Shown: positions 1-55,166 of the stretch, one piece after another
How the letters are laid out: each line of letters starts with the position of its first letter
How positions within the stretch are numbered: the stretch's first letter is position 1
IMG/VR virus record: IMGVR_UViG_3300032954_000016
Location: 1-55,166 of that record
DNA: 55,166 nt
Direction: 5' to 3' (one strand)
Source of the DNA: a virus
Lineage: Duplodnaviria; Caudoviricetes
The notes under the pieces: model-generated
Databases searched by the model: none
The model's input: only the letters and a program-made list of their open reading frames with translations
What the model was told of the DNA's origin: nothing
Program-made: the position numbers and the translations under genes

Positions 1-126
1 TCCCACGCAGCATCCAGCGCAGCAGCCCGCGCAGCAGCCCGCGCAGCAGCCCGCGCAGCAGCCCGCGCAGCATCCCACGCAGCATCCAGCGCAGCAGCCC
101 GCGCAGCAGCCCGCGCAGCATCCCGC
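1..126. repeat. 12-bp-unit coding tandem repeat (GCAGCAGCCCGC/GCAGCATCCCAC/GCAGCATCCAGC); left half of circular junction
   Basis: Units visible directly; encode AARA/AWDA/ALDA on minus strand; 1-55 identical to 55112-55166. Confidence 0.95.
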
Positions 127-512
127 AACGATTCATCGCCTGTTTCCAGATACTTTTTAACCACATCTGGCGCTTTCCAAAGGTGGATGACTTGAAGCGC
201 ATTCCACCGTGCAAAATCACCCAGCAGCTTTTCAGCATTTATGCTTGCGATGATTCGCCGGTTGCTGCCGCACCACTTGTCCACGGTCTCTCCTTCATCG
301 CAATGCGACGCCATCCGGCCTGCCAGCTCGACTTTGTGCAGCATGTGTCCAGGCGCATATTTGAGCGCGTCGAACGGGTGTTCGCTCATATGAAGGCCGG
401 AGGAGCACGGCACAATGTCGCCTTTGTAAATGAGCCATTGGCCGATTGTCGGAATCGGTTCGCCGTTGCGAAGTTTGTCCCCGGTAAAGTGGTATCCTTT
501 TAGTGTTTTCAT
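1..512 (-). CDS. Phage hypothetical protein (DUF7666-like N-terminus) with Ala-rich AARA/AAWD repeats; 5' part, continues at 55166..54982
   Basis: Manual translation MKTLKGYHFTGDKLRNG...CSSGLHMSEHPFDALKYAPG...ETGDESLRDAARAAA; ATG overlaps the upstream stop (ATGA at 509-512); absent from ORF track because it crosses the edge. Confidence 0.85.
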   Translation of the reverse strand, partial: MKTLKGYHFTGDKLRNGEPIPTIGQWLIYKGDIVPCSSGLHMSEHPFDALKYAPGHMLHKVELAGRMASHCDEGETVDKWCGSNRRIIASINAEKLLGDFARWNALQVIHLWKAPDVVKKYLETGDESLRDAARAAARAAALDAAWDAARAAARAAARAAARAAALDAAW

Positions 513-1162
513 CGTCCAGCCTCCGGCTCGACCTTGAACTTGATGTCCAGCGGCAGCCCCGGCTGCTCGCCCTTGTAGCCGGCCTGTGCCGCGCCGTAGA
601 GCATGGACGAGAACACGGCCGTGAAGGTCGCGTCGCTCATCGCCGCGTGCTTGGCCGCCTCGAACTCGCGCTTGGTGTGCCACGCCGCCTCGAGCGCCAC
701 GACCGTCAGCACGCGGTTGCGCGCCACGAACTCGCGGCAGGCCTTGAACATCGCCGAGTCGTGCGGCGCGGCGGTATCGTGCGGCGCCGGGCCGCGGCTC
801 GGTTGAGTCAGCGGTTGCGCCGGCGGTTTCGGTTGCGCGGCAGGTTGGTCCGCTGGCGCCGGCTGCCGCGGCGGCGGCTGCGCGACCTGCGAGCCGGGCT
901 GGCCCAACAGCAAAATGGTCGCGTCGTCGCGGCTGCCCTCGGCCTGGATGCAGATGGTGGTGCCGGCGCGCCCCTTGAAGAAGTCGGCGCACCGCTGGTT
1001 CTCGACGTTGTATCCCCAGTCCTCGCCCTTGATCGCCAGCCCCACGTAGTCGGGCTTGGGCGCATCGGGCTTGCTGAACTTGGATTTCTTCGCCTCGTGC
1101 TTGACGGTGACGGTGACCGGGCCGAGGTCCCGAAGGGCCGCGTGCCAGAGTGTCTTTGCCAT
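509..1162 (-). CDS. Hypothetical protein with Pro/Gln linker (possible ssDNA-binding-like architecture)
   Basis: ATG 1162 (MAKTLWH) preceded by GAAAGG RBS and a sigma70 promoter. Confidence 0.7.
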   Translation of the reverse strand: MAKTLWHAALRDLGPVTVTVKHEAKKSKFSKPDAPKPDYVGLAIKGEDWGYNVENQRCADFFKGRAGTTICIQAEGSRDDATILLLGQPGSQVAQPPPRQPAPADQPAAQPKPPAQPLTQPSRGPAPHDTAAPHDSAMFKACREFVARNRVLTVVALEAAWHTKREFEAAKHAAMSDATFTAVFSSMLYGAAQAGYKGEQPGLPLDIKFKVEPEAGR

Positions 1163-1253
1163 GTGAGATGCCTTTCTGTTGTCGGTTTTCCGCGCCCCGG
1201 CCGCCGCCGCTTCTTGTCCCCGCGGCGCCCGGCTCCCGGGCAGTTCGGCGCGC

Positions 1254-1282
1254 ATTGTAGCCAAAAGACCGGACCGGGTCAA
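1254..1282 (-). promoter_or_regulatory. sigma70-type promoter TTGACC-17-TACAAT
   Basis: Near-consensus hexamers, 17-bp spacer, upstream A-tract. Confidence 0.85.
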
Positions 1283-1292
1283 GCGTTATTTT

Positions 1293-2345
1293 TCAGGCCG
1301 CGGTCGGGAAGAACCCGAGGACGCCGTAGGCGCCGACGTTGGCCGCCACGTCGGCCGGCGAGAAGCTCGCCGTCCTCGGGTACGAGAGCGGCCGGGCGTA
1401 GCCCGGCGCATAGGAGACGGCGCCCATGGCGACCGACGCCGGGTTGTACGGCTGGGCGTAGAGCGTGCGGTAGTCGGGCGACGAGACGCCGAACTCGCCG
1501 AGGCCGTTGAGCACCCAGGTGCTCTTGCCGCAGGCGACCCCGTAGGCGGAGATCCCGTTCGCCGCCGGGGCCAAGTACCGGCGCGGGTATCCGGCGATGG
1601 AGGGGACGCACGGCTGCCCGCTGTTCGGGTAGCCGACGAGCTGCCAGCTCGCCGGGACGCCGACGAACGCCGCGGACACCGGCCAGAAGGGCGTCCAGGG
1701 CAGGAAGCCGCCGACCGTCAGGGAGCACACGACGGACACGTAGCCGGGCGCCGCCTGCGCCGCGCCGTAGACCGTGCAGTGGCTGGCCGGCGCCGACCCG
1801 GCGGGCACCGGGAACGCCGCCAGGAGCGCGGCCGCCTGCGAGACGAGCGAGGCCCACACGGCCGACGCGGTGCCGTCGAGCAGCCCCGAGAGCATGGCGG
1901 TGAAGACGCCCGGGTTCCCCGCGTAGGTGTAGCTGACGGTCATCACCGTGTTGCCGAGCGTGAACACCGGCGACCCCGCCGTCGCGCCGGCCGGGTAGTT
2001 GGCCGGGCTGCTGTCGGTGACGACCCGCGGGACATCCACGTAGTTCTGGCACGCGACGGTCTCGCTGCCAGGGTTGCCATCGGTGCCGTAGGTCCACGCG
2101 CAGGCGAGCGACTGATAGACCTTCGGCCAGGTGCCCTGGTAGGAGAGGTTGTCGGTCGGGGCCGACCCGCCCATGGTCGAGCCCGCCGCGAACGGGCCGA
2201 ACCCAACGATCGGGACATAGGCCTCGATGGCCTCGACGGTGGACCAGTTCGGCGTCGGCGGCTTGGAATACCGCCGCCGGGCGCCCCCGGACGACCGGGC
2301 GAACGCGCCCGCCGGCGATCGCTGGAATGACCCGCTCCAGCTCAC
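1293..2345 (-). CDS. Putative tail-associated structural protein
   Basis: GTG start overlapping upstream stop (GTGA); G/A/S/T/Y-rich; last gene of tail block. Confidence 0.6.
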   Translation of the reverse strand: MSWSGSFQRSPAGAFARSSGGARRRYSKPPTPNWSTVEAIEAYVPIVGFGPFAAGSTMGGSAPTDNLSYQGTWPKVYQSLACAWTYGTDGNPGSETVACQNYVDVPRVVTDSSPANYPAGATAGSPVFTLGNTVMTVSYTYAGNPGVFTAMLSGLLDGTASAVWASLVSQAAALLAAFPVPAGSAPASHCTVYGAAQAAPGYVSVVCSLTVGGFLPWTPFWPVSAAFVGVPASWQLVGYPNSGQPCVPSIAGYPRRYLAPAANGISAYGVACGKSTWVLNGLGEFGVSSPDYRTLYAQPYNPASVAMGAVSYAPGYARPLSYPRTASFSPADVAANVGAYGVLGFFPTAA

Positions 2346-5302
2346 GACGACGTCGCCGCCCACTCGCGGCCCTCGCCGGTCTCCATCATGGTCACCCCGG
2401 TCATGGTCAGGTCGAACATGGCGCCGGTGCCGCCGTTGCTGCTGACCGGGTTGGCGGCCAGCGGGCTCGGCGGCGACGAGTAGCTGCCGGCGTTGACGAC
2501 CTGCGCGGTGAGTATCTTGCCCGAGCCGTCCACGGTCAGGACCTTGATGTTGGCGTTGTTGCCGCCGATCGCCGTCCCGCCCGTCGGCACCACTATCTGG
2601 TTTTGTGAGTAGCCCGAGCCGCCGGCGCCGGCATGCACCGCCGCGGCGGCCAGGGACGACGGCGGAAGGTTGGTCAGCCCCGTCGGGACCGGGACCGCGT
2701 ATATCAGATCGTTGGCCAGGTAGTCGGGGGTCGCGAGCTGGGTCTCCGAGACCGTGCCGTCCGAGGAGAGCGCGCTGCGGGTGTAGAACGGCTGGCCGAC
2801 GTTGGCGACGACCAGCGGCGAGTAGGTGTAGTTCATCGTCTTGGCCCCGAGCGAGGTCTGCACGTTCAATTCCTGAGCGATGGAGCAGCGTATCTTCGCC
2901 GGCTTCCAGATGTAGACCAGCGTCGTCCCGAGGGTCGTGCCGTCCCATGACTTGGCGCTGACGTAGTCACCGAAGTCGGCGATGAACTTGAACTGCTGCG
3001 GCGCGCTCCCGGACCCGCCCCCGGCCGGCACGCCGGTGGCCACCACGTAGATGACCTTGCCGTTGGCGTCGGCCGTCCTCTGGAACTTGCACACGAGCTG
3101 CGCCGGGTCGGCCACCGAGAGGTCTATCTGCGAGAGGTCCAGCAGCAGCGAGGGCTGCGTCGTTCTCGGCGCCGGCGTCCCGTCGGCGGCCTTGCTCGTC
3201 CCGTCCCACTTGAACAGCGCGATGCCGCTGGACCGGGCGTCGGTCTGGACGACCGTGTAGAAGCCGTTGGCGTCGGCGGTGTTCGAGACGTGGCTGGTCA
3301 GCAGCTTGCCGGCCGCGCCGGGGTGCGCGTTCTCGACCGCCGTGTCGCCGCCCGAGGCGGTGGAGGCCCCGGCCGAGGCCCCGGTGATGCGCTCCCACGG
3401 GTCGATGCGGATGAGGTCGCGGTTGGCGAACAGGTTGAAGAGCTGGACGTACTGCGCCGGCTCCAGCGTCTCGACCGGGCCGCACCGCAGCGCCAGGTCG
3501 GCGAACACGTTGCCGGACGCGTCGGCCATCAGGGTGTACCGCGAGTCCTGGAGCACCGCGCCCATCGACGCCCACTCGGCCGCGCCGCCGGACAGGTTGA
3601 TGGAGTTGAGGCCGGGCTTGAGGAACGCGCCGGAGAACGGGACCTCCAGCAGCTTGTGCGAGAGGGTGTACTGGAGGTTCTGCAGCGCCGTCCAAAGGTA
3701 CTGGGCCAGGCCGGACGGGATCGCCTCGCCGGTCGTCAGGAACTGCGTGAACGCCTCCGTGACCGACGCGGTGTTGACCAGCTTGACCCGCACCGTCTGC
3801 GGGTGCGCCTTGGTCTGGTCGAGCAGCTCGCCGTTCGACCCGACGCCCTGGTAGGCGAAGTACGTCGAGACGCTGGCCACCGCCGAGGCGATGCCCGAGA
3901 ACCAGAACTCGACCGAGCCGCTGGCCAGCTCCCATCTGTACGTCCCGGCCCAGTCGAGCGCGTTGCCGTTGTCGTCGAGGACCCGCAGGCCGGAGGTGCC
4001 GGGCGTCTTGCCGTCCGCCGACACCATCGCCAGGGCGGTGACGCCCGGGTCGGCCAGGCCGCGGCACTTGCGGAGCCACCAGGCCATGCCGGCCGGCGAG
4101 TTGGTCGGGTCGAACGCGACGCTGCGGATGGACGCGAGCTGCTGCGAGATGCGCGGCCCCTGGAGGTCCAGGCTGTAGTCCATCGCCCGCAGGCCGTCCG
4201 GCGCGTTGGCCGGCCAGACGTCCTTCGGGAAGGCCAGCACGTAGCCGTTGACCAGGTATCGGTAGAAGATGCCCACCCGGGACGGCACCAGCTCCGGCCG
4301 CGGCTTGATGTCGGTCGCCTTGTGCTCGCGGCCGCCGGCCGTCGAGCGGTACGGCAGCGTCGCGGGGACCAGCGACTTGGGCCCGGCTTGCCAGGTCCGC
4401 ACGTGGAAGGTCGGCGGCGTGGTCGTGTAGTCGACCTCGGTCGTGCAGTCGGGGTGGAAGGCCAGGCACTTGCGGAGCGCCTCGGCGCACTTGGCGGCGC
4501 GCATCGGGTACCACGGCACCTTGACGGCGCAGTTGGCCGCCAGCTCGGCCGCGTCGTACTGGACCGCCACGCCGTTGGCCGCCGCGAAGTCGAGCACCTC
4601 CTTTATCTGGTCGCCGGTCGTGATGTAGAACTGGGTGACTTGGCCCGCGCTCTGGTACGGGTCGGTCGGCCGGTACTGGAACAGCACCACGTCCGGGTAG
4701 TTGTACAGCAGCGTCGCGTAGGCCACCGTCCCGGAGAACGAGCCGGACACGACCGCGTGGCTGGCGTCGGTCCAGCTCACGATGTTGACCACGGTGCCGG
4801 GCGTCGCCGGGGCGCCGCCGGACGCCGCGTAGAGCAGCATCTGCGTCGCCTGCGCCGACTGGCCGAGCTGCGGGCTGGCGAAGGCCACCGTCGTCCCGTC
4901 GAACGTGGCGGCCTGGTACGCGCCGCCGAACCACGCCTGCTTGAAGGTCATGTGCGCCAGGTCGTACCACAGGTCCTGGACGCAGTAGTCCACGAACGGC
5001 CCGGCCGCGGCCGCGGTCCCGGGGCGGTTGACGCGGCGCCCCTGGAAGATGGGCGAGCCGTTGAGCAGGAGTTGGACCGGCGACTCGAACGGGATGACCG
5101 CCGCGGTGTCCGGCGCGACCGCCGGCAGCCGCACCGTCAGCTCGCTCGCGGCGTGGCTCCTGAAGTCCAGCGTCGGCGTGCCGGTCACCAGGTCCGCCGA
5201 CCCGCCCTCGGACGCGCCGAGCGCCTCCAGCGCGACGGTGGTCCACGCGGAGCTGCCCGGGTAGCCGGCCTGGTACTTGAGGGTGAGCCCGGTCGCGGTC
5301 AT
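2342..5302 (-). CDS. Large tail tip/baseplate hub-like protein (986 aa)
   Basis: Long ORF immediately after tape measure-like gene; beta-rich; C-terminal GGSGYS...VDGSGKILTAQVVNAGSY fibre-type motif. Confidence 0.7.
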   Translation of the reverse strand: MTATGLTLKYQAGYPGSSAWTTVALEALGASEGGSADLVTGTPTLDFRSHAASELTVRLPAVAPDTAAVIPFESPVQLLLNGSPIFQGRRVNRPGTAAAAGPFVDYCVQDLWYDLAHMTFKQAWFGGAYQAATFDGTTVAFASPQLGQSAQATQMLLYAASGGAPATPGTVVNIVSWTDASHAVVSGSFSGTVAYATLLYNYPDVVLFQYRPTDPYQSAGQVTQFYITTGDQIKEVLDFAAANGVAVQYDAAELAANCAVKVPWYPMRAAKCAEALRKCLAFHPDCTTEVDYTTTPPTFHVRTWQAGPKSLVPATLPYRSTAGGREHKATDIKPRPELVPSRVGIFYRYLVNGYVLAFPKDVWPANAPDGLRAMDYSLDLQGPRISQQLASIRSVAFDPTNSPAGMAWWLRKCRGLADPGVTALAMVSADGKTPGTSGLRVLDDNGNALDWAGTYRWELASGSVEFWFSGIASAVASVSTYFAYQGVGSNGELLDQTKAHPQTVRVKLVNTASVTEAFTQFLTTGEAIPSGLAQYLWTALQNLQYTLSHKLLEVPFSGAFLKPGLNSINLSGGAAEWASMGAVLQDSRYTLMADASGNVFADLALRCGPVETLEPAQYVQLFNLFANRDLIRIDPWERITGASAGASTASGGDTAVENAHPGAAGKLLTSHVSNTADANGFYTVVQTDARSSGIALFKWDGTSKAADGTPAPRTTQPSLLLDLSQIDLSVADPAQLVCKFQRTADANGKVIYVVATGVPAGGGSGSAPQQFKFIADFGDYVSAKSWDGTTLGTTLVYIWKPAKIRCSIAQELNVQTSLGAKTMNYTYSPLVVANVGQPFYTRSALSSDGTVSETQLATPDYLANDLIYAVPVPTGLTNLPPSSLAAAAVHAGAGGSGYSQNQIVVPTGGTAIGGNNANIKVLTVDGSGKILTAQVVNAGSYSSPPSPLAANPVSSNGGTGAMFDLTMTGVTMMETGEGREWAATSS

Positions 5303-6456
5303 CGGGAGCCGGTGGTCAGCGCGGCGAGCTGCGCCGTCAGGGTGGCGGCCTCCTGCTGCCTCGCCTGCGCCGAGGTCGTCAGCAGGTGCAGCGCCTTGAG
5401 AATCTCGTCGTTGCTCGCGCCGTGGTCGCGGGCGAAGTCCATGAAGGCGCGCAGCAGGTCCTTCTGTGAGTCGGTCATCTTCTTGCCGTGCTCGATCGCC
5501 GACTCGGCCGCGGCCACGCCCTCGACCACCGCGCCGGGCGTTCCCGCCTTGGCCAGCGCCGCGGCGTGCTCGGCCTTGGCCTGTATGGCGAGCGTGTTCG
5601 TCAGCGTGCGCGACTGCTGCTCCAGCTCGCCTAGGTACTTCTTGAGGTCCTCAAGCGTCTTCGCCGTCTCAGCGAACTGCTTGTTCTCGGCGGCGCGGTC
5701 GCGCCCGAACGCCTGGCCGGTCTGCCAGTCGGCACCGGCCCCGGCGCCGCCGTGGCGCATCTTCTCCTCCAGCGCGGCCTGCTGCTCCAGCAGCGGCTTC
5801 ATCTGCGCCGATACTGTGGCCATCGTGTTGTTTATCAGCGCGAGCTTCGCGGCCTGGTCGCCGGCCTCGGACTCGCCGCCCTTGATGCCCATCGCCTCGC
5901 GCAGCTCCTTGCGGGCCTTGATTTGGGCGTCGAGTATCGCCAGCGACTCGGTCAGTGCCTTCTTATCCCGCTCGACCGCGCTGGCGGCCTGATCCATGGC
6001 GGCCTTGAACTTCGAGATTTCGTCGACCGCGTCGTGGGTCGACTTGCGCACCTTGTCCATCGACTCCTCGTTCGCCTTGGCGGCCGCCTCGACGCCCTCC
6101 TTGTAGTACTTCCACCACGTCACCGCGGCCTGGATGGACAGCGCGACGATGGCGATGGGCCCCATCGCGGTCACCACACCGCGGAAAGCCAGGCCGAGGC
6201 CCGGCAGGATGTGGTTGAGCTGCTCGGCGACGATGCGCATCTCCCGGCTCTTGCCGGTGAACACGCCGGCCGAGTCGGACGTCTCACTGAGGATGCCCTT
6301 GTACTTTTTCCACAGCTCGGAGCCCTCGGGCAGGCTCTGGCTGAGGTCCCCGGTCTGCTCTTTCAGGCCGGCGAGATCCTTCGCGGCGGCCGCCGCCTCC
6401 TCCTTCCCAAGGTACTTGGTCAGGATTTCGATTATCAGTTGGTTGTCGCCGGCCAT
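5299..6456 (-). CDS. Short tape measure-like protein (385 aa)
   Basis: N-terminus MAGDNQLIIEILTK; Ala/Glu/Lys helical with central hydrophobic stretch; upstream of tail tip gene. Confidence 0.65.
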   Translation of the reverse strand: MAGDNQLIIEILTKYLGKEEAAAAAKDLAGLKEQTGDLSQSLPEGSELWKKYKGILSETSDSAGVFTGKSREMRIVAEQLNHILPGLGLAFRGVVTAMGPIAIVALSIQAAVTWWKYYKEGVEAAAKANEESMDKVRKSTHDAVDEISKFKAAMDQAASAVERDKKALTESLAILDAQIKARKELREAMGIKGGESEAGDQAAKLALINNTMATVSAQMKPLLEQQAALEEKMRHGGAGAGADWQTGQAFGRDRAAENKQFAETAKTLEDLKKYLGELEQQSRTLTNTLAIQAKAEHAAALAKAGTPGAVVEGVAAAESAIEHGKKMTDSQKDLLRAFMDFARDHGASNDEILKALHLLTTSAQARQQEAATLTAQLAALTTGSR

Positions 6457-6459
6457 ATA

Positions 6460-6657
6460 TCAGTCCTCGCTGTCCGCCGCCGTGGCCGCGGCCGGCACCT
6501 GCTCGGCCGCCCGATCGACGATGAACTCGAACGCGTGCCGGTCACTCATGCCGGGCACCGCCGGCGCCGCCGTATTCGCCAGGAACCGGACCCGCTCGTT
6601 GCCCCTGGTCTCGTACACCTCGCAGTGGAGGTACACCGCCTTGGGCTTCTCGCTCAC
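6460..6657 (-). CDS. Small hypothetical protein
   Basis: GTG start coupled to upstream stop (MSEKPKAVYLHCEVY). Confidence 0.5.
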   Translation of the reverse strand: MSEKPKAVYLHCEVYETRGNERVRFLANTAAPAVPGMSDRHAFEFIVDRAAEQVPAAATAADSED

Positions 6658-7301
6658 GTCATGCTCCCGGCCTCGACGAGGCACATGGTCCGGTCCAGCT
6701 CGCGGCCGCGCCAGCAGCCGGAGTGGCCGTACGCCCGCCAGAACGCGTCGTCGTGCGACGAGACCGCGCCCGAGTCGAGCAGCGGCTTGCGCACGCGCAG
6801 CGGTCCGTAGAGCCCGAGCGGCTCGGACCGGACGCCGAACAGGCGCCGCCCGAGCAGCGTGTCCTCGACCCTCATCGCCAGGTCCCGGCCGGCCGCGTAG
6901 CAGACGACCCTGCCGACCCGGCCTGAGTCGACCGCCTGGTTGAGCCCGTTGCGCTCGAAGTCGGCGTCGACCGCGCCGCAAAGCAGGTGCAGCTCGGCCA
7001 CCGGTGGCCAGCCGGCGGCCCGCATCCCCTCGACGGCGATGCGCGTGCCGTTGCTGTGCGCGGCCACGACCACGCGCCACCGGGCGTCGGCGTAGGCCTT
7101 GAGCATGCGGCCGAACTGCCGGGCCAGCCGCCGGTGCAGGAAGTGCGCCAGCAGCGGCCCGGCGAAGTACTCCAGCGACTGCGCCGCGTGCGGCGTGTGC
7201 TGGTGGACGTGGAAGGCCCCGCGGTTGGTCCAGTCGCGCCAGTCGCTCGGCAGCGTGTTGATGCCGTGCTCCAGCAGGAAGACGGTGCGCTTGCGGTCCA
7301 T
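6654..7301 (-). CDS. Alpha/beta hydrolase (lipase/esterase-like)
   Basis: LEHGINT oxyanion-hole motif, AHSNG nucleophile elbow, C-terminal GHSG. Confidence 0.8.
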   Translation of the reverse strand: MDRKRTVFLLEHGINTLPSDWRDWTNRGAFHVHQHTPHAAQSLEYFAGPLLAHFLHRRLARQFGRMLKAYADARWRVVVAAHSNGTRIAVEGMRAAGWPPVAELHLLCGAVDADFERNGLNQAVDSGRVGRVVCYAAGRDLAMRVEDTLLGRRLFGVRSEPLGLYGPLRVRKPLLDSGAVSSHDDAFWRAYGHSGCWRGRELDRTMCLVEAGSMT

Positions 7302-7302
7302 G

Positions 7303-7962
7303 TCAGAAGTGCAGCGCGCCGAGCGGCCCGAAGCACACCTCGTCGTAGTTGTCGCTGCCGTACACGACGTGCTCGTAGTCGCCGGCGGCGCCGGCGTCCA
7401 GGATGAATCCGTGGTTGAACAGCTTGAAGCTCCACGAGTGGAAGATGATGTAGCCTCCCACGCCGGCGCTGCCGTAGAGCTGGTCCTTGCCGATGCCGGT
7501 GGTCGCGATGACCGCGGGCGTGATGGACACGCCGTGCCAGACGATCGTCGCCTGGAGCTGCGCCGTGACGCCGGCCGTGACCGAGCGGCCGTCGAGGTAG
7601 TTGACCCGGGCGCCGATCCACAGGTTGAGCCCGTTGGTGTTCTTGGTGGCCTCGTAGAACACGGCCGCGCCGTAGCCCCACGTCTTGTTGTCGGTGCGGA
7701 AGATGCCGTACGGGACCACGGCCCAGTCGGTCGCCGCGGTTATCCCGGGCAGGTTCAGCCCGGCGAGGTTCGTGTCCGTGACCGTCGGCGGCGCGACGTC
7801 GTTGGCCGCCAGCAGCGGCCCCTCGTGCGCGGCCGGCAGCGTCAGGTCGCCGGACGGGATGTCGTTGCCGATTTTGAGTTGGTCGAGGCTCGACGCCCGG
7901 GCGGCGAGCGGAGCCGCGGCCGCCAGGGCGGCCAGCAGCAGGGTTGCGAGTGTTTTTTTCAT
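7303..7962 (-). CDS. Outer-membrane beta-barrel-like protein with Sec signal peptide
   Basis: MKKTLATLLLAALAAAAPLAARA signal; alternating amphipathic strands with aromatics; ends GALHF (C-terminal Phe). Confidence 0.7.
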   Translation of the reverse strand: MKKTLATLLLAALAAAAPLAARASSLDQLKIGNDIPSGDLTLPAAHEGPLLAANDVAPPTVTDTNLAGLNLPGITAATDWAVVPYGIFRTDNKTWGYGAAVFYEATKNTNGLNLWIGARVNYLDGRSVTAGVTAQLQATIVWHGVSITPAVIATTGIGKDQLYGSAGVGGYIIFHSWSFKLFNHGFILDAGAAGDYEHVVYGSDNYDEVCFGPLGALHF

Positions 7963-8237
7963 TGTGTTCCTTTGGTTGGTGTTGTCGGTTGTGCCGCCGT
8001 CGGGGGCGGCGTTGAGGGTGGAAGCGTAGCCGGGCCAGGCGCCGGCGTCAACGCCGAAGCCGGGGTCCAGAGGAAGTTGCGGACACCGCGCAGCAGGCCG
8101 CCGTTGGCCTTGGCCCATGGGGCGGCCTTGAGGACCATGTGCCAGGCGGCCGCGCCGAGAGGCGCCAGCGCCAAGTGCCAGAGGTTGAACTGCGCCGCGA
8201 CCGCGTCGGGCGTCAGGATGGGTGCCGAGTTTGTCAT
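7959..8237 (-). CDS. Small membrane protein (holin candidate)
   Basis: Hydrophobic LWHLALAPLGAAAWHMVL, Pro/Thr tail; ATGA-coupled on both sides. Confidence 0.55.
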   Translation of the reverse strand: MTNSAPILTPDAVAAQFNLWHLALAPLGAAAWHMVLKAAPWAKANGGLLRGVRNFLWTPASALTPAPGPATLPPSTPPPTAAQPTTPTKGTQ

Positions 8238-8515
8238 CGCTTGTCTCCTTTCTGCCTGCCGGCCTCGATGCCGGCGTTGTAGATGTTGGTCTTCTCCAGG
8301 GCGTCCACGCGCCCGTCCGTGAAAGTGAGGTGCTCGTCGACGGCCTTGATCTTCCGCCAGAGGGCCGAGCGGTCGCCGCTGCCCTGCCAGTGGCTGCCGA
8401 TGAGGCCGACTATGGCCAGTGCCACGGCGGCCCAGCTCGCCTTCCGCTCGTGGCGCCCGGCGCTCCTGCGCGCCTTGCCGGCGGCCTCGCGGATGAGGTG
8501 TATCGTGTCGCCCAT
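8234..8515 (-). CDS. Single-TM membrane protein
   Basis: WAAVALAIVGLIG followed by coiled coil; GAGGA RBS. Confidence 0.6.
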   Translation of the reverse strand: MGDTIHLIREAAGKARRSAGRHERKASWAAVALAIVGLIGSHWQGSGDRSALWRKIKAVDEHLTFTDGRVDALEKTNIYNAGIEAGRQKGDKR

Positions 8516-8517
8516 GG

Positions 8518-8886
8518 TCACTTCCTCGGGTCGGTCCGGCCGCGGTCGCCGTCCTGCCGCTGCGCCTCCCACAGGGCGAAGGCGTGGGTGTTCTGCTCTA
8601 TCACCGTGCGCACGTCCTGGAGCAGCTCGGTCATCGCCTTGTCCACGTGCGCCCGGTCGTCGGACATCTGCTGCTGGAGCGCCATGTGCTCGTCGCCGAG
8701 TTGGCGCTGGACACCCGCGTCGGCCTCGCGCCGCTCTGCGACCTCCATCGCCAGGCTCTTGTCGGTGTTCTGGATTTGGGTGTCGTGCCGGCTGACCATC
8801 ATGACGATGGTCGCCTCGGCCGCGGCGAACCCGAGCAGGGCGCCGATGATGAGGACGAGCGCGTTGATGACGAACTGGTTCTTCAT
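8518..8886 (-). CDS. Membrane-anchored coiled-coil protein (holin/spanin-like candidate)
   Basis: MKNQFVINALVLIIGALLGFAAA TM then helical domain; ATGA-coupled. Confidence 0.6.
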   Translation of the reverse strand: MKNQFVINALVLIIGALLGFAAAEATIVMMVSRHDTQIQNTDKSLAMEVAERREADAGVQRQLGDEHMALQQQMSDDRAHVDKAMTELLQDVRTVIEQNTHAFALWEAQRQDGDRGRTDPRK

Positions 8887-9899
8887 GGTATGGTGATGGT
8901 CAGGGTGGCCGGCTTGCCGGACGGCTGGACGGCCCGGAACAGGACCGCCACCTGCGCCTGCGAGGCGTGCGGCGTGCCGCCGACCTGGTTCGAGAGCGCC
9001 GACTCCGCGAGGACGCTGTAGGTGGTGGCGACGTAGTAGGTCGCGGCGGCGGTCAGGCCGGTCACGGTGCAGTTGGTCGCCGCCGGGTCGGGCACGTTGA
9101 CCCGGCCGCCGGCCGGGTAGTGGTTGGTCCAGGTCCCGCTGACCGTCGACCAGTAGATGTACTCGCCGACGACGGTCGGGTCGGTCACCGGGTTCCAGCC
9201 GAGCGTCTGCGAGTACGCGACCGGGTTGCTGAACAGGCGCACGAGCGCCGCGTTCGAGACGACCACGCTGCCGACGCAGTTCGTCGCCAGCGTCACCCAG
9301 TTGGTCGGGCCGCACGCGTTCCGCGCCTGGAGGGCGAACGGGTTGGTGTTGCCGGTGACGGTGATGAGCGCGTCGGGGAACGGCGGGAAGATGAACATTT
9401 GAATGCCAGCCGCCGTCGCCGCGCCTTTGGGGGATTGCGCTTTGATTATTGGCGGGGGTTGATTCGCTCGCGGGTCATAGATGCTGGCGCGGTTTGTCTG
9501 TGAGGCGCAAGCCATCGGCAGGAGCAATAACGCAAGACAGGAAGCGCGTTCGCAGAAGCCTCGAATCCTCGAAAGTAAATGCTCGCGTCGGAGCTGAGAA
9601 ATGACATTCGTGAGATTGCCGTCACGCACGAACTTTTCCGAATCGGCCTGGATGAGCAGTTTCATGTCCCGCGTTCTTATCGGATGACTATTAAGATTGG
9701 AAAGTAATCGGTCGCGTATCTCAGCCATTGGCATAATCTCGATTGGCGAAGATTCTAGCGTTGGAGTCAGCGGTGCTTCGTTGTGCCTCAGTGCCGCTCG
9801 CTCTGCAAGCCTGCGTTGCCGTTCGGCGCGCGGCAGCTTCAGCCATGCCTTGCATTTGGCAACTTGCTGGCAGTTGATTGCTTGCTCAGAAGTCATCAC
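8883..9899 (-). CDS. Fibronectin type III domain protein (mosaic N-terminus; start uncertain)
   Basis: TLGWNPVTDPTVVGEYIYW...TVTGLTAAATYYVA...ESALSNQV Fn3 pattern; internal LALLLLPMAC hydrophobic stretch. Confidence 0.7.
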   Translation of the reverse strand: MMTSEQAINCQQVAKCKAWLKLPRAERQRRLAERAALRHNEAPLTPTLESSPIEIMPMAEIRDRLLSNLNSHPIRTRDMKLLIQADSEKFVRDGNLTNVISQLRREHLLSRIRGFCERASCLALLLLPMACASQTNRASIYDPRANQPPPIIKAQSPKGAATAAGIQMFIFPPFPDALITVTGNTNPFALQARNACGPTNWVTLATNCVGSVVVSNAALVRLFSNPVAYSQTLGWNPVTDPTVVGEYIYWSTVSGTWTNHYPAGGRVNVPDPAATNCTVTGLTAAATYYVATTYSVLAESALSNQVGGTPHASQAQVAVLFRAVQPSGKPATLTITIP

Positions 9900-9988
9900 T
9901 TATTTTGCAATGTTACATTGTTAATTAAATTGTTGGTGCTCGGCGCAGAGGCAGCACAGCAAAAGGATGGCGGCGAGGCGGGTCATGG

Positions 9989-12289
9989 CTAGAATGGCAC
10001 CGGCAAATGGCCGGATGTTGAATTGGCATTGGTGTCGGCGAATGGAACCAACCAAGAAGTGATGTTCGATGTTGTAATGAAACCGGGAATTGTTGCGTTA
10101 TATCGGATGTTCCCCCGCGCCCCGCTATACCAGCCGGGATTACCGTTCGTGCCGTTCATGGCGTAATACTCGGTAGCCCAAGCCGCCGATGACGGGTCGC
10201 TATGCAAATGCAAGACAACCATGTTGCTGTTCGCCCCTTCAATCGTCACACTGTCAATCACGTTCGACCCAAGGCTGTTGGTGTAGGTGAATCCATAATT
10301 CGGAGTGCCAACCACCAGCGTTGTGTCGGTTGTGAGGTTGCCTTGAGACATGACGTTGGTGATGGCTGACCCGGCTCTGAAGATGTTTGTGGGCCGAACA
10401 CAATCCCAACCGCTGCCCCACACTTCGTTGTAAAAAGCGTAAGCTGCCTTCTCGCCCTGAAACTGATACATGGTCGGGCCGCCCAGATGAACATTGTCAG
10501 ACCTGAACGATTCCATGTAGCGCGAGTCAATGATTTTGTTGCTTGGCCAATAGTCTCGAACCGCGTTGAGCATCCCCATATCTGAGTAAGGAAATGAAGC
10601 TGTCGCGGGATAATAATAAGATGACTCCATGAAGGACAGCATGTGCGGAGTGTTGGTCTGGCCGGTGATGGCCATAATATCAGCGGCAATGTTCTGTTCC
10701 CATTGAATCAGGTTAGCTTCATAAGTCGTCGTTGCCCGGTTAGCCTCACCATGACAGACCACAATTGCCCGAATGTTCAGTCCTGCTCCGAAGATATTGC
10801 TGACCACAGATTGAGATTTGGCAAGGTCATTCAAACAATGCTGATAAACATTGGTGATAACATTTCCTCCGGGGCTGAGTAACATCAGCATGTTCGTGCT
10901 GTTCTTTTGCAGGGCTTCATAGGCCGCACCCGCCGCTGCCCAGTTGATGACAAAAATGCTGTTTGTGTCCATGCCGATGCCGTTAGTGAACGGGCCAGAT
11001 AAACCATTGGTTCTTAGATAGTGAAGTTCATCGGCGAAAGCACGCCATCCAGTGTCCGCCCCTGACTCTACGTAACCTGCAATCGTTGACCGCGCACTGA
11101 TTGTATTTGTGACGAAGGCCGACTGAGCACCCGGATTTCCTGTAACAGTTGCGGTCGGAACAGTCTCGCCGCCGCAATAAAGTGCCCACGGCACTTGATT
11201 GCTCCCATTGATTGCACCAAGGCTTTGAGTTCCGGTTCCACCTGCTACTGCTAATGATTGACCCAAAATCAGCACCGCATCTAACGGCTGTGGATAGTAG
11301 GCGGTTCTACCTAAACGCTGTTCGATGCCCTGAACCATTGTGTAATACGCCCCCAGCAAGTCAGTTGGAATACCTGAATCCCACATGGCCCATGCCACTG
11401 GAATGTTGGTAGATGGGTTGCTGACGCCGGAAAAGAAATTGTCGCGGGCAAGAACATAAGGGGACGCGGCGTAAAACACGCCAGACAACGAATTGGCACT
11501 GGTGTCATGTTGATGAATCAAGCCGTTCTGATAAATATATTCATTGTTGGTGGCCAACCGTGTGAATCCGAAGAGACCCGCACCAAGCATGTATTTGGGC
11601 GGGTTGGCTGGCGTAATAGACGAGAGATTTCCAACAACGGTTTTGACTGCAATATCGCCGCCAGCCCCACTCGGTAATATATTAAGGGTGCTACCGCCGT
11701 TGATACAGCCCATGATGCCTTCCGTGAGTGTGTAAAGAAGATTGGTGGTCGGGTAGGTCAGCCACAGAGCAAATCCGTTTGTTCCAATCCCCCAGTTTGT
11801 GTAGTTCATGCTCAGGGCACGGACAGTAGGATTGTTGAAGCCGGATTGCCGCGTGTAGTCTGAAGCAAGCAGCCCCCCGGCAGGACTGGCATTTGTGGCG
11901 ATGAAACTGACGTTGGTTCCCGGCACCAGATAGGTATAAGCAGCATTGGTCTGGTTCCCGGCGAACGGGCCACCGCATAGGAAGTATGACCACAAACTTT
12001 GGCCGGTAGATGCGCTATTGGTGTTCTTGGCAAAGTTCACGCCCCAATCCACGGCTTGCAAATCGCTGGCTGAAATCGTGCCGCCTTTGTTTGTGATGTT
12101 CGCGCCATAGACCAGTGTTTCAGTCTGGTAGCTGTAGCCGGAAGCAACTGTTGGCGGATACGGCCCGCCAACCCAAATCGCCTGCCCTACCCAAATTGGA
12201 TTTTGGGCCAGCGCAGTCAGCGAAACCAACAGCAGAAGTGCTATTGATTGGTATAGACGAGTTGTGCGAATACGTTTGTGGTTCCCCAT
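9989..12289 (-). CDS. Secreted/tail-spike-like protein with SGNH (sialate O-acetylesterase-like) domain
   Basis: ILGQSLA block I, CHGEAN block III, DNVH catalytic motif; signal peptide IALLLLVSLTALA; low GC. Confidence 0.75.
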   Translation of the reverse strand: MGNHKRIRTTRLYQSIALLLLVSLTALAQNPIWVGQAIWVGGPYPPTVASGYSYQTETLVYGANITNKGGTISASDLQAVDWGVNFAKNTNSASTGQSLWSYFLCGGPFAGNQTNAAYTYLVPGTNVSFIATNASPAGGLLASDYTRQSGFNNPTVRALSMNYTNWGIGTNGFALWLTYPTTNLLYTLTEGIMGCINGGSTLNILPSGAGGDIAVKTVVGNLSSITPANPPKYMLGAGLFGFTRLATNNEYIYQNGLIHQHDTSANSLSGVFYAASPYVLARDNFFSGVSNPSTNIPVAWAMWDSGIPTDLLGAYYTMVQGIEQRLGRTAYYPQPLDAVLILGQSLAVAGGTGTQSLGAINGSNQVPWALYCGGETVPTATVTGNPGAQSAFVTNTISARSTIAGYVESGADTGWRAFADELHYLRTNGLSGPFTNGIGMDTNSIFVINWAAAGAAYEALQKNSTNMLMLLSPGGNVITNVYQHCLNDLAKSQSVVSNIFGAGLNIRAIVVCHGEANRATTTYEANLIQWEQNIAADIMAITGQTNTPHMLSFMESSYYYPATASFPYSDMGMLNAVRDYWPSNKIIDSRYMESFRSDNVHLGGPTMYQFQGEKAAYAFYNEVWGSGWDCVRPTNIFRAGSAITNVMSQGNLTTDTTLVVGTPNYGFTYTNSLGSNVIDSVTIEGANSNMVVLHLHSDPSSAAWATEYYAMNGTNGNPGWYSGARGNIRYNATIPGFITTSNITSWLVPFADTNANSTSGHLPVPF

Positions 12290-14448
12290 AACCCGGCTGG
12301 GATTAAGATTGGAGAAACGTGATTGGTTGGGAATGGGCTTACAAAAGCACCTGCCATATTTGCGCCATTCAGGTTCGTCAGCCCGGAGCCGTTGCCAGAA
12401 ATGGCATAACCATTTGAGACCGATAAATTCCCGGCGACCGTCACATCGCCGTTGATGGCGGGATAAGCCCACGGTCTGACAGTTGTTCCCGCAAGGTTTG
12501 TCCAGGTTACGGCGTTTCCGTCAGGTCGCGTGGGTTTTATTATTGCCAATGCGGACGCAGCGTTAAGCCCAATGTCCATTGACAGCGGGTTGGTGCAAGT
12601 TGTGGTATCAATCATCAAGTCGTCCTGTGCGATGAACTCGCCCGCAGCTATGGCTGAGGTAGAAGCGACACCATAAACGGTTGTGTTGGCTGAGTTGGTG
12701 ATGCCTTGTTCGTTCACATAAATGGTGCAGCCGCTGTGAACCTTAAATGTGCCCGCCGCCGCGCCTTTCAACCGGATTCCAGCACGGGTTTCGGTAAAGG
12801 TTGTGGTCTGATTGTTTGTGCCAACCATCCTTGTGCCCCAAAGGTCGTAAACGTATCCCGAAGATGGGACAGGAACAAAGGCATCCTCACCAAAATAAGC
12901 CGTGCAATCTCGAATGACAACTGACCCGCCGGGCTTACTCGCCGCGCCCATTCGCCAGCAGGATACGTTGTCCCAAGCTATGACGTCTTGAAAATACTCG
13001 TTCGTTCCGGCGCTGGCAGGATACGTGCCGAAAATGTTAGCAGAGTTCCCTTGGTTTGGATAATATACGCCAATCCAAGTGCCACCAATTATGGAGCAAC
13101 CGTCGTCGAGTTCGATTTGAGAAGCTGGTCCGCTGCTGACATTGTTTGATAATGAATAGATTACGCCAGGGTTGGCTATGATAGTTACGTGTGGAGGAAA
13201 ATATAATGCACCTGCAGTTGTGGTATTCGTTGGGTCGCACGGATCAACTGGATATGTTCCTGCGTTCACAATAATTGTGTCGCCGGGCTGTGTTATTTGG
13301 TTGGTAAAAATCTGACAGAGCAACCCGAACGGCTTGGTTTGGTTGCCGCGAACACCATTTAGAGTTCCAGATGGGTCAACCCAAATCGTCTGCGCGTTTG
13401 TAAACGTGAGTGTCCCGGCTGTGGTGGCGTAGGTGGCTGTGGATGCGTTGCCGGACGTGTTGTTGGTCAGGCTCCCGGTGACGTTCGTGGCCGTGCCGTT
13501 GAGCGGGCCGGCGAGCTGGCTGCTGGTTACCGCGCCGCCCATGAACGTGCCGCCGACGAAGCTGCCGGCGGTCACCGGGCCGCTGGCGGTCACACTGCTC
13601 ACACTGACGCCGTTGCCGCTCAGTGTGCCCGACCCGACGTTTATGTTGAGGTTGCCCGGGGCGCTCGGCCCGATGCTGTTGGCGGTGATGGCGTTGCCCG
13701 CCATCGTGTTGAACGCGAGCCCGTTCATCAGCACGTTGCTCCCGCCGCCGATGGCGAACGCGCCCGAGACGGTCGGGGCCAGCGACGAGACCGGGGCCGG
13801 CAGCAGGCCGTAGGTGGACTGCGCCCACGTCCCGACGAAGGTGCTCGCCAGGTTGTAGTGCTCCTGGCCGTTGGCCGCCAGGATGCGCCAGGCGTTGTTG
13901 TTGCTGACGACGAAGCTCTGCGCCACGTAGTTGGTGAACGCCAGCGGCGCGGTCTGCGTGTACCAGCCGAGCACGGAGTCGCCGCTGGAGCTCTGGAGCA
14001 GGAACTGGTTGCTGACGACCTGGATGGCCATGCCGCCGAGCGTCCACGACCCGAGCACGACCTGGTTGCTGGCGGTCAGCGTCCCGTTGTTGGTCTCCGG
14101 CCCGTTGTAGACATTGGTCCCGGTATAGGTGTTGAGGCCGTTGGTGGTCGCCACCTGCCCGGCGTGCAGCGTCGCGGCGGTGTCGGGCGGGATAAAGATG
14201 TTGGTGCCGGAGCTGTTGGTCGGGGCGGCGTTGAGGATGCCCTGCTGCTGCGGCGTCAGGGCGTTGGTGTTGCCGCCGGCCGACCCGAGGAGCGGGTTGG
14301 CCTGCGCGATCCCGTTGGCGTTGGTCGGCCCCGTTATGACCATGTTGGTGTCCACCATTATGGCGTAGAGCGGGCTGGAGGCGGCCCGGCAGACGGCCGC
14401 GGCGCCGAGCAGCGCGAGGGCGGCGGCGAGTAGTGTCTTGGTCTTCAT
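12241..14448 (-). CDS. Tail fibre/spike-like protein with signal peptide and C-terminal pectin-lyase-like beta-helix
   Basis: MKTKTLLAAALALLGAAAVCRA signal; IWVDPSG..GNQTKPF..PGDTIIVNAGTY beta-helix cap; GNGSGLTNLN fibre motif; ATGA-coupled start. Confidence 0.7.
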   Translation of the reverse strand: MKTKTLLAAALALLGAAAVCRAASSPLYAIMVDTNMVITGPTNANGIAQANPLLGSAGGNTNALTPQQQGILNAAPTNSSGTNIFIPPDTAATLHAGQVATTNGLNTYTGTNVYNGPETNNGTLTASNQVVLGSWTLGGMAIQVVSNQFLLQSSSGDSVLGWYTQTAPLAFTNYVAQSFVVSNNNAWRILAANGQEHYNLASTFVGTWAQSTYGLLPAPVSSLAPTVSGAFAIGGGSNVLMNGLAFNTMAGNAITANSIGPSAPGNLNINVGSGTLSGNGVSVSSVTASGPVTAGSFVGGTFMGGAVTSSQLAGPLNGTATNVTGSLTNNTSGNASTATYATTAGTLTFTNAQTIWVDPSGTLNGVRGNQTKPFGLLCQIFTNQITQPGDTIIVNAGTYPVDPCDPTNTTTAGALYFPPHVTIIANPGVIYSLSNNVSSGPASQIELDDGCSIIGGTWIGVYYPNQGNSANIFGTYPASAGTNEYFQDVIAWDNVSCWRMGAASKPGGSVVIRDCTAYFGEDAFVPVPSSGYVYDLWGTRMVGTNNQTTTFTETRAGIRLKGAAAGTFKVHSGCTIYVNEQGITNSANTTVYGVASTSAIAAGEFIAQDDLMIDTTTCTNPLSMDIGLNAASALAIIKPTRPDGNAVTWTNLAGTTVRPWAYPAINGDVTVAGNLSVSNGYAISGNGSGLTNLNGANMAGAFVSPFPTNHVSPILIPAGLWGTTNVFAQLVYTNQ

Positions 14449-15086
14449 GGCGATGTGCTCCCGTCCGGGTTCGGGCAGTAGCCGCCCCCGGCGTTGGTTA
14501 GGGCCCAGCGGCGGTACTTGCCGTCCGGGCAAAGGTACGACTGGTAGCCGAGCACGCTCGGCGAGGCCAGCGGGTTGGTGACCGGTATCCCGGTGTCGAA
14601 CAGCGACACCTGGAAGAAGGCCAGCGTGACGTACTTGGCCGTCGAGTCGTTGGTCACGCCGTAGATGCAGCACCAGAACTGGTTGCTGCCGGCGACGCTC
14701 AGCGTGTTCCAGACCGAGGCCGGCACGGCGAGGTTGACCTGCTGCTGGCTGCCGTTGGCCCAGTTGGCCGCGGTGAGCGCCGGGCTGCCGCCGCCCGGGG
14801 CCGTTATGTTGGCGTTGAGCACCGTCTGGCTCCAGTAGGTCGTGCCCTCGTGCGGCGTGCCGCTGGCCTGGAGCGCGACGACGATGGACGCGAGGTTGGT
14901 CGGGTCGATGATCGTGCCGTCGGCGAGCGTCCCGACGCTGAACACCATCTGCCACAGCAGGTCCGCGCCGGTCGCCAGCATGATGGTGGCGCCGGTCGTC
15001 GCGTCCTGCGGCGCGGTCCCGGTGAGCGCCTTGGTCACGTCGAACGCCGTCCGAATCGTCTGCGCTGTCCTTTGCGGGTTGGCCAT
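14445..15086 (-). CDS. Putative baseplate/tail protein
   Basis: Beta-rich ORF in tail operon preceding fibre genes. Confidence 0.55.
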   Translation of the reverse strand: MANPQRTAQTIRTAFDVTKALTGTAPQDATTGATIMLATGADLLWQMVFSVGTLADGTIIDPTNLASIVVALQASGTPHEGTTYWSQTVLNANITAPGGGSPALTAANWANGSQQQVNLAVPASVWNTLSVAGSNQFWCCIYGVTNDSTAKYVTLAFFQVSLFDTGIPVTNPLASPSVLGYQSYLCPDGKYRRWALTNAGGGYCPNPDGSTSP

Positions 15087-15089
15087 AGG

Positions 15090-15542
15090 TCAAGGGGATG
15101 TCGTGGTCACGGCCTGCGTCTTGAAGGTGAACGAGTGCACCACCCGGGCGCCGGCCACGTCGGCGTCGTAGGACTCCAGGCTGCCGTAGGGGTAGTACTC
15201 GGTCTCGTCGTCCTGCACCACCTGCAGGTGGACCTTGGCCCCGGCGAAGGTCGACTGCATGAGGCGCGTGCTCTTGACGGCCGCCGCCAGGGCCGACCCG
15301 CCGCCGGACGCGGAGTAGCTGGCCTCGAACCGCCACGAGAGCGTCACCGCGGCGTTGGCCTGCGGCTGCACCGTCTGCGACGGGGCGCCGAAGCCGGGCG
15401 CCGAGTAGTTGAGCATCCGCAGGGACACCTTGTACTCGGGCATCAGGTCCGGCACGCCGAGCAGCGCGCCCGCGGCCACGTCGAACAGCGTGGACCACTG
15501 CGCCTGCCCCGCGATTTTGTAGAGCACCTTCATGGCCGTCAC
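15090..15542 (-). CDS. Putative tail protein
   Basis: Coupled to tail tube gene; position. Confidence 0.55.
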   Translation of the reverse strand: MTAMKVLYKIAGQAQWSTLFDVAAGALLGVPDLMPEYKVSLRMLNYSAPGFGAPSQTVQPQANAAVTLSWRFEASYSASGGGSALAAAVKSTRLMQSTFAGAKVHLQVVQDDETEYYPYGSLESYDADVAGARVVHSFTFKTQAVTTTSP

Positions 15543-16585
15543 GCGCTGAACACCAGGGCGGCGGCCGGCACCGCGCCGGACCCCGCCACGAGCTTGGGCA
15601 CGAACGCCACCTCGCCGGTGCCTAGCTTGGTCCCGCCGAACTCGAACCCGCCGGCCTCGATGACCGCCTCACAGTTCTTGAGCGTCAGGGTCTTGGAGGA
15701 CGGCCCGCTGAGCACCAGGTCGGCCGCGGAGCCCTCGGTCAGGACCGCGCCCTGCGCGAGCGCGGTGACCTTGGCCAGGAGCTGCGTGTGCGTCGGACCG
15801 GTCAGCCGCGCCTTGACCATGAACCGCACGCCGTCGAACGTGCAGTGGTAGGTCCGTCCCTGGCTCTGCTTCATCGAGTACCTGGCGTCGACGACCAGCT
15901 CCCAGCCGTCCTCGGCGTCGAGCGCCGTGAAGTTGGAGATGGCGCCCCACGCGCCGGTCCAGTGGCCGTTGATGAAGTCGGTCGTGCCGTAGGCCGGCAC
16001 CGTCCCCGAGCCGGACGGGTCGGAGGCCGAGGACTCGACGATCCCGGTCGTCCCGGCCGAGCCGGCGGCGTGCGCCGAGGTGTCGAACAGCTCGCCGCCC
16101 GCGCCGATCGCCAGGGCCGGGTCCATGAGCGCGCCGATGTCCATCGCGGTGAACAGCGGCTTGCCGACCCCGAGGTGCATCCCGGGCGGGCGGATGATGG
16201 CCGTGCGCACGGCGCGGTACGTGCGCCCGTCGGGCGTCCAGACCAGCGTCGGCGCGCAGCCGTTGGCGGCGCCGGCGGCCACGTCGAACGGCCGCGTGCC
16301 GCACAGCAGCGCCGCCGAGTTCGAGCCGGTCGTCACCCCGAGGTACGTCGGGTAGAGCACCGGCAGCAGCGCCCAGCAGTCGAACGGCGTCAGCGTTATC
16401 CTGCCGGTGACGTCGTCGATGGTCGACGCGGTGTAGCCGTAGCTCGCGTTGTAGCGCGGCGTGACCTTGGTGTTGACGTTGATGTTGACCATCCCCGCCT
16501 CGCCCTCGGCGTGGAGGATGTAGACCGTGCCCGCGAAGGTGTGCGCCACCTTGCCGGGGCCGTAGTAGAGTGTCGGTGCTGCCAT
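15539..16585 (-). CDS. Putative major tail (tube) protein
   Basis: LYYGPGKV N-terminal motif typical of tube proteins; GAAAGG RBS and own promoter. Confidence 0.65.
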   Translation of the reverse strand: MAAPTLYYGPGKVAHTFAGTVYILHAEGEAGMVNINVNTKVTPRYNASYGYTASTIDDVTGRITLTPFDCWALLPVLYPTYLGVTTGSNSAALLCGTRPFDVAAGAANGCAPTLVWTPDGRTYRAVRTAIIRPPGMHLGVGKPLFTAMDIGALMDPALAIGAGGELFDTSAHAAGSAGTTGIVESSASDPSGSGTVPAYGTTDFINGHWTGAWGAISNFTALDAEDGWELVVDARYSMKQSQGRTYHCTFDGVRFMVKARLTGPTHTQLLAKVTALAQGAVLTEGSAADLVLSGPSSKTLTLKNCEAVIEAGGFEFGGTKLGTGEVAFVPKLVAGSGAVPAAALVFSA

Positions 16586-16608
16586 AGTCGTTTACCTTTC
16601 GTCGTTCA

Positions 16609-16637
16609 GCCTATTTTTTGTCGCGCCGTCCATTCAA
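16609..16637 (-). promoter_or_regulatory. Putative late promoter TTGAAT-N11-CAAAAAATA
   Basis: Same architecture as element upstream of portal. Confidence 0.5.
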
Positions 16638-16646
16638 TGTTTTTCC

Positions 16647-17567
16647 TCAGGGCGGGTCGTCGCTCGTGGTCGCGACTCCGCCCTTGATGTACAGGTACTT
16701 CGCCAACCCGGTCAGCGAGTCCACCATCCGCCAGGACGGCATGCCGACCGAGTTGTAGTTGACCACGATGGTCCCGCCGTAGATCGAGATGGGCAGCGCC
16801 GTCGCCGGCGTCGAGTCCACCGGCGCGTATGCCGTGGCCGAGCCGAGCTTGCCGGCGCCGTAGGCCCGCGCCCGCACGACCTGGCCGGTGCCCGGCGCCG
16901 TCGCGACCGACGCCCCGGTGTAGAGCTGGGCCGTGGACGCCTCGCCGCTGCTGGTCGGCCCGGTGAAGTTGTACGGGAACGAGCCGTCGAGCGTGTACCA
17001 TATCGCCGCGCCCATGTCCGCGGCGCACACGAAGTCCGCGGTCCCGGCCCCGAGCACGACCGTCACCTGGCCGGTCCGCTGCGTCTGGACGTTCTTGGCC
17101 TTCTTGAGCTGGAACCGGAGCCGGTAGCCGAGCGCGACCGTGCCGAGCGGCGCGGCCACGTGCGACTGCGGCGCCGGCACGAACGTCGAGAGCCGGTCGT
17201 CCGCGTAGTGGTGGACCTCGTCGAAGATCATCTGCATCGTCGCCTCGCACGACCCGCCCGTCCCCTTGGCCGGCAGCCCCGGCTGCGCCAGCGCCGCGGA
17301 GAGCTGCGGCGACTCCAGCACCCACACCGGGAACACCCAGTCCATGATCGGGCCGGGCACGTTCTGCTCCTCGCAGGTCGACTCGGGCATCTCGACGATG
17401 ACGCACTGGCCGGCGCACCCGTTGCGCGGCGTCGTCAGGGCCGTGGCCACGTAGGTCTCGGAGACGAGCTGCTCCTTGCGCTGGAGCACGACGTTGTAGC
17501 TGGCGAGCTGCGCCGAGCTGGCGAGCACGCCGAACAGGTCCTTCTGCGCCTGGAGGAGGTCGAGCAT
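16647..17567 (-). CDS. Tail completion-like protein with C-terminal Fn3-like (chitobiase C-terminal type) domain
   Basis: AAIWYTLDGSFP...YTG...VVRARAY motif; position before tail tube; TGATG coupling. Confidence 0.65.
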   Translation of the reverse strand: MLDLLQAQKDLFGVLASSAQLASYNVVLQRKEQLVSETYVATALTTPRNGCAGQCVIVEMPESTCEEQNVPGPIMDWVFPVWVLESPQLSAALAQPGLPAKGTGGSCEATMQMIFDEVHHYADDRLSTFVPAPQSHVAAPLGTVALGYRLRFQLKKAKNVQTQRTGQVTVVLGAGTADFVCAADMGAAIWYTLDGSFPYNFTGPTSSGEASTAQLYTGASVATAPGTGQVVRARAYGAGKLGSATAYAPVDSTPATALPISIYGGTIVVNYNSVGMPSWRMVDSLTGLAKYLYIKGGVATTSDDPP

Positions 17568-17845
17568 CAGCGGGCCTCCATTTCCACGGTGTTCGTCGCG
17601 CCGGGCAGGAACCTGGACGACTGGCAGAACCCGGCGACCTGCAGGCGCCCGTTGATGTCGAACAGCACCGGCTCGCCGCCCACCAGCGGCAGGCAGGACA
17701 GCTTGTCGTCGGCGGCCACCCGCGGCAGCTCGACGCAGAGCCACGGCAGCACCGGCCGCTGCGGCCGCAGCGCCTCGGCCCGCACGCACAGCGCCACGAA
17801 CGCCGCCAGGGCGAGCCACGCCAGGTTTGAAAGCCTCACGCTCAT
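17567..17845 (-). CDS. Small signal-peptide-bearing protein
   Basis: MSVRLSNLAWLALAAFVALCVRA; coupled on both sides. Confidence 0.55.
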   Translation of the reverse strand: MSVRLSNLAWLALAAFVALCVRAEALRPQRPVLPWLCVELPRVAADDKLSCLPLVGGEPVLFDINGRLQVAGFCQSSRFLPGATNTVEMEAR

Positions 17846-18498
17846 CAGTTGTTCATCCTCCCGCCCATGAGCTTCCGCACGCCGTCCTCCAGCGCGGCCT
17901 TGACCGCCGCCAGGTACGCCTCGCGGCTCGGCAGCACCTCGGGCTTGGCGTCCTGCTCGACCTCGGGCACCAGCCAGTAGGCGACCATCATCGCCGAGCG
18001 CGCCCCGATCCCCTTGGACCGCGAGCGCCCGGTCGAGAAGTCGACCAGCGACGCGCCGCCCTGCTGGATGTAGAGGAACTTGGCCCCGGAGCGGAACATG
18101 CCGAACCTGAGCCCCTCGAACTCGCCGGCGCGGTGGCCGTAGAACTCGGCGCGGGCCGGCACCGTCAGCAGCTTGTCGGTCGCGGCGATGCGCGTCTTGC
18201 CCGGGACGCCACCGTTGTACTGGTGCTTCATGGCGCCCGGCGCGTCCGGGTTGTCCACCAGCACCCGCACCCCGTCGAGCGTCGGCTCCCACGCCGTGCC
18301 GCGGGCCGCGCCATCGTAGAACCCCTGCGACGGCCAGCCCTGGCGGTTGGGCGGCAGCCCACGCAGCCAGCCCTGCGTCAACGAGGTCGCCGCGGCGCCC
18401 ACGTGGCGGCGCAGCGCCGACGAGGCCAGCGCCAGCATGAGCTGCGCGACCGCCGGCGAGGCGGCGTCCTTGGTGACGTCTATGGTCAGGTCGTTCAC
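17845..18498 (-). CDS. Virion morphogenesis/neck protein (Mu gpG-like)
   Basis: GTG start (MNDLTIDVTKDAASP); HQYNGG...KLLTVP motif; position. Confidence 0.6.
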   Translation of the reverse strand: MNDLTIDVTKDAASPAVAQLMLALASSALRRHVGAAATSLTQGWLRGLPPNRQGWPSQGFYDGAARGTAWEPTLDGVRVLVDNPDAPGAMKHQYNGGVPGKTRIAATDKLLTVPARAEFYGHRAGEFEGLRFGMFRSGAKFLYIQQGGASLVDFSTGRSRSKGIGARSAMMVAYWLVPEVEQDAKPEVLPSREAYLAAVKAALEDGVRKLMGGRMNN

Positions 18499-19835
18499 GG
18501 CTTCACCCCCAGCTCCTCGGCGATGCGAGCCTGCCTCGCGGCCTCCATCGAACGGCCGGCCGCCTCGCCGCCCGCCTTGCCCATCGCCTCGTACTTGGCC
18601 GAGTCCAGCTCCAGCCGCGGCTCCATGCCGCGGAGCTGCTCCAGCGAAATCCTGTTGTCGCCCTGCCCCATGAGCGCCGCGGGTGTTATCTCGCCCTTGC
18701 GGTAGGCGTTGAGCGCGGCCTTGCCGAACGCCTGCTCCTGCTCGGACTGCGAGAACTGGTTGAGGTAGGACTCGAACCCGCCGCTCGGCAGCGGCTCGCC
18801 GAGGTCGCACGGCAGCAGCGAGCAGCGGCACCCGAAGTGCGCCGGGGGCTCGGTCTCCAGGTCGGGCGAGTCGCCGACCGGCTGCTTGTCCGCGTCCCAC
18901 GTCCCGCCGTCCATGAACTGGCAGAACTCGCACACGCGCACGTCCCCGGCCGAGACCCAGGTGAAGCCCATCTGGTCGCCCGCGCCCATGGCGTCGAACG
19001 AGAGCGCGTCGGCGTCCGAGGCGATGGCGGTCACGGCGGCCTGCAGTAGCTTGGCCACCGAGTTGTCGGTCGTGTCGAACAAGCGGACGCCGACCGAGAT
19101 GGCCTTGAGCGCGTCGTCCAGCCCGGCCGCGGCGTGGACTACCTCCCCGGCGTCGGTGACGTACCGGCGCGTCGAGGCGATGACCTCGGCCTCCGGCGTC
19201 AGCTCCAGCCCGAGCCGCTCGACGGCCTCGCGGGCGGTGCAGCCCGCGTCCGCCGCCTGCCGCAGCGCGGCCTTGAGCCGGAACAGCAGGTCGGACTGTA
19301 TCTTGTCGAGGTGGTCTGACAGCGGAGCGCCGAGCACCAGCTTTTGTGCTGATGGGTTCGAGCCGGCGGGACTTTGCCCGGAGCCGGCCGTGGTGGTGAA
19401 ATGCCCGGCGCCCGCTGAAATCGCCTGCTGCAAAAGTATCTTGTGGAGCTGGTCCGCGTCGTCGGCCAGCTCGCCCTTGAGCCAGTCGAAGGCCGCCGCG
19501 GCCTCGCGGTCGAGCTCCGTGAAGATGCTCGGCAGCGCGTCCGGCCCGAAGCCGCCCTTGTGCGACATGACGTCCTTGGCCATCTGCTTCTCCAGCTGCT
19601 GAAGCCGCGACCGGCACTTGGCCGCGAGCCAGTTGCCGACCGACACCAGCCGTGCGGCGCGCAGCACCGCGAACGCGGCGTGGCGCTGGTTCGGCGAGTC
19701 TGGCGCGGCCTTGGCCGCTGCAATCACATTCTCAACGCGCTCGGCGAGCGCGATCCGCTCGTCGAACGAAGCGAGCAAGCGCTCGGCGCGGCGGCCGAGC
19801 TGCTCGCGGCGGATGAGCGAGGAGAGCGTCAGCAC
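18495..19835 (-). CDS. Minor head morphogenesis protein (Mu gpF/SPP1 gp7 family)
   Basis: WVSAGDVRVCEFCQFMDG...PPAHFGCRCSL signature. Confidence 0.85.
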   Translation of the reverse strand: MLTLSSLIRREQLGRRAERLLASFDERIALAERVENVIAAAKAAPDSPNQRHAAFAVLRAARLVSVGNWLAAKCRSRLQQLEKQMAKDVMSHKGGFGPDALPSIFTELDREAAAAFDWLKGELADDADQLHKILLQQAISAGAGHFTTTAGSGQSPAGSNPSAQKLVLGAPLSDHLDKIQSDLLFRLKAALRQAADAGCTAREAVERLGLELTPEAEVIASTRRYVTDAGEVVHAAAGLDDALKAISVGVRLFDTTDNSVAKLLQAAVTAIASDADALSFDAMGAGDQMGFTWVSAGDVRVCEFCQFMDGGTWDADKQPVGDSPDLETEPPAHFGCRCSLLPCDLGEPLPSGGFESYLNQFSQSEQEQAFGKAALNAYRKGEITPAALMGQGDNRISLEQLRGMEPRLELDSAKYEAMGKAGGEAAGRSMEAARQARIAEELGVKP

Positions 19836-20101
19836 GACACCAGCCTCCCTCCTCGGAGCCAGCCGTGCCACTGGCCGGGGGCCAGGATGCTCGGCGTCAG
19901 CGTCGGCTTGTCCTCGTTGCCGTCCCACGTCCAGATTCGGACCCCGGCCGCAGGCTGCCTCGAAATCGAGATTGCATCCGGGCCGCCGGTGCCTGGCAGC
20001 CAGAGAAAGATGTGCCGGCGGTCGTCGTCGTAGCAGAAGTCGCCCGGCTTGAGGATGGCGCCCATCTCGACGCGGCGGCAGTCTATAGACTCGGTGTTCA
20101 T
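19829..20101 (-). CDS. DUF6527-like small protein
   Basis: WTWDGNEDKPTLTPSI...WHGWLRGG motif; ATGA-coupled. Confidence 0.7.
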   Translation of the reverse strand: MNTESIDCRRVEMGAILKPGDFCYDDDRRHIFLWLPGTGGPDAISISRQPAAGVRIWTWDGNEDKPTLTPSILAPGQWHGWLRGGRLVSC

Positions 20102-20877
20102 AGCGTCCCGAGCTGGTTGACCTCGCGCTCCGGCGGCGACTCGTCCCACGGCGCCACGAACGGCCCGTAGGTCCGCAGGTCGTACTCCCCGCGCACCCGG
20201 CGCCCCTCGGCGACGTTGGCGGCCACGGCGGCGCGCTGCACGCGCCCGGTGAAGCCCGATCCGGCCGGCAGCCCGCCGACCCCGGTCACCTGGAACGAGG
20301 TCGCGGCGGCGTAGAAGTCGCCGGCGCCGGTCAGGGTGGTCGTCCCGCACACCAGCGTCGCCTCGTTCGGCCCCGGCCAGAAGTAGTAGTGCCCTCCGAG
20401 CTCCAGCACGTTGGTCATGGTGAACTGCGGCGCCCCGTCGTAGGTCTGGCCGCGGGCGATGTTCCAGCCTTTGCCGACATACGCGGGCGAGCTCGGCCAC
20501 GGGAAGTTCAGCCCCTTGCGGAGCCGCTCGACGTAGGCGCGGGCGTCCTTGACGATGTCGACCCACAGCCCGACCATCGTGCCCTGCATGGTCACCTGGA
20601 CGGCCGCCAGGTTCGGCGTGCCGGCCACCAGGTCGTTCACCGCCAGCACGTAGACGTGCCGCTCGGCGCCCGGCGGGACGGTCGCGCCGTCGCTGGACAG
20701 CGGCACCGCGCCGCCCTCGGACACGGCGGAGCGGACGTTGGCGACCCAGTTGGCGATGAGAGGCGCGGATTGGTCCGCGCCGCTGATGGTGGTCGCGGCG
20801 TTGCGGAGGAGCTGCGCCAGCAGCGCGGCGAACACCGGGCTGGTGTTGGTCGGCTTGACCCAAACGAACTCGGCCAT
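20098..20877 (-). CDS. Head-tail adaptor (Mu gp36-like) with C-terminal extension
   Basis: VRSAV..TVP...KDARAYVERLRKG pattern; position after capsid. Confidence 0.6.
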   Translation of the reverse strand: MAEFVWVKPTNTSPVFAALLAQLLRNAATTISGADQSAPLIANWVANVRSAVSEGGAVPLSSDGATVPPGAERHVYVLAVNDLVAGTPNLAAVQVTMQGTMVGLWVDIVKDARAYVERLRKGLNFPWPSSPAYVGKGWNIARGQTYDGAPQFTMTNVLELGGHYYFWPGPNEATLVCGTTTLTGAGDFYAAATSFQVTGVGGLPAGSGFTGRVQRAAVAANVAEGRRVRGEYDLRTYGPFVAPWDESPPEREVNQLGTL

Positions 20878-20897
20878 CGGGCGGCCTTTCTCGGTTG

Positions 20898-20932
20898 CCC
20901 GGCGCGCCGTGCCTATACCGCGGCGCGCCGGG
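20898..20932. terminator. GC-rich hairpin after capsid-adjacent gene (terminator or mRNA stabiliser)
   Basis: CCCGGCGCGCCG...CGGCGCGCCGGG inverted repeat; no clear U-tract. Confidence 0.45.
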
Positions 20933-20949
20933 ACGGGTTCAGCCGCCGG

Positions 20950-21600
20950 TCACTGGACCAGCGGGATGATCTGGTAGTTGGTCACCCACGCCGTGTTGGT
21001 CATGCCCACCGTCCCCAGGCTCAGCAGCCACACCTGCATCGGCGACGCGTACGCGGGCGTCGAGTACGGCGTGTAGAGCACGTTGGTGGACGAGTAGGTC
21101 CCCGAGGTGTACCCCAGCGGCAGCGAGACGGACGCGAACGTGCCGATGGGCGTCGACGTGCTGATGGTGTACCCCTGCAGGTTGGTCTTGACGATGGTCG
21201 GCGTGCCGACCGTCTCCAGCAGCGTGGCGATGACGTTGTTGGTCGTGTTGCCGGCCGCCATGGTCGCGGCGGTGCCGCCGAGCTGCGCGGTCATCTGGAG
21301 CGCGAAGTAGTTCCCGGAGCCGATGGAGCTCAGGAGCACGGCGTTGCTGACGGTGGTCGTGCCCCCGACGATGTAGCTCGGGTAGAGGCCGTTGGTGCCC
21401 CAGTTCCCGGTCGGGGTGTTGGTGCCCCACTGCGCGGAGCCGTTGGTCGCGGTGAGCGGCGAGCCGTACTGGCTGTTGATGAGCGGCGTCGGGCCGCCGT
21501 AGTAGCTGCCGGCGGTCGCCAGGGCTGCCAGGCCGACCAGCAGCGCGCCGGCGAGGAGCCGGCCTTTCCACTCGCGGGTGATTTTCGTGATTGTGTTCAT
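20950..21600 (-). CDS. Signal-peptide-bearing Thr/Asn-rich protein in head-decoration position
   Basis: KGRLLAGALLVGLAALATA signal; directly downstream of major capsid gene. Confidence 0.7.
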   Translation of the reverse strand: MNTITKITREWKGRLLAGALLVGLAALATAGSYYGGPTPLINSQYGSPLTATNGSAQWGTNTPTGNWGTNGLYPSYIVGGTTTVSNAVLLSSIGSGNYFALQMTAQLGGTAATMAAGNTTNNVIATLLETVGTPTIVKTNLQGYTISTSTPIGTFASVSLPLGYTSGTYSSTNVLYTPYSTPAYASPMQVWLLSLGTVGMTNTAWVTNYQIIPLVQ

Positions 21601-21679
21601 TGTCGTTCTTTCTCTTTTCGGTTTGCGATTGGTTGGTTGCGGGCGGCCCGGGCTGGCGCCGCCCACGTCGTCGTCCTGG

Positions 21680-23395
21680 TTACGGCAGCACCACGAAGCC
21701 CTGGCGCGGGTCGCCCTGCGCGAAGCTGTACATGAGGCCCGTGTCCACGATGGTCTGCTCCAGGTTGTGGTCGACCCGTTTCTTGACCAGCAGCGAGAGG
21801 CCGCTGTCGGGCTCGGTCACGATCTCCAGCGAGGCCGTCTGCGGGATGTCGCCGAGGATCTTGTTGTAGTCCTGCGGGATGCGCGCCACGAAGATGGCCG
21901 AGGCGCTGTTGCCGGCGAAGCCGACGCCGTTGGCCGCCGTGGTCGGGGCCTGGTTGGGGTCGGTGATGGTCACCAGCGCGCCCGCCGCGTAGGCCGAGAG
22001 CTGGGACTCGAGCACCTTGACGCCGAACAGGACCGGCAGCTCGCCGTCCTCGAACGCGCCGAGGTCCTTCTTGATGAGCGCCAGGATGGCCTTGGCCGAG
22101 AGCAGGTTGCCGTCGGCGAGGATGGCGTCGTGGTAGGCCGAGTTGAGGATGAGGAAGCGCCCGACGTCGGGCATCTTGTTCATCGAGAACTTGTTCTTGA
22201 CCGCGATCACGTTCGACAGGCCCATCGGGTTGGTCGAGGGCGGCCCGACCGGCGCCTTGCTGCCGCACAGGCTGAACGCCGCGGTGGAGACGCCGCTCCA
22301 GGTCGCGCCGAAGAGCGCGGTCAGCAGGTCTTTGTTGACCTGCTCGGTCAGGCTGTAGAGCTGCGCGTCGTACTGCTCGCCCGGCAGGTTGCGGAGCGTC
22401 GCGGACAGGGTCAGGTTGTTGAACAGGAGCGTGACGCCCTTGTAGTTGTTCAGCACGATGTTCACGTCGGTCGTCGAGGCCGTCGAGCGCGTCTGCGTCC
22501 CGGAGGTCTGGACCGTGCCGGCCGGGTTGGCGGCCGTGACGGTCGCCTTCCAGGTGGCGATGGTCGACGCGTCGGTGGTCATGCCGACGCCCGGCACGAA
22601 GGTCGCCACCGTCGGGGGCGTGACGTAGCGGGTGATGACGTTCTGGCCGAACAGGACCGCCTCGGCCCGCAGGTCGGTGGTGATCTTGTCCAGGAACGTC
22701 AGCTTGTTCTTGAGGAACCCGAAGGTCTTGGTGAGCATCACCAGCCCCGTGGCCAGCGTTCCGACCGCCGGGTTGTTGGTGTTGTCCACGTTGTCCGCCG
22801 CGGTGATGACGTCGCGGAACCGGAAGTTCTCGCCCTTGGTGTAGATGGGCATCACGTGCTCGGCCATGACGAGCCCGGTGTCGCGGGCCAGGACCATGGC
22901 CTCCTTCATGCGGCCGTCCCGGATGAGCCTGTCCATCGGCTCGCGGGCCTTGATGTAGCCGTTCTCCAGCGCGTCCTTGAGGCTGGTGCGGACGACCTGG
23001 AGGCCGCCGCGGGTCCCGTCGGTGCCGTCGGTCAGGCGACCGGTGTGGTTCGCGTTGGCGGTCGCCAGCGGCTTGTGCTCGGCCTCCAGCAGCCGGACCA
23101 CGATGTCGGCGCCGATGCCCTGCTCCTCGTACTGCTTGAGGCAGGCCGCCTGGACGACCTCGTCCTTGGGCGCGATGGCGCCGCTGTCCTTGAGCTTCTG
23201 GACGGCGGTGATGATGCTCTGTTTCCCGGCCTCGCGCTGCGCCTGGATCGTCTCCCACTCCCGTGCGGTGACGAACAGGCCGGCGTCGAGCCCGGCTTGT
23301 AGTTTGTCGGGTTCAACCTCGCCCGGGTCGCCGCGCTTGACTGAACCAGCCGCGGTCTTGCAGGCTTTGATGAACACGATTTTGATTTTGTTCAT
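21680..23395 (-). CDS. Major capsid protein (P22 coat-like HK97 fold) with N-terminal scaffold-like region
   Basis: KMPDVGRFLIL...GELPVLFGVKVLES...AIFVARIP...EPDSGLSL motifs; follows protease. Confidence 0.85.
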   Translation of the reverse strand: MNKIKIVFIKACKTAAGSVKRGDPGEVEPDKLQAGLDAGLFVTAREWETIQAQREAGKQSIITAVQKLKDSGAIAPKDEVVQAACLKQYEEQGIGADIVVRLLEAEHKPLATANANHTGRLTDGTDGTRGGLQVVRTSLKDALENGYIKAREPMDRLIRDGRMKEAMVLARDTGLVMAEHVMPIYTKGENFRFRDVITAADNVDNTNNPAVGTLATGLVMLTKTFGFLKNKLTFLDKITTDLRAEAVLFGQNVITRYVTPPTVATFVPGVGMTTDASTIATWKATVTAANPAGTVQTSGTQTRSTASTTDVNIVLNNYKGVTLLFNNLTLSATLRNLPGEQYDAQLYSLTEQVNKDLLTALFGATWSGVSTAAFSLCGSKAPVGPPSTNPMGLSNVIAVKNKFSMNKMPDVGRFLILNSAYHDAILADGNLLSAKAILALIKKDLGAFEDGELPVLFGVKVLESQLSAYAAGALVTITDPNQAPTTAANGVGFAGNSASAIFVARIPQDYNKILGDIPQTASLEIVTEPDSGLSLLVKKRVDHNLEQTIVDTGLMYSFAQGDPRQGFVVLP

Positions 23396-23489
23396 TCGCT
23401 TGTCTCTTTCTCTTTTGGTTGTTGTCGTTGTTCCGCGTTCGGTTCGGCGGCGGTCGCCGTTCGCCCCCGAGGGCAAATCCTGAAAGTCG

Positions 23490-26015
23490 TCAGCCGGCCA
23501 CGCCGCTCACGGCGCGCATCAGCTCGGCGGCGGACTCGATGTCGTCCACGGCCGACTTGGGGCGCCCGGTCATGCCGGCCAGCACGGTCTCGGCGCTCGG
23601 CGGCAGCGTCACGGCCGCCAGCACGGAGTCGATCTCCGACTGAGTGTCCACGGCCCCGACCGCCGGCGTCTCCATCTTCTCGGACGCGTACAGCGCCTTG
23701 AGCTTGGCGATCGCCTTGGCCTTGTCCGGCCCCTCGTACTTGTTGCCGCGGTAGCCGCCGTGCAGCGCGGCCCACGCCGCGCCCATCAGGCGGTGGTCGG
23801 GCTTGCCGTTGGTGTGCGTCGGCAGGTGGTCCTCGCCGTCCTTCTTGACCAGGTGCCCGCCCTGCTTGTCCTCGGCCTTGACCAGCGAGGCGAAGACCGT
23901 GTCCAGCTCCTTGAGCCCGGCGGCGGACGTGACCTTCGCGTGCTGCGCGGCCATCTCGCCGTGGTACGCGGCCGCGTCCTGGTGGTACTGCTTGACCGCG
24001 GCGCCCTTGGCCCGGTAGCCGGCCTCCTGGTGCGAGTACATCGCGTCCCGGTGCGCGCCGCCCTTGGTGCCGTGGCCCTCGCCGTCGGGCAGGTGCTCGT
24101 CGGCCGCCTCGGCGACCGCGCTCTTGAAGTTGGCCTTGCGGTGCATGGCCTGGACGTCGTCGGACTCCTTGCCGACCGCCGCGTCGGACGGCTTATCGGG
24201 CATCTCGCACTCGTCCTCGGCGCCGTCCTCGGCGGCCACCGTGTTCGCGGCCTGGCGCGCCTTGACCGGCGGCATGGCCCGGAACGCGGGCTTGTTGGTC
24301 AGCGTGCCGAGGATGCGGTCGACGCCCGTGATGTGCGCCGGTGTCTCCTCGTGGCCGCGGACGCCCGGCGGAAAGTAGAACTGCGGCTTCTCGCACTCGC
24401 AGGCCTGGATTGTGTCGTCGCAGCGGCTGCACTTGCACTTGGTGTACTCCGCGTCGGTGGCGAAGCTCGGCGACCAGGACCGCCAGTTCCGCTTGTTCAC
24501 GTCCTCGGCGCCGTCGCCGCTCGGCTCGGCGGCCAGCAGGATGCAGGGCTCGCCGTACACCGGGTCGTCGCCCGCGGTGAAGATGCCCGCCTCGACCTTG
24601 CGCGCCCACACGCTGGCCTTCTTCTCGTCGTGCTCGTAGCAGCCGTACAGGTCTTGCTTGGGCGCCTCGCGCTTGAGCTCCTCGGCGCTGGCCTGGCAGA
24701 CCGCCGCGTCCCGGTCCGGGTCCACTTCCACCGTCAGGTGGATGGACGCCGGCCGCCCCTTGGTGATGGGGCCGCTGAACCCGGCGTCGATGGTGTGGAT
24801 GCCCGCCGGCATGTAGCAGAACTTGACCGGCTGGTCCTGCGCCCACTGCGGCGACGCGTCAGCCCGCAGCGCGGAGCCTGACGCCCGGCAGTGGACGAGG
24901 TCGTGGGAAGGTTGGTTGCTGCCTTTGAGGTGAGGTACGGTCGCGCCTTTGAAGCCGGTGTGCGTCGTGACATGGGACCTGCCTGGGTCGGCGTTCTCTT
25001 GGTCGTTCATTCCCTCGGTCCATTTCTCGGCATCCTCCTTCGTGTCGAAGTGGGACGAGTGCACTTCGGTCGCGCCGCCCAAAAGAAGCTTGTCGGGCTT
25101 GGCGAATATATGGCCGCGGTAGGTCTGCTTTCCGCCTCCCGGTCGGCGCCCGCTCCCGGGGACGCCCGCCTTGACCACGTCCTTGAGCGCCGCCAGGCTG
25201 GCGTCGACCGCCTCGCGCTGCGCCTCCTTGTCGTCCTCGCCGTGCGCCTCGGCGCAGGCGTCGTGCGCGGCCATCGCCCGGGCGTGCTTCGAGGCCTGGT
25301 CGGCGTTGCCGACCTTGGCGTGCGCCATCATCGCGCTCTTGTGCGCCTGCGCGGCCTTCTCGTGCAGGTTGCGCGCCTGCTCGTGGTCGGCCTCGTCCTG
25401 CGACTCGACCGCCTCCATGCTCGCCTGGTGCGCGGCCTGGCTCGCCGCGTCGGCGGCGCCGGTCTTGCGCGTGGCATGACCCGACGCGGCCCCGTCGCTG
25501 GTGCCGGCGGCCTTGACCACCGGAACGCCGTTGAAGCACAGCGTCGCCTCGACATAAACGGTCTTGCGCACCACCTCGGTCTCGCCTTCGCCGAGCTCGG
25601 TCACCTCGCCGTCCTCGACGGTCAACGGGACCTCGTAATACTTGCCGTCGGCGGCGCTGATAACCGCCTTGAACGCGGTGCCGTCCAACAATAGGTCGCA
25701 GCACCAGATGCCGCCGCACTTCATGTTGGTGTTGGCGCCGGTCGCCGGCTGGTTGAACCGGCTGTCCGAGTTGGCCAGCGCGCAGACTTGCTGGCGCAGG
25801 TCGTCGAGCGTTATCTCCGAGGCGTCCTGCGCCTTGACGATGGTCTTCAAAGTGTGCTTCATATCGTTTCCTTTCGCTGTCTCAGGCGCGTTCGCGTACA
25901 GCGCCTGCAAATGTTTGACCGCCATCCTCTTCGTCTCCGACTCGCCCTCGTCGGCGCCGGTGTCCCGACGCACGACGTGCCACTTGCCGTTCATTTTCTT
26001 GAGCTTCCACGGCAT
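23490..26015 (-). CDS. Mu-like prohead protease/scaffold, multidomain (841 aa)
   Basis: YMPAG, YEHD, WRSWSPSF, GTLTNKPAFRAMPPV resemble Mu protease I; His/Ala-rich helical inserts; TGATG-coupled to portal. Confidence 0.75.
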   Translation of the reverse strand: MPWKLKKMNGKWHVVRRDTGADEGESETKRMAVKHLQALYANAPETAKGNDMKHTLKTIVKAQDASEITLDDLRQQVCALANSDSRFNQPATGANTNMKCGGIWCCDLLLDGTAFKAVISAADGKYYEVPLTVEDGEVTELGEGETEVVRKTVYVEATLCFNGVPVVKAAGTSDGAASGHATRKTGAADAASQAAHQASMEAVESQDEADHEQARNLHEKAAQAHKSAMMAHAKVGNADQASKHARAMAAHDACAEAHGEDDKEAQREAVDASLAALKDVVKAGVPGSGRRPGGGKQTYRGHIFAKPDKLLLGGATEVHSSHFDTKEDAEKWTEGMNDQENADPGRSHVTTHTGFKGATVPHLKGSNQPSHDLVHCRASGSALRADASPQWAQDQPVKFCYMPAGIHTIDAGFSGPITKGRPASIHLTVEVDPDRDAAVCQASAEELKREAPKQDLYGCYEHDEKKASVWARKVEAGIFTAGDDPVYGEPCILLAAEPSGDGAEDVNKRNWRSWSPSFATDAEYTKCKCSRCDDTIQACECEKPQFYFPPGVRGHEETPAHITGVDRILGTLTNKPAFRAMPPVKARQAANTVAAEDGAEDECEMPDKPSDAAVGKESDDVQAMHRKANFKSAVAEAADEHLPDGEGHGTKGGAHRDAMYSHQEAGYRAKGAAVKQYHQDAAAYHGEMAAQHAKVTSAAGLKELDTVFASLVKAEDKQGGHLVKKDGEDHLPTHTNGKPDHRLMGAAWAALHGGYRGNKYEGPDKAKAIAKLKALYASEKMETPAVGAVDTQSEIDSVLAAVTLPPSAETVLAGMTGRPKSAVDDIESAAELMRAVSGVAG

Positions 26016-27937
26016 CAGCGGCCCCTCCGGTTCCGGGCGAGCTTGAGCAGGTGCTCCTTGAGCAGCGCGTGCTCGCCGTTCTGCGTCCCCGCCCGCTCGG
26101 CGGCCTCGACCACCGGCACCAGCCGCGCCAGCTCCTCGTCGGAGGCCGTCACGATGATGCGCCGGGCGACGCCTGTCCGCGTCAGCGCGGCCAGCGCCTT
26201 GTCCTTGTCCGCGCCCTGCAGCGGCGAATCGTCGTCCTCCTCGCCCTGGCCCTGCGGCGGCAGCGGCCGGCCGTCCGGCCCGGCCGTCGGCGGCGGCTGC
26301 GGCGCGGCCTGCGCCACGTCCATCTCCTCGTCGGTCGAGCCCATGACGCCGATCTCGCCCGTGCTCGGGTTGATGACCTTGTCGCCCTCCTGCGGCGTCG
26401 AGGTGCCGAGCATCGAGTAGAAGTCGTCCAGCGGGACCGGCGCCTTGCAGTTGGCGAACGCGGTGACCACCGCGCCCTTCTCCTGCGGCGTCAGCGGCTC
26501 GGTGAAGTCCGGCTCGATGGTCGGCCGCTCCTGAAGCGCCTTGGCGACCTGCTCGGGGTCGTAGGTCCCGTCCCGGTTGGGCGTCGCGTAGTTCTTGATG
26601 AGCACGGCCGCCACGAAGAAGGAGTGCGGCGAGGTGCAGCACCAGTTGGCCAGGCCCTGCACGTTGTCGCGCTTGGTCTTGGACTGCGGGTCGTTCTCGT
26701 TGGACCCGCCCAGCTTGCCCGGGACCGACTTGGTGGTCGCCTCGGTGCCGAGGAACAGCTCCATGCAGTGCTGGTCGGCCGTCTTCATCAGCTTCTCCTG
26801 CGGGTCGTTGGCCACCGACGCGGCCGCCAGCATGTTGACGGTCGTGCCGGTCTTGTGCGCGATGACCCGGTTGGAGAGGCCCTGCTCGATGAGCGCGAGC
26901 ATGTCGTCCAGCTCCTTGCGCCCCTGCGCGGTCTGGAGCAGGCCCGGCTCGAAGGAGAAGTCCACGTGCGGCGAGCCGTAGTTCTGCGCGGCGACGAACA
27001 TCCACTCCTGCGCGAACATGACCCGCGTCCAGTCCAGCATCAGCACCCGGATGTAGCCGTCGGCCAGGACCGGCCCGGTACCGCTCTGGAACTGCGCGCA
27101 GATGAACCGCGTCGGGTCCAGCAGCGTGCCGAAGGTCATGCTCCCGCCCGAGGGCGTGTTGGCCACCAGCGGCCAGGTGTAGAGCTGCGACCAGCCCGGG
27201 TTGGCCAGCGTCAGCACGCCGGCCTGGCTGAACGAGAAGTGGCGCGGGTGCGACCAGGCCCAGGCCCGCGGCAGGTACTCCTTGCCGGCGCCCCAGTCCA
27301 TCAGCGGGTGCCAGAGCAGCTCGCCGGTCGACATGGCCGAGAGCAGCGCGTCGGTGAAGTCGTAGACCATCCCGGCCCAGCCCTTCTCGTCGGTGAACGG
27401 CGCCGGGCAGAAGTTGGACATGGCGCGGCGGACCAGGTCGGCCTTCTCCTGCGCCAGTGGGCTCGCCTCGCCGCCCTTCTCTGTGGCGGGCGCCTCCTTG
27501 ACGACGAAGCGGGTGTTCGAGACCGGCTGCCGCAGCTCGTGGCTGCACTTGCGGAGCATCGGCCACGTCTCCTGCATCAGCCGCCCGAGCGCGAACATGC
27601 GGTAGGTGTCGCCGGCCAGCGCGGCCCGGGCGATCACCATGACCTGCTTGGGCGTGAGCTTGTCCGGCAGCGACCACATCCACGAGTCGCGTGGGTCGCT
27701 GGGAATCTGGCGGCCGTTGTTGGGTAGCGCCACCGTGGTGGTCGGAGTCGAGGACAGCGGCGAGGGCGGCCGGACCGCGACCGTCAGCGGCGTGACCTGC
27801 GCGGCGGTGCGCACCAGGCCCGAGGAGAGGCCTTTGGCGGCGGCCGCCTCGTTGACGGCGGCCTGCTCGGCGAAGGCGGTGCCGGCGACCCGGAGGCGGG
27901 GCGCGGCGCGCCTGAAATCGAAGCCCAAGAACCGCAT
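26015..27937 (-). CDS. Portal protein (Mu gp29/DUF935-like)
   Basis: DALLSAMSTGELLW, WMFVAAQNYGSP, LFLGTEATT..GKLG motifs. Confidence 0.85.
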   Translation of the reverse strand: MRFLGFDFRRAAPRLRVAGTAFAEQAAVNEAAAAKGLSSGLVRTAAQVTPLTVAVRPPSPLSSTPTTTVALPNNGRQIPSDPRDSWMWSLPDKLTPKQVMVIARAALAGDTYRMFALGRLMQETWPMLRKCSHELRQPVSNTRFVVKEAPATEKGGEASPLAQEKADLVRRAMSNFCPAPFTDEKGWAGMVYDFTDALLSAMSTGELLWHPLMDWGAGKEYLPRAWAWSHPRHFSFSQAGVLTLANPGWSQLYTWPLVANTPSGGSMTFGTLLDPTRFICAQFQSGTGPVLADGYIRVLMLDWTRVMFAQEWMFVAAQNYGSPHVDFSFEPGLLQTAQGRKELDDMLALIEQGLSNRVIAHKTGTTVNMLAAASVANDPQEKLMKTADQHCMELFLGTEATTKSVPGKLGGSNENDPQSKTKRDNVQGLANWCCTSPHSFFVAAVLIKNYATPNRDGTYDPEQVAKALQERPTIEPDFTEPLTPQEKGAVVTAFANCKAPVPLDDFYSMLGTSTPQEGDKVINPSTGEIGVMGSTDEEMDVAQAAPQPPPTAGPDGRPLPPQGQGEEDDDSPLQGADKDKALAALTRTGVARRIIVTASDEELARLVPVVEAAERAGTQNGEHALLKEHLLKLARNRRGR

Positions 27938-27947
27938 TTCAGTCGGG

Positions 27948-27976
27948 CTTTATTTTTTGACGGAGCGCCCGGTCAA
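27948..27976 (-). promoter_or_regulatory. Putative late promoter TTGACC-N11-CAAAAAATA
   Basis: AT-rich intergenic region just before portal ATG; matches 16609-16637. Confidence 0.55.
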
Positions 27977-28005
27977 CCCTTTTTTCAAGTATTTTCGAGG
28001 GGAGA

Positions 28006-28034
28006 GGGGCCGGCCCCTGTTGGAGGCCGGCCCC
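28006..28034. terminator. Hairpin upstream of portal promoter
   Basis: GGGGCCGGCC / GGCCGGCCCC inverted repeat. Confidence 0.4.
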
Positions 28035-28110
28035 GGCGGCGGACCCGATTCGTGGCGTTAAATAAGGCGTCCTGTGTCGCCCCCAGCCGCGCCGCAATAC
28101 CGCATCGGGC

Positions 28111-29127
28111 TCAGTTGTGCGGAAGCCGCCGCCGCGGCTCCGTGATAGTCGGCTGGCAAATCGCGTCGAGCGCTTCGAGGAACCTGCGCTGCGCCGCCGG
28201 CCACCCGAAGCGGGCGCCGACTCGCGACGACTCGCCGGCGGTCGGCGGCTGTAGCCAACCGAGCGCGTGGGCGCGTGCGAAGTCCTCGAACTCGGTGAGG
28301 TCGGTGGCGTAGGTCACGAGGCGTCCGAACGACTGCTCGAACACCGGCAGGCGGTAGGCCACGACCGGCGTGCCGGCGCACAGCGCCTCGGCCACCACGT
28401 TGCCGAACGACTCGAACCGGCTCGGCATCAGGAACACGCGGCTGGCCTTGAGCAGCCGGAACTTCTCGGGCTCGGAGACGCTCAGGAGGTGGTGCGCGCC
28501 GGCCGCCGCGCAGGCCGCCAGCGCCGCGGGCTCCAGCCGCCCGACCACGACGGCGCGGAAACCGGGCACGCGCCTCTGGAGGTGGCGCAGCGTGGCGACC
28601 AGGTCCCCGGCCCTTCTGCCGATGCTGGCGCTTTGCACGTAGCCGGTCGCGTGGTACACGAGGTCGAACGCGCCCAACGGAATGCCGTCGGAGTCCAGCG
28701 GCGTGACTGACGAGGGCCATATCGTGCCAACGGTGGTCCAGTTAGTCACCACCTCGACGTGCAGTTGCGCGTGCAGCACGACCGACTGATCGACGTTGGT
28801 TGACGGCTCGATGTTCGTAGGTTGCGCTTGTATGCTGGCGGCCGCACACAGCGTGGCGGCTATCAACAGGTATTTCATTGTGTTCATGGTTTTTTTTCCT
28901 TTCTCGGCCCGCGCCGCCTTGGCGGCCGCGCCGGGTGTGTCGGGCTGCTTCTTCTCCTTGGGCTCAGGCGCGCCCTCCTCGTGGCGGCCGCACCACTCGG
29001 TCGCGTGCACCGGCGGCCGGCCCCGGCCCTTGTCGTGGAACAGCACCGGCGGGTTGAACCAGCACTCGCCCTTCGGCTCGCCCGGATGCGGACGGTAGTG
29101 GCGGCAGGTGGAGCAGGTCGCGGTCAT
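28111..29127 (-). CDS. Chimeric ORF: Cys-rich N-terminus + signal-peptide segment + C-terminal half of a GT4/GT-B glycosyltransferase
   Basis: CSTCRHY..GECWFNPP..WCGRH; MKYLLIAATLCAAASIQA; VFLMPSRFESFGNVVAEALCAGTPVVAY (EX7E motif). Confidence 0.65.
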   Translation of the reverse strand: MTATCSTCRHYRPHPGEPKGECWFNPPVLFHDKGRGRPPVHATEWCGRHEEGAPEPKEKKQPDTPGAAAKAARAEKGKKTMNTMKYLLIAATLCAAASIQAQPTNIEPSTNVDQSVVLHAQLHVEVVTNWTTVGTIWPSSVTPLDSDGIPLGAFDLVYHATGYVQSASIGRRAGDLVATLRHLQRRVPGFRAVVVGRLEPAALAACAAAGAHHLLSVSEPEKFRLLKASRVFLMPSRFESFGNVVAEALCAGTPVVAYRLPVFEQSFGRLVTYATDLTEFEDFARAHALGWLQPPTAGESSRVGARFGWPAAQRRFLEALDAICQPTITEPRRRLPHN

Positions 29128-29312
29128 GATTTCCTTCTTTTCTCAGGCCGCACGCGCCGGCGGCCGCGGCCGTTGCCGAGGTAGCGCCCGACCGGCGAGT
29201 AGGGCGCGTCGCTCCAGTTGGCGCACGCGCCCTTGGCCTTCTCGACCTGCGGCGCGATCTGCGCCCGCAGCTCCGCGACCCGGCGCCGCATGGCCTTGGC
29301 GGAGGCGGTCAT
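29124..29312 (-). CDS. Small basic hypothetical protein
   Basis: ATG downstream of promoter 29363-29391; ATGA-coupled to next gene. Confidence 0.5.
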   Translation of the reverse strand: MTASAKAMRRRVAELRAQIAPQVEKAKGACANWSDAPYSPVGRYLGNGRGRRRVRPEKRRKS

Positions 29313-29362
29313 CAGAGGTCGTTGTGATTCATGTGTCGGTTCTTGGTCTCAGGTCGCGGCGG

Positions 29363-29391
29363 ATTGTAGCCGGGCACCGCCTCAGGGTCAA
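29363..29391 (-). promoter_or_regulatory. sigma70-type promoter TTGACC-17-TACAAT
   Basis: Identical hexamers and AAAAACGC upstream as at 45876 and 51653. Confidence 0.85.
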
Positions 29392-29398
29392 GCGTTTT

Positions 29399-29494
29399 TC
29401 ACCGGCGCTTTGCGCCGAAGAACACGATGCCGCACAATAGGCCGGCTCCGAAGCTGGCGACGACCAGCGCCGCGAGGTTCAACACAGTGTCCAT
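29399..29494 (-). CDS. 31-aa membrane peptide
   Basis: MDTVLNLAALVVASFGAGLLCGIVFFGAKRR with GAAAGGA RBS. Confidence 0.5.
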   Translation of the reverse strand: MDTVLNLAALVVASFGAGLLCGIVFFGAKRR

Positions 29495-29510
29495 GTCGTT
29501 CCTTTCTCAG

Positions 29511-30923
29511 TCACGTGACCCTCTCCACCTTGAACCGCTCGCCGGCCGAGAACCGCTCGGCGCCGCCGCCCGCCGACCGCAGCTCGCCCAATCCGGAGAA
29601 CGCGCCGGTGCCGGCATGGAGGTGGTCGAACAGGTAGCGCAGCGCGTCCATGCTGTGGTCGTTCTCCTTCTTGGGCGCGTCCTTGGCCGCCTTGTCGTTC
29701 CACACATAGGACTCGAACTCATTGACATGGTCCACGCAGGACGGGTCGGTCGAGTAGCGCGCCCTGCCGTCGCCGGCCACCTTGAGAGCGTTGCGCACCA
29801 GGTCGCAGCCGTCCAGCACCCGCCCCTTGGCGCCGATCGCGTAGACGCCGGCGTTGTTCAGGTCGGCGATGAGGCCGGCCGCCGCCTCGTCCACGACCGC
29901 GACCTCGCACCTCGTCTCGGCCGGCGGCAGCACGGTGACACCCTCGCCGTCGGGCGGCAAGGCGGCGTAACCGGCCGGGTTCTGGAACCAAAGCCGGGCG
30001 CGAGCGACCACGTCGGCCTGGAGCACGCCGCGCCGGAAGAAGCACCGGAAGCAGTGCAGGCGGCCGTCCCCGTCGGCACCGACCAGCAGGACCACCGCCG
30101 GGTTGGTGTAGCCCTCGTCCAACGCCAGGAACCAGCGCCGCATCTCCTTGTGGTCGCGGACCCGGACGTGCGGGCCGCCGGGCGTCGAGTCGAAGTTGTC
30201 GTACACGGCGCCCTCGGCCGTGGCCCACTGGCCCTCCAGCAGCCTCTTGCGGCGCACGCCGGTCAGGGTGGACTCCAGCAGCCCGATGCGCCGCCGGCCC
30301 TCGGCGGTGATGTTCCCGGCGTCGTCGTAAAGCGCCGGGTTGTCCTTGTGGGTCGACAGCAGCCGCGTCAGCGAGGCCCGGCTCCGAATCCAGTGGCTCG
30401 CGCCGGCCGGGTTGCAGTCGCCGAACACCTGCGGCCACGCCACCACCGCGCCGCGGCCGGTCACGCGGCCGGCGACCATCTCCCACTCGGCCTCGGTGAG
30501 CTGCTCGGCCTGAACCATGTGCGCGAAGTCCCACTCGCTGGAGAGCAGCTTGTCGGCCTTGTCCAGCCCGGCGCACACCAGCTCCGACCCATTCGGGAAC
30601 ACCCACTTCTCGGTGAACTTCTCGCCGCCGTACCGCTTGATGGGCAGGCCGGCGGTGATGGTGTTGAAGGTCCGGGCGCACGAGTCGTTGATGGAGTTGA
30701 ACAGCTTGCGCACCATGATGCCGTGCGCCTTGGGGCGCCTGGCGTCAGAGCAGAGCAGGAAGTCCTTGACGCATCCGGCCCACGTTTTGGAGGTGTCCGA
30801 CGGGCCGCAGAGGATGGCCTCGTGGTCGTGGCAGGTCAGGAGCTGGAGCGAGCCGCCGCGGAACTTGGGGAGCTCCACCGTGACGGTGCGCGCCCGCTTC
30901 GGCTTGGCGGTCAGCTTCGTCAC
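29511..30923 (-). CDS. terL: Terminase large subunit (PBSX-like)
   Basis: GPSDTSKT Walker A variant, GDCNP coupling motif, LEGQW..AEGAVY, LDEGYTNP and DHSMDALRY nuclease motifs; GTG start coupled to terS. Confidence 0.92.
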   Translation of the reverse strand: MTKLTAKPKRARTVTVELPKFRGGSLQLLTCHDHEAILCGPSDTSKTWAGCVKDFLLCSDARRPKAHGIMVRKLFNSINDSCARTFNTITAGLPIKRYGGEKFTEKWVFPNGSELVCAGLDKADKLLSSEWDFAHMVQAEQLTEAEWEMVAGRVTGRGAVVAWPQVFGDCNPAGASHWIRSRASLTRLLSTHKDNPALYDDAGNITAEGRRRIGLLESTLTGVRRKRLLEGQWATAEGAVYDNFDSTPGGPHVRVRDHKEMRRWFLALDEGYTNPAVVLLVGADGDGRLHCFRCFFRRGVLQADVVARARLWFQNPAGYAALPPDGEGVTVLPPAETRCEVAVVDEAAAGLIADLNNAGVYAIGAKGRVLDGCDLVRNALKVAGDGRARYSTDPSCVDHVNEFESYVWNDKAAKDAPKKENDHSMDALRYLFDHLHAGTGAFSGLGELRSAGGGAERFSAGERFKVERVT

Positions 30924-31462
30924 TTGGCCGGCGCCGGGCCGGTCACGGCCTCGGGGTCGACGCTGGACTTGACCACCACCATCAGCGGGCCGCCGCCCTC
31001 GCCGACCAGCTCCTGCCGCTCGCGCCACTCGTCCGGCTGCCGGTTCTTGAGCCAGAAGATGCACGCCGTGGTGTCCGGCGGGTAGTGCTTGACGATGTCG
31101 GTCTTGATGATGCGACCCTCGTACGACTTGATGTCCACGTCGGGATGGCTGTACCCGGTGGCGCGCTGGTAGAGCGACTTGATGACGGCCTCGTCCGCCT
31201 CCCGTTTTCCGAGCTTTAAGGCTTTGCCAACTTCGGGGTGGCGGTGGCGAAGATTGAACACAGCGATGCCGCTTATCCCGAACGCCTCGCCTATCTGCGC
31301 ATCGGTCGCGCCGAGCCTCGCCAATACCTTGGCGATCCGCAGCCGGTCCAGCTTCACCGGTTTGCGCCCGCCGCCTTCGCCCTGGCGGCCGCGCTTAACC
31401 TTGCCGGTGCGCTTGGAGACGGTGCTCGGCTTGCGGGGTTTTCGGCGGCGGGTCGCGCTCAT
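30920..31462 (-). CDS. terS: Terminase small subunit
   Basis: HTH + SLYQRATGY...KHYPPDTTACIFWLKNR signature; directly upstream of TerL. Confidence 0.9.
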   Translation of the reverse strand: MSATRRRKPRKPSTVSKRTGKVKRGRQGEGGGRKPVKLDRLRIAKVLARLGATDAQIGEAFGISGIAVFNLRHRHPEVGKALKLGKREADEAVIKSLYQRATGYSHPDVDIKSYEGRIIKTDIVKHYPPDTTACIFWLKNRQPDEWRERQELVGEGGGPLMVVVKSSVDPEAVTGPAPAK

Positions 31463-31470
31463 CTGACGGG

Positions 31471-31499
31471 GGTATAGCCGGTCGCCGGTTGAATGTCAA
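31471..31499 (-). promoter_or_regulatory. Promoter TTGACA-17-TATACC upstream of terS (near-leaderless)
   Basis: Perfect -35; -10 ends 8 nt before ATG. Confidence 0.6.
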
Positions 31500-32002
31500 C
31501 GCTTTTCCGGCGACGTCGCCGAACCGGCCGCTGCAGCGGACGCCGAGGCGCCGCTGAGCTTGTTGTTCGGCGGATACAGTTCCACCGGCTCCACACCCTC
31601 GCGCAGAGGCTTCGCCCGCTCGAACACGCACTGAATGTCAGACTCCGCCAGTATGCGCCCGACTTCCATTTTGACCGCGCAGTATCCGAAGCGGTGGAGC
31701 GTCGCGTATTCTGTTGGCGTGAACCAGCGGCGGAGTTGTTCCAGCGTGCGGCAGCCGCAGCCGAGATTCATGCCGACGATAGAGAGGCGCAGCACGTTTC
31801 CAAATTGCATCGGCCACGGGACGAGAGCGGCGTATTCTTCCTCCGGTTTGTCCTCGACCCACCGTTGCGAGAACCCTGGTTTCCACGGGCCTCGACCCGC
31901 GGCGTCTTGCACTCGATACACAATCGCCGAACAAGGCGCTGGAGCGAATGAGTGCCCCGCCACGCTGTTTGGCAATTCGGGAGTCTGGGATGGGGCACTC
32001 AT
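31496..32002 (-). CDS. Cassette 1 hypothetical protein
   Basis: Starts inside attC2 and reads through attC1; VYRVQDAAGRGPW motif. Confidence 0.75.
   Translation of the reverse strand: MSAPSQTPELPNSVAGHSFAPAPCSAIVYRVQDAAGRGPWKPGFSQRWVEDKPEEEYAALVPWPMQFGNVLRLSIVGMNLGCGCRTLEQLRRWFTPTEYATLHRFGYCAVKMEVGRILAESDIQCVFERAKPLREGVEPVELYPPNNKLSGASASAAAAGSATSPEKR
31518..31571 (+). repeat. attC-like site 1 (54 bp, terminal/backbone site)
   Basis: GCCGAAC cggcc GCTGCAGCGG..CCGCTGAGC ttgtt GTTCGGC. Confidence 0.85.
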
Positions 32003-32023
32003 CGCTCAGCTTGGTCGTTAGGC
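31926..32023 (+). repeat. attC-like site 2
   Basis: GCCGAAC aaggc GCTGGAGCG..CGCTCAGC ttggtc GTTAGGC. Confidence 0.9.
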
Positions 32024-32241
32024 TACAAGGCATCCTCGCCACCGGGCAGCATGTCCGATTCGATGGTTGGGAAGTTGAGTTTGTCCAGGACGCGATTCAC
32101 GTCCTCCTTTTTTCCGCCGGTCAGTTCGCGGATGATTTTGAAGCATTCATCGAGTGCTTCTTGGGCGTCTCCGAGGTTTTCGATTCCTTCCATTCGGAAT
32201 CGGCCATCCTCGCCGACGATATGATTTAGTGATCCAGCCAT
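32023..32241 (-). CDS. Cassette 2 hypothetical protein
   Basis: ORF fills the interval between attC2 and attC3. Confidence 0.7.
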   Translation of the reverse strand: MAGSLNHIVGEDGRFRMEGIENLGDAQEALDECFKIIRELTGGKKEDVNRVLDKLNFPTIESDMLPGGEDAL

Positions 32242-32249
32242 AAGTTGTA

Positions 32250-32339
32250 GCCTAACCCGGCGCTGGAGAGAACGCCGGGATTGCGTTTCAGTGTTATTCG
32301 ACGCCGCTCTCCCCGGCGTCTCTCAGCTTTGCGTTAGAC
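32250..32339 (+). repeat. attC-like site 3
   Basis: GCCTAAC ccggc GCTGGAGAG..CTCTCAGC tttgc GTTAGAC. Confidence 0.9.
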
Positions 32340-32558
32340 AGCTTTGGGAATCTCAGCTTGTTCCAATTTGTAAATGTGTTTTTGAAGCTCGTAGGTCACA
32401 TCAATTCCTACGCCTTGGGTTTTAACTGCCGGTGCTGTATGGAGAACGCACATAAAGTTGTCCATGACTTCGACCTTCGCGGCTAGTACTTCGTTCTGGT
32501 GGCGCAGAGCACGTATCTCGTTCTGCGCTTCCTTGAGCGTTTCAATCAGTTCGTTCAT
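32334..32558 (-). CDS. Cassette 3 coiled-coil protein
   Basis: Stop TAA lies in attC3 core. Confidence 0.7.
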   Translation of the reverse strand: MNELIETLKEAQNEIRALRHQNEVLAAKVEVMDNFMCVLHTAPAVKTQGVGIDVTYELQKHIYKLEQAEIPKAV

Positions 32559-32562
32559 AGCT

Positions 32563-32654
32563 GTCTAACCAATCAGTGCAGCGAATGGCGCGGAGTCGCT
32601 GCGGGTTCAATTCGGTTGGTCAGCGATGCGCCATCGCTGACTTCTGCGTTAGGA
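32563..32654 (+). repeat. attC-like site 4
   Basis: GTCTAAC caatc AGTGCAGCG..CGCTGACT tctgc GTTAGGA. Confidence 0.9.
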
Positions 32655-32669
32655 CCACCAGTCATCGTC

Positions 32670-32999
32670 CTAGTCGCCATGCTCCGATACAGGGCCTCCA
32701 TCATCCTGCGTCTCGACCTTGTCCGCGATCTGTGGCAGGTCGAAGCGGCTCACCGGTTCATTGCGATAGCGTTGGAGCATTCCGAGCGCGATTTCCTCCG
32801 TCACTGGGTTGATGCTGTAGATTGCTCCCGGCCCATAGAAGCGGGTATATGCCTTGTTCTCGGCCTGGGCCGGCACGTCCACGCGCAGGAACGCACCGCC
32901 GGCGAGTGTGGCCTCACTCACCTTGCCCACGATCTTCTGGTGGCCGAACAGTTCGACCAGTGCCCATTCATTGAAGCTGCTTCCGTTGTCTTTGCTCAT
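32670..32999 (-). CDS. Cassette 4 conserved phage-type protein
   Basis: EWALVELFGHQKIVGKVSE...FLRVDVP...GAIYSINP motif. Confidence 0.8.
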   Translation of the reverse strand: MSKDNGSSFNEWALVELFGHQKIVGKVSEATLAGGAFLRVDVPAQAENKAYTRFYGPGAIYSINPVTEEIALGMLQRYRNEPVSRFDLPQIADKVETQDDGGPVSEHGD

Positions 33000-33003
33000 A
33001 AGG

Positions 33004-33127
33004 TCCTAACAAGCGGATGCACACGAACAGCCGCCCCGCTTGGCAGTTCGGGCGCATCAGGTTTTACTATGGTTTCGGGGCTTTCAAAGTCTCGGTCGGC
33101 GGCTGTCGGTGATCCGCAGCGTTAAGC
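33004..33127 (+). repeat. attC-like site 5
   Basis: TCCTAAC aagcg GATGCAC..GTGATC cgcagc GTTAAGC. Confidence 0.85.
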
Positions 33128-33421
33128 GGCTAAATATGATGCCACTTCCTTTCCTTCGGTTGTCAGTTCCCATGCCCAGCCATATCGCTTCGTGGCCAGC
33201 CCTTTATTTTGTAGGGCGTAAAAACTTTGCACGCTAGCGGGTTTATGGTCATCCCAAGCTTGGCATTGGGGGTAGTTGGTGGTGTGAGGCAGTCCCATCA
33301 TTTTGGCATCTTTTAGCCATCGGATAGCAGCCACCTGTCCAGCCGTTAGCCGCTTAACCACTCCATTCAGCGAACCGCGAGTGGCACTTTCGGTTTGTTC
33401 GGTAACGTATTTTACGCTCAT
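33122..33421 (-). CDS. Cassette 5 protein (winged-helix-like)
   Basis: Starts inside attC6; stop in attC5 core; ALQNKGL...WELTTEGK. Confidence 0.7.
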   Translation of the reverse strand: MSVKYVTEQTESATRGSLNGVVKRLTAGQVAAIRWLKDAKMMGLPHTTNYPQCQAWDDHKPASVQSFYALQNKGLATKRYGWAWELTTEGKEVASYLAA

Positions 33422-33459
33422 AGTTTTGTTATTCGCGGTCGCTGATGTCGGCGTTAGAA
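33352..33459 (+). repeat. attC-like site 6
   Basis: GCTTAAC cactc CATTCAGCG..CGCTGATG tcggc GTTAGAA. Confidence 0.88.
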
Positions 33460-33852
33460 CATTGAGTCATCGTCGTCATCGTCCAGGTCTGGCTCTTGCC
33501 AATCGTCCTCGTAGTTGTAGCGGCGACGATTGAAGTGCGCCCGGTCTTCGATGGCTTTCACGAGCGCCTTTTCTTCCGGCGTGCGTTCGCCTTCCGGTTT
33601 TTCGAGCACGTCGCGATGGCGATAGCGGATTCTTTCGAGTTTCGATTTGTCGTTGAGCGCGAGTTCGGCGTTCTCCTTCGCCACCTTGTATTGCTCGACT
33701 GCCTTGTCCGCGAGTCGCGCTGCTGTCTTGCGGAGTTCATCTACGGCTTCGGGTGTTGTCGCCGAGCTTGAGGACAGACACACCTCGAAGTGGCAGTAGT
33801 CATGTGAGCGCATCACTTTCACGCTTCCGATTTGGATGTCAGGAATTTGCAT
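33454..33852 (-). CDS. Cassette 6 hypothetical protein with acidic tail
   Basis: SVKVMRSHDYCHFEV motif; stop in attC6 core. Confidence 0.75.
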   Translation of the reverse strand: MQIPDIQIGSVKVMRSHDYCHFEVCLSSSSATTPEAVDELRKTAARLADKAVEQYKVAKENAELALNDKSKLERIRYRHRDVLEKPEGERTPEEKALVKAIEDRAHFNRRRYNYEDDWQEPDLDDDDDDSMF

Positions 33853-33858
33853 ACGATG

Positions 33859-33983
33859 TTCTAACAAATCGGTGCAGACCAACAGCCGCCGCCCTCGGCA
33901 TTGGCTGCACCATTGGTTGTTTGATTGGCGGTTTGCATTTCAAAGTTCACTTCCGGCGGCTGTGGCTGACCTCATCGTTAGGT
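33859..33983 (+). repeat. attC-like site 7
   Basis: TTCTAAC aaatc GGTGCAG..CTGACC tcatc GTTAGGT. Confidence 0.88.
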
Positions 33984-33985
33984 GC

Positions 33986-34138
33986 TTAAGGCTCCGAGCA
34001 TACGGTTTTCAATGCATCCCAAGCCGTAGTGCATCCTGGGATGTATTCCTGATTCCATAGCAGGAATATCCACAAAATCATTCCCGGCATCCAAAGTGGG
34101 AAGGCGGCTATAAACAAAACGAGTTTTATCATTTTCAT
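33986..34138 (-). CDS. Cassette 7 small membrane protein (50 aa)
   Basis: MKMIKLVLFIAAFPLWMPGMILWIFLLW; ATGA-coupled. Confidence 0.55.
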   Translation of the reverse strand: MKMIKLVLFIAAFPLWMPGMILWIFLLWNQEYIPGCTTAWDALKTVCSEP

Positions 34139-34380
34139 CTTGGTCCTTCGGTTGCGATTACTTCAGTCAAACACCACCACGCGAGCGGTTCTTCATCAGC
34201 GGCGTCGTGAGGTTTTTCACCCCAGGATTTCTTTTTACCCATAGCGACACGCGCCACATCCGCCGCCCACAAATAGCGTTCGGTCGAGCACCTAACAAAT
34301 CGCTGGACCGAATGGCTATTACGCCGGTCAGTTCCAACGCTGTCTTTGCGCTCAATCGTTTCTTGTTGCATCGTGCTCAT
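34135..34380 (-). CDS. Cassette 7 hypothetical protein
   Basis: Starts inside attC8. Confidence 0.6.
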   Translation of the reverse strand: MSTMQQETIERKDSVGTDRRNSHSVQRFVRCSTERYLWAADVARVAMGKKKSWGEKPHDAADEEPLAWWCLTEVIATEGPR

Positions 34381-34416
34381 TTTACGCACCCGCCATCGGT
34401 CAGTTTTCCGTTAGCT
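34290..34416 (+). repeat. attC-like site 8
   Basis: ACCTAAC aaatc GCTGGACCG..CGGTCAGT tttcc GTTAGCT. Confidence 0.88.
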
Positions 34417-34638
34417 GGCTTTGAGGCGTAGCTTACATTCATGGCACTTGAGAGCGTCTTGCATTGGTGTGACCCACTCGCCGCCGCCATCGTCTCCGCA
34501 TAGCGCGATGCCGTCCTTTACCGCATGGACTACTCGCCCCGCACGCAGGAATGTTGACGGGAGTAGCCAGCTAACAACGCGCTTCAGCGAACGGCCTTTG
34601 GCCGTTCTGCTTCGCGCTCGCCGCAATTTGGTTGTCAT
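34411..34638 (-). CDS. Cassette 8 small zinc-binding protein
   Basis: VVHAV..ALCG...CHEC; RBS and ATG inside attC9; stop in attC8 core. Confidence 0.7.
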   Translation of the reverse strand: MTTKLRRARSRTAKGRSLKRVVSWLLPSTFLRAGRVVHAVKDGIALCGDDGGGEWVTPMQDALKCHECKLRLKAS

Positions 34639-34689
34639 GGTTGCATTCCTTTCTCGTGCTCAGGCCGTCGCTGAGCTCGGTCGTTAGCC
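34569..34689 (+). repeat. attC-like site 9
   Basis: AGCTAAC aacgc GCTTCAGCG..CGCTGAGC tcggtc GTTAGCC. Confidence 0.9.
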
Positions 34690-35066
34690 GCGCCTCGCTC
34701 GCTGGCCCTCGCGGGGCCAGCGTCGGCGGCTTCGATGATTTGCACGATCCTTCGCCTACAATGTTTGTTTCCGTTAAATATGAATTTCGCACTTTCGAGC
34801 GCCATCGGGCTTGTAATATCTCTCCAATCCCAAGGAGCATCACCGAACATTTCGGCCCCGACTTGCACCACGAATGCCGCCGAATCGCTTTTCGGCGCGG
34901 CTAACGGCGAAGCTGCCAGCGCCTTGTTGCCGCTCGGCGCGGCTAACAAGTCGCTGGAGGCGGACATCGCCTGCGGCGACCCTTCAGGGAGCAAGCAACC
35001 ACATGAACCGCAGTAGTGCTGCTCCAACCTTGACGTTTCAAATCCGCATTGATTACATATTTTCAT
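34635..35066 (-). CDS. Cassette 9 protein with N-terminal zinc ribbon
   Basis: CNQCG..YCGSCG encoded within attC10; stop overlaps next ATG in attC9. Confidence 0.65.
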   Translation of the reverse strand: MKICNQCGFETSRLEQHYCGSCGCLLPEGSPQAMSASSDLLAAPSGNKALAASPLAAPKSDSAAFVVQVGAEMFGDAPWDWRDITSPMALESAKFIFNGNKHCRRRIVQIIEAADAGPARASERGAANDRAQRRPEHEKGMQP

Positions 35067-35107
35067 TGCTTGCTCCCTTCAGTTGCCGCTCAGCTTCGCC
35101 GTTAGCC
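34941..35107 (+). repeat. attC-like site 10 (long, 167 bp)
   Basis: GGCTAAC aagtc GCTGGAGGCGG..GGGAGCAAGCAA/TTGCTTGCTCCC..CCGCTCAGC ttcgcc GTTAGCC. Confidence 0.8.
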
Positions 35108-35241
35108 GCCTTGCGTTTGCGTTTCAGGGCGACTGTTGCTTTCTTCCAGTTTTCGCGGGCGGCGCGGCGCTTGGCCTCCGAGGTTGCCTTGCCACCGAGC
35201 CGTCCGAGAGTTTGCGCGGCCTTATTGACATGACCACTCAT
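35053..35241 (-). CDS. Cassette 10 small basic putative DNA-binding protein
   Basis: AAQTLGRLGGKATSEAKRRAAREN motif typical of small phage regulators. Confidence 0.7.
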   Translation of the reverse strand: MSGHVNKAAQTLGRLGGKATSEAKRRAARENWKKATVALKRKRKAANGEAERQLKGASNENM

Positions 35242-35425
35242 AGTCGGAGTCTTGTTTCTCGCCGCTCGCCAGCGCCTCGGCGATTTCGTGCGCGTCTTGG
35301 TCGGCGGCCACTATCATCCGGCTGCCATCGCCGCGGCGAATCGTTGTCTGGCCACCGCGCTCGCTCACCACATACTCGCTGTCATCCGTGTAGTATCCGT
35401 TTCCGCTTACTGTTACTTTTTTCAT
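35222..35425 (-). CDS. Cassette 10 hypothetical protein
   Basis: ATG downstream of cassette-internal promoter. Confidence 0.65.
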   Translation of the reverse strand: MKKVTVSGNGYYTDDSEYVVSERGGQTTIRRGDGSRMIVAADQDAHEIAEALASGEKQDSDYEWSCQ

Positions 35426-35474
35426 TTTCGTTTTTCGGCTCGGCTTACTGGGCCTCGCTCATCTTTCTGCGCTC

Positions 35475-35503
35475 AATATACCAAGCGGTTAGTATATCGT
35501 CAA
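35475..35503 (-). promoter_or_regulatory. Cassette-internal promoter TTGACG-17-TATATT with ATATAC/GTATAT inverted repeat
   Basis: Hexamers, spacer and palindrome seen directly; A-tracts upstream. Confidence 0.8.
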
Positions 35504-35561
35504 CATTTATTTTCACTTTTTTTGACCCTGTTTTATTGGGCTTTTTGATGATTTTGACGGC

Positions 35562-35694
35562 GGCTAACCCGGCGCTGCACAGAACTGGAGCTACGCTCCT
35601 CCAGTTGCGGCAGCGCCGGGTGCATCAATGCCAGTTTTGTAGTGGGACGCGAAATCACGATTTGCCGCTCCAGTCTGTGAGCTTGTCGTTAAGC
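35562..35694 (+). repeat. attC-like site 11
   Basis: GGCTAAC ccggc GCTGCACAG..CTGTGAGC ttgtc GTTAAGC. Confidence 0.88.
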
Positions 35695-35997
35695 GATGCG
35701 TTCTAGTTCGAGCACCTTTTTTACAGTTGGTCGCCACCGCTTTTTAGACTTTGGTTTCGTCCACTCATGGTCATCCCCGTAACGCTCGAAATCGGCCTTT
35801 GAGATTTCGCCAAATGCCAGCACTTGATCTTCGCAGGCTGCATGAAGGAGTATGTCATCGCCGCCGCCCACGTCCTGACAGACGCCGATTACACCTATGT
35901 CGCAAATGATTTCGTAAAACTTCGGACGGCATCGCTTAACAACTCCATGCAGGCGACGTGGAGAACAGCTTCGGGTTTGCGTTGGTTTCGATTTCAT
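35689..35997 (-). CDS. Cassette 11 hypothetical protein
   Basis: Starts inside attC12; stop in attC11 core. Confidence 0.7.
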   Translation of the reverse strand: MKSKPTQTRSCSPRRLHGVVKRCRPKFYEIICDIGVIGVCQDVGGGDDILLHAACEDQVLAFGEISKADFERYGDDHEWTKPKSKKRWRPTVKKVLELERIA

Positions 35998-36054
35998 ATT
36001 TACAGTTTTGGTTGTGCCGAGTCAGGTGACACGCGCCTGATGTCGGCGTTCGGC
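35934..36054 (+). repeat. attC-like site 12
   Basis: GCTTAAC aactc CATGCAGGCG..CGCCTGATG tcggc GTTCGGC. Confidence 0.88.
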
Positions 36055-36257
36055 AACAGGTGCATTTCGTGCCGCCCAAAGATGTCCACGAACCACGCTT
36101 CACGGTGGCCGAATGGTCCGTTTGGTCCGGTGCAGTCGAGCGCCCTGCCACGCTCTGCCATCCTTTCCTCTGTTGTCAGTGTTGGCTTGTTGTTTGGCCA
36201 GCGTTGCCGAACCAATCGGTCCAGCGAACCCGGCGATTGCGTCTCAGTTGTATTCAT
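36000..36257 (-). CDS. Cassette 12 hypothetical protein
   Basis: MNTTETQSPGSLDRLVR starts inside attC13, ATGA-coupled. Confidence 0.6.
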   Translation of the reverse strand: MNTTETQSPGSLDRLVRQRWPNNKPTLTTEERMAERGRALDCTGPNGPFGHREAWFVDIFGRHEMHLLPNADIRRVSPDSAQPKL

Positions 36258-36296
36258 GGCGTTTTGGTCGCCGGGTCGCTGACCTCGGCGTTCGGC
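36206..36296 (+). repeat. attC-like site 13
   Basis: GCCGAAC caatc GGTCCAGCG..CGCTGACC tcggc GTTCGGC. Confidence 0.9.
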
Positions 36297-36847
36297 TTCT
36301 GGAACACGATCCAATGTGATTTGAAGTGCTTCCCGTAGCGGCTGCCGTAGAGCGGCTTTTCGGGAGTTAGCGCGAGGATTTCTTTCACGCTCACCTCGTC
36401 CTCGTTCCACTTGAAAACCAGCGTGCCATTCGGCCGCAGGACGCGGAAGCATTCAGCGAATCCTTTGGCGATCATTTCGCGCCAGTTGCCCCGGAGCACT
36501 CCATACTTTTTTAGTATCCAGCTCGTGTCGCCGTTCCGCTGGATGTGTGGCGGGTCGAAGATGACGTGCCAAAAGTGATTGTCTGGGAATGGCAGCGCCG
36601 TAAAGTCGGCCACGATGTCAGGATTGACCACGATTTCGCGCTCACCGTTTTTTACCGAGCAGTCAGCGGCCAGATGAGTTTCGCGGCGGATGTCCACGAA
36701 CAGCGCACGCGGGTCTTTGCGGTCGAACCAGAACATCCGGCTTCCACAAGCGGCGTCCAGCACAGAAGCCGAACAAGGCGCTGCACCCGCAATGACTGCC
36801 GCGGCGGGCGGTTCAGGCGAGGCGATAGATTTTGACGCGGCAGTCAT
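36254..36847 (-). CDS. Cassette 13 SAM-dependent (probable DNA) methyltransferase
   Basis: VLDAACGSRMFWF SAM motif, ADFTALPF, FDPPH catalytic-type motif, ECFRVL. Confidence 0.85.
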   Translation of the reverse strand: MTAASKSIASPEPPAAAVIAGAAPCSASVLDAACGSRMFWFDRKDPRALFVDIRRETHLAADCSVKNGEREIVVNPDIVADFTALPFPDNHFWHVIFDPPHIQRNGDTSWILKKYGVLRGNWREMIAKGFAECFRVLRPNGTLVFKWNEDEVSVKEILALTPEKPLYGSRYGKHFKSHWIVFQKPNAEVSDPATKTP

Positions 36848-36868
36848 GGGGTGAGCTTGTCGTTCGGC
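36768..36868 (+). repeat. attC-like site 14
   Basis: GCCGAAC aaggc GCTGCACCC..GGGTGAGC ttgtc GTTCGGC. Confidence 0.88.
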
Positions 36869-37059
36869 GCCGTCACTGGTGGTTGAGGTTGACCAGCGAG
36901 AAGAACTCGGCCCGGGTGGCCGGCGTCCCACGACACCGCCCCGTCGCGGCTCGCGTGCCTTCCGGGGTGCCCGGCTGCGAGCCCGCAGCGGACGGGCGCA
37001 GCGCCGGCCGGCACCGGCGCCAAACTCCCGCAGCGATTGATGATTCGTTCGGCTCTCAC
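36844..37059 (-). CDS. Backbone hypothetical protein reading into attC14
   Basis: GTG start; ends APNDKLTP with stop overlapping cassette 13 ATG. Confidence 0.5.
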   Translation of the reverse strand: MRAERIINRCGSLAPVPAGAAPVRCGLAAGHPGRHASRDGAVSWDAGHPGRVLLAGQPQPPVTAPNDKLTP

Positions 37060-37340
37060 GCGAACAGCTCCGGCTGCGGCTTGTGCCAGTTGGCCAGCCT
37101 CTCGAACGACAGCACGGTCTCGCCCTTGCGCCGGCCGCCCCTCCTGCGCACGTGCAGCCCGTCGCGGCGCAGCTCGAACACGTGCAGCTTGAGGACCGGC
37201 TCGTGCGCCGTCGGGCTGACCGCCGGCGAGCCGACGTCGACCGCCTTGACGACCCGGCCGCGCACCCGGTCGGCCGGCCTGCGCCACTGGTCGCGGGGCT
37301 TGATGGTGGCGAACGGCTTGCGCTTGGCGGTCTTGTTCAT
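37056..37340 (-). CDS. Basic hypothetical protein
   Basis: ATGA-coupled to methyltransferase gene. Confidence 0.6.
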   Translation of the reverse strand: MNKTAKRKPFATIKPRDQWRRPADRVRGRVVKAVDVGSPAVSPTAHEPVLKLHVFELRRDGLHVRRRGGRRKGETVLSFERLANWHKPQPELFA

Positions 37341-38518
37341 GGTTTGGGCGATGTACAGTCGGCTTTGTGCTGGCCAAGGCCAGCATATCGGTCAATCCAC
37401 TTTTGATCGAGCTGTCCTTTAGCTGATGGTTTCGGGGGCGGCGCGGCGGCTGCCGGTGTCGGTTTGGGCGGCTTTGGAGCCTTGGACCGGGCCGTTGGGG
37501 CGGCGACCAGCACCGGCGCGTCCTGCGCCAACGTAGGCGTTTTGGCCTTTAAAATACAGTCCCACTCCGGCTGGAGCGGCTTCAGACAATGCGGGCTGAA
37601 CCAGATCCGCTCCCGGGCTGAGTTTTCGCTGTTTCCTGCGGCGGCAGCGTATCCGCCGCTCGCTTTCCATGCAACACAATCCCACTCTTGAGGCATTTGA
37701 TGCTCTCCTTCGTACCCGCAGAGAGCTATTCGCAACAGCGGATTAGTTCCGTTTTCAACCGCCCACTGTTTGACTTTGTCTGAAACTCCGCGAGAGAAGT
37801 CTCCATACACATCATCGTGTCCGTCGGCATCGTAGGGCGGGTCCAAGAGAATGCCTGTCAGCCCTTGACCGAACGTCGCAGCCTTCGTAAGTACACGCGA
37901 CCAATCGCCGCAGCATACTTTGGTATGGCGCATCCGTTCAGCAATCGCCCGGAACCAAGCAACTATATTTTCAGTGTTACTTTCCGAGCCACCCCCTGAC
38001 CACCCGTCAGGTGCGGAACTTGCCGAATCAGCCACCCCCTGACCACCCGTCAGGTGCGGAACTTTCCGAGCCACCCCCTGACCACCCGTCAGGTGCGGTG
38101 CTGAATTTTGTTCCGTCGGATGACAAAAGTTGTCACCAATCCAACATGAGACCCCCCACATCCACCAGCCGGCTATTTTCGTGTCGTAGTAGTCGGGGTC
38201 GTTCTCCATTCGCTTGCGGAACTCCAACCGCTTGTGAAGCCACCGATGCCTGGCGTGTAAATCCGCCTCGTTAATTGGCCAGTCAGCGTGGAGTGCAGTT
38301 TCCTCCGGGGCGAACTTCATCGCACGCCAAGTATTAGCCACATAGCAATCAATATCATTCACAATCTCATTTTTGGGCTTGTGTGGTCGCCGTAGCAGCA
38401 CCGCCAACGAGCCAGCGAACGGTTCGACATAATTACCAACGTCGCCGAGCCGGGACCATATAAGGTCTGCGGCTCGTGACTTTCCCCCAAACCAGACAAA
38501 TGGCGTTTTCAGTTCCAT
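37337..38518 (-). CDS. DNA adenine methyltransferase (D12/Dam class)
   Basis: PFVWFGGKS, YVEPFAGS, NDID, LDPPY motifs. Confidence 0.9.
   Translation of the reverse strand: MELKTPFVWFGGKSRAADLIWSRLGDVGNYVEPFAGSLAVLLRRPHKPKNEIVNDIDCYVANTWRAMKFAPEETALHADWPINEADLHARHRWLHKRLEFRKRMENDPDYYDTKIAGWWMWGVSCWIGDNFCHPTEQNSAPHLTGGQGVARKVPHLTGGQGVADSASSAPDGWSGGGSESNTENIVAWFRAIAERMRHTKVCCGDWSRVLTKAATFGQGLTGILLDPPYDADGHDDVYGDFSRGVSDKVKQWAVENGTNPLLRIALCGYEGEHQMPQEWDCVAWKASGGYAAAAGNSENSARERIWFSPHCLKPLQPEWDCILKAKTPTLAQDAPVLVAAPTARSKAPKPPKPTPAAAAPPPKPSAKGQLDQKWIDRYAGLGQHKADCTSPKP
37988..38098. repeat. Three copies of 29-bp GCCACCCCCTGACCACCCGTCAGGTGCGG inside the MTase gene
   Basis: Copies at 37988, 38031, 38070. 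Confidence 0.9.
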
Positions 38519-39108
38519 CAGGCCAGCGCCTTCAACTCCTTGACCTGTTCAGCGGTCAACGGTGCCGGTTCGCCCCGATTGAATCCGCCTGTTCCTGAAT
38601 CAATGTTGACCGAGATTGTGATTTGGGATGACTTGATGCCTTTGGCTGCAAGGATTTTTGCGGCGTCCTGCTTGCTGATGCCCTCCTTGCCCATCCTGCG
38701 AAGCACAGCCCCAATTGAATATCCGAACACCTTTCCAGTGACGCGACCGTTAGCACTGGCTGTTGGTTTTGTGGCTCGCGTCTTCTTGACCTTGTCGGCC
38801 TTCGGCTTCACCTTGGTTTTCTTGCTTTTGTTTTTTTTGCTCATGGTTTGTCTCTCCTCGGCGGTCAGTGGTCCGGTTAGTCTGCTGGCGTCGGCCGCCG
38901 GGAACGCCAACAAGTCCTTGAGCCGCTGCGCGAGCTGGGGCTCGGTCAGCGGCGGCTTGTCTATCAACAAGAAGTCGTTTATGCTCGCGGGCATGACGGT
39001 CGTCGCGTAGTCCGCGGTCTTGGCGATCCTGGCCAGCCCGTCCTCCACGTGGAAGACGACCTGCGCCATCCCGCCCCACATGATGCAGTCTCCGGGTCTC
39101 AGTGTCAT
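38518..39108 (-). CDS. Hypothetical protein with Lys-rich/DNA-binding-like C-terminal half
   Basis: TGATG-coupled to MTase; an internal start MSKKNK with GGAG RBS is possible. Confidence 0.6.
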   Translation of the reverse strand: MTLRPGDCIMWGGMAQVVFHVEDGLARIAKTADYATTVMPASINDFLLIDKPPLTEPQLAQRLKDLLAFPAADASRLTGPLTAEERQTMSKKNKSKKTKVKPKADKVKKTRATKPTASANGRVTGKVFGYSIGAVLRRMGKEGISKQDAAKILAAKGIKSSQITISVNIDSGTGGFNRGEPAPLTAEQVKELKALA

Positions 39109-39445
39109 GTTCGGCTTTTGGTTGCGCTGCTTTTGGTTGAGGAACTCCCTGAGGCCGGCCGCCCCGCGCCACGGCGTCCCGCTCCGCGTGGCTGGCCACG
39201 CTCACCGGGTCGGCGCGCTTGGTGAATATCGCCGCCTCGCCGGTCAGCTTGTTCTCCACCGCCACGGTCTTGCGGGCCAGCGGCCAGCAGAGGGCGCGGG
39301 ACGATGTGGACTTCTCGACGATGTGCGGGCGCCCCTCGATGCTCAGGACGTCGCTGGGACGGAGGCGGACCAGGCCCAGCGTCGCGGCGCGGGCGTCGTG
39401 CTCGCGCTCCTCGGCGGCGGCCTCGTCGGACAGTGGCGGTCTCAT
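38750..39445 (-). CDS. Hypothetical protein (3' third overlaps next ORF; true end uncertain)
   Basis: ATG after promoter 39500-39528 and A/C-rich leader. Confidence 0.5.
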   Translation of the reverse strand: MRPPLSDEAAAEEREHDARAATLGLVRLRPSDVLSIEGRPHIVEKSTSSRALCWPLARKTVAVENKLTGEAAIFTKRADPVSVASHAERDAVARGGRPQGVPQPKAAQPKAEHDTETRRLHHVGRDGAGRLPRGGRAGQDRQDRGLRDDRHAREHKRLLVDRQAAADRAPARAAAQGLVGVPGGRRQQTNRTTDRRGETNHEQKKQKQENQGEAEGRQGQEDASHKTNSQC

Positions 39446-40140
39446 TTGGTTCTCGGTTTTCGGTCGTTGTCGCCGGACTCTTTTCCTACCGGCGGTGGAA
39501 GTGTAGCAGGGAGGCGGTTCTTGGTCAACTCCATTCTGAGGTAAATTTTCTGCACATCCACCCACCAGTTGGTATCGGCGGCGTACACGCGGTTGAGCGC
39601 GGCCAGGTAGGGGCCACGGCGGCCGCCCGCCGTCCAGGAGGACCAGGCGCGCTCGCAGAGCGCCAGGCACCTCTCCCGGGCGACGGGGGCCGGAAAGCCG
39701 ACCAGCCTGCCGTGGACGCGGTGCTCACACCCGTAGGGAAAGCGCACAGAGTGCTCGTGGACACGTATCGCTTCGCACAAAACAGGCCAGTCAAAATTGG
39801 TTTGCGCCGTAACGGAGATCGCGGCGATCAGCAAGGGCACGACGCCGGCTTTCAATAGGCGCGCCCGCCATTTGCGGCCGGCGTAGTAAGCCGACCACAG
39901 CTCGGGTCGGCCCATCGGCATCAGCGGACTCGGCGTATAAACGGAGTTGCGGAAAGCGTAGTCGCAGTCATTGCACATTCCGGCCGTCATCGTGGTCGCC
40001 TTGGGCATTTCCTCGGGCCTTATGGCGTCATCGCTGTTATATTCGGCGTCGCGCAGCGCGGCGAGCCTCGCTTGAACCCACTCCTCGTAGTTGCGCGAAT
40101 CGCTCCTCCATCCTGAACGGTTGAGGCTTCTCGCACTCAC
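39442..40140 (-). CDS. Protein with internal signal/TM segment and possible lysozyme-like C-terminal domain
   Basis: VVPLLIAAISVTA then LCEAIRVHE...PYG...RVYA..NWWVDV. Confidence 0.5.
   Translation of the reverse strand: MSARSLNRSGWRSDSRNYEEWVQARLAALRDAEYNSDDAIRPEEMPKATTMTAGMCNDCDYAFRNSVYTPSPLMPMGRPELWSAYYAGRKWRARLLKAGVVPLLIAAISVTAQTNFDWPVLCEAIRVHEHSVRFPYGCEHRVHGRLVGFPAPVARERCLALCERAWSSWTAGGRRGPYLAALNRVYAADTNWWVDVQKIYLRMELTKNRLPATLPPPVGKESGDNDRKPRTK
39500..39528 (-). promoter_or_regulatory. sigma70-type promoter TTGACC-17-TACACT
   Basis: Hexamers with 17-bp spacer. Confidence 0.7.
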
Positions 40141-40547
40141 AGCGTCAGCTCCTGCTGCGGGTCCTCGGCCCGGCCGCCGAGCCTGCGCACCAGCGCGGCG
40201 GCCAGCCCGCGCCGCTCCAGCGTGTAGGCGAAAATGGTCCGGCCGTTGGCGGCCGGCGCCTTCTCGCGGTCGGCGCGGCGGAAGGTCGCGGTGCGCCGGA
40301 TGATGCCGCCGGCCCGCTTCGAAGCCAGGAACCGGAACAGGCTCCCGACGCAGTTGCGGTCCGCGGCCGGAAGGTCGGCGTGGTCTATCTCGTCGGGGTA
40401 GAACTCGCCGGCCGCCAGCGCCCGGCTCAGGATGCGCACGCCGACCTTGGCGCAGCTCGGGTTCTTCCAGATGAGCTGGTTGACCAGCACGTCGTCCAGC
40501 GCCGCGTCGGTGGCCTTGGCGGCCATGCCCTGCTCGGTCATACTCAC
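40137..40547 (-). CDS. Hypothetical protein
   Basis: Coupled ORF ending QQELTL. Confidence 0.6.
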   Translation of the reverse strand: MSMTEQGMAAKATDAALDDVLVNQLIWKNPSCAKVGVRILSRALAAGEFYPDEIDHADLPAADRNCVGSLFRFLASKRAGGIIRRTATFRRADREKAPAANGRTIFAYTLERRGLAAALVRRLGGRAEDPQQELTL

Positions 40548-40834
40548 GACGACCACCTCCCGTTCGGGAACCGGTTGTGCTCCCCGGCGGCCGGAGCCGG
40601 CGCGGCCAGGACGCCGATGAGGTGCTTGTGCGCCTCCTTGGGCGCGTCGCACAGGTGGATGAGGTTGGCGGCCTTGGCGGCCGCGGCGGCCAGCGGCGAT
40701 CCCCAAGCCGCATCCTTGACCGCATTGACCAAGCGCAAGTGTGCCGCCTCGACGTGGCCCAGCCCGAGCAGCTCCGCCGCCCGGCGCAGCTCGGCCACCA
40801 TCTCGGCCTCGGTCAGTTTGGTGTCCGGTCTCAT
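40544..40834 (-). CDS. Hypothetical protein
   Basis: ATGA-coupled, GGAAAGG RBS. Confidence 0.6.
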   Translation of the reverse strand: MRPDTKLTEAEMVAELRRAAELLGLGHVEAAHLRLVNAVKDAAWGSPLAAAAAKAANLIHLCDAPKEAHKHLIGVLAAPAPAAGEHNRFPNGRWSS

Positions 40835-41721
40835 TGCTTTCCTTTCCCGTAGTTGTCGGAGAACCTGAGCAGCTCGGCGCGCATTAGCTCCTCGTCGGCG
40901 TGCGTCCGCTTCCACTCGTCCTGGTCGATGAGGTTGGTCACCGCTTTGGTCACCAGCGCGGCGAGCACCTTGGGCTCCAGCGCGTCCAGCTCCCACGACG
41001 AGGTGCCGAACCTGGCCACGTACGAGCCGGCCCGTGAGTCGGTCAGCTTGGCCGGGTTCTCCGGCGGCCCGTACTTCTCGACCTGGTCCATGTTCAGCGC
41101 CAGCCGCTTGACCTCGATGCCGCGGCCGGCCAGGAACAGCGCCAGCCGGTCGTCCACGTCCCGCGTCATGTCGATGCCCGAGGGGTCATGGTCGCCGAGG
41201 TACAGGATGAACAGGCCTTTGCCGTCCTCCTGCCGGCGCAGGTAGCGCTTGGACGCCTCGTACATGGCCGAGGACGACGAGTAGCCCTTGTTGGCGGTGA
41301 ACGGCACGTCCAGCTTGCGGCAGACCGGCTGAAGCACGCCCTCCAGCGCCTGCTTCTCGACCATCACCTCGACGTAGCTGGGCTGGTTGACCCAGTGGTC
41401 GATGCGGAACGAGTAGGCCGCGCTACGGACGATGTCGGCCGGCGAGTCCCAGTGGGGGTTGACCACGCACTCGCGCCCGCGGTCCTCGATGATGTCCCAG
41501 TCGATGAGCCCGGCGTAGCGGGCGTCGGACACCAGCCCGACGATGTTCTTGTAGCTGCGCTCGTTGTTGGGAATGACGGCGCGGCTCACGAGTTGGTAGT
41601 AGAGCTGCCGCACGGTCAGCTGAAAGCCGGCGGCCGCGTACTCGGCCAGGATGCCGGTGATGTGGTTGATCTTCGCCAGCGCCTCGGCGCCGAAGTTCTT
41701 CTCGATGAATTGTTCCTTCAT
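40831..41721 (-). CDS. Topoisomerase VI-A/Spo11-like wHTH + TOPRIM protein
   Basis: TVRQLYYQLV, VEVMVEK, KGYSS, YLGDHDPSG motifs. Confidence 0.85.
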   Translation of the reverse strand: MKEQFIEKNFGAEALAKINHITGILAEYAAAGFQLTVRQLYYQLVSRAVIPNNERSYKNIVGLVSDARYAGLIDWDIIEDRGRECVVNPHWDSPADIVRSAAYSFRIDHWVNQPSYVEVMVEKQALEGVLQPVCRKLDVPFTANKGYSSSSAMYEASKRYLRRQEDGKGLFILYLGDHDPSGIDMTRDVDDRLALFLAGRGIEVKRLALNMDQVEKYGPPENPAKLTDSRAGSYVARFGTSSWELDALEPKVLAALVTKAVTNLIDQDEWKRTHADEELMRAELLRFSDNYGKGKQ

Positions 41722-41891
41722 GGTCTGTGGTGGTTGCGGTCGTGGGTTTCGAGCAGCTCGTCCTCGCGGCGGCGGTCGCGGCGGTCCTCCTCCGCCTCGG
41801 CCAGCCGCTCGGCGCGGCGCTCCAGGTCCTCGTAGTCGATGTCCGTCAGCAGGCAGCCTGGCGGAAGGTTGAAGGCGGCCATGAGGTTCAT
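41718..41891 (-). CDS. Small charged hypothetical protein
   Basis: FNLPPGCLLTDID motif; GGAGG RBS; ATGA-coupled. Confidence 0.6.
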   Translation of the reverse strand: MNLMAAFNLPPGCLLTDIDYEDLERRAERLAEAEEDRRDRRREDELLETHDRNHHRP

Positions 41892-41991
41892 GCGGCCTCC
41901 TTCTGGCCGCGGACGGCAGCGAGCTTGTCAAGGTCGTCCTGCAACTTGGCTGCGATGTTGAGCAACTTTATCTCTGCTTCTTTGCGGTCGG

Positions 41992-42180
41992 TTAAACGGC
42001 GCGCAGTTCATAGTCCGCCGCGATCGCATCGGCTTGTTTCCGCGTCTTGCCCCATCTCTTCAGGTCCGCGTCGGTCAGCGCCCGTACTCCGGCGGCGGAC
42101 CGCTTGAGCCCGTCCTTGGCTTGCTCAACTGTGCAGCCCAGTGTTTTGGCCACGATTTCAGGTGTATATTTCGTTTTCAT
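41992..42180 (-). CDS. Small hypothetical protein (HTH-like)
   Basis: MKTKYTPEIVAKTLGCT after own promoter. Confidence 0.6.
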   Translation of the reverse strand: MKTKYTPEIVAKTLGCTVEQAKDGLKRSAAGVRALTDADLKRWGKTRKQADAIAADYELRAV

Positions 42181-42229
42181 TTTCGGTTTTCGGTTTTCGG
42201 GGTCGTGCTTGATTGCCCGACCTGCAATT

Positions 42230-42258
42230 AAGATACTCCACGACCCCAGTATACTCAA
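42230..42258 (-). promoter_or_regulatory. Promoter TTGAGT-17-TATCTT with GAGTAT direct repeat
   Basis: AT-rich intergenic region; GAGTAT overlaps both hexamers. Confidence 0.6.
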
Positions 42259-42296
42259 TGAAAAAGAACCATTTTATTCATTTCAGTATCAAAGGT

Positions 42297-42695
42297 TTAC
42301 GCCAGCCTCGTCAGAATTGCCACGGTTTTCTGCTGGTTTTTGTGCGCCACCTTGACGGCCTTGGCCGACCCCTCCAGCTCGCGCCAGCCGTCGCCGGGCA
42401 GCCAGCCCTCGGTCACCAGCGCGTCCTGGACCGCCTTGATCGCGGAGGCCGCGTTGTCCCAGTCGTAGGGGTTGCAGCAGTGGAGCGTGAACTCGACGCG
42501 GTAGCGGCGGCCACCGCCGCCCGCGCCAGCTCGTTCTCGCGCACGACCGCGCTCCAGTGCCGGCGCTGGTTGCGAGCCGACAGCGGCAGGAACGGGATGG
42601 TCAGCGTGATAATCTCGCCGGGCTCGGGCGGCCTCGGCCGGAACCTGGAGGCGGGCGCGGAAACTGGCGCTGGTCTTTTCAAGGTCGATGCCCAT
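42297..42695 (-). CDS. RusA-like Holliday junction resolvase
   Basis: DWDNAASAIKAVQDALV..G.LPGD motif. Confidence 0.75.
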   Translation of the reverse strand: MGIDLEKTSASFRARLQVPAEAARARRDYHADHPVPAAVGSQPAPALERGRARERAGAGGGGRRYRVEFTLHCCNPYDWDNAASAIKAVQDALVTEGWLPGDGWRELEGSAKAVKVAHKNQQKTVAILTRLA

Positions 42696-43194
42696 TTGCG
42701 ATGTCGCGCATCAGCGCCCGCAGCCGGCGCGTCTCGGCGTCCTCGGGCGCGTGGTTCCACTGCCCCCGCGGGCACAGCAGCCCGGCGCGCCTCGCGGCGG
42801 CGGGCTCGTCCTGTATGAACGCGTGGCCGCCGGCGCAGACGCCCTTGAAGAACCGCTTGTCGAGCATCAGCGTACCGGCCTTGCCGTGGGTGTGGTGTAT
42901 CTGGTCGGCGGGGTGGTGGTGGTCGTAGTGCACCGCGCACAGCGGGTTGGCCTCCAGGTACTCGGGCTTGACGACCTCGTTGTAGTAGGCCATCAGCCGC
43001 GACATGCGGCGCGAGCGGCGGCGGGGGCGCGAGCGGCGCGCCGCTGCTAGTTTGAACTTGGCGAGAGGGTCGCCGATGTAAGTCTCGTAGAGGACTCCGT
43101 CGCGCAGCACGCTGGTCACCGGCTTGCCTCCCAGCGCCGGCTCGGTCGCCCATGGCGCCGGCGCCGACTTCCGCTTGTAACCACGCAGGCTCAT
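42679..43194 (-). CDS. HNH-like endonuclease
   Basis: NPLCAV...DQIHHTHGK...GVCAGGHAFI. Confidence 0.7.
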   Translation of the reverse strand: MSLRGYKRKSAPAPWATEPALGGKPVTSVLRDGVLYETYIGDPLAKFKLAAARRSRPRRRSRRMSRLMAYYNEVVKPEYLEANPLCAVHYDHHHPADQIHHTHGKAGTLMLDKRFFKGVCAGGHAFIQDEPAAARRAGLLCPRGQWNHAPEDAETRRLRALMRDIANGHRP

Positions 43195-43394
43195 TGTTTT
43201 GTCCAACCTCTTCTTTCCTTGAGGTCGCGTTCAAGTGACTCGTTTATCAGTTTCGCGTGCATCCTCGCCGATTCTTCGGACCGCGCCTCAAACATAACAT
43301 CTACTCCTTGCTGGCTTCCAAATCGGAGATACCACTTATCAACACCCGGACAATAAATGGCCCGGGCGAACTTGAACTCGCGATATAGGTTCAT
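43191..43394 (-). CDS. Low-GC hypothetical protein
   Basis: MNLYREFKF, GGAG RBS, ATGA-coupled. Confidence 0.6.
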   Translation of the reverse strand: MNLYREFKFARAIYCPGVDKWYLRFGSQQGVDVMFEARSEESARMHAKLINESLERDLKERRGWTKQ

Positions 43395-43783
43395 GTCTGC
43401 TCCTCCTGGTTGGGCAGCGCGGCCAGCAGCTCGTCGAAGTTGTCGTCCTCCTTGGCCGCGGCCCGCGCCGCCTTGATGTGCTTGCACCGGCGCCGGAACA
43501 GCCGCTGGTCGGCCGGCGACATGGCCGCCAGCTTTGGGCCGAGCCGCTTCTCGAAGTGCCAGCAGCCGCAGCCGCCGTTGCGCTCGTAGGTCATCAGGTC
43601 GACCTGGTAGGTGCTCCGCTCCAGCCTCCCGGGCGGCTGGCGGCCGTTGACCTCGCAGCGCCGGCACGGGTCGCCGACGCGGTAGCGCAGCGCCCGGGTC
43701 ACGAAGCCGCAGCCGGGCCGGTCGCACGAGAGGGACTCGGCCTCGACGGCGAACGTGGTCAGGGAGAGGCGGGTCGCCTTCAC
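43391..43783 (-). CDS. SWIM-type zinc-finger protein
   Basis: YQVDL..GCGCWHF...CKHI. Confidence 0.7.
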   Translation of the reverse strand: MKATRLSLTTFAVEAESLSCDRPGCGFVTRALRYRVGDPCRRCEVNGRQPPGRLERSTYQVDLMTYERNGGCGCWHFEKRLGPKLAAMSPADQRLFRRRCKHIKAARAAAKEDDNFDELLAALPNQEEQT

Positions 43784-44172
43784 GCCATCGCCTCCGCGAT
43801 TGCGCGGCAGCTCTCCGGCAGCCTGCCGTCGTCGGTCTCCCGCTCGATGCGCGCCAGGAGCGCCCTGATGAGCTCGTCCTCGTTGCCGGCGGCGCCGACG
43901 CAGACGAACCCGTCGGACGGGGTGAACAAGCCGGCCAGCCAGCCGTTGAACCAGACCGCCATCTCGAACGGCCTGAGGTCGGCGGCCATGCAGCCGTCGG
44001 GCTCGGCGCGCACCGGCTCGCGGTGGCCGTTGGCGGCCACGACCCATAGGCGGTCGACCTGGCACACCCACGCGCCTGGGAGCTGGTTGATTTTCGAGAC
44101 CTTGAGCTGTCCGGCCAGCTCGGCCACGAGCGAGTACACCACCGGCAGCCGCTTGACGTCCGGGGCGCTCAC
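43780..44172 (-). CDS. Hypothetical protein
   Basis: GTGA-coupled; VWFNGWLAG motif. Confidence 0.6.
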   Translation of the reverse strand: MSAPDVKRLPVVYSLVAELAGQLKVSKINQLPGAWVCQVDRLWVVAANGHREPVRAEPDGCMAADLRPFEMAVWFNGWLAGLFTPSDGFVCVGAAGNEDELIRALLARIERETDDGRLPESCRAIAEAMA

Positions 44173-44723
44173 GCGACCAGCTCCACGAGTATGCGACGGC
44201 CCTGCATGGCGCCGACGCAGTTGAACACGGCCTCCAGCGCCCGCTCGACCCGCGGGCGATCCTCCTCCCGGAACGGCGGGTCCTCCTGGAGGGTAATCGT
44301 CAGCCGGCTCGCCTCGCTGGACACCCGGCGCACGTCGAACTGGAACTCGTCGAAGATGGACTCCAGCGCCCGGCCGACCGCGGCCTCGAACGGCGCCTGG
44401 TCCCACGGCTCGGCCGCGGCCTGGCGCCGGCGCACCGCCCCGTTGGCGGGCGCGGAGTGCCGCTTGTCGAGGATGACCTCCACGCCGGACAGGCCCCGCC
44501 GCGCCCCGGCCAGGGCGGCCAGGAGCTGGAGCGCCTCCAGCATCGAGCGGTGCTTGCCGAGGACCGCGCCGTAGTCGACCTGGTTGACCGAGACGGTCAG
44601 GACCGGCCGGCGCTCGGACGGCGCCAGCTCGACCCGCACGTCGCCGGGCCGCTCGCACATGGCCCCGAGCAGCCGCTCGACCGCCTGGCGGACCTCCTCC
44701 TGTGAGTCGGTGGTGGTTATCAT
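44169..44723 (-). CDS. KH-domain RNA-binding protein (KhpA/YlqC-like)
   Basis: RPGDVRVE...VNQVDYGAVLGKHRSMLEALQLL resembles D.G.vIGk.Gr...AlR. Confidence 0.7.
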   Translation of the reverse strand: MITTTDSQEEVRQAVERLLGAMCERPGDVRVELAPSERRPVLTVSVNQVDYGAVLGKHRSMLEALQLLAALAGARRGLSGVEVILDKRHSAPANGAVRRRQAAAEPWDQAPFEAAVGRALESIFDEFQFDVRRVSSEASRLTITLQEDPPFREEDRPRVERALEAVFNCVGAMQGRRILVELVA

Positions 44724-44917
44724 TTCGGCAGCACCATTTTCTTTCCGTAGCGGCCCTTGATGAACTCCAGCACGTCGGTGTAGGCCTTCACCTTGCCGGC
44801 TAGCATGGCCTTCTGCCGGCCGGCCTCCTCGGTGTTCCGGGCGGCGCGGCACCGCCGCTGGTTCTTGAGCGTCCAGAGGTAGACCGCGCCGACCACTTCC
44901 TGTGATTGAATGGTCAT
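44720..44917 (-). CDS. Small hypothetical protein
   Basis: ATGA-coupled on both sides. Confidence 0.55.
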   Translation of the reverse strand: MTIQSQEVVGAVYLWTLKNQRRCRAARNTEEAGRQKAMLAGKVKAYTDVLEFIKGRYGKKMVLPK

Positions 44918-45573
44918 TGCTGCCTCGCCTTCATCTTCGCCGTCATGTTCTTGAGGCCGGCCAGTGTCGTCTCGACGGCCTCGCCGCCGGCGCTGATGGT
45001 CACCTTGGTCTCGTCCTCGCCGCCGTAGGCCGCGGCCGCCGGCTCCAGTATCTCCGGCCACAGCATCTGCGCCGAGGCCTGCATTATCTGGCGCGCCTGC
45101 TGGCGCTCGATGGAGTGCTCGCCGTGCCGGGCGGCCACCGCCGTGAACCAGCCGAACTCGTGGTCGTGCGGCCGCAGCTCCACCACCGGGCGGCCGCAGG
45201 CGTCCTTGACCGGCGTCTTGCCGTCGTCCTCGAAGCCGACGCAGAAGTGCATCAGCTCGTGGTCCAGCAGCGCCCGCTGCTCCGCGGCCTTGGCCTCGGC
45301 CCACCAGTCGCCGTCGAGCGCCACCTCGCAGTCGGCGCGCCCGAGCGCCCGGTCCTTGAGGCTGGTCTTGCGGGCGATGCCGTAGGCGCGCCGGCCGTGC
45401 TTGGTCAGCGCGTGGCCGGTCTTGTCGCCCGCCTCGTCGGTCCCCGCGAACGCGAAGACCAGGTCGAAGGTGACGCGGGCGTCCAGCAGCGGCCGGTGCT
45501 CGGGGTACTTGACCAGCACCTCGTTGGCCAGGCTCCGCACGTCGGAGCCGCACTTCTTCCAGGTGGTTCCCAT
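44914..45573 (-). CDS. Phage putative metallopeptidase
   Basis: RALLDHELMH (HEXXH) and LRPHDHE motifs. Confidence 0.8.
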   Translation of the reverse strand: MGTTWKKCGSDVRSLANEVLVKYPEHRPLLDARVTFDLVFAFAGTDEAGDKTGHALTKHGRRAYGIARKTSLKDRALGRADCEVALDGDWWAEAKAAEQRALLDHELMHFCVGFEDDGKTPVKDACGRPVVELRPHDHEFGWFTAVAARHGEHSIERQQARQIMQASAQMLWPEILEPAAAAYGGEDETKVTISAGGEAVETTLAGLKNMTAKMKARQQ

Positions 45574-45586
45574 GGGTTCTCCTTTT

Positions 45587-45829
45587 TCAGTCGAGTTGCG
45601 GTTTGTCCACGCCCAGCCACTGCGGCTGGAGCGGGTGGTTGAAAGTCAGGACCTGGTGCCAGAGCGCGCCGCGCCAGAGCAGCTTGAGCCGCTCGCGCCA
45701 CGTCAGCCTCCAGCAGAACGTCGCCGTCCCGGTCTCGTCGTGCTCCGAGCGGTGCGCCGGCGCCGCCAGGTACTCGGGCTGGTTTTCGGCGTAGGTCACG
45801 GTCGCCTCGGGGAATTTCACCATCTTCAT
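45587..45829 (-). CDS. Conserved phage-type hypothetical protein
   Basis: AENQPEY..PAH...CWRLTWRER...TFNHPLQP. Confidence 0.75.
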   Translation of the reverse strand: MKMVKFPEATVTYAENQPEYLAAPAHRSEHDETGTATFCWRLTWRERLKLLWRGALWHQVLTFNHPLQPQWLGVDKPQLD

Positions 45830-45875
45830 GGGTTGCCTTTCGGTTGTTCGTTGTCGGTCTCAGCTAACGCGGCGC

Positions 45876-45904
45876 ATTCTACGCGGCGCGGCGCCGAGGG
45901 TCAA
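45876..45904 (-). promoter_or_regulatory. sigma70-type promoter TTGACC-17-TAGAAT
   Basis: AAAAAACGC-TTGACC family member. Confidence 0.85.
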
Positions 45905-45919
45905 GCGTTTTTTCGCCGG

Positions 45920-46375
45920 TCAAAACGGGACGTCGTCGCCCTCGTCCGGCAAGGCGCCGTCGTTGTCGCTCGGCTCCGGCGCCGGCTGCGCGGTTCGCGG
46001 CGGCGTCTCGGCGCCTTGGCCCTTCGGCGCCGCCCCCTCAGGCGCCCCGCCGAGGAACAGCACGCGCTCGCACACCACGCCGAGCCGGCTCTTCTTCTGG
46101 TGGGTCTGCTTGTCCTCCCACTGGTCCAGCTTGAGCCGGCCCTCGACCATCGCCTGCCGGCCCTTCTTGAGGTACTGGGCGACGTTCTCGGCGGTCTTGC
46201 CCCAGCAGTCCACGTCCACGAACACCACCTCCTCGCGCTTCTCGCCGGTGTCGGTCGTCCAGACGCGGTTCATCGCCAGGCCGAACTTGGCCACCGCGCT
46301 GCCCTTCGGGGTGTAGCGCAGCTCGGGGTCGCGGGTCAGGTTTCCCAGCAGTATCACTTTGTTCATGCTTGCCAT
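45920..46375 (-). CDS. ssb: Single-stranded DNA-binding protein
   Basis: MNKVILLGNLTRDPELRYT...YLKKG..VEGRL...DDVPF. Confidence 0.97.
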   Translation of the reverse strand: MASMNKVILLGNLTRDPELRYTPKGSAVAKFGLAMNRVWTTDTGEKREEVVFVDVDCWGKTAENVAQYLKKGRQAMVEGRLKLDQWEDKQTHQKKSRLGVVCERVLFLGGAPEGAAPKGQGAETPPRTAQPAPEPSDNDGALPDEGDDVPF

Positions 46376-46404
46376 ACGTTTTTCCTTTCTTGGTTGTCGG
46401 TTGC

Positions 46405-46812
46405 TCAGTCCGCGGCGGTGCGCCGCATCAAGTCCAGTATCCTCGGCGGCGTCTCCTGCGCGCCGGCCCGGTGGCCGCCGTTGTTGTCCGACCGCTCCAC
46501 CGACCAGTAGTGCCAGCACCCGCACGCCCGGCAGCGCCACAGCTCCTTGATCGGCGGGTGGCTGTTGGCCTCGTTGAAGGCCTTGGCCTCCGCCTCGCCA
46601 TCGAAGCCCGGCAGGTTGGCCTCGTCGCATATCGGCGGGCAGCCGCGGAACCGCCTCTCCAGCGGCAGCGGCGGGCCCGGGCGGTAGCCGGTGTTCACGC
46701 GCCGGACCGGCGGCTGCGGGCGCTCGCGGCGCGGCAGGGGCGGCAGCGGCGCGTAGTCGGCGGGCTCGCGGGCCGCCGGCGTGGCGAACAGGTCCAGCTG
46801 GGTGGCTTTCAT
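46405..46812 (-). CDS. Hypothetical protein with Cys motif
   Basis: ATGA-coupled to dnaB; WRCRACGCWH. Confidence 0.6.
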   Translation of the reverse strand: MKATQLDLFATPAAREPADYAPLPPLPRRERPQPPVRRVNTGYRPGPPLPLERRFRGCPPICDEANLPGFDGEAEAKAFNEANSHPPIKELWRCRACGCWHYWSVERSDNNGGHRAGAQETPPRILDLMRRTAAD

Positions 46813-48113
46813 CGCTCGGCCGGCTCCTCCCCGCCGTCGGCCTTGGCGGCGCTGACGATCCTCGTGTACTCCTTGAGGAACGTCAGCGGCACCTGGCCGG
46901 TCGCGCCGTCGCGGCACTTCTCGACCCGCAGCCGGACCGGCTGGATGCTCGGCTGCCACTCGCCCTCGTTCTCCACCTTCCAGACCGTGTCGGCATCCTG
47001 GCCGATGGCCCGCGACTCGCGCAGCTTGCCGTCGTCGGTGAGCTGCGAGAGCGCCACCACCGGGATGTCCAGCTCCAGCGCCATCGCCTTGAGCCCTTTG
47101 GACACCGACGATATCTCCTGCTCGCGGTTGTCGCCGACGCCGGTCAGGAGCTGGATGTAGTCCACGACCACCAGCCGGACGCCGTGCCGCTGCCGGAGCC
47201 GACGGGCGGCGGCGCAGACCTGGCCGATGGACAGGCGGCTGGCCTGCTCGATGTGCAGCGGCGCCGACGCGAGCGAGGCGGCGGCCTTGCCCATCAGTCC
47301 GAGGTGCTTCTCGCAGACCTTGTGGAAGTTGACCCGCGCTTCTGAGCAGATGGACCGGACCACGAGCTGGACCGGCCGCATCTCGGCCGAGAACACCGCG
47401 GCCGGGACCGACTGGAGCGCGTTGTGGACCGCGATGTTGACCGCCAGCGCCGTTTTGCCGGTCGACGGGAACCCGGCCAGCACGACCATTTCGCCGGGGT
47501 GCAGCCCGTCGGTCAGCCGATCCAAGTCAGGCAGCCCGGTCGGCAGCCCGGTCAGCGCGCCGCCGAGCCGGATGCGGGTCTCTATCCGCTCGATGGCGGC
47601 CTGCACCAGCTCGCGGATGCCGGCCCCGTCGCGGCCCTGCGGCTGTATCGCCAGCACGCGGCGCTCGCAGCGGTCCAGCACGTCCTCGGCCGCGTCGGCC
47701 GAGCCATAGGCGTCCTGGATGGCCTCGGTGCAGACCGCGATTATCCGGCGCAGCACGAACTTCTCGCGCACCTGGTCCAGGTAGTAGGGCAGGTTGGCCG
47801 CGCTCGGGACCGAGTCGAGGCACTTGTCCAAGAACAGGGCCAGCGCGTCGACGTCGGCGACGTCCCGGTCCTTGAGCCACTGGCGCACCGAGACGACGTC
47901 CGTCTCCTCGGGGACCTGCGACTGGATGGCCTGCCACGCCACCTGGCAGCGGGCGTCGTAGAAGAAGTCCTTGGTGGTCACCACCTCCTGCACCGCCGGC
48001 ACGCAGTCCAGCGGCGCCAGCAGGCAGCACCCGATGACCGCGGCCTCGGCGTCCGCCGCGTGCGGCGGCAGCCGGTCGAGCCGGGCCGGCCTGATGGTTC
48101 CGTTGCGGGTCAT
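46809..48113 (-). CDS. dnaB: Replicative DNA helicase
   Basis: LPPHAADAE, AGFPSTGKT, SAEM, VDYIQL, LSQL, LRESRAIGQDAD. Confidence 0.96.
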   Translation of the reverse strand: MTRNGTIRPARLDRLPPHAADAEAAVIGCCLLAPLDCVPAVQEVVTTKDFFYDARCQVAWQAIQSQVPEETDVVSVRQWLKDRDVADVDALALFLDKCLDSVPSAANLPYYLDQVREKFVLRRIIAVCTEAIQDAYGSADAAEDVLDRCERRVLAIQPQGRDGAGIRELVQAAIERIETRIRLGGALTGLPTGLPDLDRLTDGLHPGEMVVLAGFPSTGKTALAVNIAVHNALQSVPAAVFSAEMRPVQLVVRSICSEARVNFHKVCEKHLGLMGKAAASLASAPLHIEQASRLSIGQVCAAARRLRQRHGVRLVVVDYIQLLTGVGDNREQEISSVSKGLKAMALELDIPVVALSQLTDDGKLRESRAIGQDADTVWKVENEGEWQPSIQPVRLRVEKCRDGATGQVPLTFLKEYTRIVSAAKADGGEEPAER

Positions 48114-48832
48114 CAGAAGTTCCCTCCCACCGGGCGGTCGGCCGCCGGCCGCCGGCTCCGGGCCGCCGTCTCGTCATTGAGCTCGAACTGTATCTCGTTG
48201 AAGTGCGTGGCGAGCTGGTGGATGTCCGTCAGGCGCTGGCACCAGTAGCCGGCGGTGTTCCTCCACGCCCGCGCCACGACGTCCATCAGGTCGTCGGCCG
48301 TCGCGCCCGGCTCGTCGAGCAGCTCCTTGACGGCTTTGCCGTCGCGGCCGCCGTTGAACTTGTAGGCGCGCTTGAACTTCTTCTCATAGCCAGCTTGCCA
48401 GAGCCGCATGAAGCACTGGTGCTCGGACTCGGGCGCCGCTTGCGGCGCAAAAGTTGACGGTTCAATTGACGGTTCCTTATGGTTAGGCCCAACGGCGTTG
48501 GGGGTTGGACCCAACGGCGTTGGGGGTTTACCCTCAACGTTATTGGGGGTTGGAGCCATCCGTGAACCCTCAACGGAGTTGGGGGTTACGGTATATCGGT
48601 TCGACTTCCTGCCGGCGCTGCGCTCGACCTCGATATGGCCGGCCTTGACCAGCTTTTTGACCTGGTTTCGGACGCCTTGGTCGGTCAAGTCGCACTTCGC
48701 GGCCAGGGTCTCCATTGATGGCCAGCAGAGTCCTTGATCGTTGGCGTTGTCGGCGAGGGCCAAGAGGACGAGTTTCTCAGTGCAATTTCCGCAAGGTGTT
48801 TCCCACACACGAGCCATTATCTTGATGCTCAT
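48113..48832 (-). CDS. Phage replication initiator (N-terminal wHTH, lambda O-like arrangement)
   Basis: KLVLLALADNANDQGLCWPSMETLA; coupled to dnaB; internal iterons. Confidence 0.85.
   Translation of the reverse strand: MSIKIMARVWETPCGNCTEKLVLLALADNANDQGLCWPSMETLAAKCDLTDQGVRNQVKKLVKAGHIEVERSAGRKSNRYTVTPNSVEGSRMAPTPNNVEGKPPTPLGPTPNAVGPNHKEPSIEPSTFAPQAAPESEHQCFMRLWQAGYEKKFKRAYKFNGGRDGKAVKELLDEPGATADDLMDVVARAWRNTAGYWCQRLTDIHQLATHFNEIQFELNDETAARSRRPAADRPVGGNF
48490..48587. repeat. Four 17-bp iterons CAACGNNRTTGGGGGTT (probable replication origin)
   Basis: Copies at ~48490, 48512, 48535, 48571 inside initiator gene. Confidence 0.8.
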
Positions 48833-48968
48833 AGTCCCCAAAAAATCGGCCGCTGGGTTCGTGGTCAAAACTTGGGGCGGCGCCCTGCAGCCTTTCGGCT
48901 CACGAAATCCAACGGCCAAATCAAACTTGAGTCTTCCGCATTTGAGGTTTTGACGCCTCAACGCGCCG

Positions 48969-48997
48969 AAATTATTTGATGCCTTTCGCAACGTCAA
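48969..48997 (-). promoter_or_regulatory. Promoter TTGACG-17-TAATTT for replication genes
   Basis: A8 tract upstream; 17-bp spacer. Confidence 0.65.
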
Positions 48998-49012
48998 GCC
49001 TTTTTTTTGGGC

Positions 49013-49225
49013 TCACCACCACGCCGGCTGCGGCGCCTGCTTGTATTCGACCGAGACCGTCCAGCCGGCGGGGTCGCGCCGCGTCTTGGCCCGGCCGCGC
49101 TTATCGCGCCCGACCACGACCGCCTGGCCGGCCTCCATCCCGAGGATGACCAGCTCGCCGCGTCGGCGGCGGGCATCCAGCTCCAGGAGGCCGTCGCCGG
49201 TCACGTGGAAAGTGGTCGCGCTCAC
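49013..49225 (-). CDS. Small hypothetical protein
   Basis: GTGA-coupled ORF. Confidence 0.5.
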   Translation of the reverse strand: MSATTFHVTGDGLLELDARRRRGELVILGMEAGQAVVVGRDKRGRAKTRRDPAGWTVSVEYKQAPQPAWW

Positions 49226-49443
49226 TTGAGAACTCCGAGCGCCTTGAAGCCGATCATGATAGAGTCGGGTGTCGGTATCGGTTTATCCAGCGGCCGCCAC
49301 AGGTGCAGGCATCCGGGGTGGTTGTTCACGTACTCCTTGGCCGGCGGATGGAACTGGACCACCCAGTCGTCCGGCTCGAAGAACAGGTCACGCACGGCGC
49401 ACATGACCGGCCTTGACGGCCATACAGACCTTGATAAACACAT
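49222..49443 (-). pseudogene. DUF7694-like protein, apparently N-terminally truncated
   Basis: MCAVRDLFF...VVQFHPPAKEYVNNHPGCLHLWRP present, but the upstream HVSVS/PTW part is replaced by lower-GC sequence. Confidence 0.5.
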
Positions 49444-49570
49444 TCTGCGCCATGTGCGCGGGCGGTGGCTGAGCTGATTTATGTAATGGGAACGACATGC
49501 GCCAAGCGAACAGCGCGGCCGCTACCAGCAACGCGAGCACAAATATAATTTCGAGTATCTTTACTTTCAT
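49388..49570 (-). CDS. Small membrane protein
   Basis: MKVKILEIIFVLALLVAAALFAW; AGGAG RBS. Confidence 0.6.
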   Translation of the reverse strand: MKVKILEIIFVLALLVAAALFAWRMSFPLHKSAQPPPAHMAQNVFIKVCMAVKAGHVRRA

Positions 49571-49580
49571 TGGTCTCCTT

Positions 49581-49769
49581 TCAATTGTAGAGCAACCAAG
49601 CCAGCCATATACCCAGCAGTAAGCAGCCGACCAGGACATGCGCCCAAAAGGCGCCGCGCAGGAACGGCTTGAACTGGTGTAGGTTGATGGCGGCCACGGC
49701 CACGAACACCATGATGGTGATGTAGAACCAGGCCACCATGAACCAGACCGACGCCTCGTGGTGGCTCAT
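49581..49769 (-). CDS. Two-TM membrane protein
   Basis: Two hydrophobic helices; ATGA-coupled. Confidence 0.6.
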   Translation of the reverse strand: MSHHEASVWFMVAWFYITIMVFVAVAAINLHQFKPFLRGAFWAHVLVGCLLLGIWLAWLLYN

Positions 49770-51610
49770 GCTTTCCTCCTCGCCGCCGGGTCGAGCGGCA
49801 CGCTGTCCGAGTCGCGGTCGTTATCCTCTGGCGTCCCGGCCGCCGCGACGGCGAACCGGCTCGGCGTGCGCTTGTTGAGCTTCCACGCGGCGAAGTCGCC
49901 GGGGCGCTCGGCGCACCAGCTCATGTGGACCTCCAGCCGCGCCCGGGTGACCGCGACGTAGGCCAGCCGCAGCTCCTCGTCCAGCGCCGCGCCGGCCTTG
50001 GCGCCCGGCCACGACTCGTCCTCGAACGCGGGCAGGAACACGTGGTCGAACTCCAGCCCCTTGGCCGAGTGGACCGTGCCGAGGTGGACCCGGCCCCGCG
50101 GCGGCTCGGGCTCGCGGGCCTGCGCGGCCAGCAGCAGGTCCGGCAGCGAGCATGGGAGCGGGACGCGCTCCGCCAGCCTCTTGAGCCAGTCCTGCGCCAT
50201 GCGGAAGTCGATGCGGCCGCGCAGCGCGTTGCACGGGCCGCCGCCGAGGAAGTTGTGCGCCAGGTGCCGGATGTTTTCCGGCTCGGTGACGAGCTGGACG
50301 CAGTCGAGGTCGAAATTGAGCAGCGAGGAGACGCTGGTCAGCTTCTTGGCGGCCTCGGCCATCAGCCCGGCGGCGTTGCCGCCTGCCACCTTCACCAGGT
50401 TGAGCGTGATCCGGTCGTTGTGCGGCGCGCACATGGCGCGCAGCAGCGCCAGGGCCAGCCGCTCGTCGTCGCCCGGCTTCTCCGGCCGCGCCTCCAGCTT
50501 GACGCCGAACGGAAGCAGGGCGGCGCGGAACAGCTCGACCTGCCGGTTGTAGCGCAGCAGGACCGCCGTGGTGGCCTCCGGCGGCAGCGCGGCGATGGCG
50601 CACGCCACCGCGCTCACCTCGCTCGCGGCGTCAGGCATGGCCGTCAGCCGCACCGCGCCCTCGGGGGCGCCTGTGGCGCAATCCTGGCGCGGTAGCAGGC
50701 GGTTGGCGGCGGCGACCACGGCCTGCGAGGACCGGAAGTTGACCGACACCGGCGCCTGGACGAAGCCGGGGTCCATGGCAGCCCGGTCGAAACCGGCCAC
50801 CGAGGAGCCGCGGAAGCCGTAGATGGCCTGCCGCCGGTCCCCGACGTAGAACCGGGTCTGGACGGCCAGCGCCCCGTAGAGGCGCTCGTCGGCCGGCGCC
50901 GAGTCCTGGTACTCGTCCACCAGCAGGTGCTTGAACGGCGCGACCTCAGGGTGCATGGCCAACAACCGGCAGCCCATCGCCAGCAGCGCGTCGTAGGACA
51001 GCTCGCCGGACTGGAGCATCTGACGGATGAACTCATGGGCGACGATGTGGCCGGTCGAGACCGGGTAGTTGTCAACCTCGAGCAGCATCGAGACGAACCC
51101 CTTGATGGCTTTCATGCTGGCCTTGACCTTGAACGACTTGGCGAGCGCCTCCAGCGCCGCGTCGGACTCCTCCTCGGACATGACCGTCACCTCGGGCGGC
51201 AGGCCGACCAGGTGGCCGTGCCGGCGCAGCAGCTTGAGGCACAACGCATGAATTGTTCCACAATGACCGAGGCGCACAGGATGCGTCTCGCAGGTCAGCG
51301 AGTGAAACGCGCCCGGTTCAACCATAGTTCCGTGCGGCGTCTGGTAGGATGACGGTGGCAGGAACTCGGCAGTTGCGGTCATGTGAGCGCGCTTGCTCTC
51401 CTCGACACTGGCGAGGCGGTCTTGAAGCTCCTTGGCGGCGGCATTGGTGAACGTAACGACGCAGAGGTCGTCGGCACTCGCTCCTTGATCCATCAGCCAT
51501 ATGGCGCGCTCGACGAGCACACGGGTCTTGCCGCTGCCTGCTGCTGCGGCGCACAGCGTCCGCGGCGCTGAACTGTGGGCGGCGGCGAGCTGCTGGGAGG
51601 TTAAATTCAT
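49766..51610 (-). CDS. UvrD/Rep/PcrA family SF1 helicase
   Basis: AAAGSGKT, TFTNAAA, VDEYQD, VGDRRQAIYGFRG, NFRS, TVHSAKGLEF, YVAVTRAR. Confidence 0.95.
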   Translation of the reverse strand: MNLTSQQLAAAHSSAPRTLCAAAAGSGKTRVLVERAIWLMDQGASADDLCVVTFTNAAAKELQDRLASVEESKRAHMTATAEFLPPSSYQTPHGTMVEPGAFHSLTCETHPVRLGHCGTIHALCLKLLRRHGHLVGLPPEVTVMSEEESDAALEALAKSFKVKASMKAIKGFVSMLLEVDNYPVSTGHIVAHEFIRQMLQSGELSYDALLAMGCRLLAMHPEVAPFKHLLVDEYQDSAPADERLYGALAVQTRFYVGDRRQAIYGFRGSSVAGFDRAAMDPGFVQAPVSVNFRSSQAVVAAANRLLPRQDCATGAPEGAVRLTAMPDAASEVSAVACAIAALPPEATTAVLLRYNRQVELFRAALLPFGVKLEARPEKPGDDERLALALLRAMCAPHNDRITLNLVKVAGGNAAGLMAEAAKKLTSVSSLLNFDLDCVQLVTEPENIRHLAHNFLGGGPCNALRGRIDFRMAQDWLKRLAERVPLPCSLPDLLLAAQAREPEPPRGRVHLGTVHSAKGLEFDHVFLPAFEDESWPGAKAGAALDEELRLAYVAVTRARLEVHMSWCAERPGDFAAWKLNKRTPSRFAVAAAGTPEDNDRDSDSVPLDPAARRKA

Positions 51611-51652
51611 ATCTTGCCTTTCGGTTGTCGGTTTTCGGTTGTTTCGCGGCGC

Positions 51653-51681
51653 ATTGTAGCCGGCCCCGCGGCGGCGGTCAA
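51653..51681 (-). promoter_or_regulatory. sigma70-type promoter TTGACC-17-TACAAT
   Basis: AAAAAACGC-TTGACC family member. Confidence 0.85.
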
Positions 51682-51691
51682 GCGTTTTTTC

Positions 51692-52324
51692 TCAGGTCGA
51701 AGTGAAGCTGAACCACCCGGCGCTCCCGCCGGCCATCTGCCGCACGGTCAACCCGCCGGGCATCCTGTGCTCGACCGGCTCGACCTCGTAGCCCGCCAGC
51801 AGCGCGAGCATGCGCTCGCCCTTCTCCAGCGCGGCCTCGGAGGCGGCGGCCTGCCGGCGGTGGTCGGCCGCGAGGTTCCGCAGCGCCTCGGCGAGCACGT
51901 TCGGACCGGCCTTGGCCTTGACGCGCCCGGCCAGCTTGTCCAGCCGCGCCGCTTCGGCCCTCGCCGCCCGCGCCTGCTCCTTGAGCTGGCGCATCTGCGA
52001 CGCCACGCTGGCCCTCGCGGCGTCCAGCGGATCCATGTGGTCGGCGCAGTTCGCCGCGCACTGGAGGAACAGGGTCACCACCTCGCGCACCAGGTCGTCG
52101 GGCCGCGGCGGGGAGGCGTCGCCGGTCTCGTCGTACCGCTTCCGGCGCGCCGGGTCGCTCAGCACCATGTAGGCGCCGTTGACCCGGCGGAACTCCTCGG
52201 GGTCGCCGCCCGCGTCCGGGTGCGTGCGCTTGGCCGCCCGGCGGTGCGCTTTGCGGACCTGCTCTGGCGTCGCGTCACGCGCCACGCCGAGCGCCGCGTA
52301 GGGGTCGTCACTTGGCTTTGTCAT
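51692..52324 (-). CDS. DnaJ (J-domain) co-chaperone-like protein
   Basis: DPYAALGV...HPDAGG...AYMVLSDPARRKRYD. Confidence 0.92.
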   Translation of the reverse strand: MTKPSDDPYAALGVARDATPEQVRKAHRRAAKRTHPDAGGDPEEFRRVNGAYMVLSDPARRKRYDETGDASPPRPDDLVREVVTLFLQCAANCADHMDPLDAARASVASQMRQLKEQARAARAEAARLDKLAGRVKAKAGPNVLAEALRNLAADHRRQAAASEAALEKGERMLALLAGYEVEPVEHRMPGGLTVRQMAGGSAGWFSFTST

Positions 52325-52568
52325 GGCGGAGTCGGTGATGAAAGAATATCTGCTCAGCGACGTGCCTGGCGAAGGCGTCCACGGCCGCCATGTCGTCGGC
52401 CAGCAGCACGAGCTCGTCCACCTCGAACACGACCTTGTAGTGGTGCGCGGCTCGCAGGTGGCCGCATTGGACGCGCATCAGCGCGACCGCGGCCTTCTGG
52501 TAGCGCTCGCGCTCCTCCTCAAGCGCCGCGGTCGCCGCCACCCTCGCGGCCAGCGCCTCGGCCCGCAC
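52308..52568 (-). CDS. Hypothetical protein
   Basis: ORF track; start uncertain. Confidence 0.45.
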   Translation of the reverse strand: MRAEALAARVAATAALEEERERYQKAAVALMRVQCGHLRAAHHYKVVFEVDELVLLADDMAAVDAFARHVAEQIFFHHRLRHDKAK

Positions 52569-52631
52569 CTCGGACGGCAGTACGAACAGCCGCCGGCGGC
52601 GGAGGCGGGAGAGGGATTGAAGCAGTTTTTT

Positions 52632-52970
52632 TCACTTGGCGAGGTCTCCTTCCCAATGCGCGCCGGCCGGCAGTTTTATTTTGAGCAGTCTTGGCCTCCA
52701 GTCTGGCAAGTAGCCGACTGTCATTTTCTGAACCCAGCCAGGCTCGTCGGCCTGCTCGGCGGGTATTATACCGGCGACCATACCACTCGACTTTCCTGGC
52801 AGCTCCAGCGAGTGGATAATGCCCTCCAGGCCGTTGGCGAAGCACAGGCCGTTCTTCAGCGCCCACTCTTTGCAGGCGGCGTAGTTCTCAAGCGCGGTGG
52901 CGTAGCTGCCGGACTCGAACACGACGGTCGACAGCAACGCACCATCCACGGCTTCGATATCGTTGTTCAT
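52632..52970 (-). CDS. Hypothetical protein
   Basis: ATGA-coupled, AGGAG RBS. Confidence 0.6.
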   Translation of the reverse strand: MNNDIEAVDGALLSTVVFESGSYATALENYAACKEWALKNGLCFANGLEGIIHSLELPGKSSGMVAGIIPAEQADEPGWVQKMTVGYLPDWRPRLLKIKLPAGAHWEGDLAK

Positions 52971-54916
52971 CGGTCTCCTTTCACCTCAACCTCCAGCACA
53001 TCCGGCGGCGCGTCTTTGAAGTAGGCGCCCATCGGCTCCACGTCCACGAGGATGGCCTGGTCGAGTTTGTTTTGTTTTATCAGATCGTCGAGCCGGCACA
53101 GCAGCGCGACCTTGTTGGCGCGGTCCAGCCGCGAGAGCTCGTCGAGCACTACCAGCCGCAGCGGCGCCTTGGCGGCCAGCCCGACCGACAGCGCGCAGTA
53201 GAGCAGCGCCTTCTCGGTGCCGCTCATCGTCCGGTGGCTGGGCCCCTTCCCGCGCAGCACCACCTCGCCGTCCACGAACTCGACCGGCGCGGGCAGGATG
53301 CCGCCGCACAGGTCGTTGCATAGGTCGAGCAGCGGCCCGACCGACCGCTTGACGCACTCGGCCAGCAGGTCGCCGAGCAGGTCCCGGAGCGCCTGGCCGA
53401 CCTCGGCCTTGGCGTCCAGCTCCTCGGCCCTCTCCCTGGCCTGCTGCGCCTGCCGGGCGCTCGCGGCGTCGGCCACGGCCGCCCGGTGCGCCTCGTCGGC
53501 CTCGCCCAGCGCCTTCGCCGCGGCCTCCCGCCTCGCCTTGGCGGCGTTGTGCGCGTTCCCCGCGGCCATGGAGGCGGTCTCCAGCGCCGGGAGCCTGGAG
53601 TCGGCCTCCCGCGCCGGCGCGGCCCTGTCCTCGCGCTCCTTGAGCGCCGCTAGCTCGCGGTCCACCGCCGCCAGCCGATCGCGGTGGCTGCGGACGCCCT
53701 GCCGATGAAGCGCCTGGTCCTCCACGCGCTTGTCGGCCTCGCGCTTGGCCTTCAGCGCCGCGTCGTAGAGCGGCTTGAGCCTGGCGGCTTCGGCCTCCGC
53801 CGCGTCCCGGTCCTTGGTCAGTGACGCCAGTACGGCGTCCTTCCAACCCTTGGCCCTGGCCTTGCAGGTCGGGCAGCACTCCAGCCGGTCGAACTCTTCG
53901 ACGGCCCTGCGGGCGCGGTCCAGCGCCTGCTTGGCGGCTGCCAGCTTCGAGTTGGCGTCGGCCAGCGCCGCGGCCTCCCTGGTGTTCGACTCCTCAGGCC
54001 GCTCGACGTCCTCGCGCTGGAGCCACTCGGCCAGTTCGGCCCGCTCGGCCGCCAGCCTGGTGCGCGCCGACTGCTCTTGAGCCGTCAGCGGCGTGTAGCC
54101 GGCCGCCTGCGCCTTGGCCTGCTGGAACAGCCGCTCGGCCACGGTGAAGTCGTCGAACGCCGACCGCTCGGCGGCCACGGCCGCGGTGTGGTCCTCCATC
54201 GCCTTGCGCTTCCTGGCTTCCACCAGCCCGAGCGCGGGCGCGTCCTGCCGCAGCGCCGTCGTCCCCAACGCGGTCTGCCGCATGGTCTTCGCGGAGGCCT
54301 TCGCCTCCTTGGTGGTGGTAGCGACCTGCTCGACGAGAGCCTCCAACCACTCCTGCACCGTCAACTTGCAGTCGCCACCATCGAGGCCGGCGTCGCCCCA
54401 CGACTGGCGAACATTATCGGCAAGCTCGTTGACCGCCTTCTCGTGCGCCTCGGTGTGTGGGTCGCACTTGACGTTCTTGAGCGCGGCCACCACGACGTCC
54501 GGCCTGACCTTGTCCAGCGGCGGCGGCGGCAGGGCCTTGAACAGGAACCTGGTCCGCTCCCGGGCGCTCAGCTCCAGGAACTCGTTCGTGCAGAACAGCA
54601 GCGCGGGCGCCTCCAGCCCGCCCTCGAACGTGGTGGAGACCTTACCCTTCCTGTCCCGCGCCCACTCGGCGCCGGCGAACGATCCGTCGTCGGCCTCGCA
54701 CTGCACCGTCAGCGGGTTGCCCGACGCCAGCCCCTCGAACACGTCGCGTGGCGCCTCGAACGCGCCGGGCACCTTGTGCGTCAGGGCCAGGGCCAGCGCC
54801 TCGACGCGGGTGGATTTTCCAACAAAGTTTTTGCCGTGCAGCAGGGTCACGGCAGCCAGCGGCTGCTCGAATGATGAGCCCTTCAAACTAACAGCGGATA
54901 TACTGCGAAGTTTCAT
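52967..54916 (-). CDS. SMC/Rad50/SbcC-like coiled-coil ATPase
   Basis: GKNFVGKS Walker A, CPTC zinc hook, MSGTEK signature, VVLDE Walker B. Confidence 0.9.
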   Translation of the reverse strand: MKLRSISAVSLKGSSFEQPLAAVTLLHGKNFVGKSTRVEALALALTHKVPGAFEAPRDVFEGLASGNPLTVQCEADDGSFAGAEWARDRKGKVSTTFEGGLEAPALLFCTNEFLELSARERTRFLFKALPPPPLDKVRPDVVVAALKNVKCDPHTEAHEKAVNELADNVRQSWGDAGLDGGDCKLTVQEWLEALVEQVATTTKEAKASAKTMRQTALGTTALRQDAPALGLVEARKRKAMEDHTAAVAAERSAFDDFTVAERLFQQAKAQAAGYTPLTAQEQSARTRLAAERAELAEWLQREDVERPEESNTREAAALADANSKLAAAKQALDRARRAVEEFDRLECCPTCKARAKGWKDAVLASLTKDRDAAEAEAARLKPLYDAALKAKREADKRVEDQALHRQGVRSHRDRLAAVDRELAALKEREDRAAPAREADSRLPALETASMAAGNAHNAAKARREAAAKALGEADEAHRAAVADAASARQAQQARERAEELDAKAEVGQALRDLLGDLLAECVKRSVGPLLDLCNDLCGGILPAPVEFVDGEVVLRGKGPSHRTMSGTEKALLYCALSVGLAAKAPLRLVVLDELSRLDRANKVALLCRLDDLIKQNKLDQAILVDVEPMGAYFKDAPPDVLEVEVKGDR

Positions 54917-54956
54917 GTTTCCTTTCGGTTGTCGGTTTCAGTTTCCAGCGGGCGGA

Positions 54957-54985
54957 ATGGTAGCGTACGCCGCACGCCGGGTCAA
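54957..54985 (-). promoter_or_regulatory. sigma70-type promoter TTGACC-17-TACCAT
   Basis: Hexamers, 17-bp spacer, A-tract. Confidence 0.8.
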
Positions 54986-55166
54986 TGTTGTTTTTGAAAT
55001 GATTCGTTCACCATATCGGCGAAGTGGTCGCGTGACTTTTTAATGAAGGCATCCCGCGCAGCAGCCCGCGCAGCAGCCCGCGCAGCATCCCACGCAGCAT
55101 CCAGCGCAGCATCCCACGCAGCATCCAGCGCAGCAGCCCGCGCAGCAGCCCGCGCAGCAGCCCGCG
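54982..55166 (-). CDS. 3' part of junction-spanning AARA-repeat protein
   Basis: ...AARDAFIKKSRDHFADMVNESFQKQH-stop. Confidence 0.85.
   Translation of the reverse strand, partial: RAAARAAARAAALDAAWDAALDAAWDAARAAARAAARDAFIKKSRDHFADMVNESFQKQH
55049..55166. repeat. 12-bp-unit tandem repeat; right half of circular junction
   Basis: Last 55 nt identical to first 55 nt. Confidence 0.95.

Follow-up and report, generated by a model that had tools for sequence, protein, structure and literature searches.

A phage integron cassette array with genes on the attC bottom strand and a shared junction frame

INTRODUCTION

Chromosomal integrons contain reverse-oriented cassettes with promoters of their own, for example toxin-antitoxin cassettes; work by Richard et al. 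from 2024 reportedly deals with such cassettes in chromosomal integrons. In phage genomes, CALINs (attC clusters with no integrase) have been described: one report covers 17 of them, and its accessible part describes recombination of phage attC sites by IntI1 (Qi et al. 2023, Front Microbiol, PMC9892861). For class 1 integrons, the accessible text of a review (PMC8876359) describes translational coupling through ORF-11 and ORF-18 of attI1, in which the GTTRRRY core provides the stop. According to the same text, ribosomes are impeded by the hairpin that attC forms in mRNA, and translation through attC restores expression of the next cassette. A way past this barrier is offered by short ORFs within attC, through termination-reinitiation (Jacquier et al. 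2009, as cited in PMC8876359), which is a precedent in class 1 integrons for attC-internal ORFs of this kind. Synthetic attC sites have also been placed inside protein-coding sequence, as described in the accessible part of Nivina et al. 2020 (PMC7439510). Here, we describe a phage array in which these themes recur in a different geometry.

RESULTS

The window, i.e., the whole stretch of DNA that was analyzed (55,166 nucleotides), is a complete 55-kb phage genome with 14 attC sites (31518-36868) and 13 integron gene cassettes (Table 1). All 14 sites have canonical anatomy, with the attC top strand on the + strand of the window. No integrase was found within the whole 55-kb genome. As a genuine array of integron cassettes that lacks an integrase, the region is a CALIN; it lies directly upstream of terS/terL, and its GC content is 55.6% compared to 67.2% in the remaining genome. 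In 13/13 cassettes, the left half-site shows full complementarity to R'' of the same cassette, whereas only 3/13 attCs match the currently adjoining R', which is the signature of a G|TT crossover.

Table 1. Features of the cassette array and its neighbors in window coordinates (frame 1 is defined in the text; each of the 14 attCs is backed by R1 and by its predicted fold)
Feature	Position	Strand	Remarks
Terminase large subunit	29511..31064	-	tblastn to phage terminases; terL of L095, 45% identity
Terminase small subunit (backbone, downstream of array)	30920..31462	-	phrog_309, E 1e-39
Cassette 1 gene, 168 aa	31496..32002	-	phrog_1106, E 3e-7, residues 27-131
attC e0	31518..31571	+	54 nt, 74% GC; R1 58.1 bits, fold; "anchor" site, 55 nt upstream (mRNA sense) of terS start
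attC e1	31926..32023	+	R1, fold; ATG 32002 within stem
Cassette 2 gene, 72 aa	32023..32241	-	TAG adjoins e1 core
attC e2	32250..32339	+	R1, fold; core TAA is stop of 32334..32558
Cassette 3 gene, 74 aa	32334..32558	-	stop is e2 core TAA
attC e3	32563..32654	+	R1, fold
Cassette 4 gene, 109 aa	32670..32999	-	phrog_29525, E 8e-12
attC e4	33004..33127	+	R1, fold; core TAA is stop of 33122..33421; other core (GTTAGGA, - strand) supplies AGGA 5 nt ahead of ATG 32999
Cassette 5 gene, 99 aa	33122..33421	-	stop is e4 core TAA
attC e5	33352..33459	+	R1, fold; contains ATG 33421; core TAA is stop of 33454..33852
Cassette 6 gene, 132 aa from ATG 33852	33454..33852	-	stop is e5 core TAA
attC e6	33859..33983	+	R1, fold
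Cassette 7 second ORF, 50 aa, hydrophobic	33986..34138	-	weak coding score (-3.0); ATGA overlap with first gene
Cassette 7 first gene, 81 aa	34135..34380	-	
attC e7	34290..34416	+	contains ATG 34380 (ATGA at first frame-1 stop); core TAA is stop of 34411..34638
Cassette 8 gene, 75 aa	34411..34638	-	stop is e7 core TAA
attC e8	34569..34689	+	contains ATG 34638 (AAGGA ahead), in ATGA overlap with stop of 34635..35066
Cassette 9 gene, 143 aa	34635..35066	-	e8 read-through, Asn frame; coding score about 0
attC e9	34941..35107	+	167 nt; contains ATG 35066; GGGAG Shine-Dalgarno in stem; central part codes for CxxC...CxxC N-terminus
Cassette 10 second gene, 62 aa	35053..35241	-	e9 read-through, Asn frame; overlaps ATG 35066 by 14 nt
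Cassette 10 first gene, 67 aa	35222..35425	-	own promoter ahead
Sigma-70-like promoter, TTGACG-17-TATATT with TG	35475..35503	-	only promoter-like site in array
attC e10	35562..35694	+	core TAA is stop of 35689..35997
Cassette 11 gene, 102 aa	35689..35997	-	stop is e10 core TAA
attC e11	35934..36054	+	contains ATG 35997, 2 nt past stop of upstream read-through gene
Cassette 12 gene, 85 aa	36000..36257	-	Asn-frame read-through of e11 core
attC e12	36206..36296	+	ATG 36257 in loop; ATGA overlap with methyltransferase stop
Cassette 13 gene, DNA methyltransferase, 197 aa	36254..36847	-	Pfam Methyltransf_11
attC e13	36768..36868	+	methyltransferase ATG 36847 buried in stem
D12-class DNA adenine methyltransferase (backbone, upstream of array)	37337..38518	-	Pfam PF02086, E 2e-9

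The polarity of the sites was read with R1, a covariance model made from the 14 attC sites of the window in + orientation. R1 also detected the attC of aadA1 in plasmid R100 (39.3 bits), solely on the aadA1 coding strand. In complete integrons, the strand that R1 reads as top is directed away from the 5′ end of intI, both in the bacterial L153, L146 and L182 and in the viral L086, L050, L101 and L090; the IntI proteins of L086 and L050 are above the TIGR02249 cut-off. In the predicted folds, the bulged bases lie on the AAC-carrying arm of the + strand and on the opposite arm of the - strand, where they are G and T in e12 and most other sites. Bulged G and T are described for attC bottom strands in the accessible part of Nivina 2016 (PMC5027507), and the aadA1 attC served as a control for this strand reading. 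The - strand fold was more stable than the + strand fold in 5/14 attCs; this lack of a consistent excess counts against the reading. For the bottom strands of mobile integrons, the opposite trend has been reported.

The cassette genes are all located on the - strand, i.e., the attC bottom strand, and the cassettes read attC-then-gene. This structural cause of the junction pattern was absent from a preliminary description of the locus. Homology on the - strand was found for the methyltransferase and, as PHROG matches, for two further cassette genes of the window. We also used a codon log-odds classifier with an accuracy of 88.5% on held-out 80-codon fragments (n = 454; an error of ~1 call in 9), which called 11 window cassettes bottom, 0 top and 2 undecided (n = 13). 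Viral and bacterial arrays were collected by means of a pattern derived from the attCs of the window itself; they represent one attC family, the window is counted among the viral arrays, and all their figures are "at least" values among the matches listed. Among these matches, 87 viral cassettes were bottom, 6 top and 8 undecided (n = 101), whereas the same pattern and model gave 60 top, 13 bottom and 8 undecided for bacterial cassettes (n = 81; Fisher P = 4e-25). Independent Pfam matches on the bottom strand were obtained in L086 (DUF3850) and L095 (N6_N4_Mtase), and 5/10 bacterial top-strand ORFs among the matches listed had a Pfam match. The published CALIN of phage TJE1 has its single R1-detected attC on the gene strand, so reversed polarity is no rule for all phage arrays.

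Given this geometry, a cassette's own attC becomes the start region of its gene. Eight of the 13 cassette genes start inside an attC (e1, e5, e7, e8, e9, e11, e12 and e13), and four of the other five start 4 to 8 nt past it (32241, 32558, 32999 and 33852). The remaining start (35425) lies 136 nt past the attC, downstream of its own promoter, besides which no promoter-like site was found in the array. Alternative starts are GTG 34389 for ATG 34380 and, as a candidate upstream of the attC, GTG 36931 for the methyltransferase. The same geometry makes the last three bases of a cassette (TTA of G|TTA) an ochre stop in one frame, and five genes end at this TAA of the NNNTAAC core (stops 32334, 33122, 33454, 34411 and 35689); three more end 0 to 16 nt before the core (32023, 32670 and 33986). 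The attC-internal starts and these stops had been noted previously, and all of their coordinates were borne out. A gene without such a stop continues over the crossover into the attC of the next cassette. We refer to the Asn frame, in which core AA|C is read as Asn, as frame 1 and to that of the core TAA stop as frame 0. The six reported read-through ORFs all encode Asn at core AAC (APNDK, KPNAE, LPNAD, AANGE, AANDR and PPNNK), but only five are credible genes. ORF 36844..37395 (APNDK) was rejected as a gene (coding score, -22.6; GC3, 0.60); it is overlapped by 37056..37340 (GC3, 0.99). Of the three reported ATGA overlaps (36844, 36254 and 34635), all are present, but just two join supported genes. 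With 5/5 read-through genes in frame 1, P was about 0.009 under a null of 1/3 at GAAC cores and 1/2 at TAAC cores.

C-terminal protein tails come from the neighboring cassette, in line with the earlier proposal. The methyltransferase matches phrog_954 (E 5e-70) over residues 26-188; residues 1-25 are coded by e13, and the tail past Asn (last 9-10 residues) is coded by e12. Homologues end at the junction, including the phage Adelaide methyltransferase (56% identity). In the cassette 1 gene, residues 1-26 are coded by e1; at its other end, this gene crosses e0 in the Asn frame and terminates 34 nt ahead of terS.

A fixed junction frame, as suggested for the window, was recovered across homologous arrays, where frames were nonrandom. 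At least 45/49 viral read-through genes among the matches listed were in frame 1; after clustering at 40% identity, the figure was 41/45 (Poisson-binomial P = 1.5e-12), spanning 18 arrays (17 loci). Internal starts used frames 0/1/2 in 25/1/10 cases (n = 36; P = 9e-6) among the same matches. A frame-1 stop was present inside 119/129 viral versus 90/117 bacterial attCs listed, in viral attCs at a median of 9 codons beyond the crossing. No frame rule was seen for the bacterial bottom-strand cassettes (13/81) among the matches listed. Frame-1 genes showed no association with a downstream internal start (13/30 versus 12/27; P = 1.0; matches listed), which is compatible with free assortment of cassettes. 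The junction frame is thus real and common to this attC family in viral contigs in general.

Of the further proposal that this frame keeps translational coupling intact, the frame was supported, while coupling is putative. Stop and start overlapped or were separated by ≤15 nt at 5/13 window junctions and at 13/57 viral junctions among the matches listed; 44/57 gaps there exceeded 15 nt, and 32 exceeded 60 nt. Where an Asn-frame gene met an internal start, the distance was within these limits in 4/4 cases in the window (by hand) and in 10/13 among the matches listed, 5 of them exact ATGA. Predicted folds place the start codons of e13 and e1 inside stems, with an unpaired probability of about 0.01, and also pair the e9 Shine-Dalgarno. 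AUG accessibility inside attCs did not differ significantly from the attC average (0.48 versus 0.39; P = 0.066), and Shine-Dalgarno-like motifs at internal starts (6/36) were at background (12%), both among the matches listed. Such background-level motifs are compatible with coupling and equally with a host not using Shine-Dalgarno sites. Stop-start overlaps also occur outside the array or within a cassette (37337/37340, 38518 and 34135/34138), and ATGA overlaps of this kind are thus a general habit of this phage. ATGA at the first frame-1 stop was found in 28/129 viral versus 1/117 bacterial attCs listed, a contrast that mostly reflects the lack of bottom-strand genes at bacterial attCs and is no test of coupling. 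Coupling would thus concern some junctions rather than the whole set.

DISCUSSION

The best explanation, to which we assign a probability of about 60%, is a CALIN with bottom-strand genes, a shared junction frame and coupling at a subset of junctions. In the mRNA sense, a cassette reads "C + attC + gene + ...NNNAA", and the array would be transcribed with the phage's - strand operon. By a convention of the viral family, incoming genes cross the core as Asn, attCs carry a frame-1 stop, and internal starts use the other two frames. This could permit translation of any cassette order, as made by a host or phage integron integrase, without gene fusions. At an attC with an internal start, an incoming Asn-frame gene would have its stop on or beside that start (ATGA), and the terminating ribosome would unfold the attC hairpin and could reinitiate.

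It is conceivable, albeit rather unlikely, that the frame convention serves safe termination only, with no ribosome hand-over and with downstream genes initiating independently on A-rich leaders. The many wide junction gaps (44/57 beyond 15 nt) would fit, as would the rarity of run-in to the next gene in frame 1 (2/87 junctions, versus roughly 9/87 each in frames 0 and 2), the CAAAAC-like A-rich stretches that often precede starts, and the 18/36 starts predicted to be unpaired, all among the matches listed. However, 8/36 listed internal starts lie in strong stems without a Shine-Dalgarno and would be hard to initiate unaided, and the frame-1 stop lies ≤15 nt from the internal start in 10/13 listed cases. 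We consider it improbable that sequence constraints alone produced the Asn frame, without selection on junctions. An NNNTAAC core puts a stop in frame 0 and a rare Leu codon (CTA/TTA) in frame 2, which would leave frame 1 as the one comfortable frame, and T cores comprise 14 core stops, 21 genes in frame 1 and 1 in frame 2 among the matches listed. The variable fourth core base is moreover the wobble position in frame 1, which fits its relaxation (T in 72/129 viral versus 102/117 bacterial attCs listed). Yet with G, C or A as the fourth base, frame 0 can be read (GAA, CAA) and frame 2 is possible without a rare Leu codon, and 24/27 read-through genes at these non-TAA cores are still in frame 1; nor does core codon bias explain why internal starts avoid that frame (1/36; both among the matches listed).

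The array could also be a fossil, its cassettes captured once and immobile, with the "grammar" reflecting shared ancestry of a few related phages. The lack of an integrase in the window and the recovery of every viral locus by a pattern from the same attC family agree with this, but we hold it to be very improbable: 82/87 listed cassette proteins are unrelated at 40% identity, the related phage L095 carries an array at the same place with different cassettes, half-site complementarity is perfect, and several viral contigs carry integron integrases above the family cut-off.

In comparison with known systems, the window resembles the phage CALINs of PMC9892861 in its attC array without intI and in methyltransferase cassettes, including Methyltransf_11. 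The published examples, in the accessible part of that report, are described with typical cassette structure, whereas the window and related viral contigs have bottom-strand genes, attC-internal starts and a fixed junction frame. As with ORF-11/ORF-18, a frame crosses the crossover and the core of the next cassette gives a stop; ORF-11/ORF-18 passes ribosomes to the cassette gene, a hand-over that would be expected at some window junctions. In the accessible review text (PMC8876359), however, ORF-11/ORF-18 is a short platform leader at attI, on the top strand and for the first cassette only, while the window has full-length bottom-strand cassette genes that cross attC x attC junctions array-wide. 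The ORFs of the Jacquier type are, in that text, additional mini-ORFs of canonical polarity with attC downstream of the gene; here, the cassette's own gene begins in its own attC. One DNA serves attC structure and protein coding both in the synthetic attC sites (accessible part of PMC7439510), which are engineered, and in the window, where natural attC arms code for the N-terminal leaders of phage proteins (often S-L-x-R-x-V-R/K/S) and for their C-terminal tails. Finally, reverse-oriented chromosomal cassettes likewise carry a gene opposite to the usual direction of the array. Those cassettes are exceptions within top-strand arrays (13/81 in the bacterial sample, among the matches listed), whereas here entire arrays are reversed and mostly promoterless.

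Recombination sites of an array lacking an integrase

The array consists of 14 hairpin repeats (e0 to e13, numbered left to right on the + strand) in a block with a G+C content of 55.6%, compared to 67.2% in the rest of the genome. On the + strand, all 14 repeats start with NNNNAAC and end with GTTNNNN, the arrangement of the inverse-core pattern RYYYAAC...GTTRRRY; the R′ core has GTTC instead of GTTR in five cases (e0, e11, e12, e13, and that of the backbone half-site). Folding of both strands showed base pairing of the R and L boxes, with a central spacer of 5 to 6 nt left unpaired, and a variable terminal structure; the overall length ranged from 54 to 167 nt with a variable center. One-base bulges were confined to one arm, the AAC arm of the + strand (about 3 to 4 bp, then 5 to 6 bp after the spacer), a placement that agrees with the control fold of the aadA1 attC and with Nivina et al. 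2016 (PMC5027507). R1, a covariance model made from the 14 sites in + orientation, picked up the aadA1 attC of plasmid R100 on the coding strand only (39.3 bits, E = 4e-7). The left half-site was complementary to the cassette's own R″ at 7 of 7 bases, with 1 to 6 further paired bases, in 13 of 13 cassettes; full complementarity to the R′ that is now adjacent was found at only 3 of 13 attCs. Half-sites that pair with their own R″ and seldom with the present R′ are the footprint of joining by crossover at G|TT. The repeats are attC sites. The cross-match of R1 to the aadA1 attC, the half-site complementarity, and the IntI-linked relatives speak against repeats of another kind.

The record is complete (55,166 bp, direct terminal repeats, CheckV 100%) and contained no match to PF00589 or TIGR02249, i.e., neither a tyrosine recombinase nor an integron integrase. 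The array is therefore a CALIN (an attC cluster lacking an integrase) and not a complete integron; the related viral loci L086 and L050 do encode IntI. A terL-based search of viral contigs confirmed no relative. The viral locus L095 comes from a distant relative of the window phage (terL 45% identical); its array occupies the corresponding position on the upstream side of terS (L095:8574-10138), with cassettes that differ from those of the window. Two or more distantly related phages share a conserved docking site for cassettes immediately upstream of terS. In the window, the final attC (e0), which the preliminary description did not list as an attC, is short, has a backbone-like G+C content (74%), and resembles a docking site that is resident in the phage.

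Features of the window discussed in the text
Feature	Position	Strand	Remark
827-aa ORF in low-G+C block	9989-12472	-	G+C 51-53% in a 67% genome; no Pfam match
Weak R1 match	23340-23443		14.1 bits, E = 0.35; distant from the array
Terminase large subunit gene (terL)	29511..31064	-	beside terS
Terminase small subunit gene (terS)	30920..31462	-	flank of the array
Cassette gene with phrog_1106 match	31496..32002	-	alignment starts at residue 27, just beyond e1
Hairpin repeats e0-e13	31518-36868		14 repeats
attC e0	31518-31571		54 nt, G+C 74%
Two GGCTAAC cores	34899-34947		upstream of e9; 42 nt apart
Cassette 10	35102-35688		overlapping small ORFs of 67 aa and 62 aa
Sigma-70-like promoter	35503-35475		TTGACG-17-TATATT; cassette 10
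DNA methyltransferase gene	36254..36847	-	Pfam Methyltransf_11; phrog_954, E = 5e-70
"APNDK" ORF	36844..37395		score -22.6, GC3 0.60
ORF overlapping the "APNDK" ORF	37056..37340		GC3 0.99
D12-class DNA methyltransferase gene	37337..38518	-	other flank of the array
tRNA-Arg gene	53913-54005	+	anticodon TCG

Some further features of the genome were recorded (see the table). The low-G+C block at 9989-12472 could represent a tail or receptor-binding module gained by exchange. The weak R1 match is probably due to chance, and no partner hairpin was found for the first of the two GGCTAAC cores upstream of e9. The bacterial attCs scoring best with R1 among the matches listed (L166, L122, L161, L139, L174, L182, and L183) came mostly from Verrucomicrobiota metagenome-assembled genomes, a weak hint at this group as the host of the window phage.

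Cassette genes on the attC bottom strand

An integron cassette is by definition a gene with its attC behind it, expressed from a platform promoter. ORF length alone could not tell the coding strand, since both strands are open; for this reason, a codon log-odds classifier and BLASTP between arrays were used. Training used 223 long ORFs from viral loci, and the classifier assigned 88.5% of 454 held-out 80-codon fragments correctly. It placed 11 of the 13 window cassettes on the bottom strand and none on the top strand, with 2 undecided. Candidate genes on the + strand were rejected, as such ORFs run across attCs, score negatively, and are without homology. No cassette (0/13) carries a top-strand gene, and every supported gene is a bottom-strand gene with its attC upstream.

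The top strand of an attC has its extrahelical bases on the 5′-AAC-3′ arm, and the bottom strand has them on the opposite arm, where they are usually G and T (Nivina et al. 2016, PMC5027507). On the - strand of the window, the bulges lie opposite the AAC arm and read G and T in e12 and most other sites, while the aadA1 control carries its bulges on the AAC arm of the coding strand. Since the bulges of the window + strand are on the AAC arm, as on the aadA1 coding strand, the + strand is the attC top strand. The - strand folds, which were expected to be more stable than the + strand folds, were so at only 5 of 14 sites. The orientation of R1 was borne out by complete integrons: in three bacterial loci (L153, L146, and L182) and four viral loci (L086, L050, L101, and L090), its top strand is directed away from the 5′ end of intI; the L086 and L050 proteins passed the integron-integrase cutoff of 265 bits (TIGR02249; 347 and 275.5 bits, respectively). 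With genes on the - strand and the attC top strand being +, the cassette in mRNA sense is therefore attC and then gene, the reverse of the textbook order.

The viral contig L086:33-7274, with its bona fide integron integrase, has all 13 of its cassette genes on the attC bottom strand, codirectional with intI and directed toward it, and a 96-aa ORF starting in the first attC occupies the expected attI space. An array of the "inverted integrase" type would require intI on the attC strand, which is not the case in L086. The IntI-like gene at L101:129-1061 has a stop codon inside the tblastn range used; it may be a pseudogene, or the coordinates used may be off.

Among the 15 cassette proteins, 14 had nothing above the curated cutoff in Pfam, and 3 had PHROG matches (the methyltransferase and two further proteins). 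The methyltransferase is 56% identical to that of Corynebacterium phage Adelaide, and its core was the sole match when the whole array was compared to isolated phages by blastn. The phrog_954 match covers residues 26 to 188 of 197, and the end of the Adelaide homologue corresponds to residue 187, i.e., the junction. Residues 1 to 25 are therefore contributed by e13 and the last 9 to 10 residues by the neighbor's e12, so the swapping of C-terminal tails proposed in the preliminary description is real. Proteins starting inside an attC share an N-terminal motif of the type S-L-x-R-x-V-R/K/S (3′ arms of window e5, e7, e8, e11, and e12; cassettes of L086 and L095), which results from translation of the L″/R″ arm in the frame where GTT encodes Val; GTT served as a Val codon in 24 of 46 ORFs starting before R″ among the matches listed. 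The two ORFs of cassette 10, the second of which is lysine/arginine rich, may be a self-expressed pair.

Reversed polarity in viral and bacterial arrays

One pattern, derived from three window attCs (bottom-strand arm), was scanned through both collections and matched at least 119 stretches of viral contigs and at least 120 stretches of one-per-species bacterial genomes. Among the matches listed, R1 found 58 + 66 attCs in viral loci; 80 of the bacterial loci (L201-L240 left out) yielded 134. Arrays were required to have at least two R1 matches on one strand; L042 (a duplicate of L064) and L151 (mixed strands) were dropped. Gaps of more than 1,500 nt were dropped as well; 11 of these were bacterial, and the single viral one contains intI. 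Among the matches listed, the genes of the 101 cassettes in viral arrays, including the window, were on the bottom strand in 87, on the top strand in 6, and undecided in 8, compared to 13, 60, and 8, respectively, of the 81 cassettes in bacterial arrays (Fisher P = 4e-25). Pfam matches supported the bottom-strand ORFs of L086 (DUF3850, E = 9e-23) and L095 (N6_N4_Mtase, E = 1.5e-22; the ORF starts inside the attC) and, among the matches listed, 5 of 10 bacterial top-strand ORFs. The longest protein-level matches between arrays, among those listed, fell in bottom-strand frames (BLASTP).

Reversed polarity is not universal in phages. The CALIN of phage TJE1 is described with its attC on the gene strand by Qi et al. 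2023. R1 found no attC in TJE1 with default filters; with filters off, it found one in the published CALIN, on the gene strand.

A fixed reading frame at the junction

The coordinates of starts and stops in the preliminary description were all correct. In the window, 5 genes use the TAA within the NNNTAAC core as their stop; in this geometry, that TAA forms the last three bases of the cassette. Three genes stop 0 to 16 nt before the core. Six genes had been proposed to read through the next core in the frame in which AAC encodes Asn (frame 1; frame 0 reads the core TAA as a stop, and frame 2 is the third). All six cross the core with AAC as Asn, but one of them, the "APNDK" ORF, was rejected as a gene on coding score, GC3, and overlap with a second ORF (see the table); five remain.

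The larger samples followed the same rule. Among the matches listed, 24 of 87 viral bottom-strand genes stopped before the next core, 14 stopped on the core TAA, and 49 read through. The read-through genes used the Asn frame in 45 cases, frame 0 in 3, and frame 2 in 1. After clustering at 40% identity (82 clusters), 41 of 45 among the matches listed used the Asn frame (Poisson-binomial P = 1.5e-12); these 45 were spread over 18 arrays at 17 loci. A bias against the codons CTA and TTA could by itself favor one frame; however, at cores that are not a stop, 24 of 27 read-through genes among the matches listed were still in the Asn frame, so codon bias is ruled out as the sole cause of the rule. 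Bacterial top-strand genes among the matches listed mostly ended at or before their own attC, with 40 of 60 stopping before the core, 15 stopping on the core TAA, and 5 reading through. The starts inside viral attCs were distributed over frames 0, 1, and 2 as 25, 1, and 10 of 36 (P = 9e-6) among the matches listed. A frame 1 stop lay within 119 of 129 viral attCs among the matches listed, with a median of 9 residues added after the Asn. The fourth core base, which is the wobble position in the Asn frame, was T in 72 of 129 viral versus 102 of 117 bacterial attCs among the matches listed. The fixed junction frame is thus real, and the observation as a whole stands far beyond chance.

Translation starts and possible coupling

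Eight window genes have their ATG inside their own attC, and four start 4 to 8 nt after it. The remaining gene starts behind the sigma-70-like promoter of cassette 10, the only promoter-like site in the array; terminator-like sites were not in excess there. Close stop/start arrangements occurred at 5 of 13 window junctions, comprising three ATGA overlaps (the within-cassette one counted), one 2-nt gap, and one 14-nt overlap. Among the matches listed, an Asn-frame gene that meets an internal start overlapped it or lay within 15 nt at 10 of 13 junctions, 5 of them exact ATGA; by hand, the same was seen at 4 of 4 such window junctions (e12, e11, e9, and e8). In predicted folds, the start codons of e13 and e1 were deep in strong stems (P unpaired of about 0.01), and the Shine-Dalgarno site of e9 was paired. 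Shine-Dalgarno-like motifs at internal starts were at background level among the matches listed (6/36 versus 12%). Close Asn-frame/internal-start junctions, buried starts, and background Shine-Dalgarno levels are all compatible with a hand-over of ribosomes from the upstream gene.

Other observations argue that such a hand-over would be a minority situation. In the viral sample, among the matches listed, 13 of 57 real junctions overlapped or lay within 15 nt, while 32 had gaps of more than 60 nt; accessibility of the AUG inside attCs was not significantly raised (P = 0.066, among the matches listed), and stop-start overlaps are habitual elsewhere in the window phage as well. Internal starts followed frame 1 genes without preference (P = 1.0, among the matches listed), which fits free assortment, with no selection for particular neighbors. 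The first frame 1 stop was the TGA of an ATGA opening a long ORF in 28 of 129 viral versus 1 of 117 bacterial attCs among the matches listed; this contrast shows that such starts belong to viral arrays and says nothing for selected coupling. The preliminary description had held that a fixed frame keeps coupling intact after shuffling while swapping protein tails. This interpretation is supported in part: frame and tails are upheld, the frame rule assorts freely with neighbors, and coupling would be a reasonable inference for a subset of junctions.

Interpretation and comparison with known systems

Taken together, these data raise the possibility, to which we give a probability of about 0.4, that some phages and phage-borne integrons such as L086 own a pool of reverse-polarity cassettes, in which the attC forms a 5′ leader and not a 3′ end, a universal junction grammar makes any order translatable as an operon, and the integron acts as a shuffling device. 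According to this grammar, a gene would run into the next attC with AA|C read as Asn and receive its stop from that attC, while starts would be held to the other two frames. Any cassette order could then be translated as an operon, with the attC at once a site of recombination, a start region for translation, and a source of stops, and the integron would shuffle accessory genes of the phage immediately upstream of its packaging genes. If the reversed polarity and the frame rule hold up, phage-associated cassettes would be a distinct, phage-adapted pool, and annotation pipelines expecting genes on the attC strand would miscall them. The arrays would also provide natural cases in which recombination sites form part of coding and start regions, and control of the translation of neighboring cassettes by attC hairpins in the mRNA would become directly testable.

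In the literature outside subscription journals and supplements, we found no description of whole arrays with reversed polarity, of starts in a gene's own attC, of a shared junction frame, or of a phage cassette grammar. What sets the window apart is that whole phage arrays place the attC before the gene and follow a frame rule across the recombination point, while bacterial arrays of the same attC family lack the rule. Individual elements have precedents. Phage attC clusters, including methyltransferase cassettes, are already published (Qi et al. 2023). ORF-11 at attI1 has a frame that crosses the crossover point, and the cassette core provides its stop (PMC8876359, section 3.1); small ORFs inside attC are described as relieving the hairpin barrier by termination-reinitiation (PMC8876359, section 3.2), and synthetic attCs have been placed inside coding sequence (PMC7439510).

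Follow-up and report, generated by a model that had tools for sequence, protein, structure and literature searches.

An integrase-less array of integron attC sites on a proposed backbone attC in a complete tailed-phage genome

The integron is regarded as a device of bacteria. How, then, did an array of 14 attC sites and 13 cassettes (31518–36868, 5.35 kb) come to lie in front of the terminase genes of a tailed phage? We addressed this question in a Caudoviricetes record (IMGVR_UViG_3300032954_000016), which carries a 55-bp terminal repeat and whose whole analysed stretch of 55,166 bp is called the window here. The original prediction had proposed that the cassettes entered one backbone attC by attC x attC insertion and that a host IntI could even move the entire circular phage as a giant cassette.

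An attC site consists of two inverted repeats. The outer one, R''/R' (RYYYAAC ... GTTRRRY), has AAC and GTT conserved, and between it and the second one, L''/L', lies a central spacer that stays unpaired. Which strand is chosen depends on extrahelical bases in the R''-L'' arm. We built a covariance model, R1, from the window's 14 repeats, and it finds exactly 14 sites in the window at 52–85 bits, with next-best matches of 15.0 and 13.8 bits. AAC and GTT are invariant in all 14 sites. Across sites, 92.0% of 300 cells are paired versus 69.9 ± 1.8% in shuffles, a value that none of 500 shuffles reached, and sliding the partners by 1–3 columns as a covariation control lowers pairing to 26–40%. Helices 2 and 3 are paired at 96.9% and 92.3%, with both sides changed in 12 of 15 pairs, and the R helix is 86.7% paired within sites, as expected for hybrid R' boxes. 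The unpaired spacer measures 5 nt versus 5–6 nt, and the bulged bases fall in alignment columns 16 and 66, which correspond to top-strand positions 16 and 23. Position 16 is occupied by G in 11 sites, T in two and C in one, the preference for G being atypical. As far as the consulted portion of the Nivina 2016 description covers it, the layout of bulges and spacer is the same. R1 matches also adjoin integron integrase genes at three bacterial loci (genomes G036 and G024) and in two virus records (G002 and G037). Judged by sequence and predicted fold, the 14 repeats are integron attC sites.

Because R1 sites in arrays that bear intI never share the strand of intI and always point away from it, these arrays fix the polarity: the attC top strand is the + strand of the window, on which the sites score 52–85 bits compared with 8–15 bits on the − strand. 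Crossovers are consequently placed at G|TT at the right end of each site, the side that had been predicted and that was borne out once polarity was calibrated in this way. The opposite polarity, with the gene strand (−) as top strand and stop codons in YYTAAC boxes, was considered first; the strand scores and the reading direction of four intI-bearing arrays rule it out.

Site 1, the proposed backbone attC (31518–31571, +, 54 bp; 52.3 bits on + and 12.3 on −), has the boxes R'' GCCGAAC and R' GTTCGGC. Its single-stranded DNA folds at −21.4 kcal/mol (z −3.8) into an R stem of 8 bp, with a 5/5 spacer left unpaired and two bulges of one base each. Its GC content is 0.74, compared with 0.686 for the backbone and 0.56 for the array, and it ranks first of 14 when the arms alone are compared, a rank that is weak on its own. 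The remaining sites, all on the + strand, are site 2 (31926–32023; 76.7 bits), site 3 (32250–32339; 74.2), site 4 (32563–32654; 70.6), site 5 (33004–33127; 75.0), site 6 (33352–33459; 76.5), site 7 (33859–33983; 78.0), site 8 (34290–34416; 79.4), site 9 (34569–34689; 84.9), site 10 (34941–35107; 63.0), which has the longest loop and an inverted copy of its right arm at 34897–34915, site 11 (35562–35694; 74.7), site 12 (35934–36054; 71.9), site 13 (36206–36296; 78.0) and site 14 (36768–36868; 70.5), whose R' box GTTCGGC (36862–36868) contains the last crossover point. Because no decayed attC site was detected outside the array between 26000 and 44000 with the R1 filters off (best outside score 13.8 bits), the edges of the array are sharp.

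A CALIN is defined as at least two close attC sites with no intI nearby. Because the 14 attC sites occur in a genome whose entire 55,166 bp yielded no match to PF00589 or TIGR02249, the array is an integrase-less array (CALIN), sitting on a proposed backbone attC in a complete tailed-phage genome. The predicted lack of an integrase thus holds, and the left edge, where a complete integron has attI and the Pc promoter, is an attC. This head of the array, site 1, lies 18 nt from a promoter-like motif facing terS, TTGACA-17-TATACC (31471–31499, −; 8 nt before the terS ATG), which was read by eye; our promoter scan, whose rule demands a final T, did not return it. On the − strand the array is directly followed by a small terminase-like gene (30920–31462; HTH_23), which shares 50% identity with the gene that precedes terL in G002. 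The large terminase gene (29511–31064, −) has homologues named phage terminase large subunit, and its product shares 33% identity with TerL of Thermobifida phage P1312.

The two outer flanks of the array are complementary, as had been predicted: by script on the window sequence, GACGTCGCCGAAC (31512–31524) and the reverse complement of GTTCGGCGCCGTC (36862–36874) are identical at 12 of 13 positions. Seven of these positions belong to the R-box core common to the sites, and five of the six outer ones are identical, so that the left backbone flank GACGTC (31512–31517, +), which lengthens the R'' stem of site 1, pairs with the right backbone flank GCCGTC (36869–36874, +). As a control, every R'' flank was scored against every R' flank within the array. 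The 13 true cassette-end pairs scored 9, 12, 12, 9, 13, 11, 11, 11, 12, 11, 12, 10 and 12 out of 13, a range that includes the backbone pair. The 168 non-cognate pairs averaged 6.9 with a maximum of 11; none reached 12, and only three had at least five identical bases among the outer six, an agreement found at P = 0.009 among random backbone 6-mers. Removing the cassettes leaves, as foreseen, site 1 (54 bp, GC 0.74) joined to the right flank, 18 nt from the motif before terS. Taken as a single gene cassette, the backbone would, when circular, have ends that pair as R''/R', again at 12/13.

Our preferred reading, to which we assign a probability of roughly 0.6, is that the cassettes entered this backbone attC by attC x attC recombination. 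The array would be bracketed by the two halves of one site, its left half being the body of site 1 and its right half TTCGGCGCCGTC. Cassettes may have arrived at the backbone site one at a time or as a block, through an integron integrase that would be supplied in trans by the host or by a co-infecting phage encoding one, and their genes would be expressed by phage read-through, with no integron Pc involved. The sites with their structure and polarity, the pairing of the flanks, the lack of intI and the coding strand of three cassettes are observed; which enzyme acted, in what order things happened and that the site is still active is what we infer.

Two virus records with the same type of attC encode IntI beside attI, so that the host IntI of the original prediction may be the enzyme but is not the sole candidate. 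In G002, whose TerL is 50% identical to that of the window, 16 sites, an attI and an IntI sit before terS and terL at the same junction of modules; G037 has at least eight sites and an IntI. Both integrases are divergent, scoring 219–237 bits on TIGR02249, below its curated cut-off of 265, and that of G002 aligns with VchIntIA (PDB 2a3v) over residues 45–302 (E 1.9e-36). The evidence that G037 is viral consists of the labels given by IMG/VR and CheckV, of its DnaB-like match to the window and of another match, to a protein of G002. The profiles Terminase_6N, Phage_capsid and Terminase_3 are uninformative here, since neither G037 nor the window itself gave a match. Among four large G037 ORFs compared with isolate phages, three had no match and one had weak matches, and PHROGs gave no match for 10 ORFs of its array. 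A further virus record, L208, with an IntI of classical type (38% identical), contains no R1 site. Window site 4 and a G002 attC agree at 75 of 92 bases without gaps although the terL products are only 50% identical, which points, at the level of sequence, to a shared mobile pool.

These records lend weight to a different history, in which the array is what remained of a complete phage-borne integron (intI-attI-cassettes, as in G002 and G037) after intI and attI were lost. We consider this unlikely: such a deletion would not leave a complete attC whose left flank pairs at 12/13 with the far right flank, the distal flank in G002 (G|TTACCA...) is the continuation of a phage gene and does not resemble an attC, and the GC content of site 1 resembles that of the backbone. 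Less probable still is an uptake of the array en bloc that involved no IntI but homologous or illegitimate recombination at short GTTRRRY-like repeats, the complementarity of the flanks then being coincidental. That route, with inverted GTTRRRY motifs at the edges, is proposed for phage CALINs in the available part of Qi et al. 2023 (PMC9892861), and the core GTTCGGC is indeed common to several sites of the array. The match, however, runs six positions past the core, and both the chance estimate of about 0.009 and the rarity of such agreement among non-cognate pairs (3/168 for the outer positions, 0/168 for 12/13 overall) speak against coincidence; there are also 14 sites for 13 cassettes, the extra one being a complete, well-folding attC.

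A canonical gene cassette has a promoterless gene that is encoded by the attC top strand and followed by its attC. The cassettes of the window do not have this layout. Coding on the − strand was found in all three cassettes with homology evidence from PHROGs, whereas none of five + strand ORFs had a match. Cassette 1 encodes a gene (31496–31915, −; phrog_1106, E 4e-5) that runs across site 1 and ends within the backbone, and the gene of cassette 4 (32670–32999, −; phrog_29525, E 8e-12) has no assigned function. The gene of cassette 13 (36254–36931, −), a DNA methyltransferase (phrog_954, E 7.9e-70, residues 54–216 aligned; Methyltransf_11, E 5.5e-5), begins inside its own attC, its 5' end overlapping site 14. 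Cassette 10 contains, in the ORF list, two small overlapping genes (35053–35425, −) behind TTGACG-17-TATATT (− strand, 35503 to 35475), the sole promoter-like site that the promoter scan returned. The cassette genes run in the same direction as terS, terL and the other phage genes. Pfam gave one weak match (FR47, E 0.047) among 14 − strand cassette ORFs and none among six on the + strand. Cassette genes antisense to the attC top strand, several DNA methyltransferases among them, occur in three phage arrays; no cassette gene is common to the arrays compared, the cross-matches being attC sequence translated by chance. This orientation was not noticed in the original prediction. It is the opposite of that in bacterial arrays with the same attC type and is not predicted by simple capture from a bacterial integron.

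That the repeats are instead hairpins of another sort, for example terminators or regulatory stem-loops separating small phage genes, is hardly credible: the missing integrase, the antisense genes and the many cassette proteins without a family match (one weak Pfam match among 14 − strand ORFs) would fit it, but R1 arrays lie directly beside intI at the three bacterial loci in two genomes and in the two virus records, AAC and GTT are invariant, spacer and bulge geometry are those of the aadA1 attC, and a terminator scan found 8 sites versus 10.5 expected.

Insertion into a backbone attC had led to the expectation of relatives with a single empty attC before terS and of prophages within host integrons. 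No empty site was found among the relatives readable at that position, which do not include the closest terL relatives (73%, 71% and 67%). In L020, which has the same Dam-like methylase upstream of terL, no attC-like site lies between methylase and terL (best 8.8 bits, filters off), and terL peptide scans of viral contigs with the window protein, P0002 and P0004 returned only a 4.5-kb contig reaching 333 bp upstream of terL. At none of 30 bacterial loci with a terL relative (at most 51% identical) was there an attC within 10 kb; hence no prophage was located in an integron array and no evidence was obtained for integration of the whole phage into a host integron by IntI. The metagenome-assembled genome G006 has seven scattered R1 matches, none near its terL. 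The one public run that contains parts of the region, from a wetland, has 6% of the sampled words; only short contigs of it match, with parts of cassettes 2 and 6 at ≥99% identity and one joint of low likeness with a 28-nt side. No cassette movement was seen in it, and its contigs do not bear on an empty site. Overall, the flank pairing, the crossover side and the absence of intI stand, whereas the empty-site relative and the integration into integrons found no support.

Beyond the insertion of cassettes into the backbone attC, we tentatively consider, at somewhat less than even odds, that there is a phage branch of integrons. It would comprise a divergent IntI clade on virus-like contigs of 30–60 kb, with phage transcription reading through the array towards attI and intI so that Pc would not be needed, and an antisense cassette pool composed largely of DNA methyltransferases and other DNA-modification genes, likely serving counter-defence. 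Integrase-less phages might join the exchange through a single backbone attC. Such a phage would topologically be one giant cassette, which IntI could in principle insert into another array or excise from it together with neighbours. If cassettes were indeed inserted into the backbone attC, phages would be active acceptors and exchangers of cassettes and not mere accidental carriers, and the antisense layout would be a new way for an integron to be wired into the transcription unit of its host. Anti-restriction functions are what the cargo points to, and the finding bears on the open question of cassette origin. The IntI in related virus records and the antisense genes, like the failure to find an empty-site relative or an in-array prophage, had not been anticipated.

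Among known systems, the aadA1 attC (class 1 integron, plasmid R100, NC_002134) shares the arrangement R''-5 nt-L'', extra bases at 16 and 23 and L'-6 nt-R'; at position 16 its top strand carries an extra C (a G on the bottom strand), whereas the window mostly has G there, and its gene precedes its own attC on the top strand, unlike in the window. The bacterial integrons of G036 and G024, relatives of G006, are matched by the same covariance model (34–64 bits). They differ from the window in possessing an intI (395 bits on TIGR02249), divergent from the array, and cassette genes on the attC top strand (DUF6572, DUF899), with matches for two of six top-strand ORFs and none of three on the opposite strand. 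The likeness to VchIntIA (IntI4) belongs to the integrase of the relative G002, not to the window; the alignment takes in the segment that distinguishes integron integrases from XerC/D. According to the abstract-level content of the preprint by Loot et al. (bioRxiv 10.1101/2022.09.11.507474), IntI can put cassettes into genomes without an integron platform. Insertion at a double-stranded secondary site predicts as many attC sites as cassettes (n of each) and no attC at the left edge, whereas the window has n+1 sites and a full attC on the left. CALINs in phage genomes were published by Qi et al. (2023, Front Microbiol 14:1091391; PMC9892861), whose survey, in the portion available, covers 10,705 NCBI phage genomes, requires at least two attC sites per CALIN, reports recombination by IntI1 for five of six phage attC sites and describes small arrays of unclear origin. 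The window resembles these CALINs in its attC sites without intI, its DNA methyltransferase cassette and its inverted GTTRRRY-type edge motifs. Compared with their example TJE1, which has three attC sites and four ORFs in 'typical' orientation, the window array is large, with 14 sites and genes antisense to them; compared with the CALINs described in that portion, its own flanks rebuild a backbone attC, indicating build-up by insertion into this one site, and related virus records carry the enzyme.

The two outer flanks of the attC array pair with each other as the original prediction had claimed, the 13-mers at 31512-31524 and 36862-36874 being complementary at 12 of 13 positions. To control for chance, each R'' flank was scored against each R' flank, R'' and R' being the outer boxes of the attC sites. 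The two ends of the same cassette (13 pairs) match at 9-13 of 13 positions with contiguous runs of 8-13 and the backbone pair at 12, while non-cognate pairs (n = 168) reach a mean of 6.9 and a maximum of 11. Outside the 7-bp core, the backbone pair agrees at five of six positions, a level that 3 of the 168 non-cognate pairs and 0.9% of 6-mers drawn at random from the backbone also attain. Judged against the non-cognate pairs, the outer flanks of the array thus act like the two ends of one cassette.

The polarity of the sites matters because it sets which site remains after cassette removal. The minus strand had been suspected from the gene strand to be the attC top strand, and this was ruled out by strand-specific scores and by arrays that carry intI. 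R1, a covariance model built from the 14 sites of the window, scores these sites at 52-85 bits on the plus strand versus 8-15 bits on the minus strand. In R1-matched arrays that adjoin intI, the sites always lie on the strand opposite to intI and read away from it. Such arrays occur in the bacterial genomes G036 (intI on plus, seven full sites on minus) and G024 (two loci with R1 sites beside intI) and in the virus records G002 (intI on plus, 16 sites on minus) and G037 (intI on plus, 8 to 11 sites on minus). Strand scores and intI-adjoining arrays together make the plus strand of the window the top strand and place the crossover, G|TT, at the right end of the sites. It follows from this calibrated polarity that taking out the 13 cassettes would leave the body of site 1 (31518-31571, 54 bp, GC 0.74) directly abutting TTCGGCGCCGTC, so the empty backbone site that had been proposed can indeed be reconstructed.

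The GC content of site 1 is the highest of the 14 sites, also when the arms alone are compared, and as single-stranded DNA it is predicted to adopt the textbook attC hairpin fold (-21.4 kcal/mol, z -3.8). Across the whole window, R1 returned exactly the 14 sites (31518-36868), the next best matches scoring 15.0 and 13.8 bits, and a search of 26-44 kb with filters off found no decayed sites flanking the array. The right arm of site 10 (35091-35109) recurs as a perfect 19-nt inverted copy 42 nt ahead of that site; within 34897-34931, this copy forms a mini attC-like element of 33 nt on the minus strand (19.9 bits), which may have been left behind by abortive or top-strand recombination.

The window is a tailed phage. 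The whole 55,166-bp IMG/VR virus record carries a 55-bp direct terminal repeat and is rated 100% complete by CheckV. Its large terminase has homologues that bear this name in their sources, the best isolate-phage match being Thermobifida phage P1312 (33% identity). Its nearest counterparts by terL are P0002 (73%, with a copy on an 18,889-bp contig), P0003 (71%, 55,012 bp) and P0004 (67%, 28,302 bp). The other genes of the window include a major head protein, a tail fibre protein, a DnaB-like helicase and a second helicase. The terminase, head, tail fibre and helicase genes are all on the minus strand. The array, with a GC content of 0.56 in its region versus 0.686 in the backbone, sits between the replication-side genes and a small terminase-like gene (terS, 30920-31462, minus strand). 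A TTGACA-17-TATACC motif (within 31463-31499) ends 8 nt ahead of the terS ATG, and given this placement the terS transcript would be leaderless or nearly so. At 9500-13500 there is a second low-GC island (0.52), spanning a tail fibre gene (phrog_4201) and part of an ORF of 1085 aa; it is free of attC sites and resembles a host-range module acquired by exchange. Just to the right of the array, a stretch without attC sites (37337-39108) holds the gene of a Dam-like methyltransferase (PF02086) and an ORF of 196 aa with a GC content of 0.57. In six relative loci, all without attC, a homologue of this methylase (46%) precedes terL.

The array most likely arose by insertion of cassettes through attC × attC recombination into a single attC owned by the phage. 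Consistent with this model, there is one more site than there are cassettes (n+1 for n), the outer flanks pair, site 1 resembles the backbone in composition, and the array has sharp edges. The cassettes could have arrived singly or as a block, both routes being compatible with the data; for example, the phage might have recombined into another array and come out carrying its neighbours. Relatives with a single empty attC, which the prediction had led us to expect, were not found among those examined. In one of the loci with the Dam-like methylase upstream of terL (L020), R1 reached no more than 8.8 bits even with filters off, so the backbone attC is not a trait of the wider group. The single public sequencing run in which parts of the region occur gave no evidence either way. 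R1 matched 3 of 79 viral, 1 of 48 metagenome and none of 30 bacterial loci, and in those 30 bacterial loci there was likewise no sign of the anticipated prophages lying in integron arrays. That the whole phage could integrate as a giant cassette is formally correct and remains speculative.

The claim that the phage is integrase-less held, as neither PF00589 nor the integron integrase model TIGR02249 matched anything in the window. An integrase would then have to act on its array in trans. A host IntI is possible in this role, and a phage-encoded IntI of the type found in G002 is an equally good candidate. A bacterial MAG (G006) combines a distant prophage relative with scattered sites of the window attC type. 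Of the 31 genomes comprising G006 and 30 relatives, 5 have an IntI that scores above the cut-off.

G002 is a 59.7-kb virus record (59,678 bp) that has several structural genes in common with the window; its terS and its terL both share 50% identity with their window counterparts. Its 317-aa recombinase, directly adjoining its array, scores 230 bits with TIGR02249 (cut-off 265) versus 76 bits with XerC, and matches VchIntIA (PDB 2a3v) with an E-value of 1.9e-36 in an alignment that covers the integron-integrase-specific segment. The start codon of this IntI lies about 35 bp from the G|TTAGGA crossover. The phage-like contig carries a complete integron (L096 1-1412, L098 11143-19557) with a divergent IntI, an attI of about 35 bp and 16 attC sites, and both integron edges join phage genes inside the contig. 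The contig ends overlap through a triplicated small cassette at the attI-proximal end (L096 1-460, L098 19558-19678), which encodes a 50-aa membrane protein with 89-96% protein identity among the copies. One attC of the window is identical to a G002 attC at 75 of 92 positions, loop included, while in the backbones half of the terminase residues differ and GC content is 16 points apart. Such likeness of sites despite diverged backbones argues for a mobile pool that is shared.

A protein search with the G002 integrase returned 69 clusters of relatives (P0121-P0189) at 45-94% identity, on contigs of up to 77 kb (many of 30-77 kb) and named only 'integrase' in their sources. Beyond them identity falls to at most 38%, and the proteins there are named integron integrase. 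Four scanned members of the clade (G002, G037, P0123 and P0149; 51-100% identity) score 219-237 bits against the NCBIfam cut-off of 265, so annotation pipelines would miss integrases of this type. G037 (L205 5392-10972; 52,184 bp with terminal repeats) has an IntI that is 51% identical to that of G002, scores 231 bits and adjoins 8-11 attC sites; its terminase gave no match to a terL profile built from the window terminase, and searches of this record confirmed no structural genes. Upstream of its 54% identical terL, a 13.7-kb metagenome contig (L105) bears at least 10 sites, with no intI in between. A 41-kb relative (G003; terL 47%) has a small, divergent array of three to four weak sites (L100 12908-16533, 20-27 bits) in a block of plus-strand genes, and a 46-nt hairpin GGCTAAC...GTTAGCC at 12908-12953.

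Cassette genes usually lie on the attC top strand. Accordingly placed are those of the bacterial array in G036, where two of six top-strand ORFs and none of three opposite-strand ORFs have a family match (DUF6572, DUF899). In three phage arrays (window 31572-36767, the L098 array of G002 and L105 1-3837), the matched cassette genes are antisense to the top strand. In the window, matches were obtained for 3 of 15 ORFs on the minus strand (a DNA methyltransferase of phrog_954 with an E-value of 8e-70, phrog_29525 and phrog_1106) and for none of 5 on the plus strand. The corresponding antisense and sense counts are 4 of 6 (two N6_N4 methylases, Methyltransf_24 and PAPS reductase) and 0 of 4 in G002, and 3 of 6 (two DNA methyltransferases plus a family of unknown function) and 0 of 4 in L105. 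In G002, and by gene layout also in G037, the cassette genes point to attI and intI and run in the same direction as intI; in G003 the genes appear, by eye, to be sense to the sites. The methyltransferase gene of the window starts inside site 14, which under the calibrated polarity is the attC of its own cassette. Because inversion of a block cannot alter the polarity of genes relative to attC, this polarity must be a property of each cassette. One possibility is that the antisense cassettes arose from phage genes adjoining a backbone attC. Cassette 10 (35053-35503) holds two small overlapping minus-strand genes behind TTGACG-17-TATATT, the only sigma-70-like promoter that the scan returned, and one of the products has a 'GGKA' tail rich in lysine and arginine, similar to a small ORF that belongs to the first G037 cassette.

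Apart from Qi et al. 2023 (PMC9892861), our literature search found no paper on integron arrays carried by phages or other viruses, and none describing an IntI clade associated with phages, cassettes of antisense polarity or a backbone attC that the array flanks rebuild. In the accessible part of that study, 10,705 NCBI phage genomes were screened, yielding 17 CALINs (attC clusters lacking an integron integrase), a few complete integrons and methyltransferase cassettes; five phage attC sites were active with IntI1, and acquisition through GTTRRRY-like repeats was suggested. The 14 sites of the window (54-167 nt) align with a 7-bp R helix, an unpaired spacer of 5 nt versus 5-6 nt, an L helix with bulged bases at top-strand positions 16 and 23, and a variable loop. 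Paired cells make up 92.0% of 300, versus 69.9 ± 1.8% after shuffling (none of 500 shuffles as high) and 26-40% with partners slid by 1-3 columns, and 15 of the 22 pairs of the structure show change on both sides. The sites fit the account of unpaired attC features in the portion of Nivina et al. 2016 available to us, and their geometry is the same as in the aadA1 attC of plasmid R100, which was read directly.

What the first reader, a model, noticed from the sequence alone, without database searches (positions are those of the whole stretch)
31565..36774. Offset core complementarity shows each cassette existed as an independent circle
Seen: the R' of site n is the reverse complement of the R'' of site n+1 at all 13 cassettes: GTTCGGCG, GTTAGGCTACAA, GTTAGACAGCT, GTTAGGACC, GTTAAGCGGCTAA, GTTAGAACAT, GTTAGGTGCT, GTTAGCTGGCT, GTTAGCCGCGCC, GTTAGCCGCC, GTTAAGCGATGC, GTTCGGCAAC, GTTCGGCTTCTG (8-13 bp). 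A site's own two ends mostly diverge within a few bases of AAC/GTT. Known: this is expected from crossover at G|TT when circular cassettes integrate. Inference: the insertions were recent, real site-specific events, not chance hairpins.
Basis: partly seen in the sequence, partly recalled or inferred. Interest (0 to 1): 0.9.

Follow-up and report, generated by a model that had tools for sequence, protein, structure and literature searches.

The report
Integron cassette array inside a phage
A complete 55-kb phage genome carries 13 integron-type gene cassettes but no integrase of its own, and the cassette genes run backwards relative to the recombination sites compared with bacterial integrons.

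Summary
All 13 offset pairings exist (8-13 bp, mean 10.8), against 5.4 for a site's own ends and 4.2 for other pairings; 0 of 100000 permutations reach the observed sum. The 14 sites are true attC hairpins: R box, 5-nt spacer, L box, 2-3 extrahelical bases. Circularising each cassette at G|TT gives the best-folding site in 11 of 13 cases.

The window is a complete phage with terminal repeats and no tyrosine recombinase. This is therefore a CALIN, a kind already reported in phages (Qi 2023). The array sits inside one ancestral attC upstream of terS (12 of 13 bp stem).

Extrahelical-base geometry, checked on R100, phage TJE1 and 114 bacterial sites, makes the minus strand the recombined strand, yet the cassette genes are on minus. 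They are antisense to canonical polarity in 13 of 13 cassettes here, 30 of 31 in seven other viral contigs, and 3 of 28 in bacterial controls. Related phage contigs carry full integrons with an IntI group, a conserved attI and the same inverted gene polarity. I found no description of this in print.

The parts
31518..31571 (+). attC s0 (54 bp, GC-rich). Proposed remnant of the phage's own ancestral attC; lies 56 nt upstream of the terS start in the sense direction.
   Evidence: Structural scan with 0 mismatches and 2 bulges; fold. Its R'' pairs 12 of 13 bp with the flank right of s13.
31566..32017 (-). Cassette 1 (body plus attC s1 31926-32023). Minus ORF 32002..31496, 168 aa, runs 70 nt past the cassette boundary.
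   Evidence: phrog_1106 E 3.4e-7; codon classifier calls minus; table.
32018..32333 (-). Cassette 2 (attC s2 32250-32339). ORF 32241..32023, 72 aa.
   Evidence: no family hit.
32334..32648 (-). Cassette 3 (attC s3 32563-32654). ORF 32558..32334, 74 aa; its TAA stop is the last 3 nt of the cassette.
32649..33121 (-). Cassette 4 (attC s4 33004-33127, 3 bulges). ORF 32999..32670, 109 aa.
   Evidence: phrog_29525 E 8e-12. 11 viral loci encode relatives at 47-71% identity, none with a clean (0-mismatch) attC beside the gene; the only 0-mismatch site in these loci lies about 4.9 kb away in L037.
33122..33453 (-). Cassette 5 (attC s5 33352-33459). Longest ORF 33421..33122, 99 aa, starts inside s5; TAA stop at the cassette end.
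33454..33977 (-). Cassette 6 (attC s6 33859-33983, 3 bulges). ORF 33852..33454, 132 aa, acidic C-terminus; TAA stop at the cassette end.
33978..34410 (-). Cassette 7 (attC s7 34290-34416). Two ORFs with an ATGA overlap: 34389..34135 (84 aa) and 34138..33986 (50 aa, hydrophobic).
   Evidence: the classifier call is weak.
34411..34683 (-). Cassette 8 (attC s8 34569-34689). ORF 34638..34411, 75 aa, starts in the s8 loop after AAGGA; TAA stop at the cassette end.
34684..35101 (-). Cassette 9 (attC s9 34941-35107, 167 bp, 3 bulges). ORF 35066..34635, 143 aa, CxxC...CxxC N-terminus, starts in the s9 loop after AGGGAG. Its stop overlaps the start of the cassette 8 ORF (ATGA). A second copy of GGCGCGGCTAAC lies at 34894.
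   Evidence: (1 mismatch).
35102..35688 (-). Cassette 10 (attC s10 35562-35694). ORFs 35425..35222 (67 aa) and 35241..35053 (62 aa, basic).
   Evidence: the classifier gives nearly a tie.
35689..36048 (-). Cassette 11 (attC s11 35934-36054). Longest ORF 35997..35689, 102 aa; TAA stop at the cassette end.
36049..36290 (-). Cassette 12 (attC s12 36206-36296). ORF 36257..36000, 85 aa, starts in the s12 loop.
36291..36862 (-). Cassette 13 (attC s13 36768-36868, 3 bulges). Orphan type II DNA methyltransferase, ORF 36847 (or GTG 36763)..36254. Its stop overlaps the start of the cassette 12 ORF (ATGA).
   Evidence: PADLOC MTase_II 1.3e-64 and oMTase 1.1e-43; Pfam Methyltransf_11; 252 phage records. 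The same cassette occurs in L011, L027 and L006.
36863..36875 (+). TTCGGCGCCGTC: the 3' half of the ancestral R', now separated from s0 by the 13 cassettes.
   Evidence: 12 of 13 bp complementary to the R'' side of s0; the restored site folds at -26.4 against -21.4 kcal/mol.
30920..31462 (-). Terminase small subunit gene, directly downstream of the array in the sense direction; terL 29511-31064 follows.
   Evidence: phrog_309 E 1.2e-39; phrog_2.
37337..38518 (-). Backbone D12-class (Dam-like) DNA methyltransferase upstream of the array; small ORF 37056-37340 lies between.
   Evidence: PF02086 E 1.9e-9; phrog_56.

Best explanation
This is an integron cassette array without an integrase (a CALIN): 14 attC sites and 13 cassettes in the intergenic gap upstream of terS of a complete phage with terminal repeats. 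Shown: the sites have full attC anatomy, and each cassette's two ends are complementary as expected if it was once a circle closed at G|TT. The array is bracketed by the two halves of one older attC, so the cassettes were most likely inserted one after another by attC x attC recombination into a single phage-borne site. Inferred: the integrase acts in trans, coming from the host or from a co-resident phage, because a group of integron integrases is found on phage contigs that share a cassette with this array. Shown: the cassettes belong to a pool with inverted gene polarity. The coding strand is the recombined bottom strand. The attC lies 5' of its gene, and the start codon sits in the attC loop or within 15 nt after its inner core. 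The array reads in the same direction as all flanking phage genes. Inferred: the array is therefore expressed by read-through phage transcription, not by an integron promoter. The cargo gives the phage exchangeable accessory functions. The one recognisable function is an orphan DNA methyltransferase, which by analogy protects phage DNA from restriction.
For: Site anatomy: all 14 sites fit AAC-spacer-stem with 2-3 single-base bulges on one arm-loop-stem-spacer-GTT, all in one orientation. 13 fit with 0 mismatches and s9 with 1; five shuffles of the window gave 0-3 one-mismatch hits. A stricter model found 10 of 14 sites, nothing else in the window, and 0 hits in 10 shuffles.
Offset pairing and circularisation.
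No recombinase in the phage: TIGR02249 gives 0 matches and PF00589 gives 0 matches in a record rated 100% complete with terminal repeats. No attI motif is present.
Phage identity: TerS, TerL, portal, major head, DnaB, topoisomerase and tail fibre.
Foreign origin of the cassettes: GC is 47-62% per cassette (53-56% in 1-kb bins) against about 70% in the flanks.
Polarity: the published rule is that the bottom strand carries the extrahelical bases on its 3' (L'') arm, at G16 and T23 in attCaadA7 (Nivina 2016, passages). Here the minus strand has them at about 17 and 23.
Polarity controls: the scanner calls attC-aadA1 of R100 and two TJE1 sites on the gene's sense strand. 63 of 66 and 48 of 48 bacterial sites point away from intI.
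Genes on minus: MTase, phrog_29525 and phrog_1106 hits, against 0 of 7 plus-strand ORFs with a PHROG hit. The codon classifier calls minus in 13 of 13 bodies; its accuracy on held-out 210-nt pieces was 80 of 120.
Boundaries: L011 shares 36289-36864 (body 69%, s13 about 85% identical) and L027 shares from 36289 at 97%, with unrelated sites at the s12 position.
Related complete integrons: G002 carries IntI at 353 bits (cut-off 265) and L055/L056 carry IntI at 61% identity to it. attI is joined to the first cassette body in 8 of 9 loci.
Against: No recombination was observed. The single public run that holds parts of the array gave only small contig pieces and no joints.
The minus strand is not the more stable fold: the plus strand folds better in 9 of 14 sites. 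Published mobile-integron sites favour the bottom strand.
Strict 7-mer cores (RYYYAAC, GTTRRRY) are met in only 5 of 14 sites each; only AAC and GTT are invariant.
In L006 the MTase body (88-97% identical) is joined to an upstream attC that diverges from s13 after about 20 nt. Simple co-transfer of body and attC does not explain this.
Five ORFs run 37-70 nt past their cassette boundary, so as mobile units they would lose their own stop codon.
For cassette 13 the homology begins at residue 28, so a start inside the attC is not proven.
The longest-ORF test was noisy: minus wins in only 9 of the 14 intervals scored, 8 of the 13 cassette bodies.
The host and the source of the integrase are unknown.
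Confidence: 0.85

Rival explanations
1. The array is a fragment of an ordinary bacterial chromosomal integron, picked up by the phage through illegitimate recombination or imprecise excision, not built in the phage cassette by cassette.
For: Qi 2023 (section 3.4 and abstract) describes fragments of chromosomal integrons in Vibrio phages and proposes off-target and illegitimate recombination. The cassettes have much lower GC than the phage.
Against: The array is bracketed by two halves of one attC (12 of 13 bp stem); a random fragment would not give this. Gene polarity is the reverse of bacterial arrays: 13 of 13 antisense here against 3 of 28 and 7 of 29 in bacterial and outgroup loci. The cargo genes have homologues in phages: 252 phage records for the MTase, 11 viral loci for cassette 4, and PHROG families for cassettes 1 and 4. 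The phage shows no integration machinery: the PF00589 search found no tyrosine recombinase; serine recombinases and transposases were not searched for.
Confidence: 0.07
2. The polarity is canonical after all. The integrases that act on these sites would cleave the strand that carries the bulges on its 5' arm, so that each gene is followed by its own attC as in ordinary cassettes.
For: Read in the sense direction the array looks ordinary: GTTRRRY, a short leader, ATG, the ORF, and a stop at or in RYYYAAC. In L006 the site downstream of the MTase resembles s12 (score 36, above the 95th percentile of 24.5), while the upstream site differs from s13 beyond its first 20 nt. The plus strand folds better in 9 of 14 sites.
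Against: In complete integrons of this type the element next to attI is a cassette body, with its attC on the far side. The body's inverted partner (10-14 bp) ends in AAC directly against a conserved attI in 8 of 9 loci. This fits only the polarity given by the bulges. attC orientation relative to intI is the canonical one in 13 of 13 sites in metagenome loci of this IntI group, and in all sites of the integron arrays next to intI in G002 and L055. L011 keeps s13 with the MTase (score 56, beyond the window maximum of 43) but not s12 (score 13). L027 loses s12 exactly at G|TT.
Confidence: 0.05
3. The sites are not recombination sites but a family of intergenic hairpins, such as terminators, REP-like repeats or RNA regulators, that merely resemble attC.
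For: No integrase is present in the phage. The hairpins lie in 5' leaders and some hold start codons. Weinberg 2017 (passage) describes an RNA-like motif (DUF1874) that recurs in consecutive intergenic regions and might or might not be an attC.
Against: Offset complementarity has no explanation under this reading. The bulge geometry copies attC-aadA7. The same site type sits next to bona fide IntI genes with a conserved attI. No Rfam family matches at E up to 1. Sequence is poorly conserved while structure is kept (mean column identity 41%).
Confidence: 0.02

Closest known systems
CALINs (clusters of attC sites lacking an integrase) in phage genomes; Qi et al. 2023, Front Microbiol, PMC9892861 (abstract, section 3.4 and passages read)
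   Same: attC arrays without intI inside phage genomes. DNA methyltransferases are among the cargo (five reported there). In phage TJE1 the scanner finds attC sites at about 1.0-1.5 kb, upstream of terS (12820-13347) in the same gene direction. Five of six phage attC sites were shown there to recombine with IntI1.
   Different: In TJE1 my scan puts the attC top strand on the gene's sense strand, which is canonical. Here it is antisense in 13 of 13 cassettes. That paper required at least two attC sites per CALIN; this array has 14. Its supplementary tables listing all 17 CALINs could not be opened, so larger or inverted examples there cannot be excluded.
Canonical bacterial integrons (class 1 and sedentary chromosomal integrons); Cury 2016 PMC4889954 and Nivina 2016 PMC5027507 (passages read)
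   Same: attC anatomy (R box, unpaired spacer, L box, 2-3 extrahelical bases, variable loop). Crossover at G|TT. Each cassette's ends are complementary. attC top strands point away from intI in the related complete phage integrons.
   Different: There is no intI, attI or Pc in this phage. The genes lie on the bottom strand, so the attC precedes its gene instead of following it. [quoted passage not shown]
Inverted integron-integrase group (Treponema and others); Cury 2016 and Wu 2013 PMC3607928 (passages read)
   Same: In both, intI and the cassette genes are transcribed in the same direction.
   Different: [quoted passage not shown] In the phage-type integrons found here intI is opposite to the attC top strands, as in ordinary integrons, and only the cassette genes are flipped. 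The genes lie upstream of intI and read towards attI and intI.

Membership tests
Integron attC recombination site | Imperfect inverted repeat with conserved AAC ... GTT triplets in R''/R' cores (consensus RYYYAAC / GTTRRRY) | tested here: met
   AAC and GTT are present in 14 of 14 sites. The strict 7-mer consensus is met in only 5 of 14 sites for each core; GTTCGGC and GTTAGCC variants make up the rest.
Integron attC recombination site | Folded single strand with R box, unpaired central spacer, L box, and 2-3 extrahelical bases all on one arm | tested here: met
   14 of 14 sites fit: 13 with 0 mismatches and 1 with 1 mismatch; 10 have 2 bulges and 4 have 3. The positions match attC-aadA1 of R100 found by the same scan and the published G16/T23.
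Integron cassette array | R' of one site complementary to R'' of the next (each cassette's ends close one attC) | tested here: met
   13 of 13 cassettes; permutation 0 of 100000. The circularised site is the best fold in 11 of 13.
Integron cassette array | The same cassette occurs elsewhere with other neighbours, with boundaries at G|TT | tested here: met
   MTase cassette: L011 and L027 break at G|TT. L006 is ambiguous because its upstream attC is replaced. This could be tested for 1 of 13 cassettes only. Cassette 4 homologues in other phages have no 0-mismatch attC beside the gene.
Integron cassette array | Recombined by an integron integrase | not testable with these tools
   Support is indirect only: the same site type lies next to IntI genes (353 bits against a cut-off of 265) with a conserved attI in related contigs.
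Complete integron | intI (TIGR02249) with attI adjacent to the array | tested here: not met
   0 TIGR02249 and 0 PF00589 matches in the complete phage; no attI motif. Hence this is a CALIN.
Canonical gene cassette | Gene on the attC top strand, followed by its attC | tested here: not met
   The coding strand is antisense to the attC top strand in 13 of 13 bodies, with homology proof for 3. Controls are sense in 25 of 28 bodies, 22 of 29, and in TJE1 and R100.

The most novel reading that the evidence does not exclude
Phages have an integron lineage of their own. It has its own group of IntI proteins, a conserved attI (cassette...AAC directly followed by AATCATTA..CACA, 21-43 nt before intI), and a private pool of cassettes built the other way round. 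In this pool the gene lies on the recombined strand and the attC serves as its 5' leader and sometimes holds its start codon. Arrays therefore read with the phage's own transcription, towards intI. Phages without an integrase, such as this one, keep a single attC as a docking site and draw on that pool in trans, trading anti-restriction and other accessory genes between unrelated phages. A phage circle with one attC is formally a giant cassette, so such phages might even dock into integrons.
Probability: 0.55. Interest if true: 0.85.

Novelty: new variant of a known kind. Interest (0 to 1): 0.75.

Why it matters
Integrons are regarded as bacterial devices whose cassettes depend on one promoter and one fixed orientation. 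Here a complete phage holds a 13-cassette array with the opposite gene polarity, and related phage contigs hold whole integrons built the same way. If that stands, there is a second cassette design, adapted to one-directional phage transcription. There is also a route by which unrelated phages exchange small accessory genes, such as orphan methyltransferases that defeat restriction, by site-specific recombination instead of homologous mosaicism. It also bears on strand choice. With genes on the bottom strand, the recombinogenic strand is the non-template strand of transcription, which may make such arrays unusually dynamic. The claims are testable with the standard attC x attI conjugation assay. 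They would also affect how integron finders that assume gene orientation annotate viral data.

Tried and rejected
(1) The longest-ORF-per-strand test for coding strand was too noisy (window: minus wins in 9 of the 14 intervals scored, 8 of the 13 cassette bodies). I replaced it with a codon-usage classifier with controls.
(2) Close relatives of the phage, sought with TerS: only 5 loci at 32-40% identity, none with a clean attC. No empty-site relative was found.
(3) Rfam: no match at E up to 1 in 31300-37000.
(4) Public reads: one wetland run holds 8% of the sampled words. When laid, it gave 8 small contig pieces (for example 160 nt of cassette 2 and 358 nt of cassette 6) and no joints. This says nothing either way about excision.
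(5) A scan of viral contigs with the attI motif (15 fixed bases) was too unspecific: 118 or more hits, mostly chance. Only a few had arrays: L273 and L267 (both on the L055 contig), L306 with 8 sites, L284, L250.
(6) Pfam, PHROGs and PADLOC: 10 of 13 cassettes have no family hit.
Relatives cannot be drawn for a virus record.
(8) The second low-GC island (about 9.5-13.5 kb) has no attC sites; it is a tail-fibre gene region.
(9) A bottom-strand stability advantage was not found: the plus strand is more stable in 9 of 14 sites. The A/T skew favours purines on minus, but this is confounded by coding.
(10) Literature: five searches found no description of inverted gene polarity in phage arrays or of this IntI/attI group. 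Subscription journals and supplementary files were not searchable.

Full report
WHAT IS THERE. The window is a whole virus record of 55,166 bp with direct terminal repeats, rated 100% complete. Almost all genes lie on the minus strand. Reading in the sense direction they are: a replication module (DnaB, helicases, initiator, topoisomerase), a D12-class methyltransferase, the region of the finding, then terS, terL, portal, head and tail genes. Region 31518-36868 has 53-56% GC against about 70% on both sides.

- Perfect complementary runs between R' of site n and R'' of site n+1 are 8-13 bp (mean 10.8).
- A site's own two ends pair for 3-9 bp (mean 5.4).
- The other 169 pairings have mean 4.2 and maximum 9.
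- No random re-pairing in 100000 reached the observed total.

Closing each cassette at G|TT and folding the restored site gives a mean of -30.7 kcal/mol. The site as it stands in the array gives -24.0, and the ends of other cassettes give -23.9. The true partner is the best of 14 in 11 of 13 cassettes and second in the other two.

THE SITES ARE attC SITES. The 14 sites (54-167 bp) align only at their ends (mean column identity 41%) but share one architecture:
- a 7-bp R box;
- a spacer of about 5 nt, unpaired on both sides;
- an L-box stem interrupted by two (10 sites) or three (4 sites) single-base bulges, all on the same arm;
- a variable loop.

I wrote a structural scanner for this pattern. 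It finds all 14 sites, 13 with no mismatch, all in the plus orientation. At one mismatch it also gives six stray hits in the window (five elsewhere and one sub-hit inside s6), against 0-3 hits in shuffles. A stricter version found 10 of 14 sites, nothing else, and 0 hits in 10 shuffles. Rfam has no match.

NO INTEGRASE IN THE PHAGE. Neither the integron-integrase model nor the general tyrosine-recombinase model matches anywhere in the phage, and no attI motif is present. By the definition of Cury 2016 this is a CALIN. CALINs in phages are in print: Qi 2023 reports 17 of them plus 3 complete integrons, and shows that five of six phage attC sites recombine with IntI1 (abstract and section 3.4).

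THE ARRAY SITS INSIDE ONE OLDER SITE.
- The R' of the last site (s13) is followed by TTCGGCGCCGTC. This is complementary in 12 of 13 positions to the sequence ending in the R'' of the first site (s0).
- Joining them improves the s0 fold from -21.4 to -26.4 kcal/mol.
- s0 is short (54 bp) and as GC-rich as the phage.

The simplest reading is that the phage had one attC 56 nt upstream of terS and that all 13 cassettes entered it by attC x attC recombination. A randomly captured piece of a bacterial array would not be bracketed in this way.

WHICH STRAND, WHICH END. Offset complementarity is symmetric and cannot tell. Nivina 2016 states the rule (passages):
- the bottom strand reads 5'-R'(RYYYAAC)...L''...R''(GTTRRRY)-3';
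- its extrahelical bases lie near L'', at G16 and T23 in attCaadA7;
- cleavage is in the AAC of R'.

Here the minus strand has the bulges on its 3' arm at positions about 17 and 23.

Controls for this call:
- The same scanner puts attC-aadA1 of plasmid R100 on the aadA1 sense strand.
- It puts two sites of phage TJE1 on the sense strand of their genes.
- In 80 bacterial loci with IntI, 63 of 66 sites point away from intI.
- In 63 further metagenome loci, 48 of 48 sites point away from intI.

THE GENES ARE THE WRONG WAY ROUND. The cassette genes are on the minus strand, the bottom strand.
- Homology shows this for three cassettes. Cassette 13 is a type II or orphan DNA methyltransferase (PADLOC 1.3e-64; 252 phage records). 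Cassette 4 matches phrog_29525 (8e-12) and has 11 viral homologue loci. Cassette 1 matches phrog_1106.
- None of seven plus-strand ORFs hits a PHROG.
- A codon-usage classifier calls minus in 13 of 13 bodies; it was right on 80 of 120 held-out 210-nt pieces.
- The same classifier gives the canonical answer for bacterial arrays (25 sense, 3 antisense; 22 sense, 7 antisense) and for TJE1.

Relative to ordinary cassettes, each gene here is therefore preceded, not followed, by its own attC.
- In 8 of 13 cassettes the longest ORF starts inside that attC. Good Shine-Dalgarno motifs precede the start only in cassettes 8 and 9.
- In the others the start lies 11-15 nt after the inner core.
- For cassette 13 homology begins at residue 28, so the start at GTG 36763 is equally possible.
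- Five ORFs end with the TAA that forms the last three bases of the cassette.
- Five ORFs run 37-70 nt into the next site. Two of these end in an ATGA overlap with the next gene's start.

IT IS NOT A ONE-OFF. I searched viral contigs with the methyltransferase and found 22 loci.
- Nine of the 22 have attC sites around the gene, all antisense to it.
- In seven contigs with arrays, 30 of 31 bodies are antisense.
- These phages are otherwise unrelated to the window. Only G002 and G005 share any backbone protein with the window: DnaB at 53% and 29% identity, plus a second protein at 62% in G002.
- The methyltransferase cassette is nevertheless 97% identical over 106 nt in L027 and 88% over 568 nt in L006.
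- In L011 and L027 homology to the window starts at 36289, the G|TT of s12. In L011 it runs to the G of s13's R'. There s13 is about 85% identical while the gene body is only 69%.
- The site at the s12 position is unrelated in both (scores 13 and 15). The baseline among the window's own sites is mean 14.5, 95th percentile 24.5.
- L006 is the exception. Both its flanking sites resemble the window's (scores 29 and 36), and the upstream one diverges from s13 after about 20 nt. I cannot explain that by simple cassette transfer.

COMPLETE INTEGRONS OF THE SAME DESIGN.
- G002 is the 58.6-kb contig of L011. It has TerL and major head protein and encodes an integron integrase (353 bits, cut-off 265).
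- Its seven attC sites point away from intI, as in any integron, but the cassette genes point towards it.
- Two further viral contigs, L055 and L056, carry an IntI 61% identical to that of G002. They have six sites and cassette genes proven by homology to lie on the intI strand: DNA methyltransferase 3e-71 and an acetyltransferase.
- In metagenome locus L148 an IntI of this group lies directly upstream of terL and head genes.
- In 8 of 9 loci of this group, the inverted partner (10-14 bp) of the first cassette ends in AAC. It is followed at once by AATCATTA..CACA, 21-43 nt before intI (51 nt inside the called intI start in L151).
- The motif AACAATCATTA (one mismatch allowed) lies beside intI in 11 of 15 loci with IntI at 54% identity or more, two of which are the G002 contig fetched twice. 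It also lies beside intI in the one locus at 53.5%, and in 0 of 139 loci below 50%.
- In 185,579 species genomes only two small MAG contigs carry an IntI of this group at 57-58% identity; all the rest are at 48% or less.

Because a cassette body, not an attC, abuts attI, the polarity given by the bulges is confirmed independently.

HOW IT MOST LIKELY WORKS.
- Shown: attC anatomy; cassette ends that close on themselves; nesting in one older site; inverted gene polarity; co-orientation with phage genes; sharing of one cassette with other phages at G|TT boundaries.
- Inferred: an IntI supplied in trans, by the host or by a resident phage integron of the G002 type, inserted the cassettes. Read-through phage transcription expresses them. 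The methyltransferase protects phage DNA from restriction.
- A possible rationale for the inversion: in one-directional phage genomes intI must read with the other genes, and the platform geometry then turns the attC top strands against transcription. Only cassettes with flipped genes are then expressed. This is speculation.

WHAT IS WEAK.
- No recombination was observed.
- The bottom strand is not the more stable fold.
- Strict core consensus is met in 5 of 14 sites.
- Ten cassettes have no known family.
- The host is unknown. TerL is nearest to actinophage terminases at 33% identity or less, a weak hint. It would be notable because Cury 2016 found no complete integrons in Actinobacteria (passage).
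- Monophyly of the phage IntIs was not tested.
- Five literature searches found no prior description of the inverted design. Supplementary tables of Qi 2023 and subscription journals were out of reach.

VERDICT. By itself the array is a new member of a known kind, a CALIN in a phage. The inverted cassette design, together with a phage-borne IntI and attI group, makes it a new variant worth bench testing.

Noticed in passing
window 34894-34947: GGCGCGGCTAAC occurs twice, 30 nt apart, at the inner end of cassette 9. The stretch 34898-34914 equals the reverse complement of the outer arm of s9 (35091-35107). It may be the scar of a top-strand or inverted recombination event, or of a lost cassette.
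   Followed up: partly
window 36254-36257 and 34635-34638: ATGA stop/start overlaps join the ORF of one cassette to the ORF of the next inside an attC loop (cassette 13 to 12, and 9 to 8). The stop of cassette 12 lies 2 nt before the start of cassette 11. This is odd for units thought to move independently and suggests translational coupling across cassette boundaries.
   Followed up: partly
window about 9500-13500: A second low-GC island (51-53% against about 70%) has no attC sites. It covers ORF 9989-12472, which matches a tail fibre family (phrog_4201, 3e-18), and part of ORF 12241-15498. It is probably a swapped host-recognition module.
   Followed up: partly
L055 2375-3021 (also seen as L267): The 35-kb viral contig with a complete inverted-polarity integron has a second, oppositely oriented pair of attC sites beside a second copy of the attI-like motif. 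No second intI was detected there.
   Followed up: no
L006 about 6530-6700 (G001): Next to the MTase cassette lies a cassette whose attC resembles s12 (about 75% identical, including the first 9 or so codons in the loop). Its body encodes a different protein with an SGGKDS (PP-loop-like) motif. Related attC leaders thus sit on unrelated genes.
   Followed up: no
L148 24-3372: In this metagenome contig an IntI of the phage group lies directly upstream of terL, a connector (head-tail adaptor)-like protein and the major head gene. This is the same position relative to the packaging genes as the array in the window and the CALIN in phage TJE1.
   Followed up: partly
L306 1591-5697: A 5.75-kb viral contig holds eight attC sites in one orientation followed by the attI-like motif at its very end. 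The classifier of 7 bodies antisense. It is another likely member of the inverted design.
   Followed up: partly
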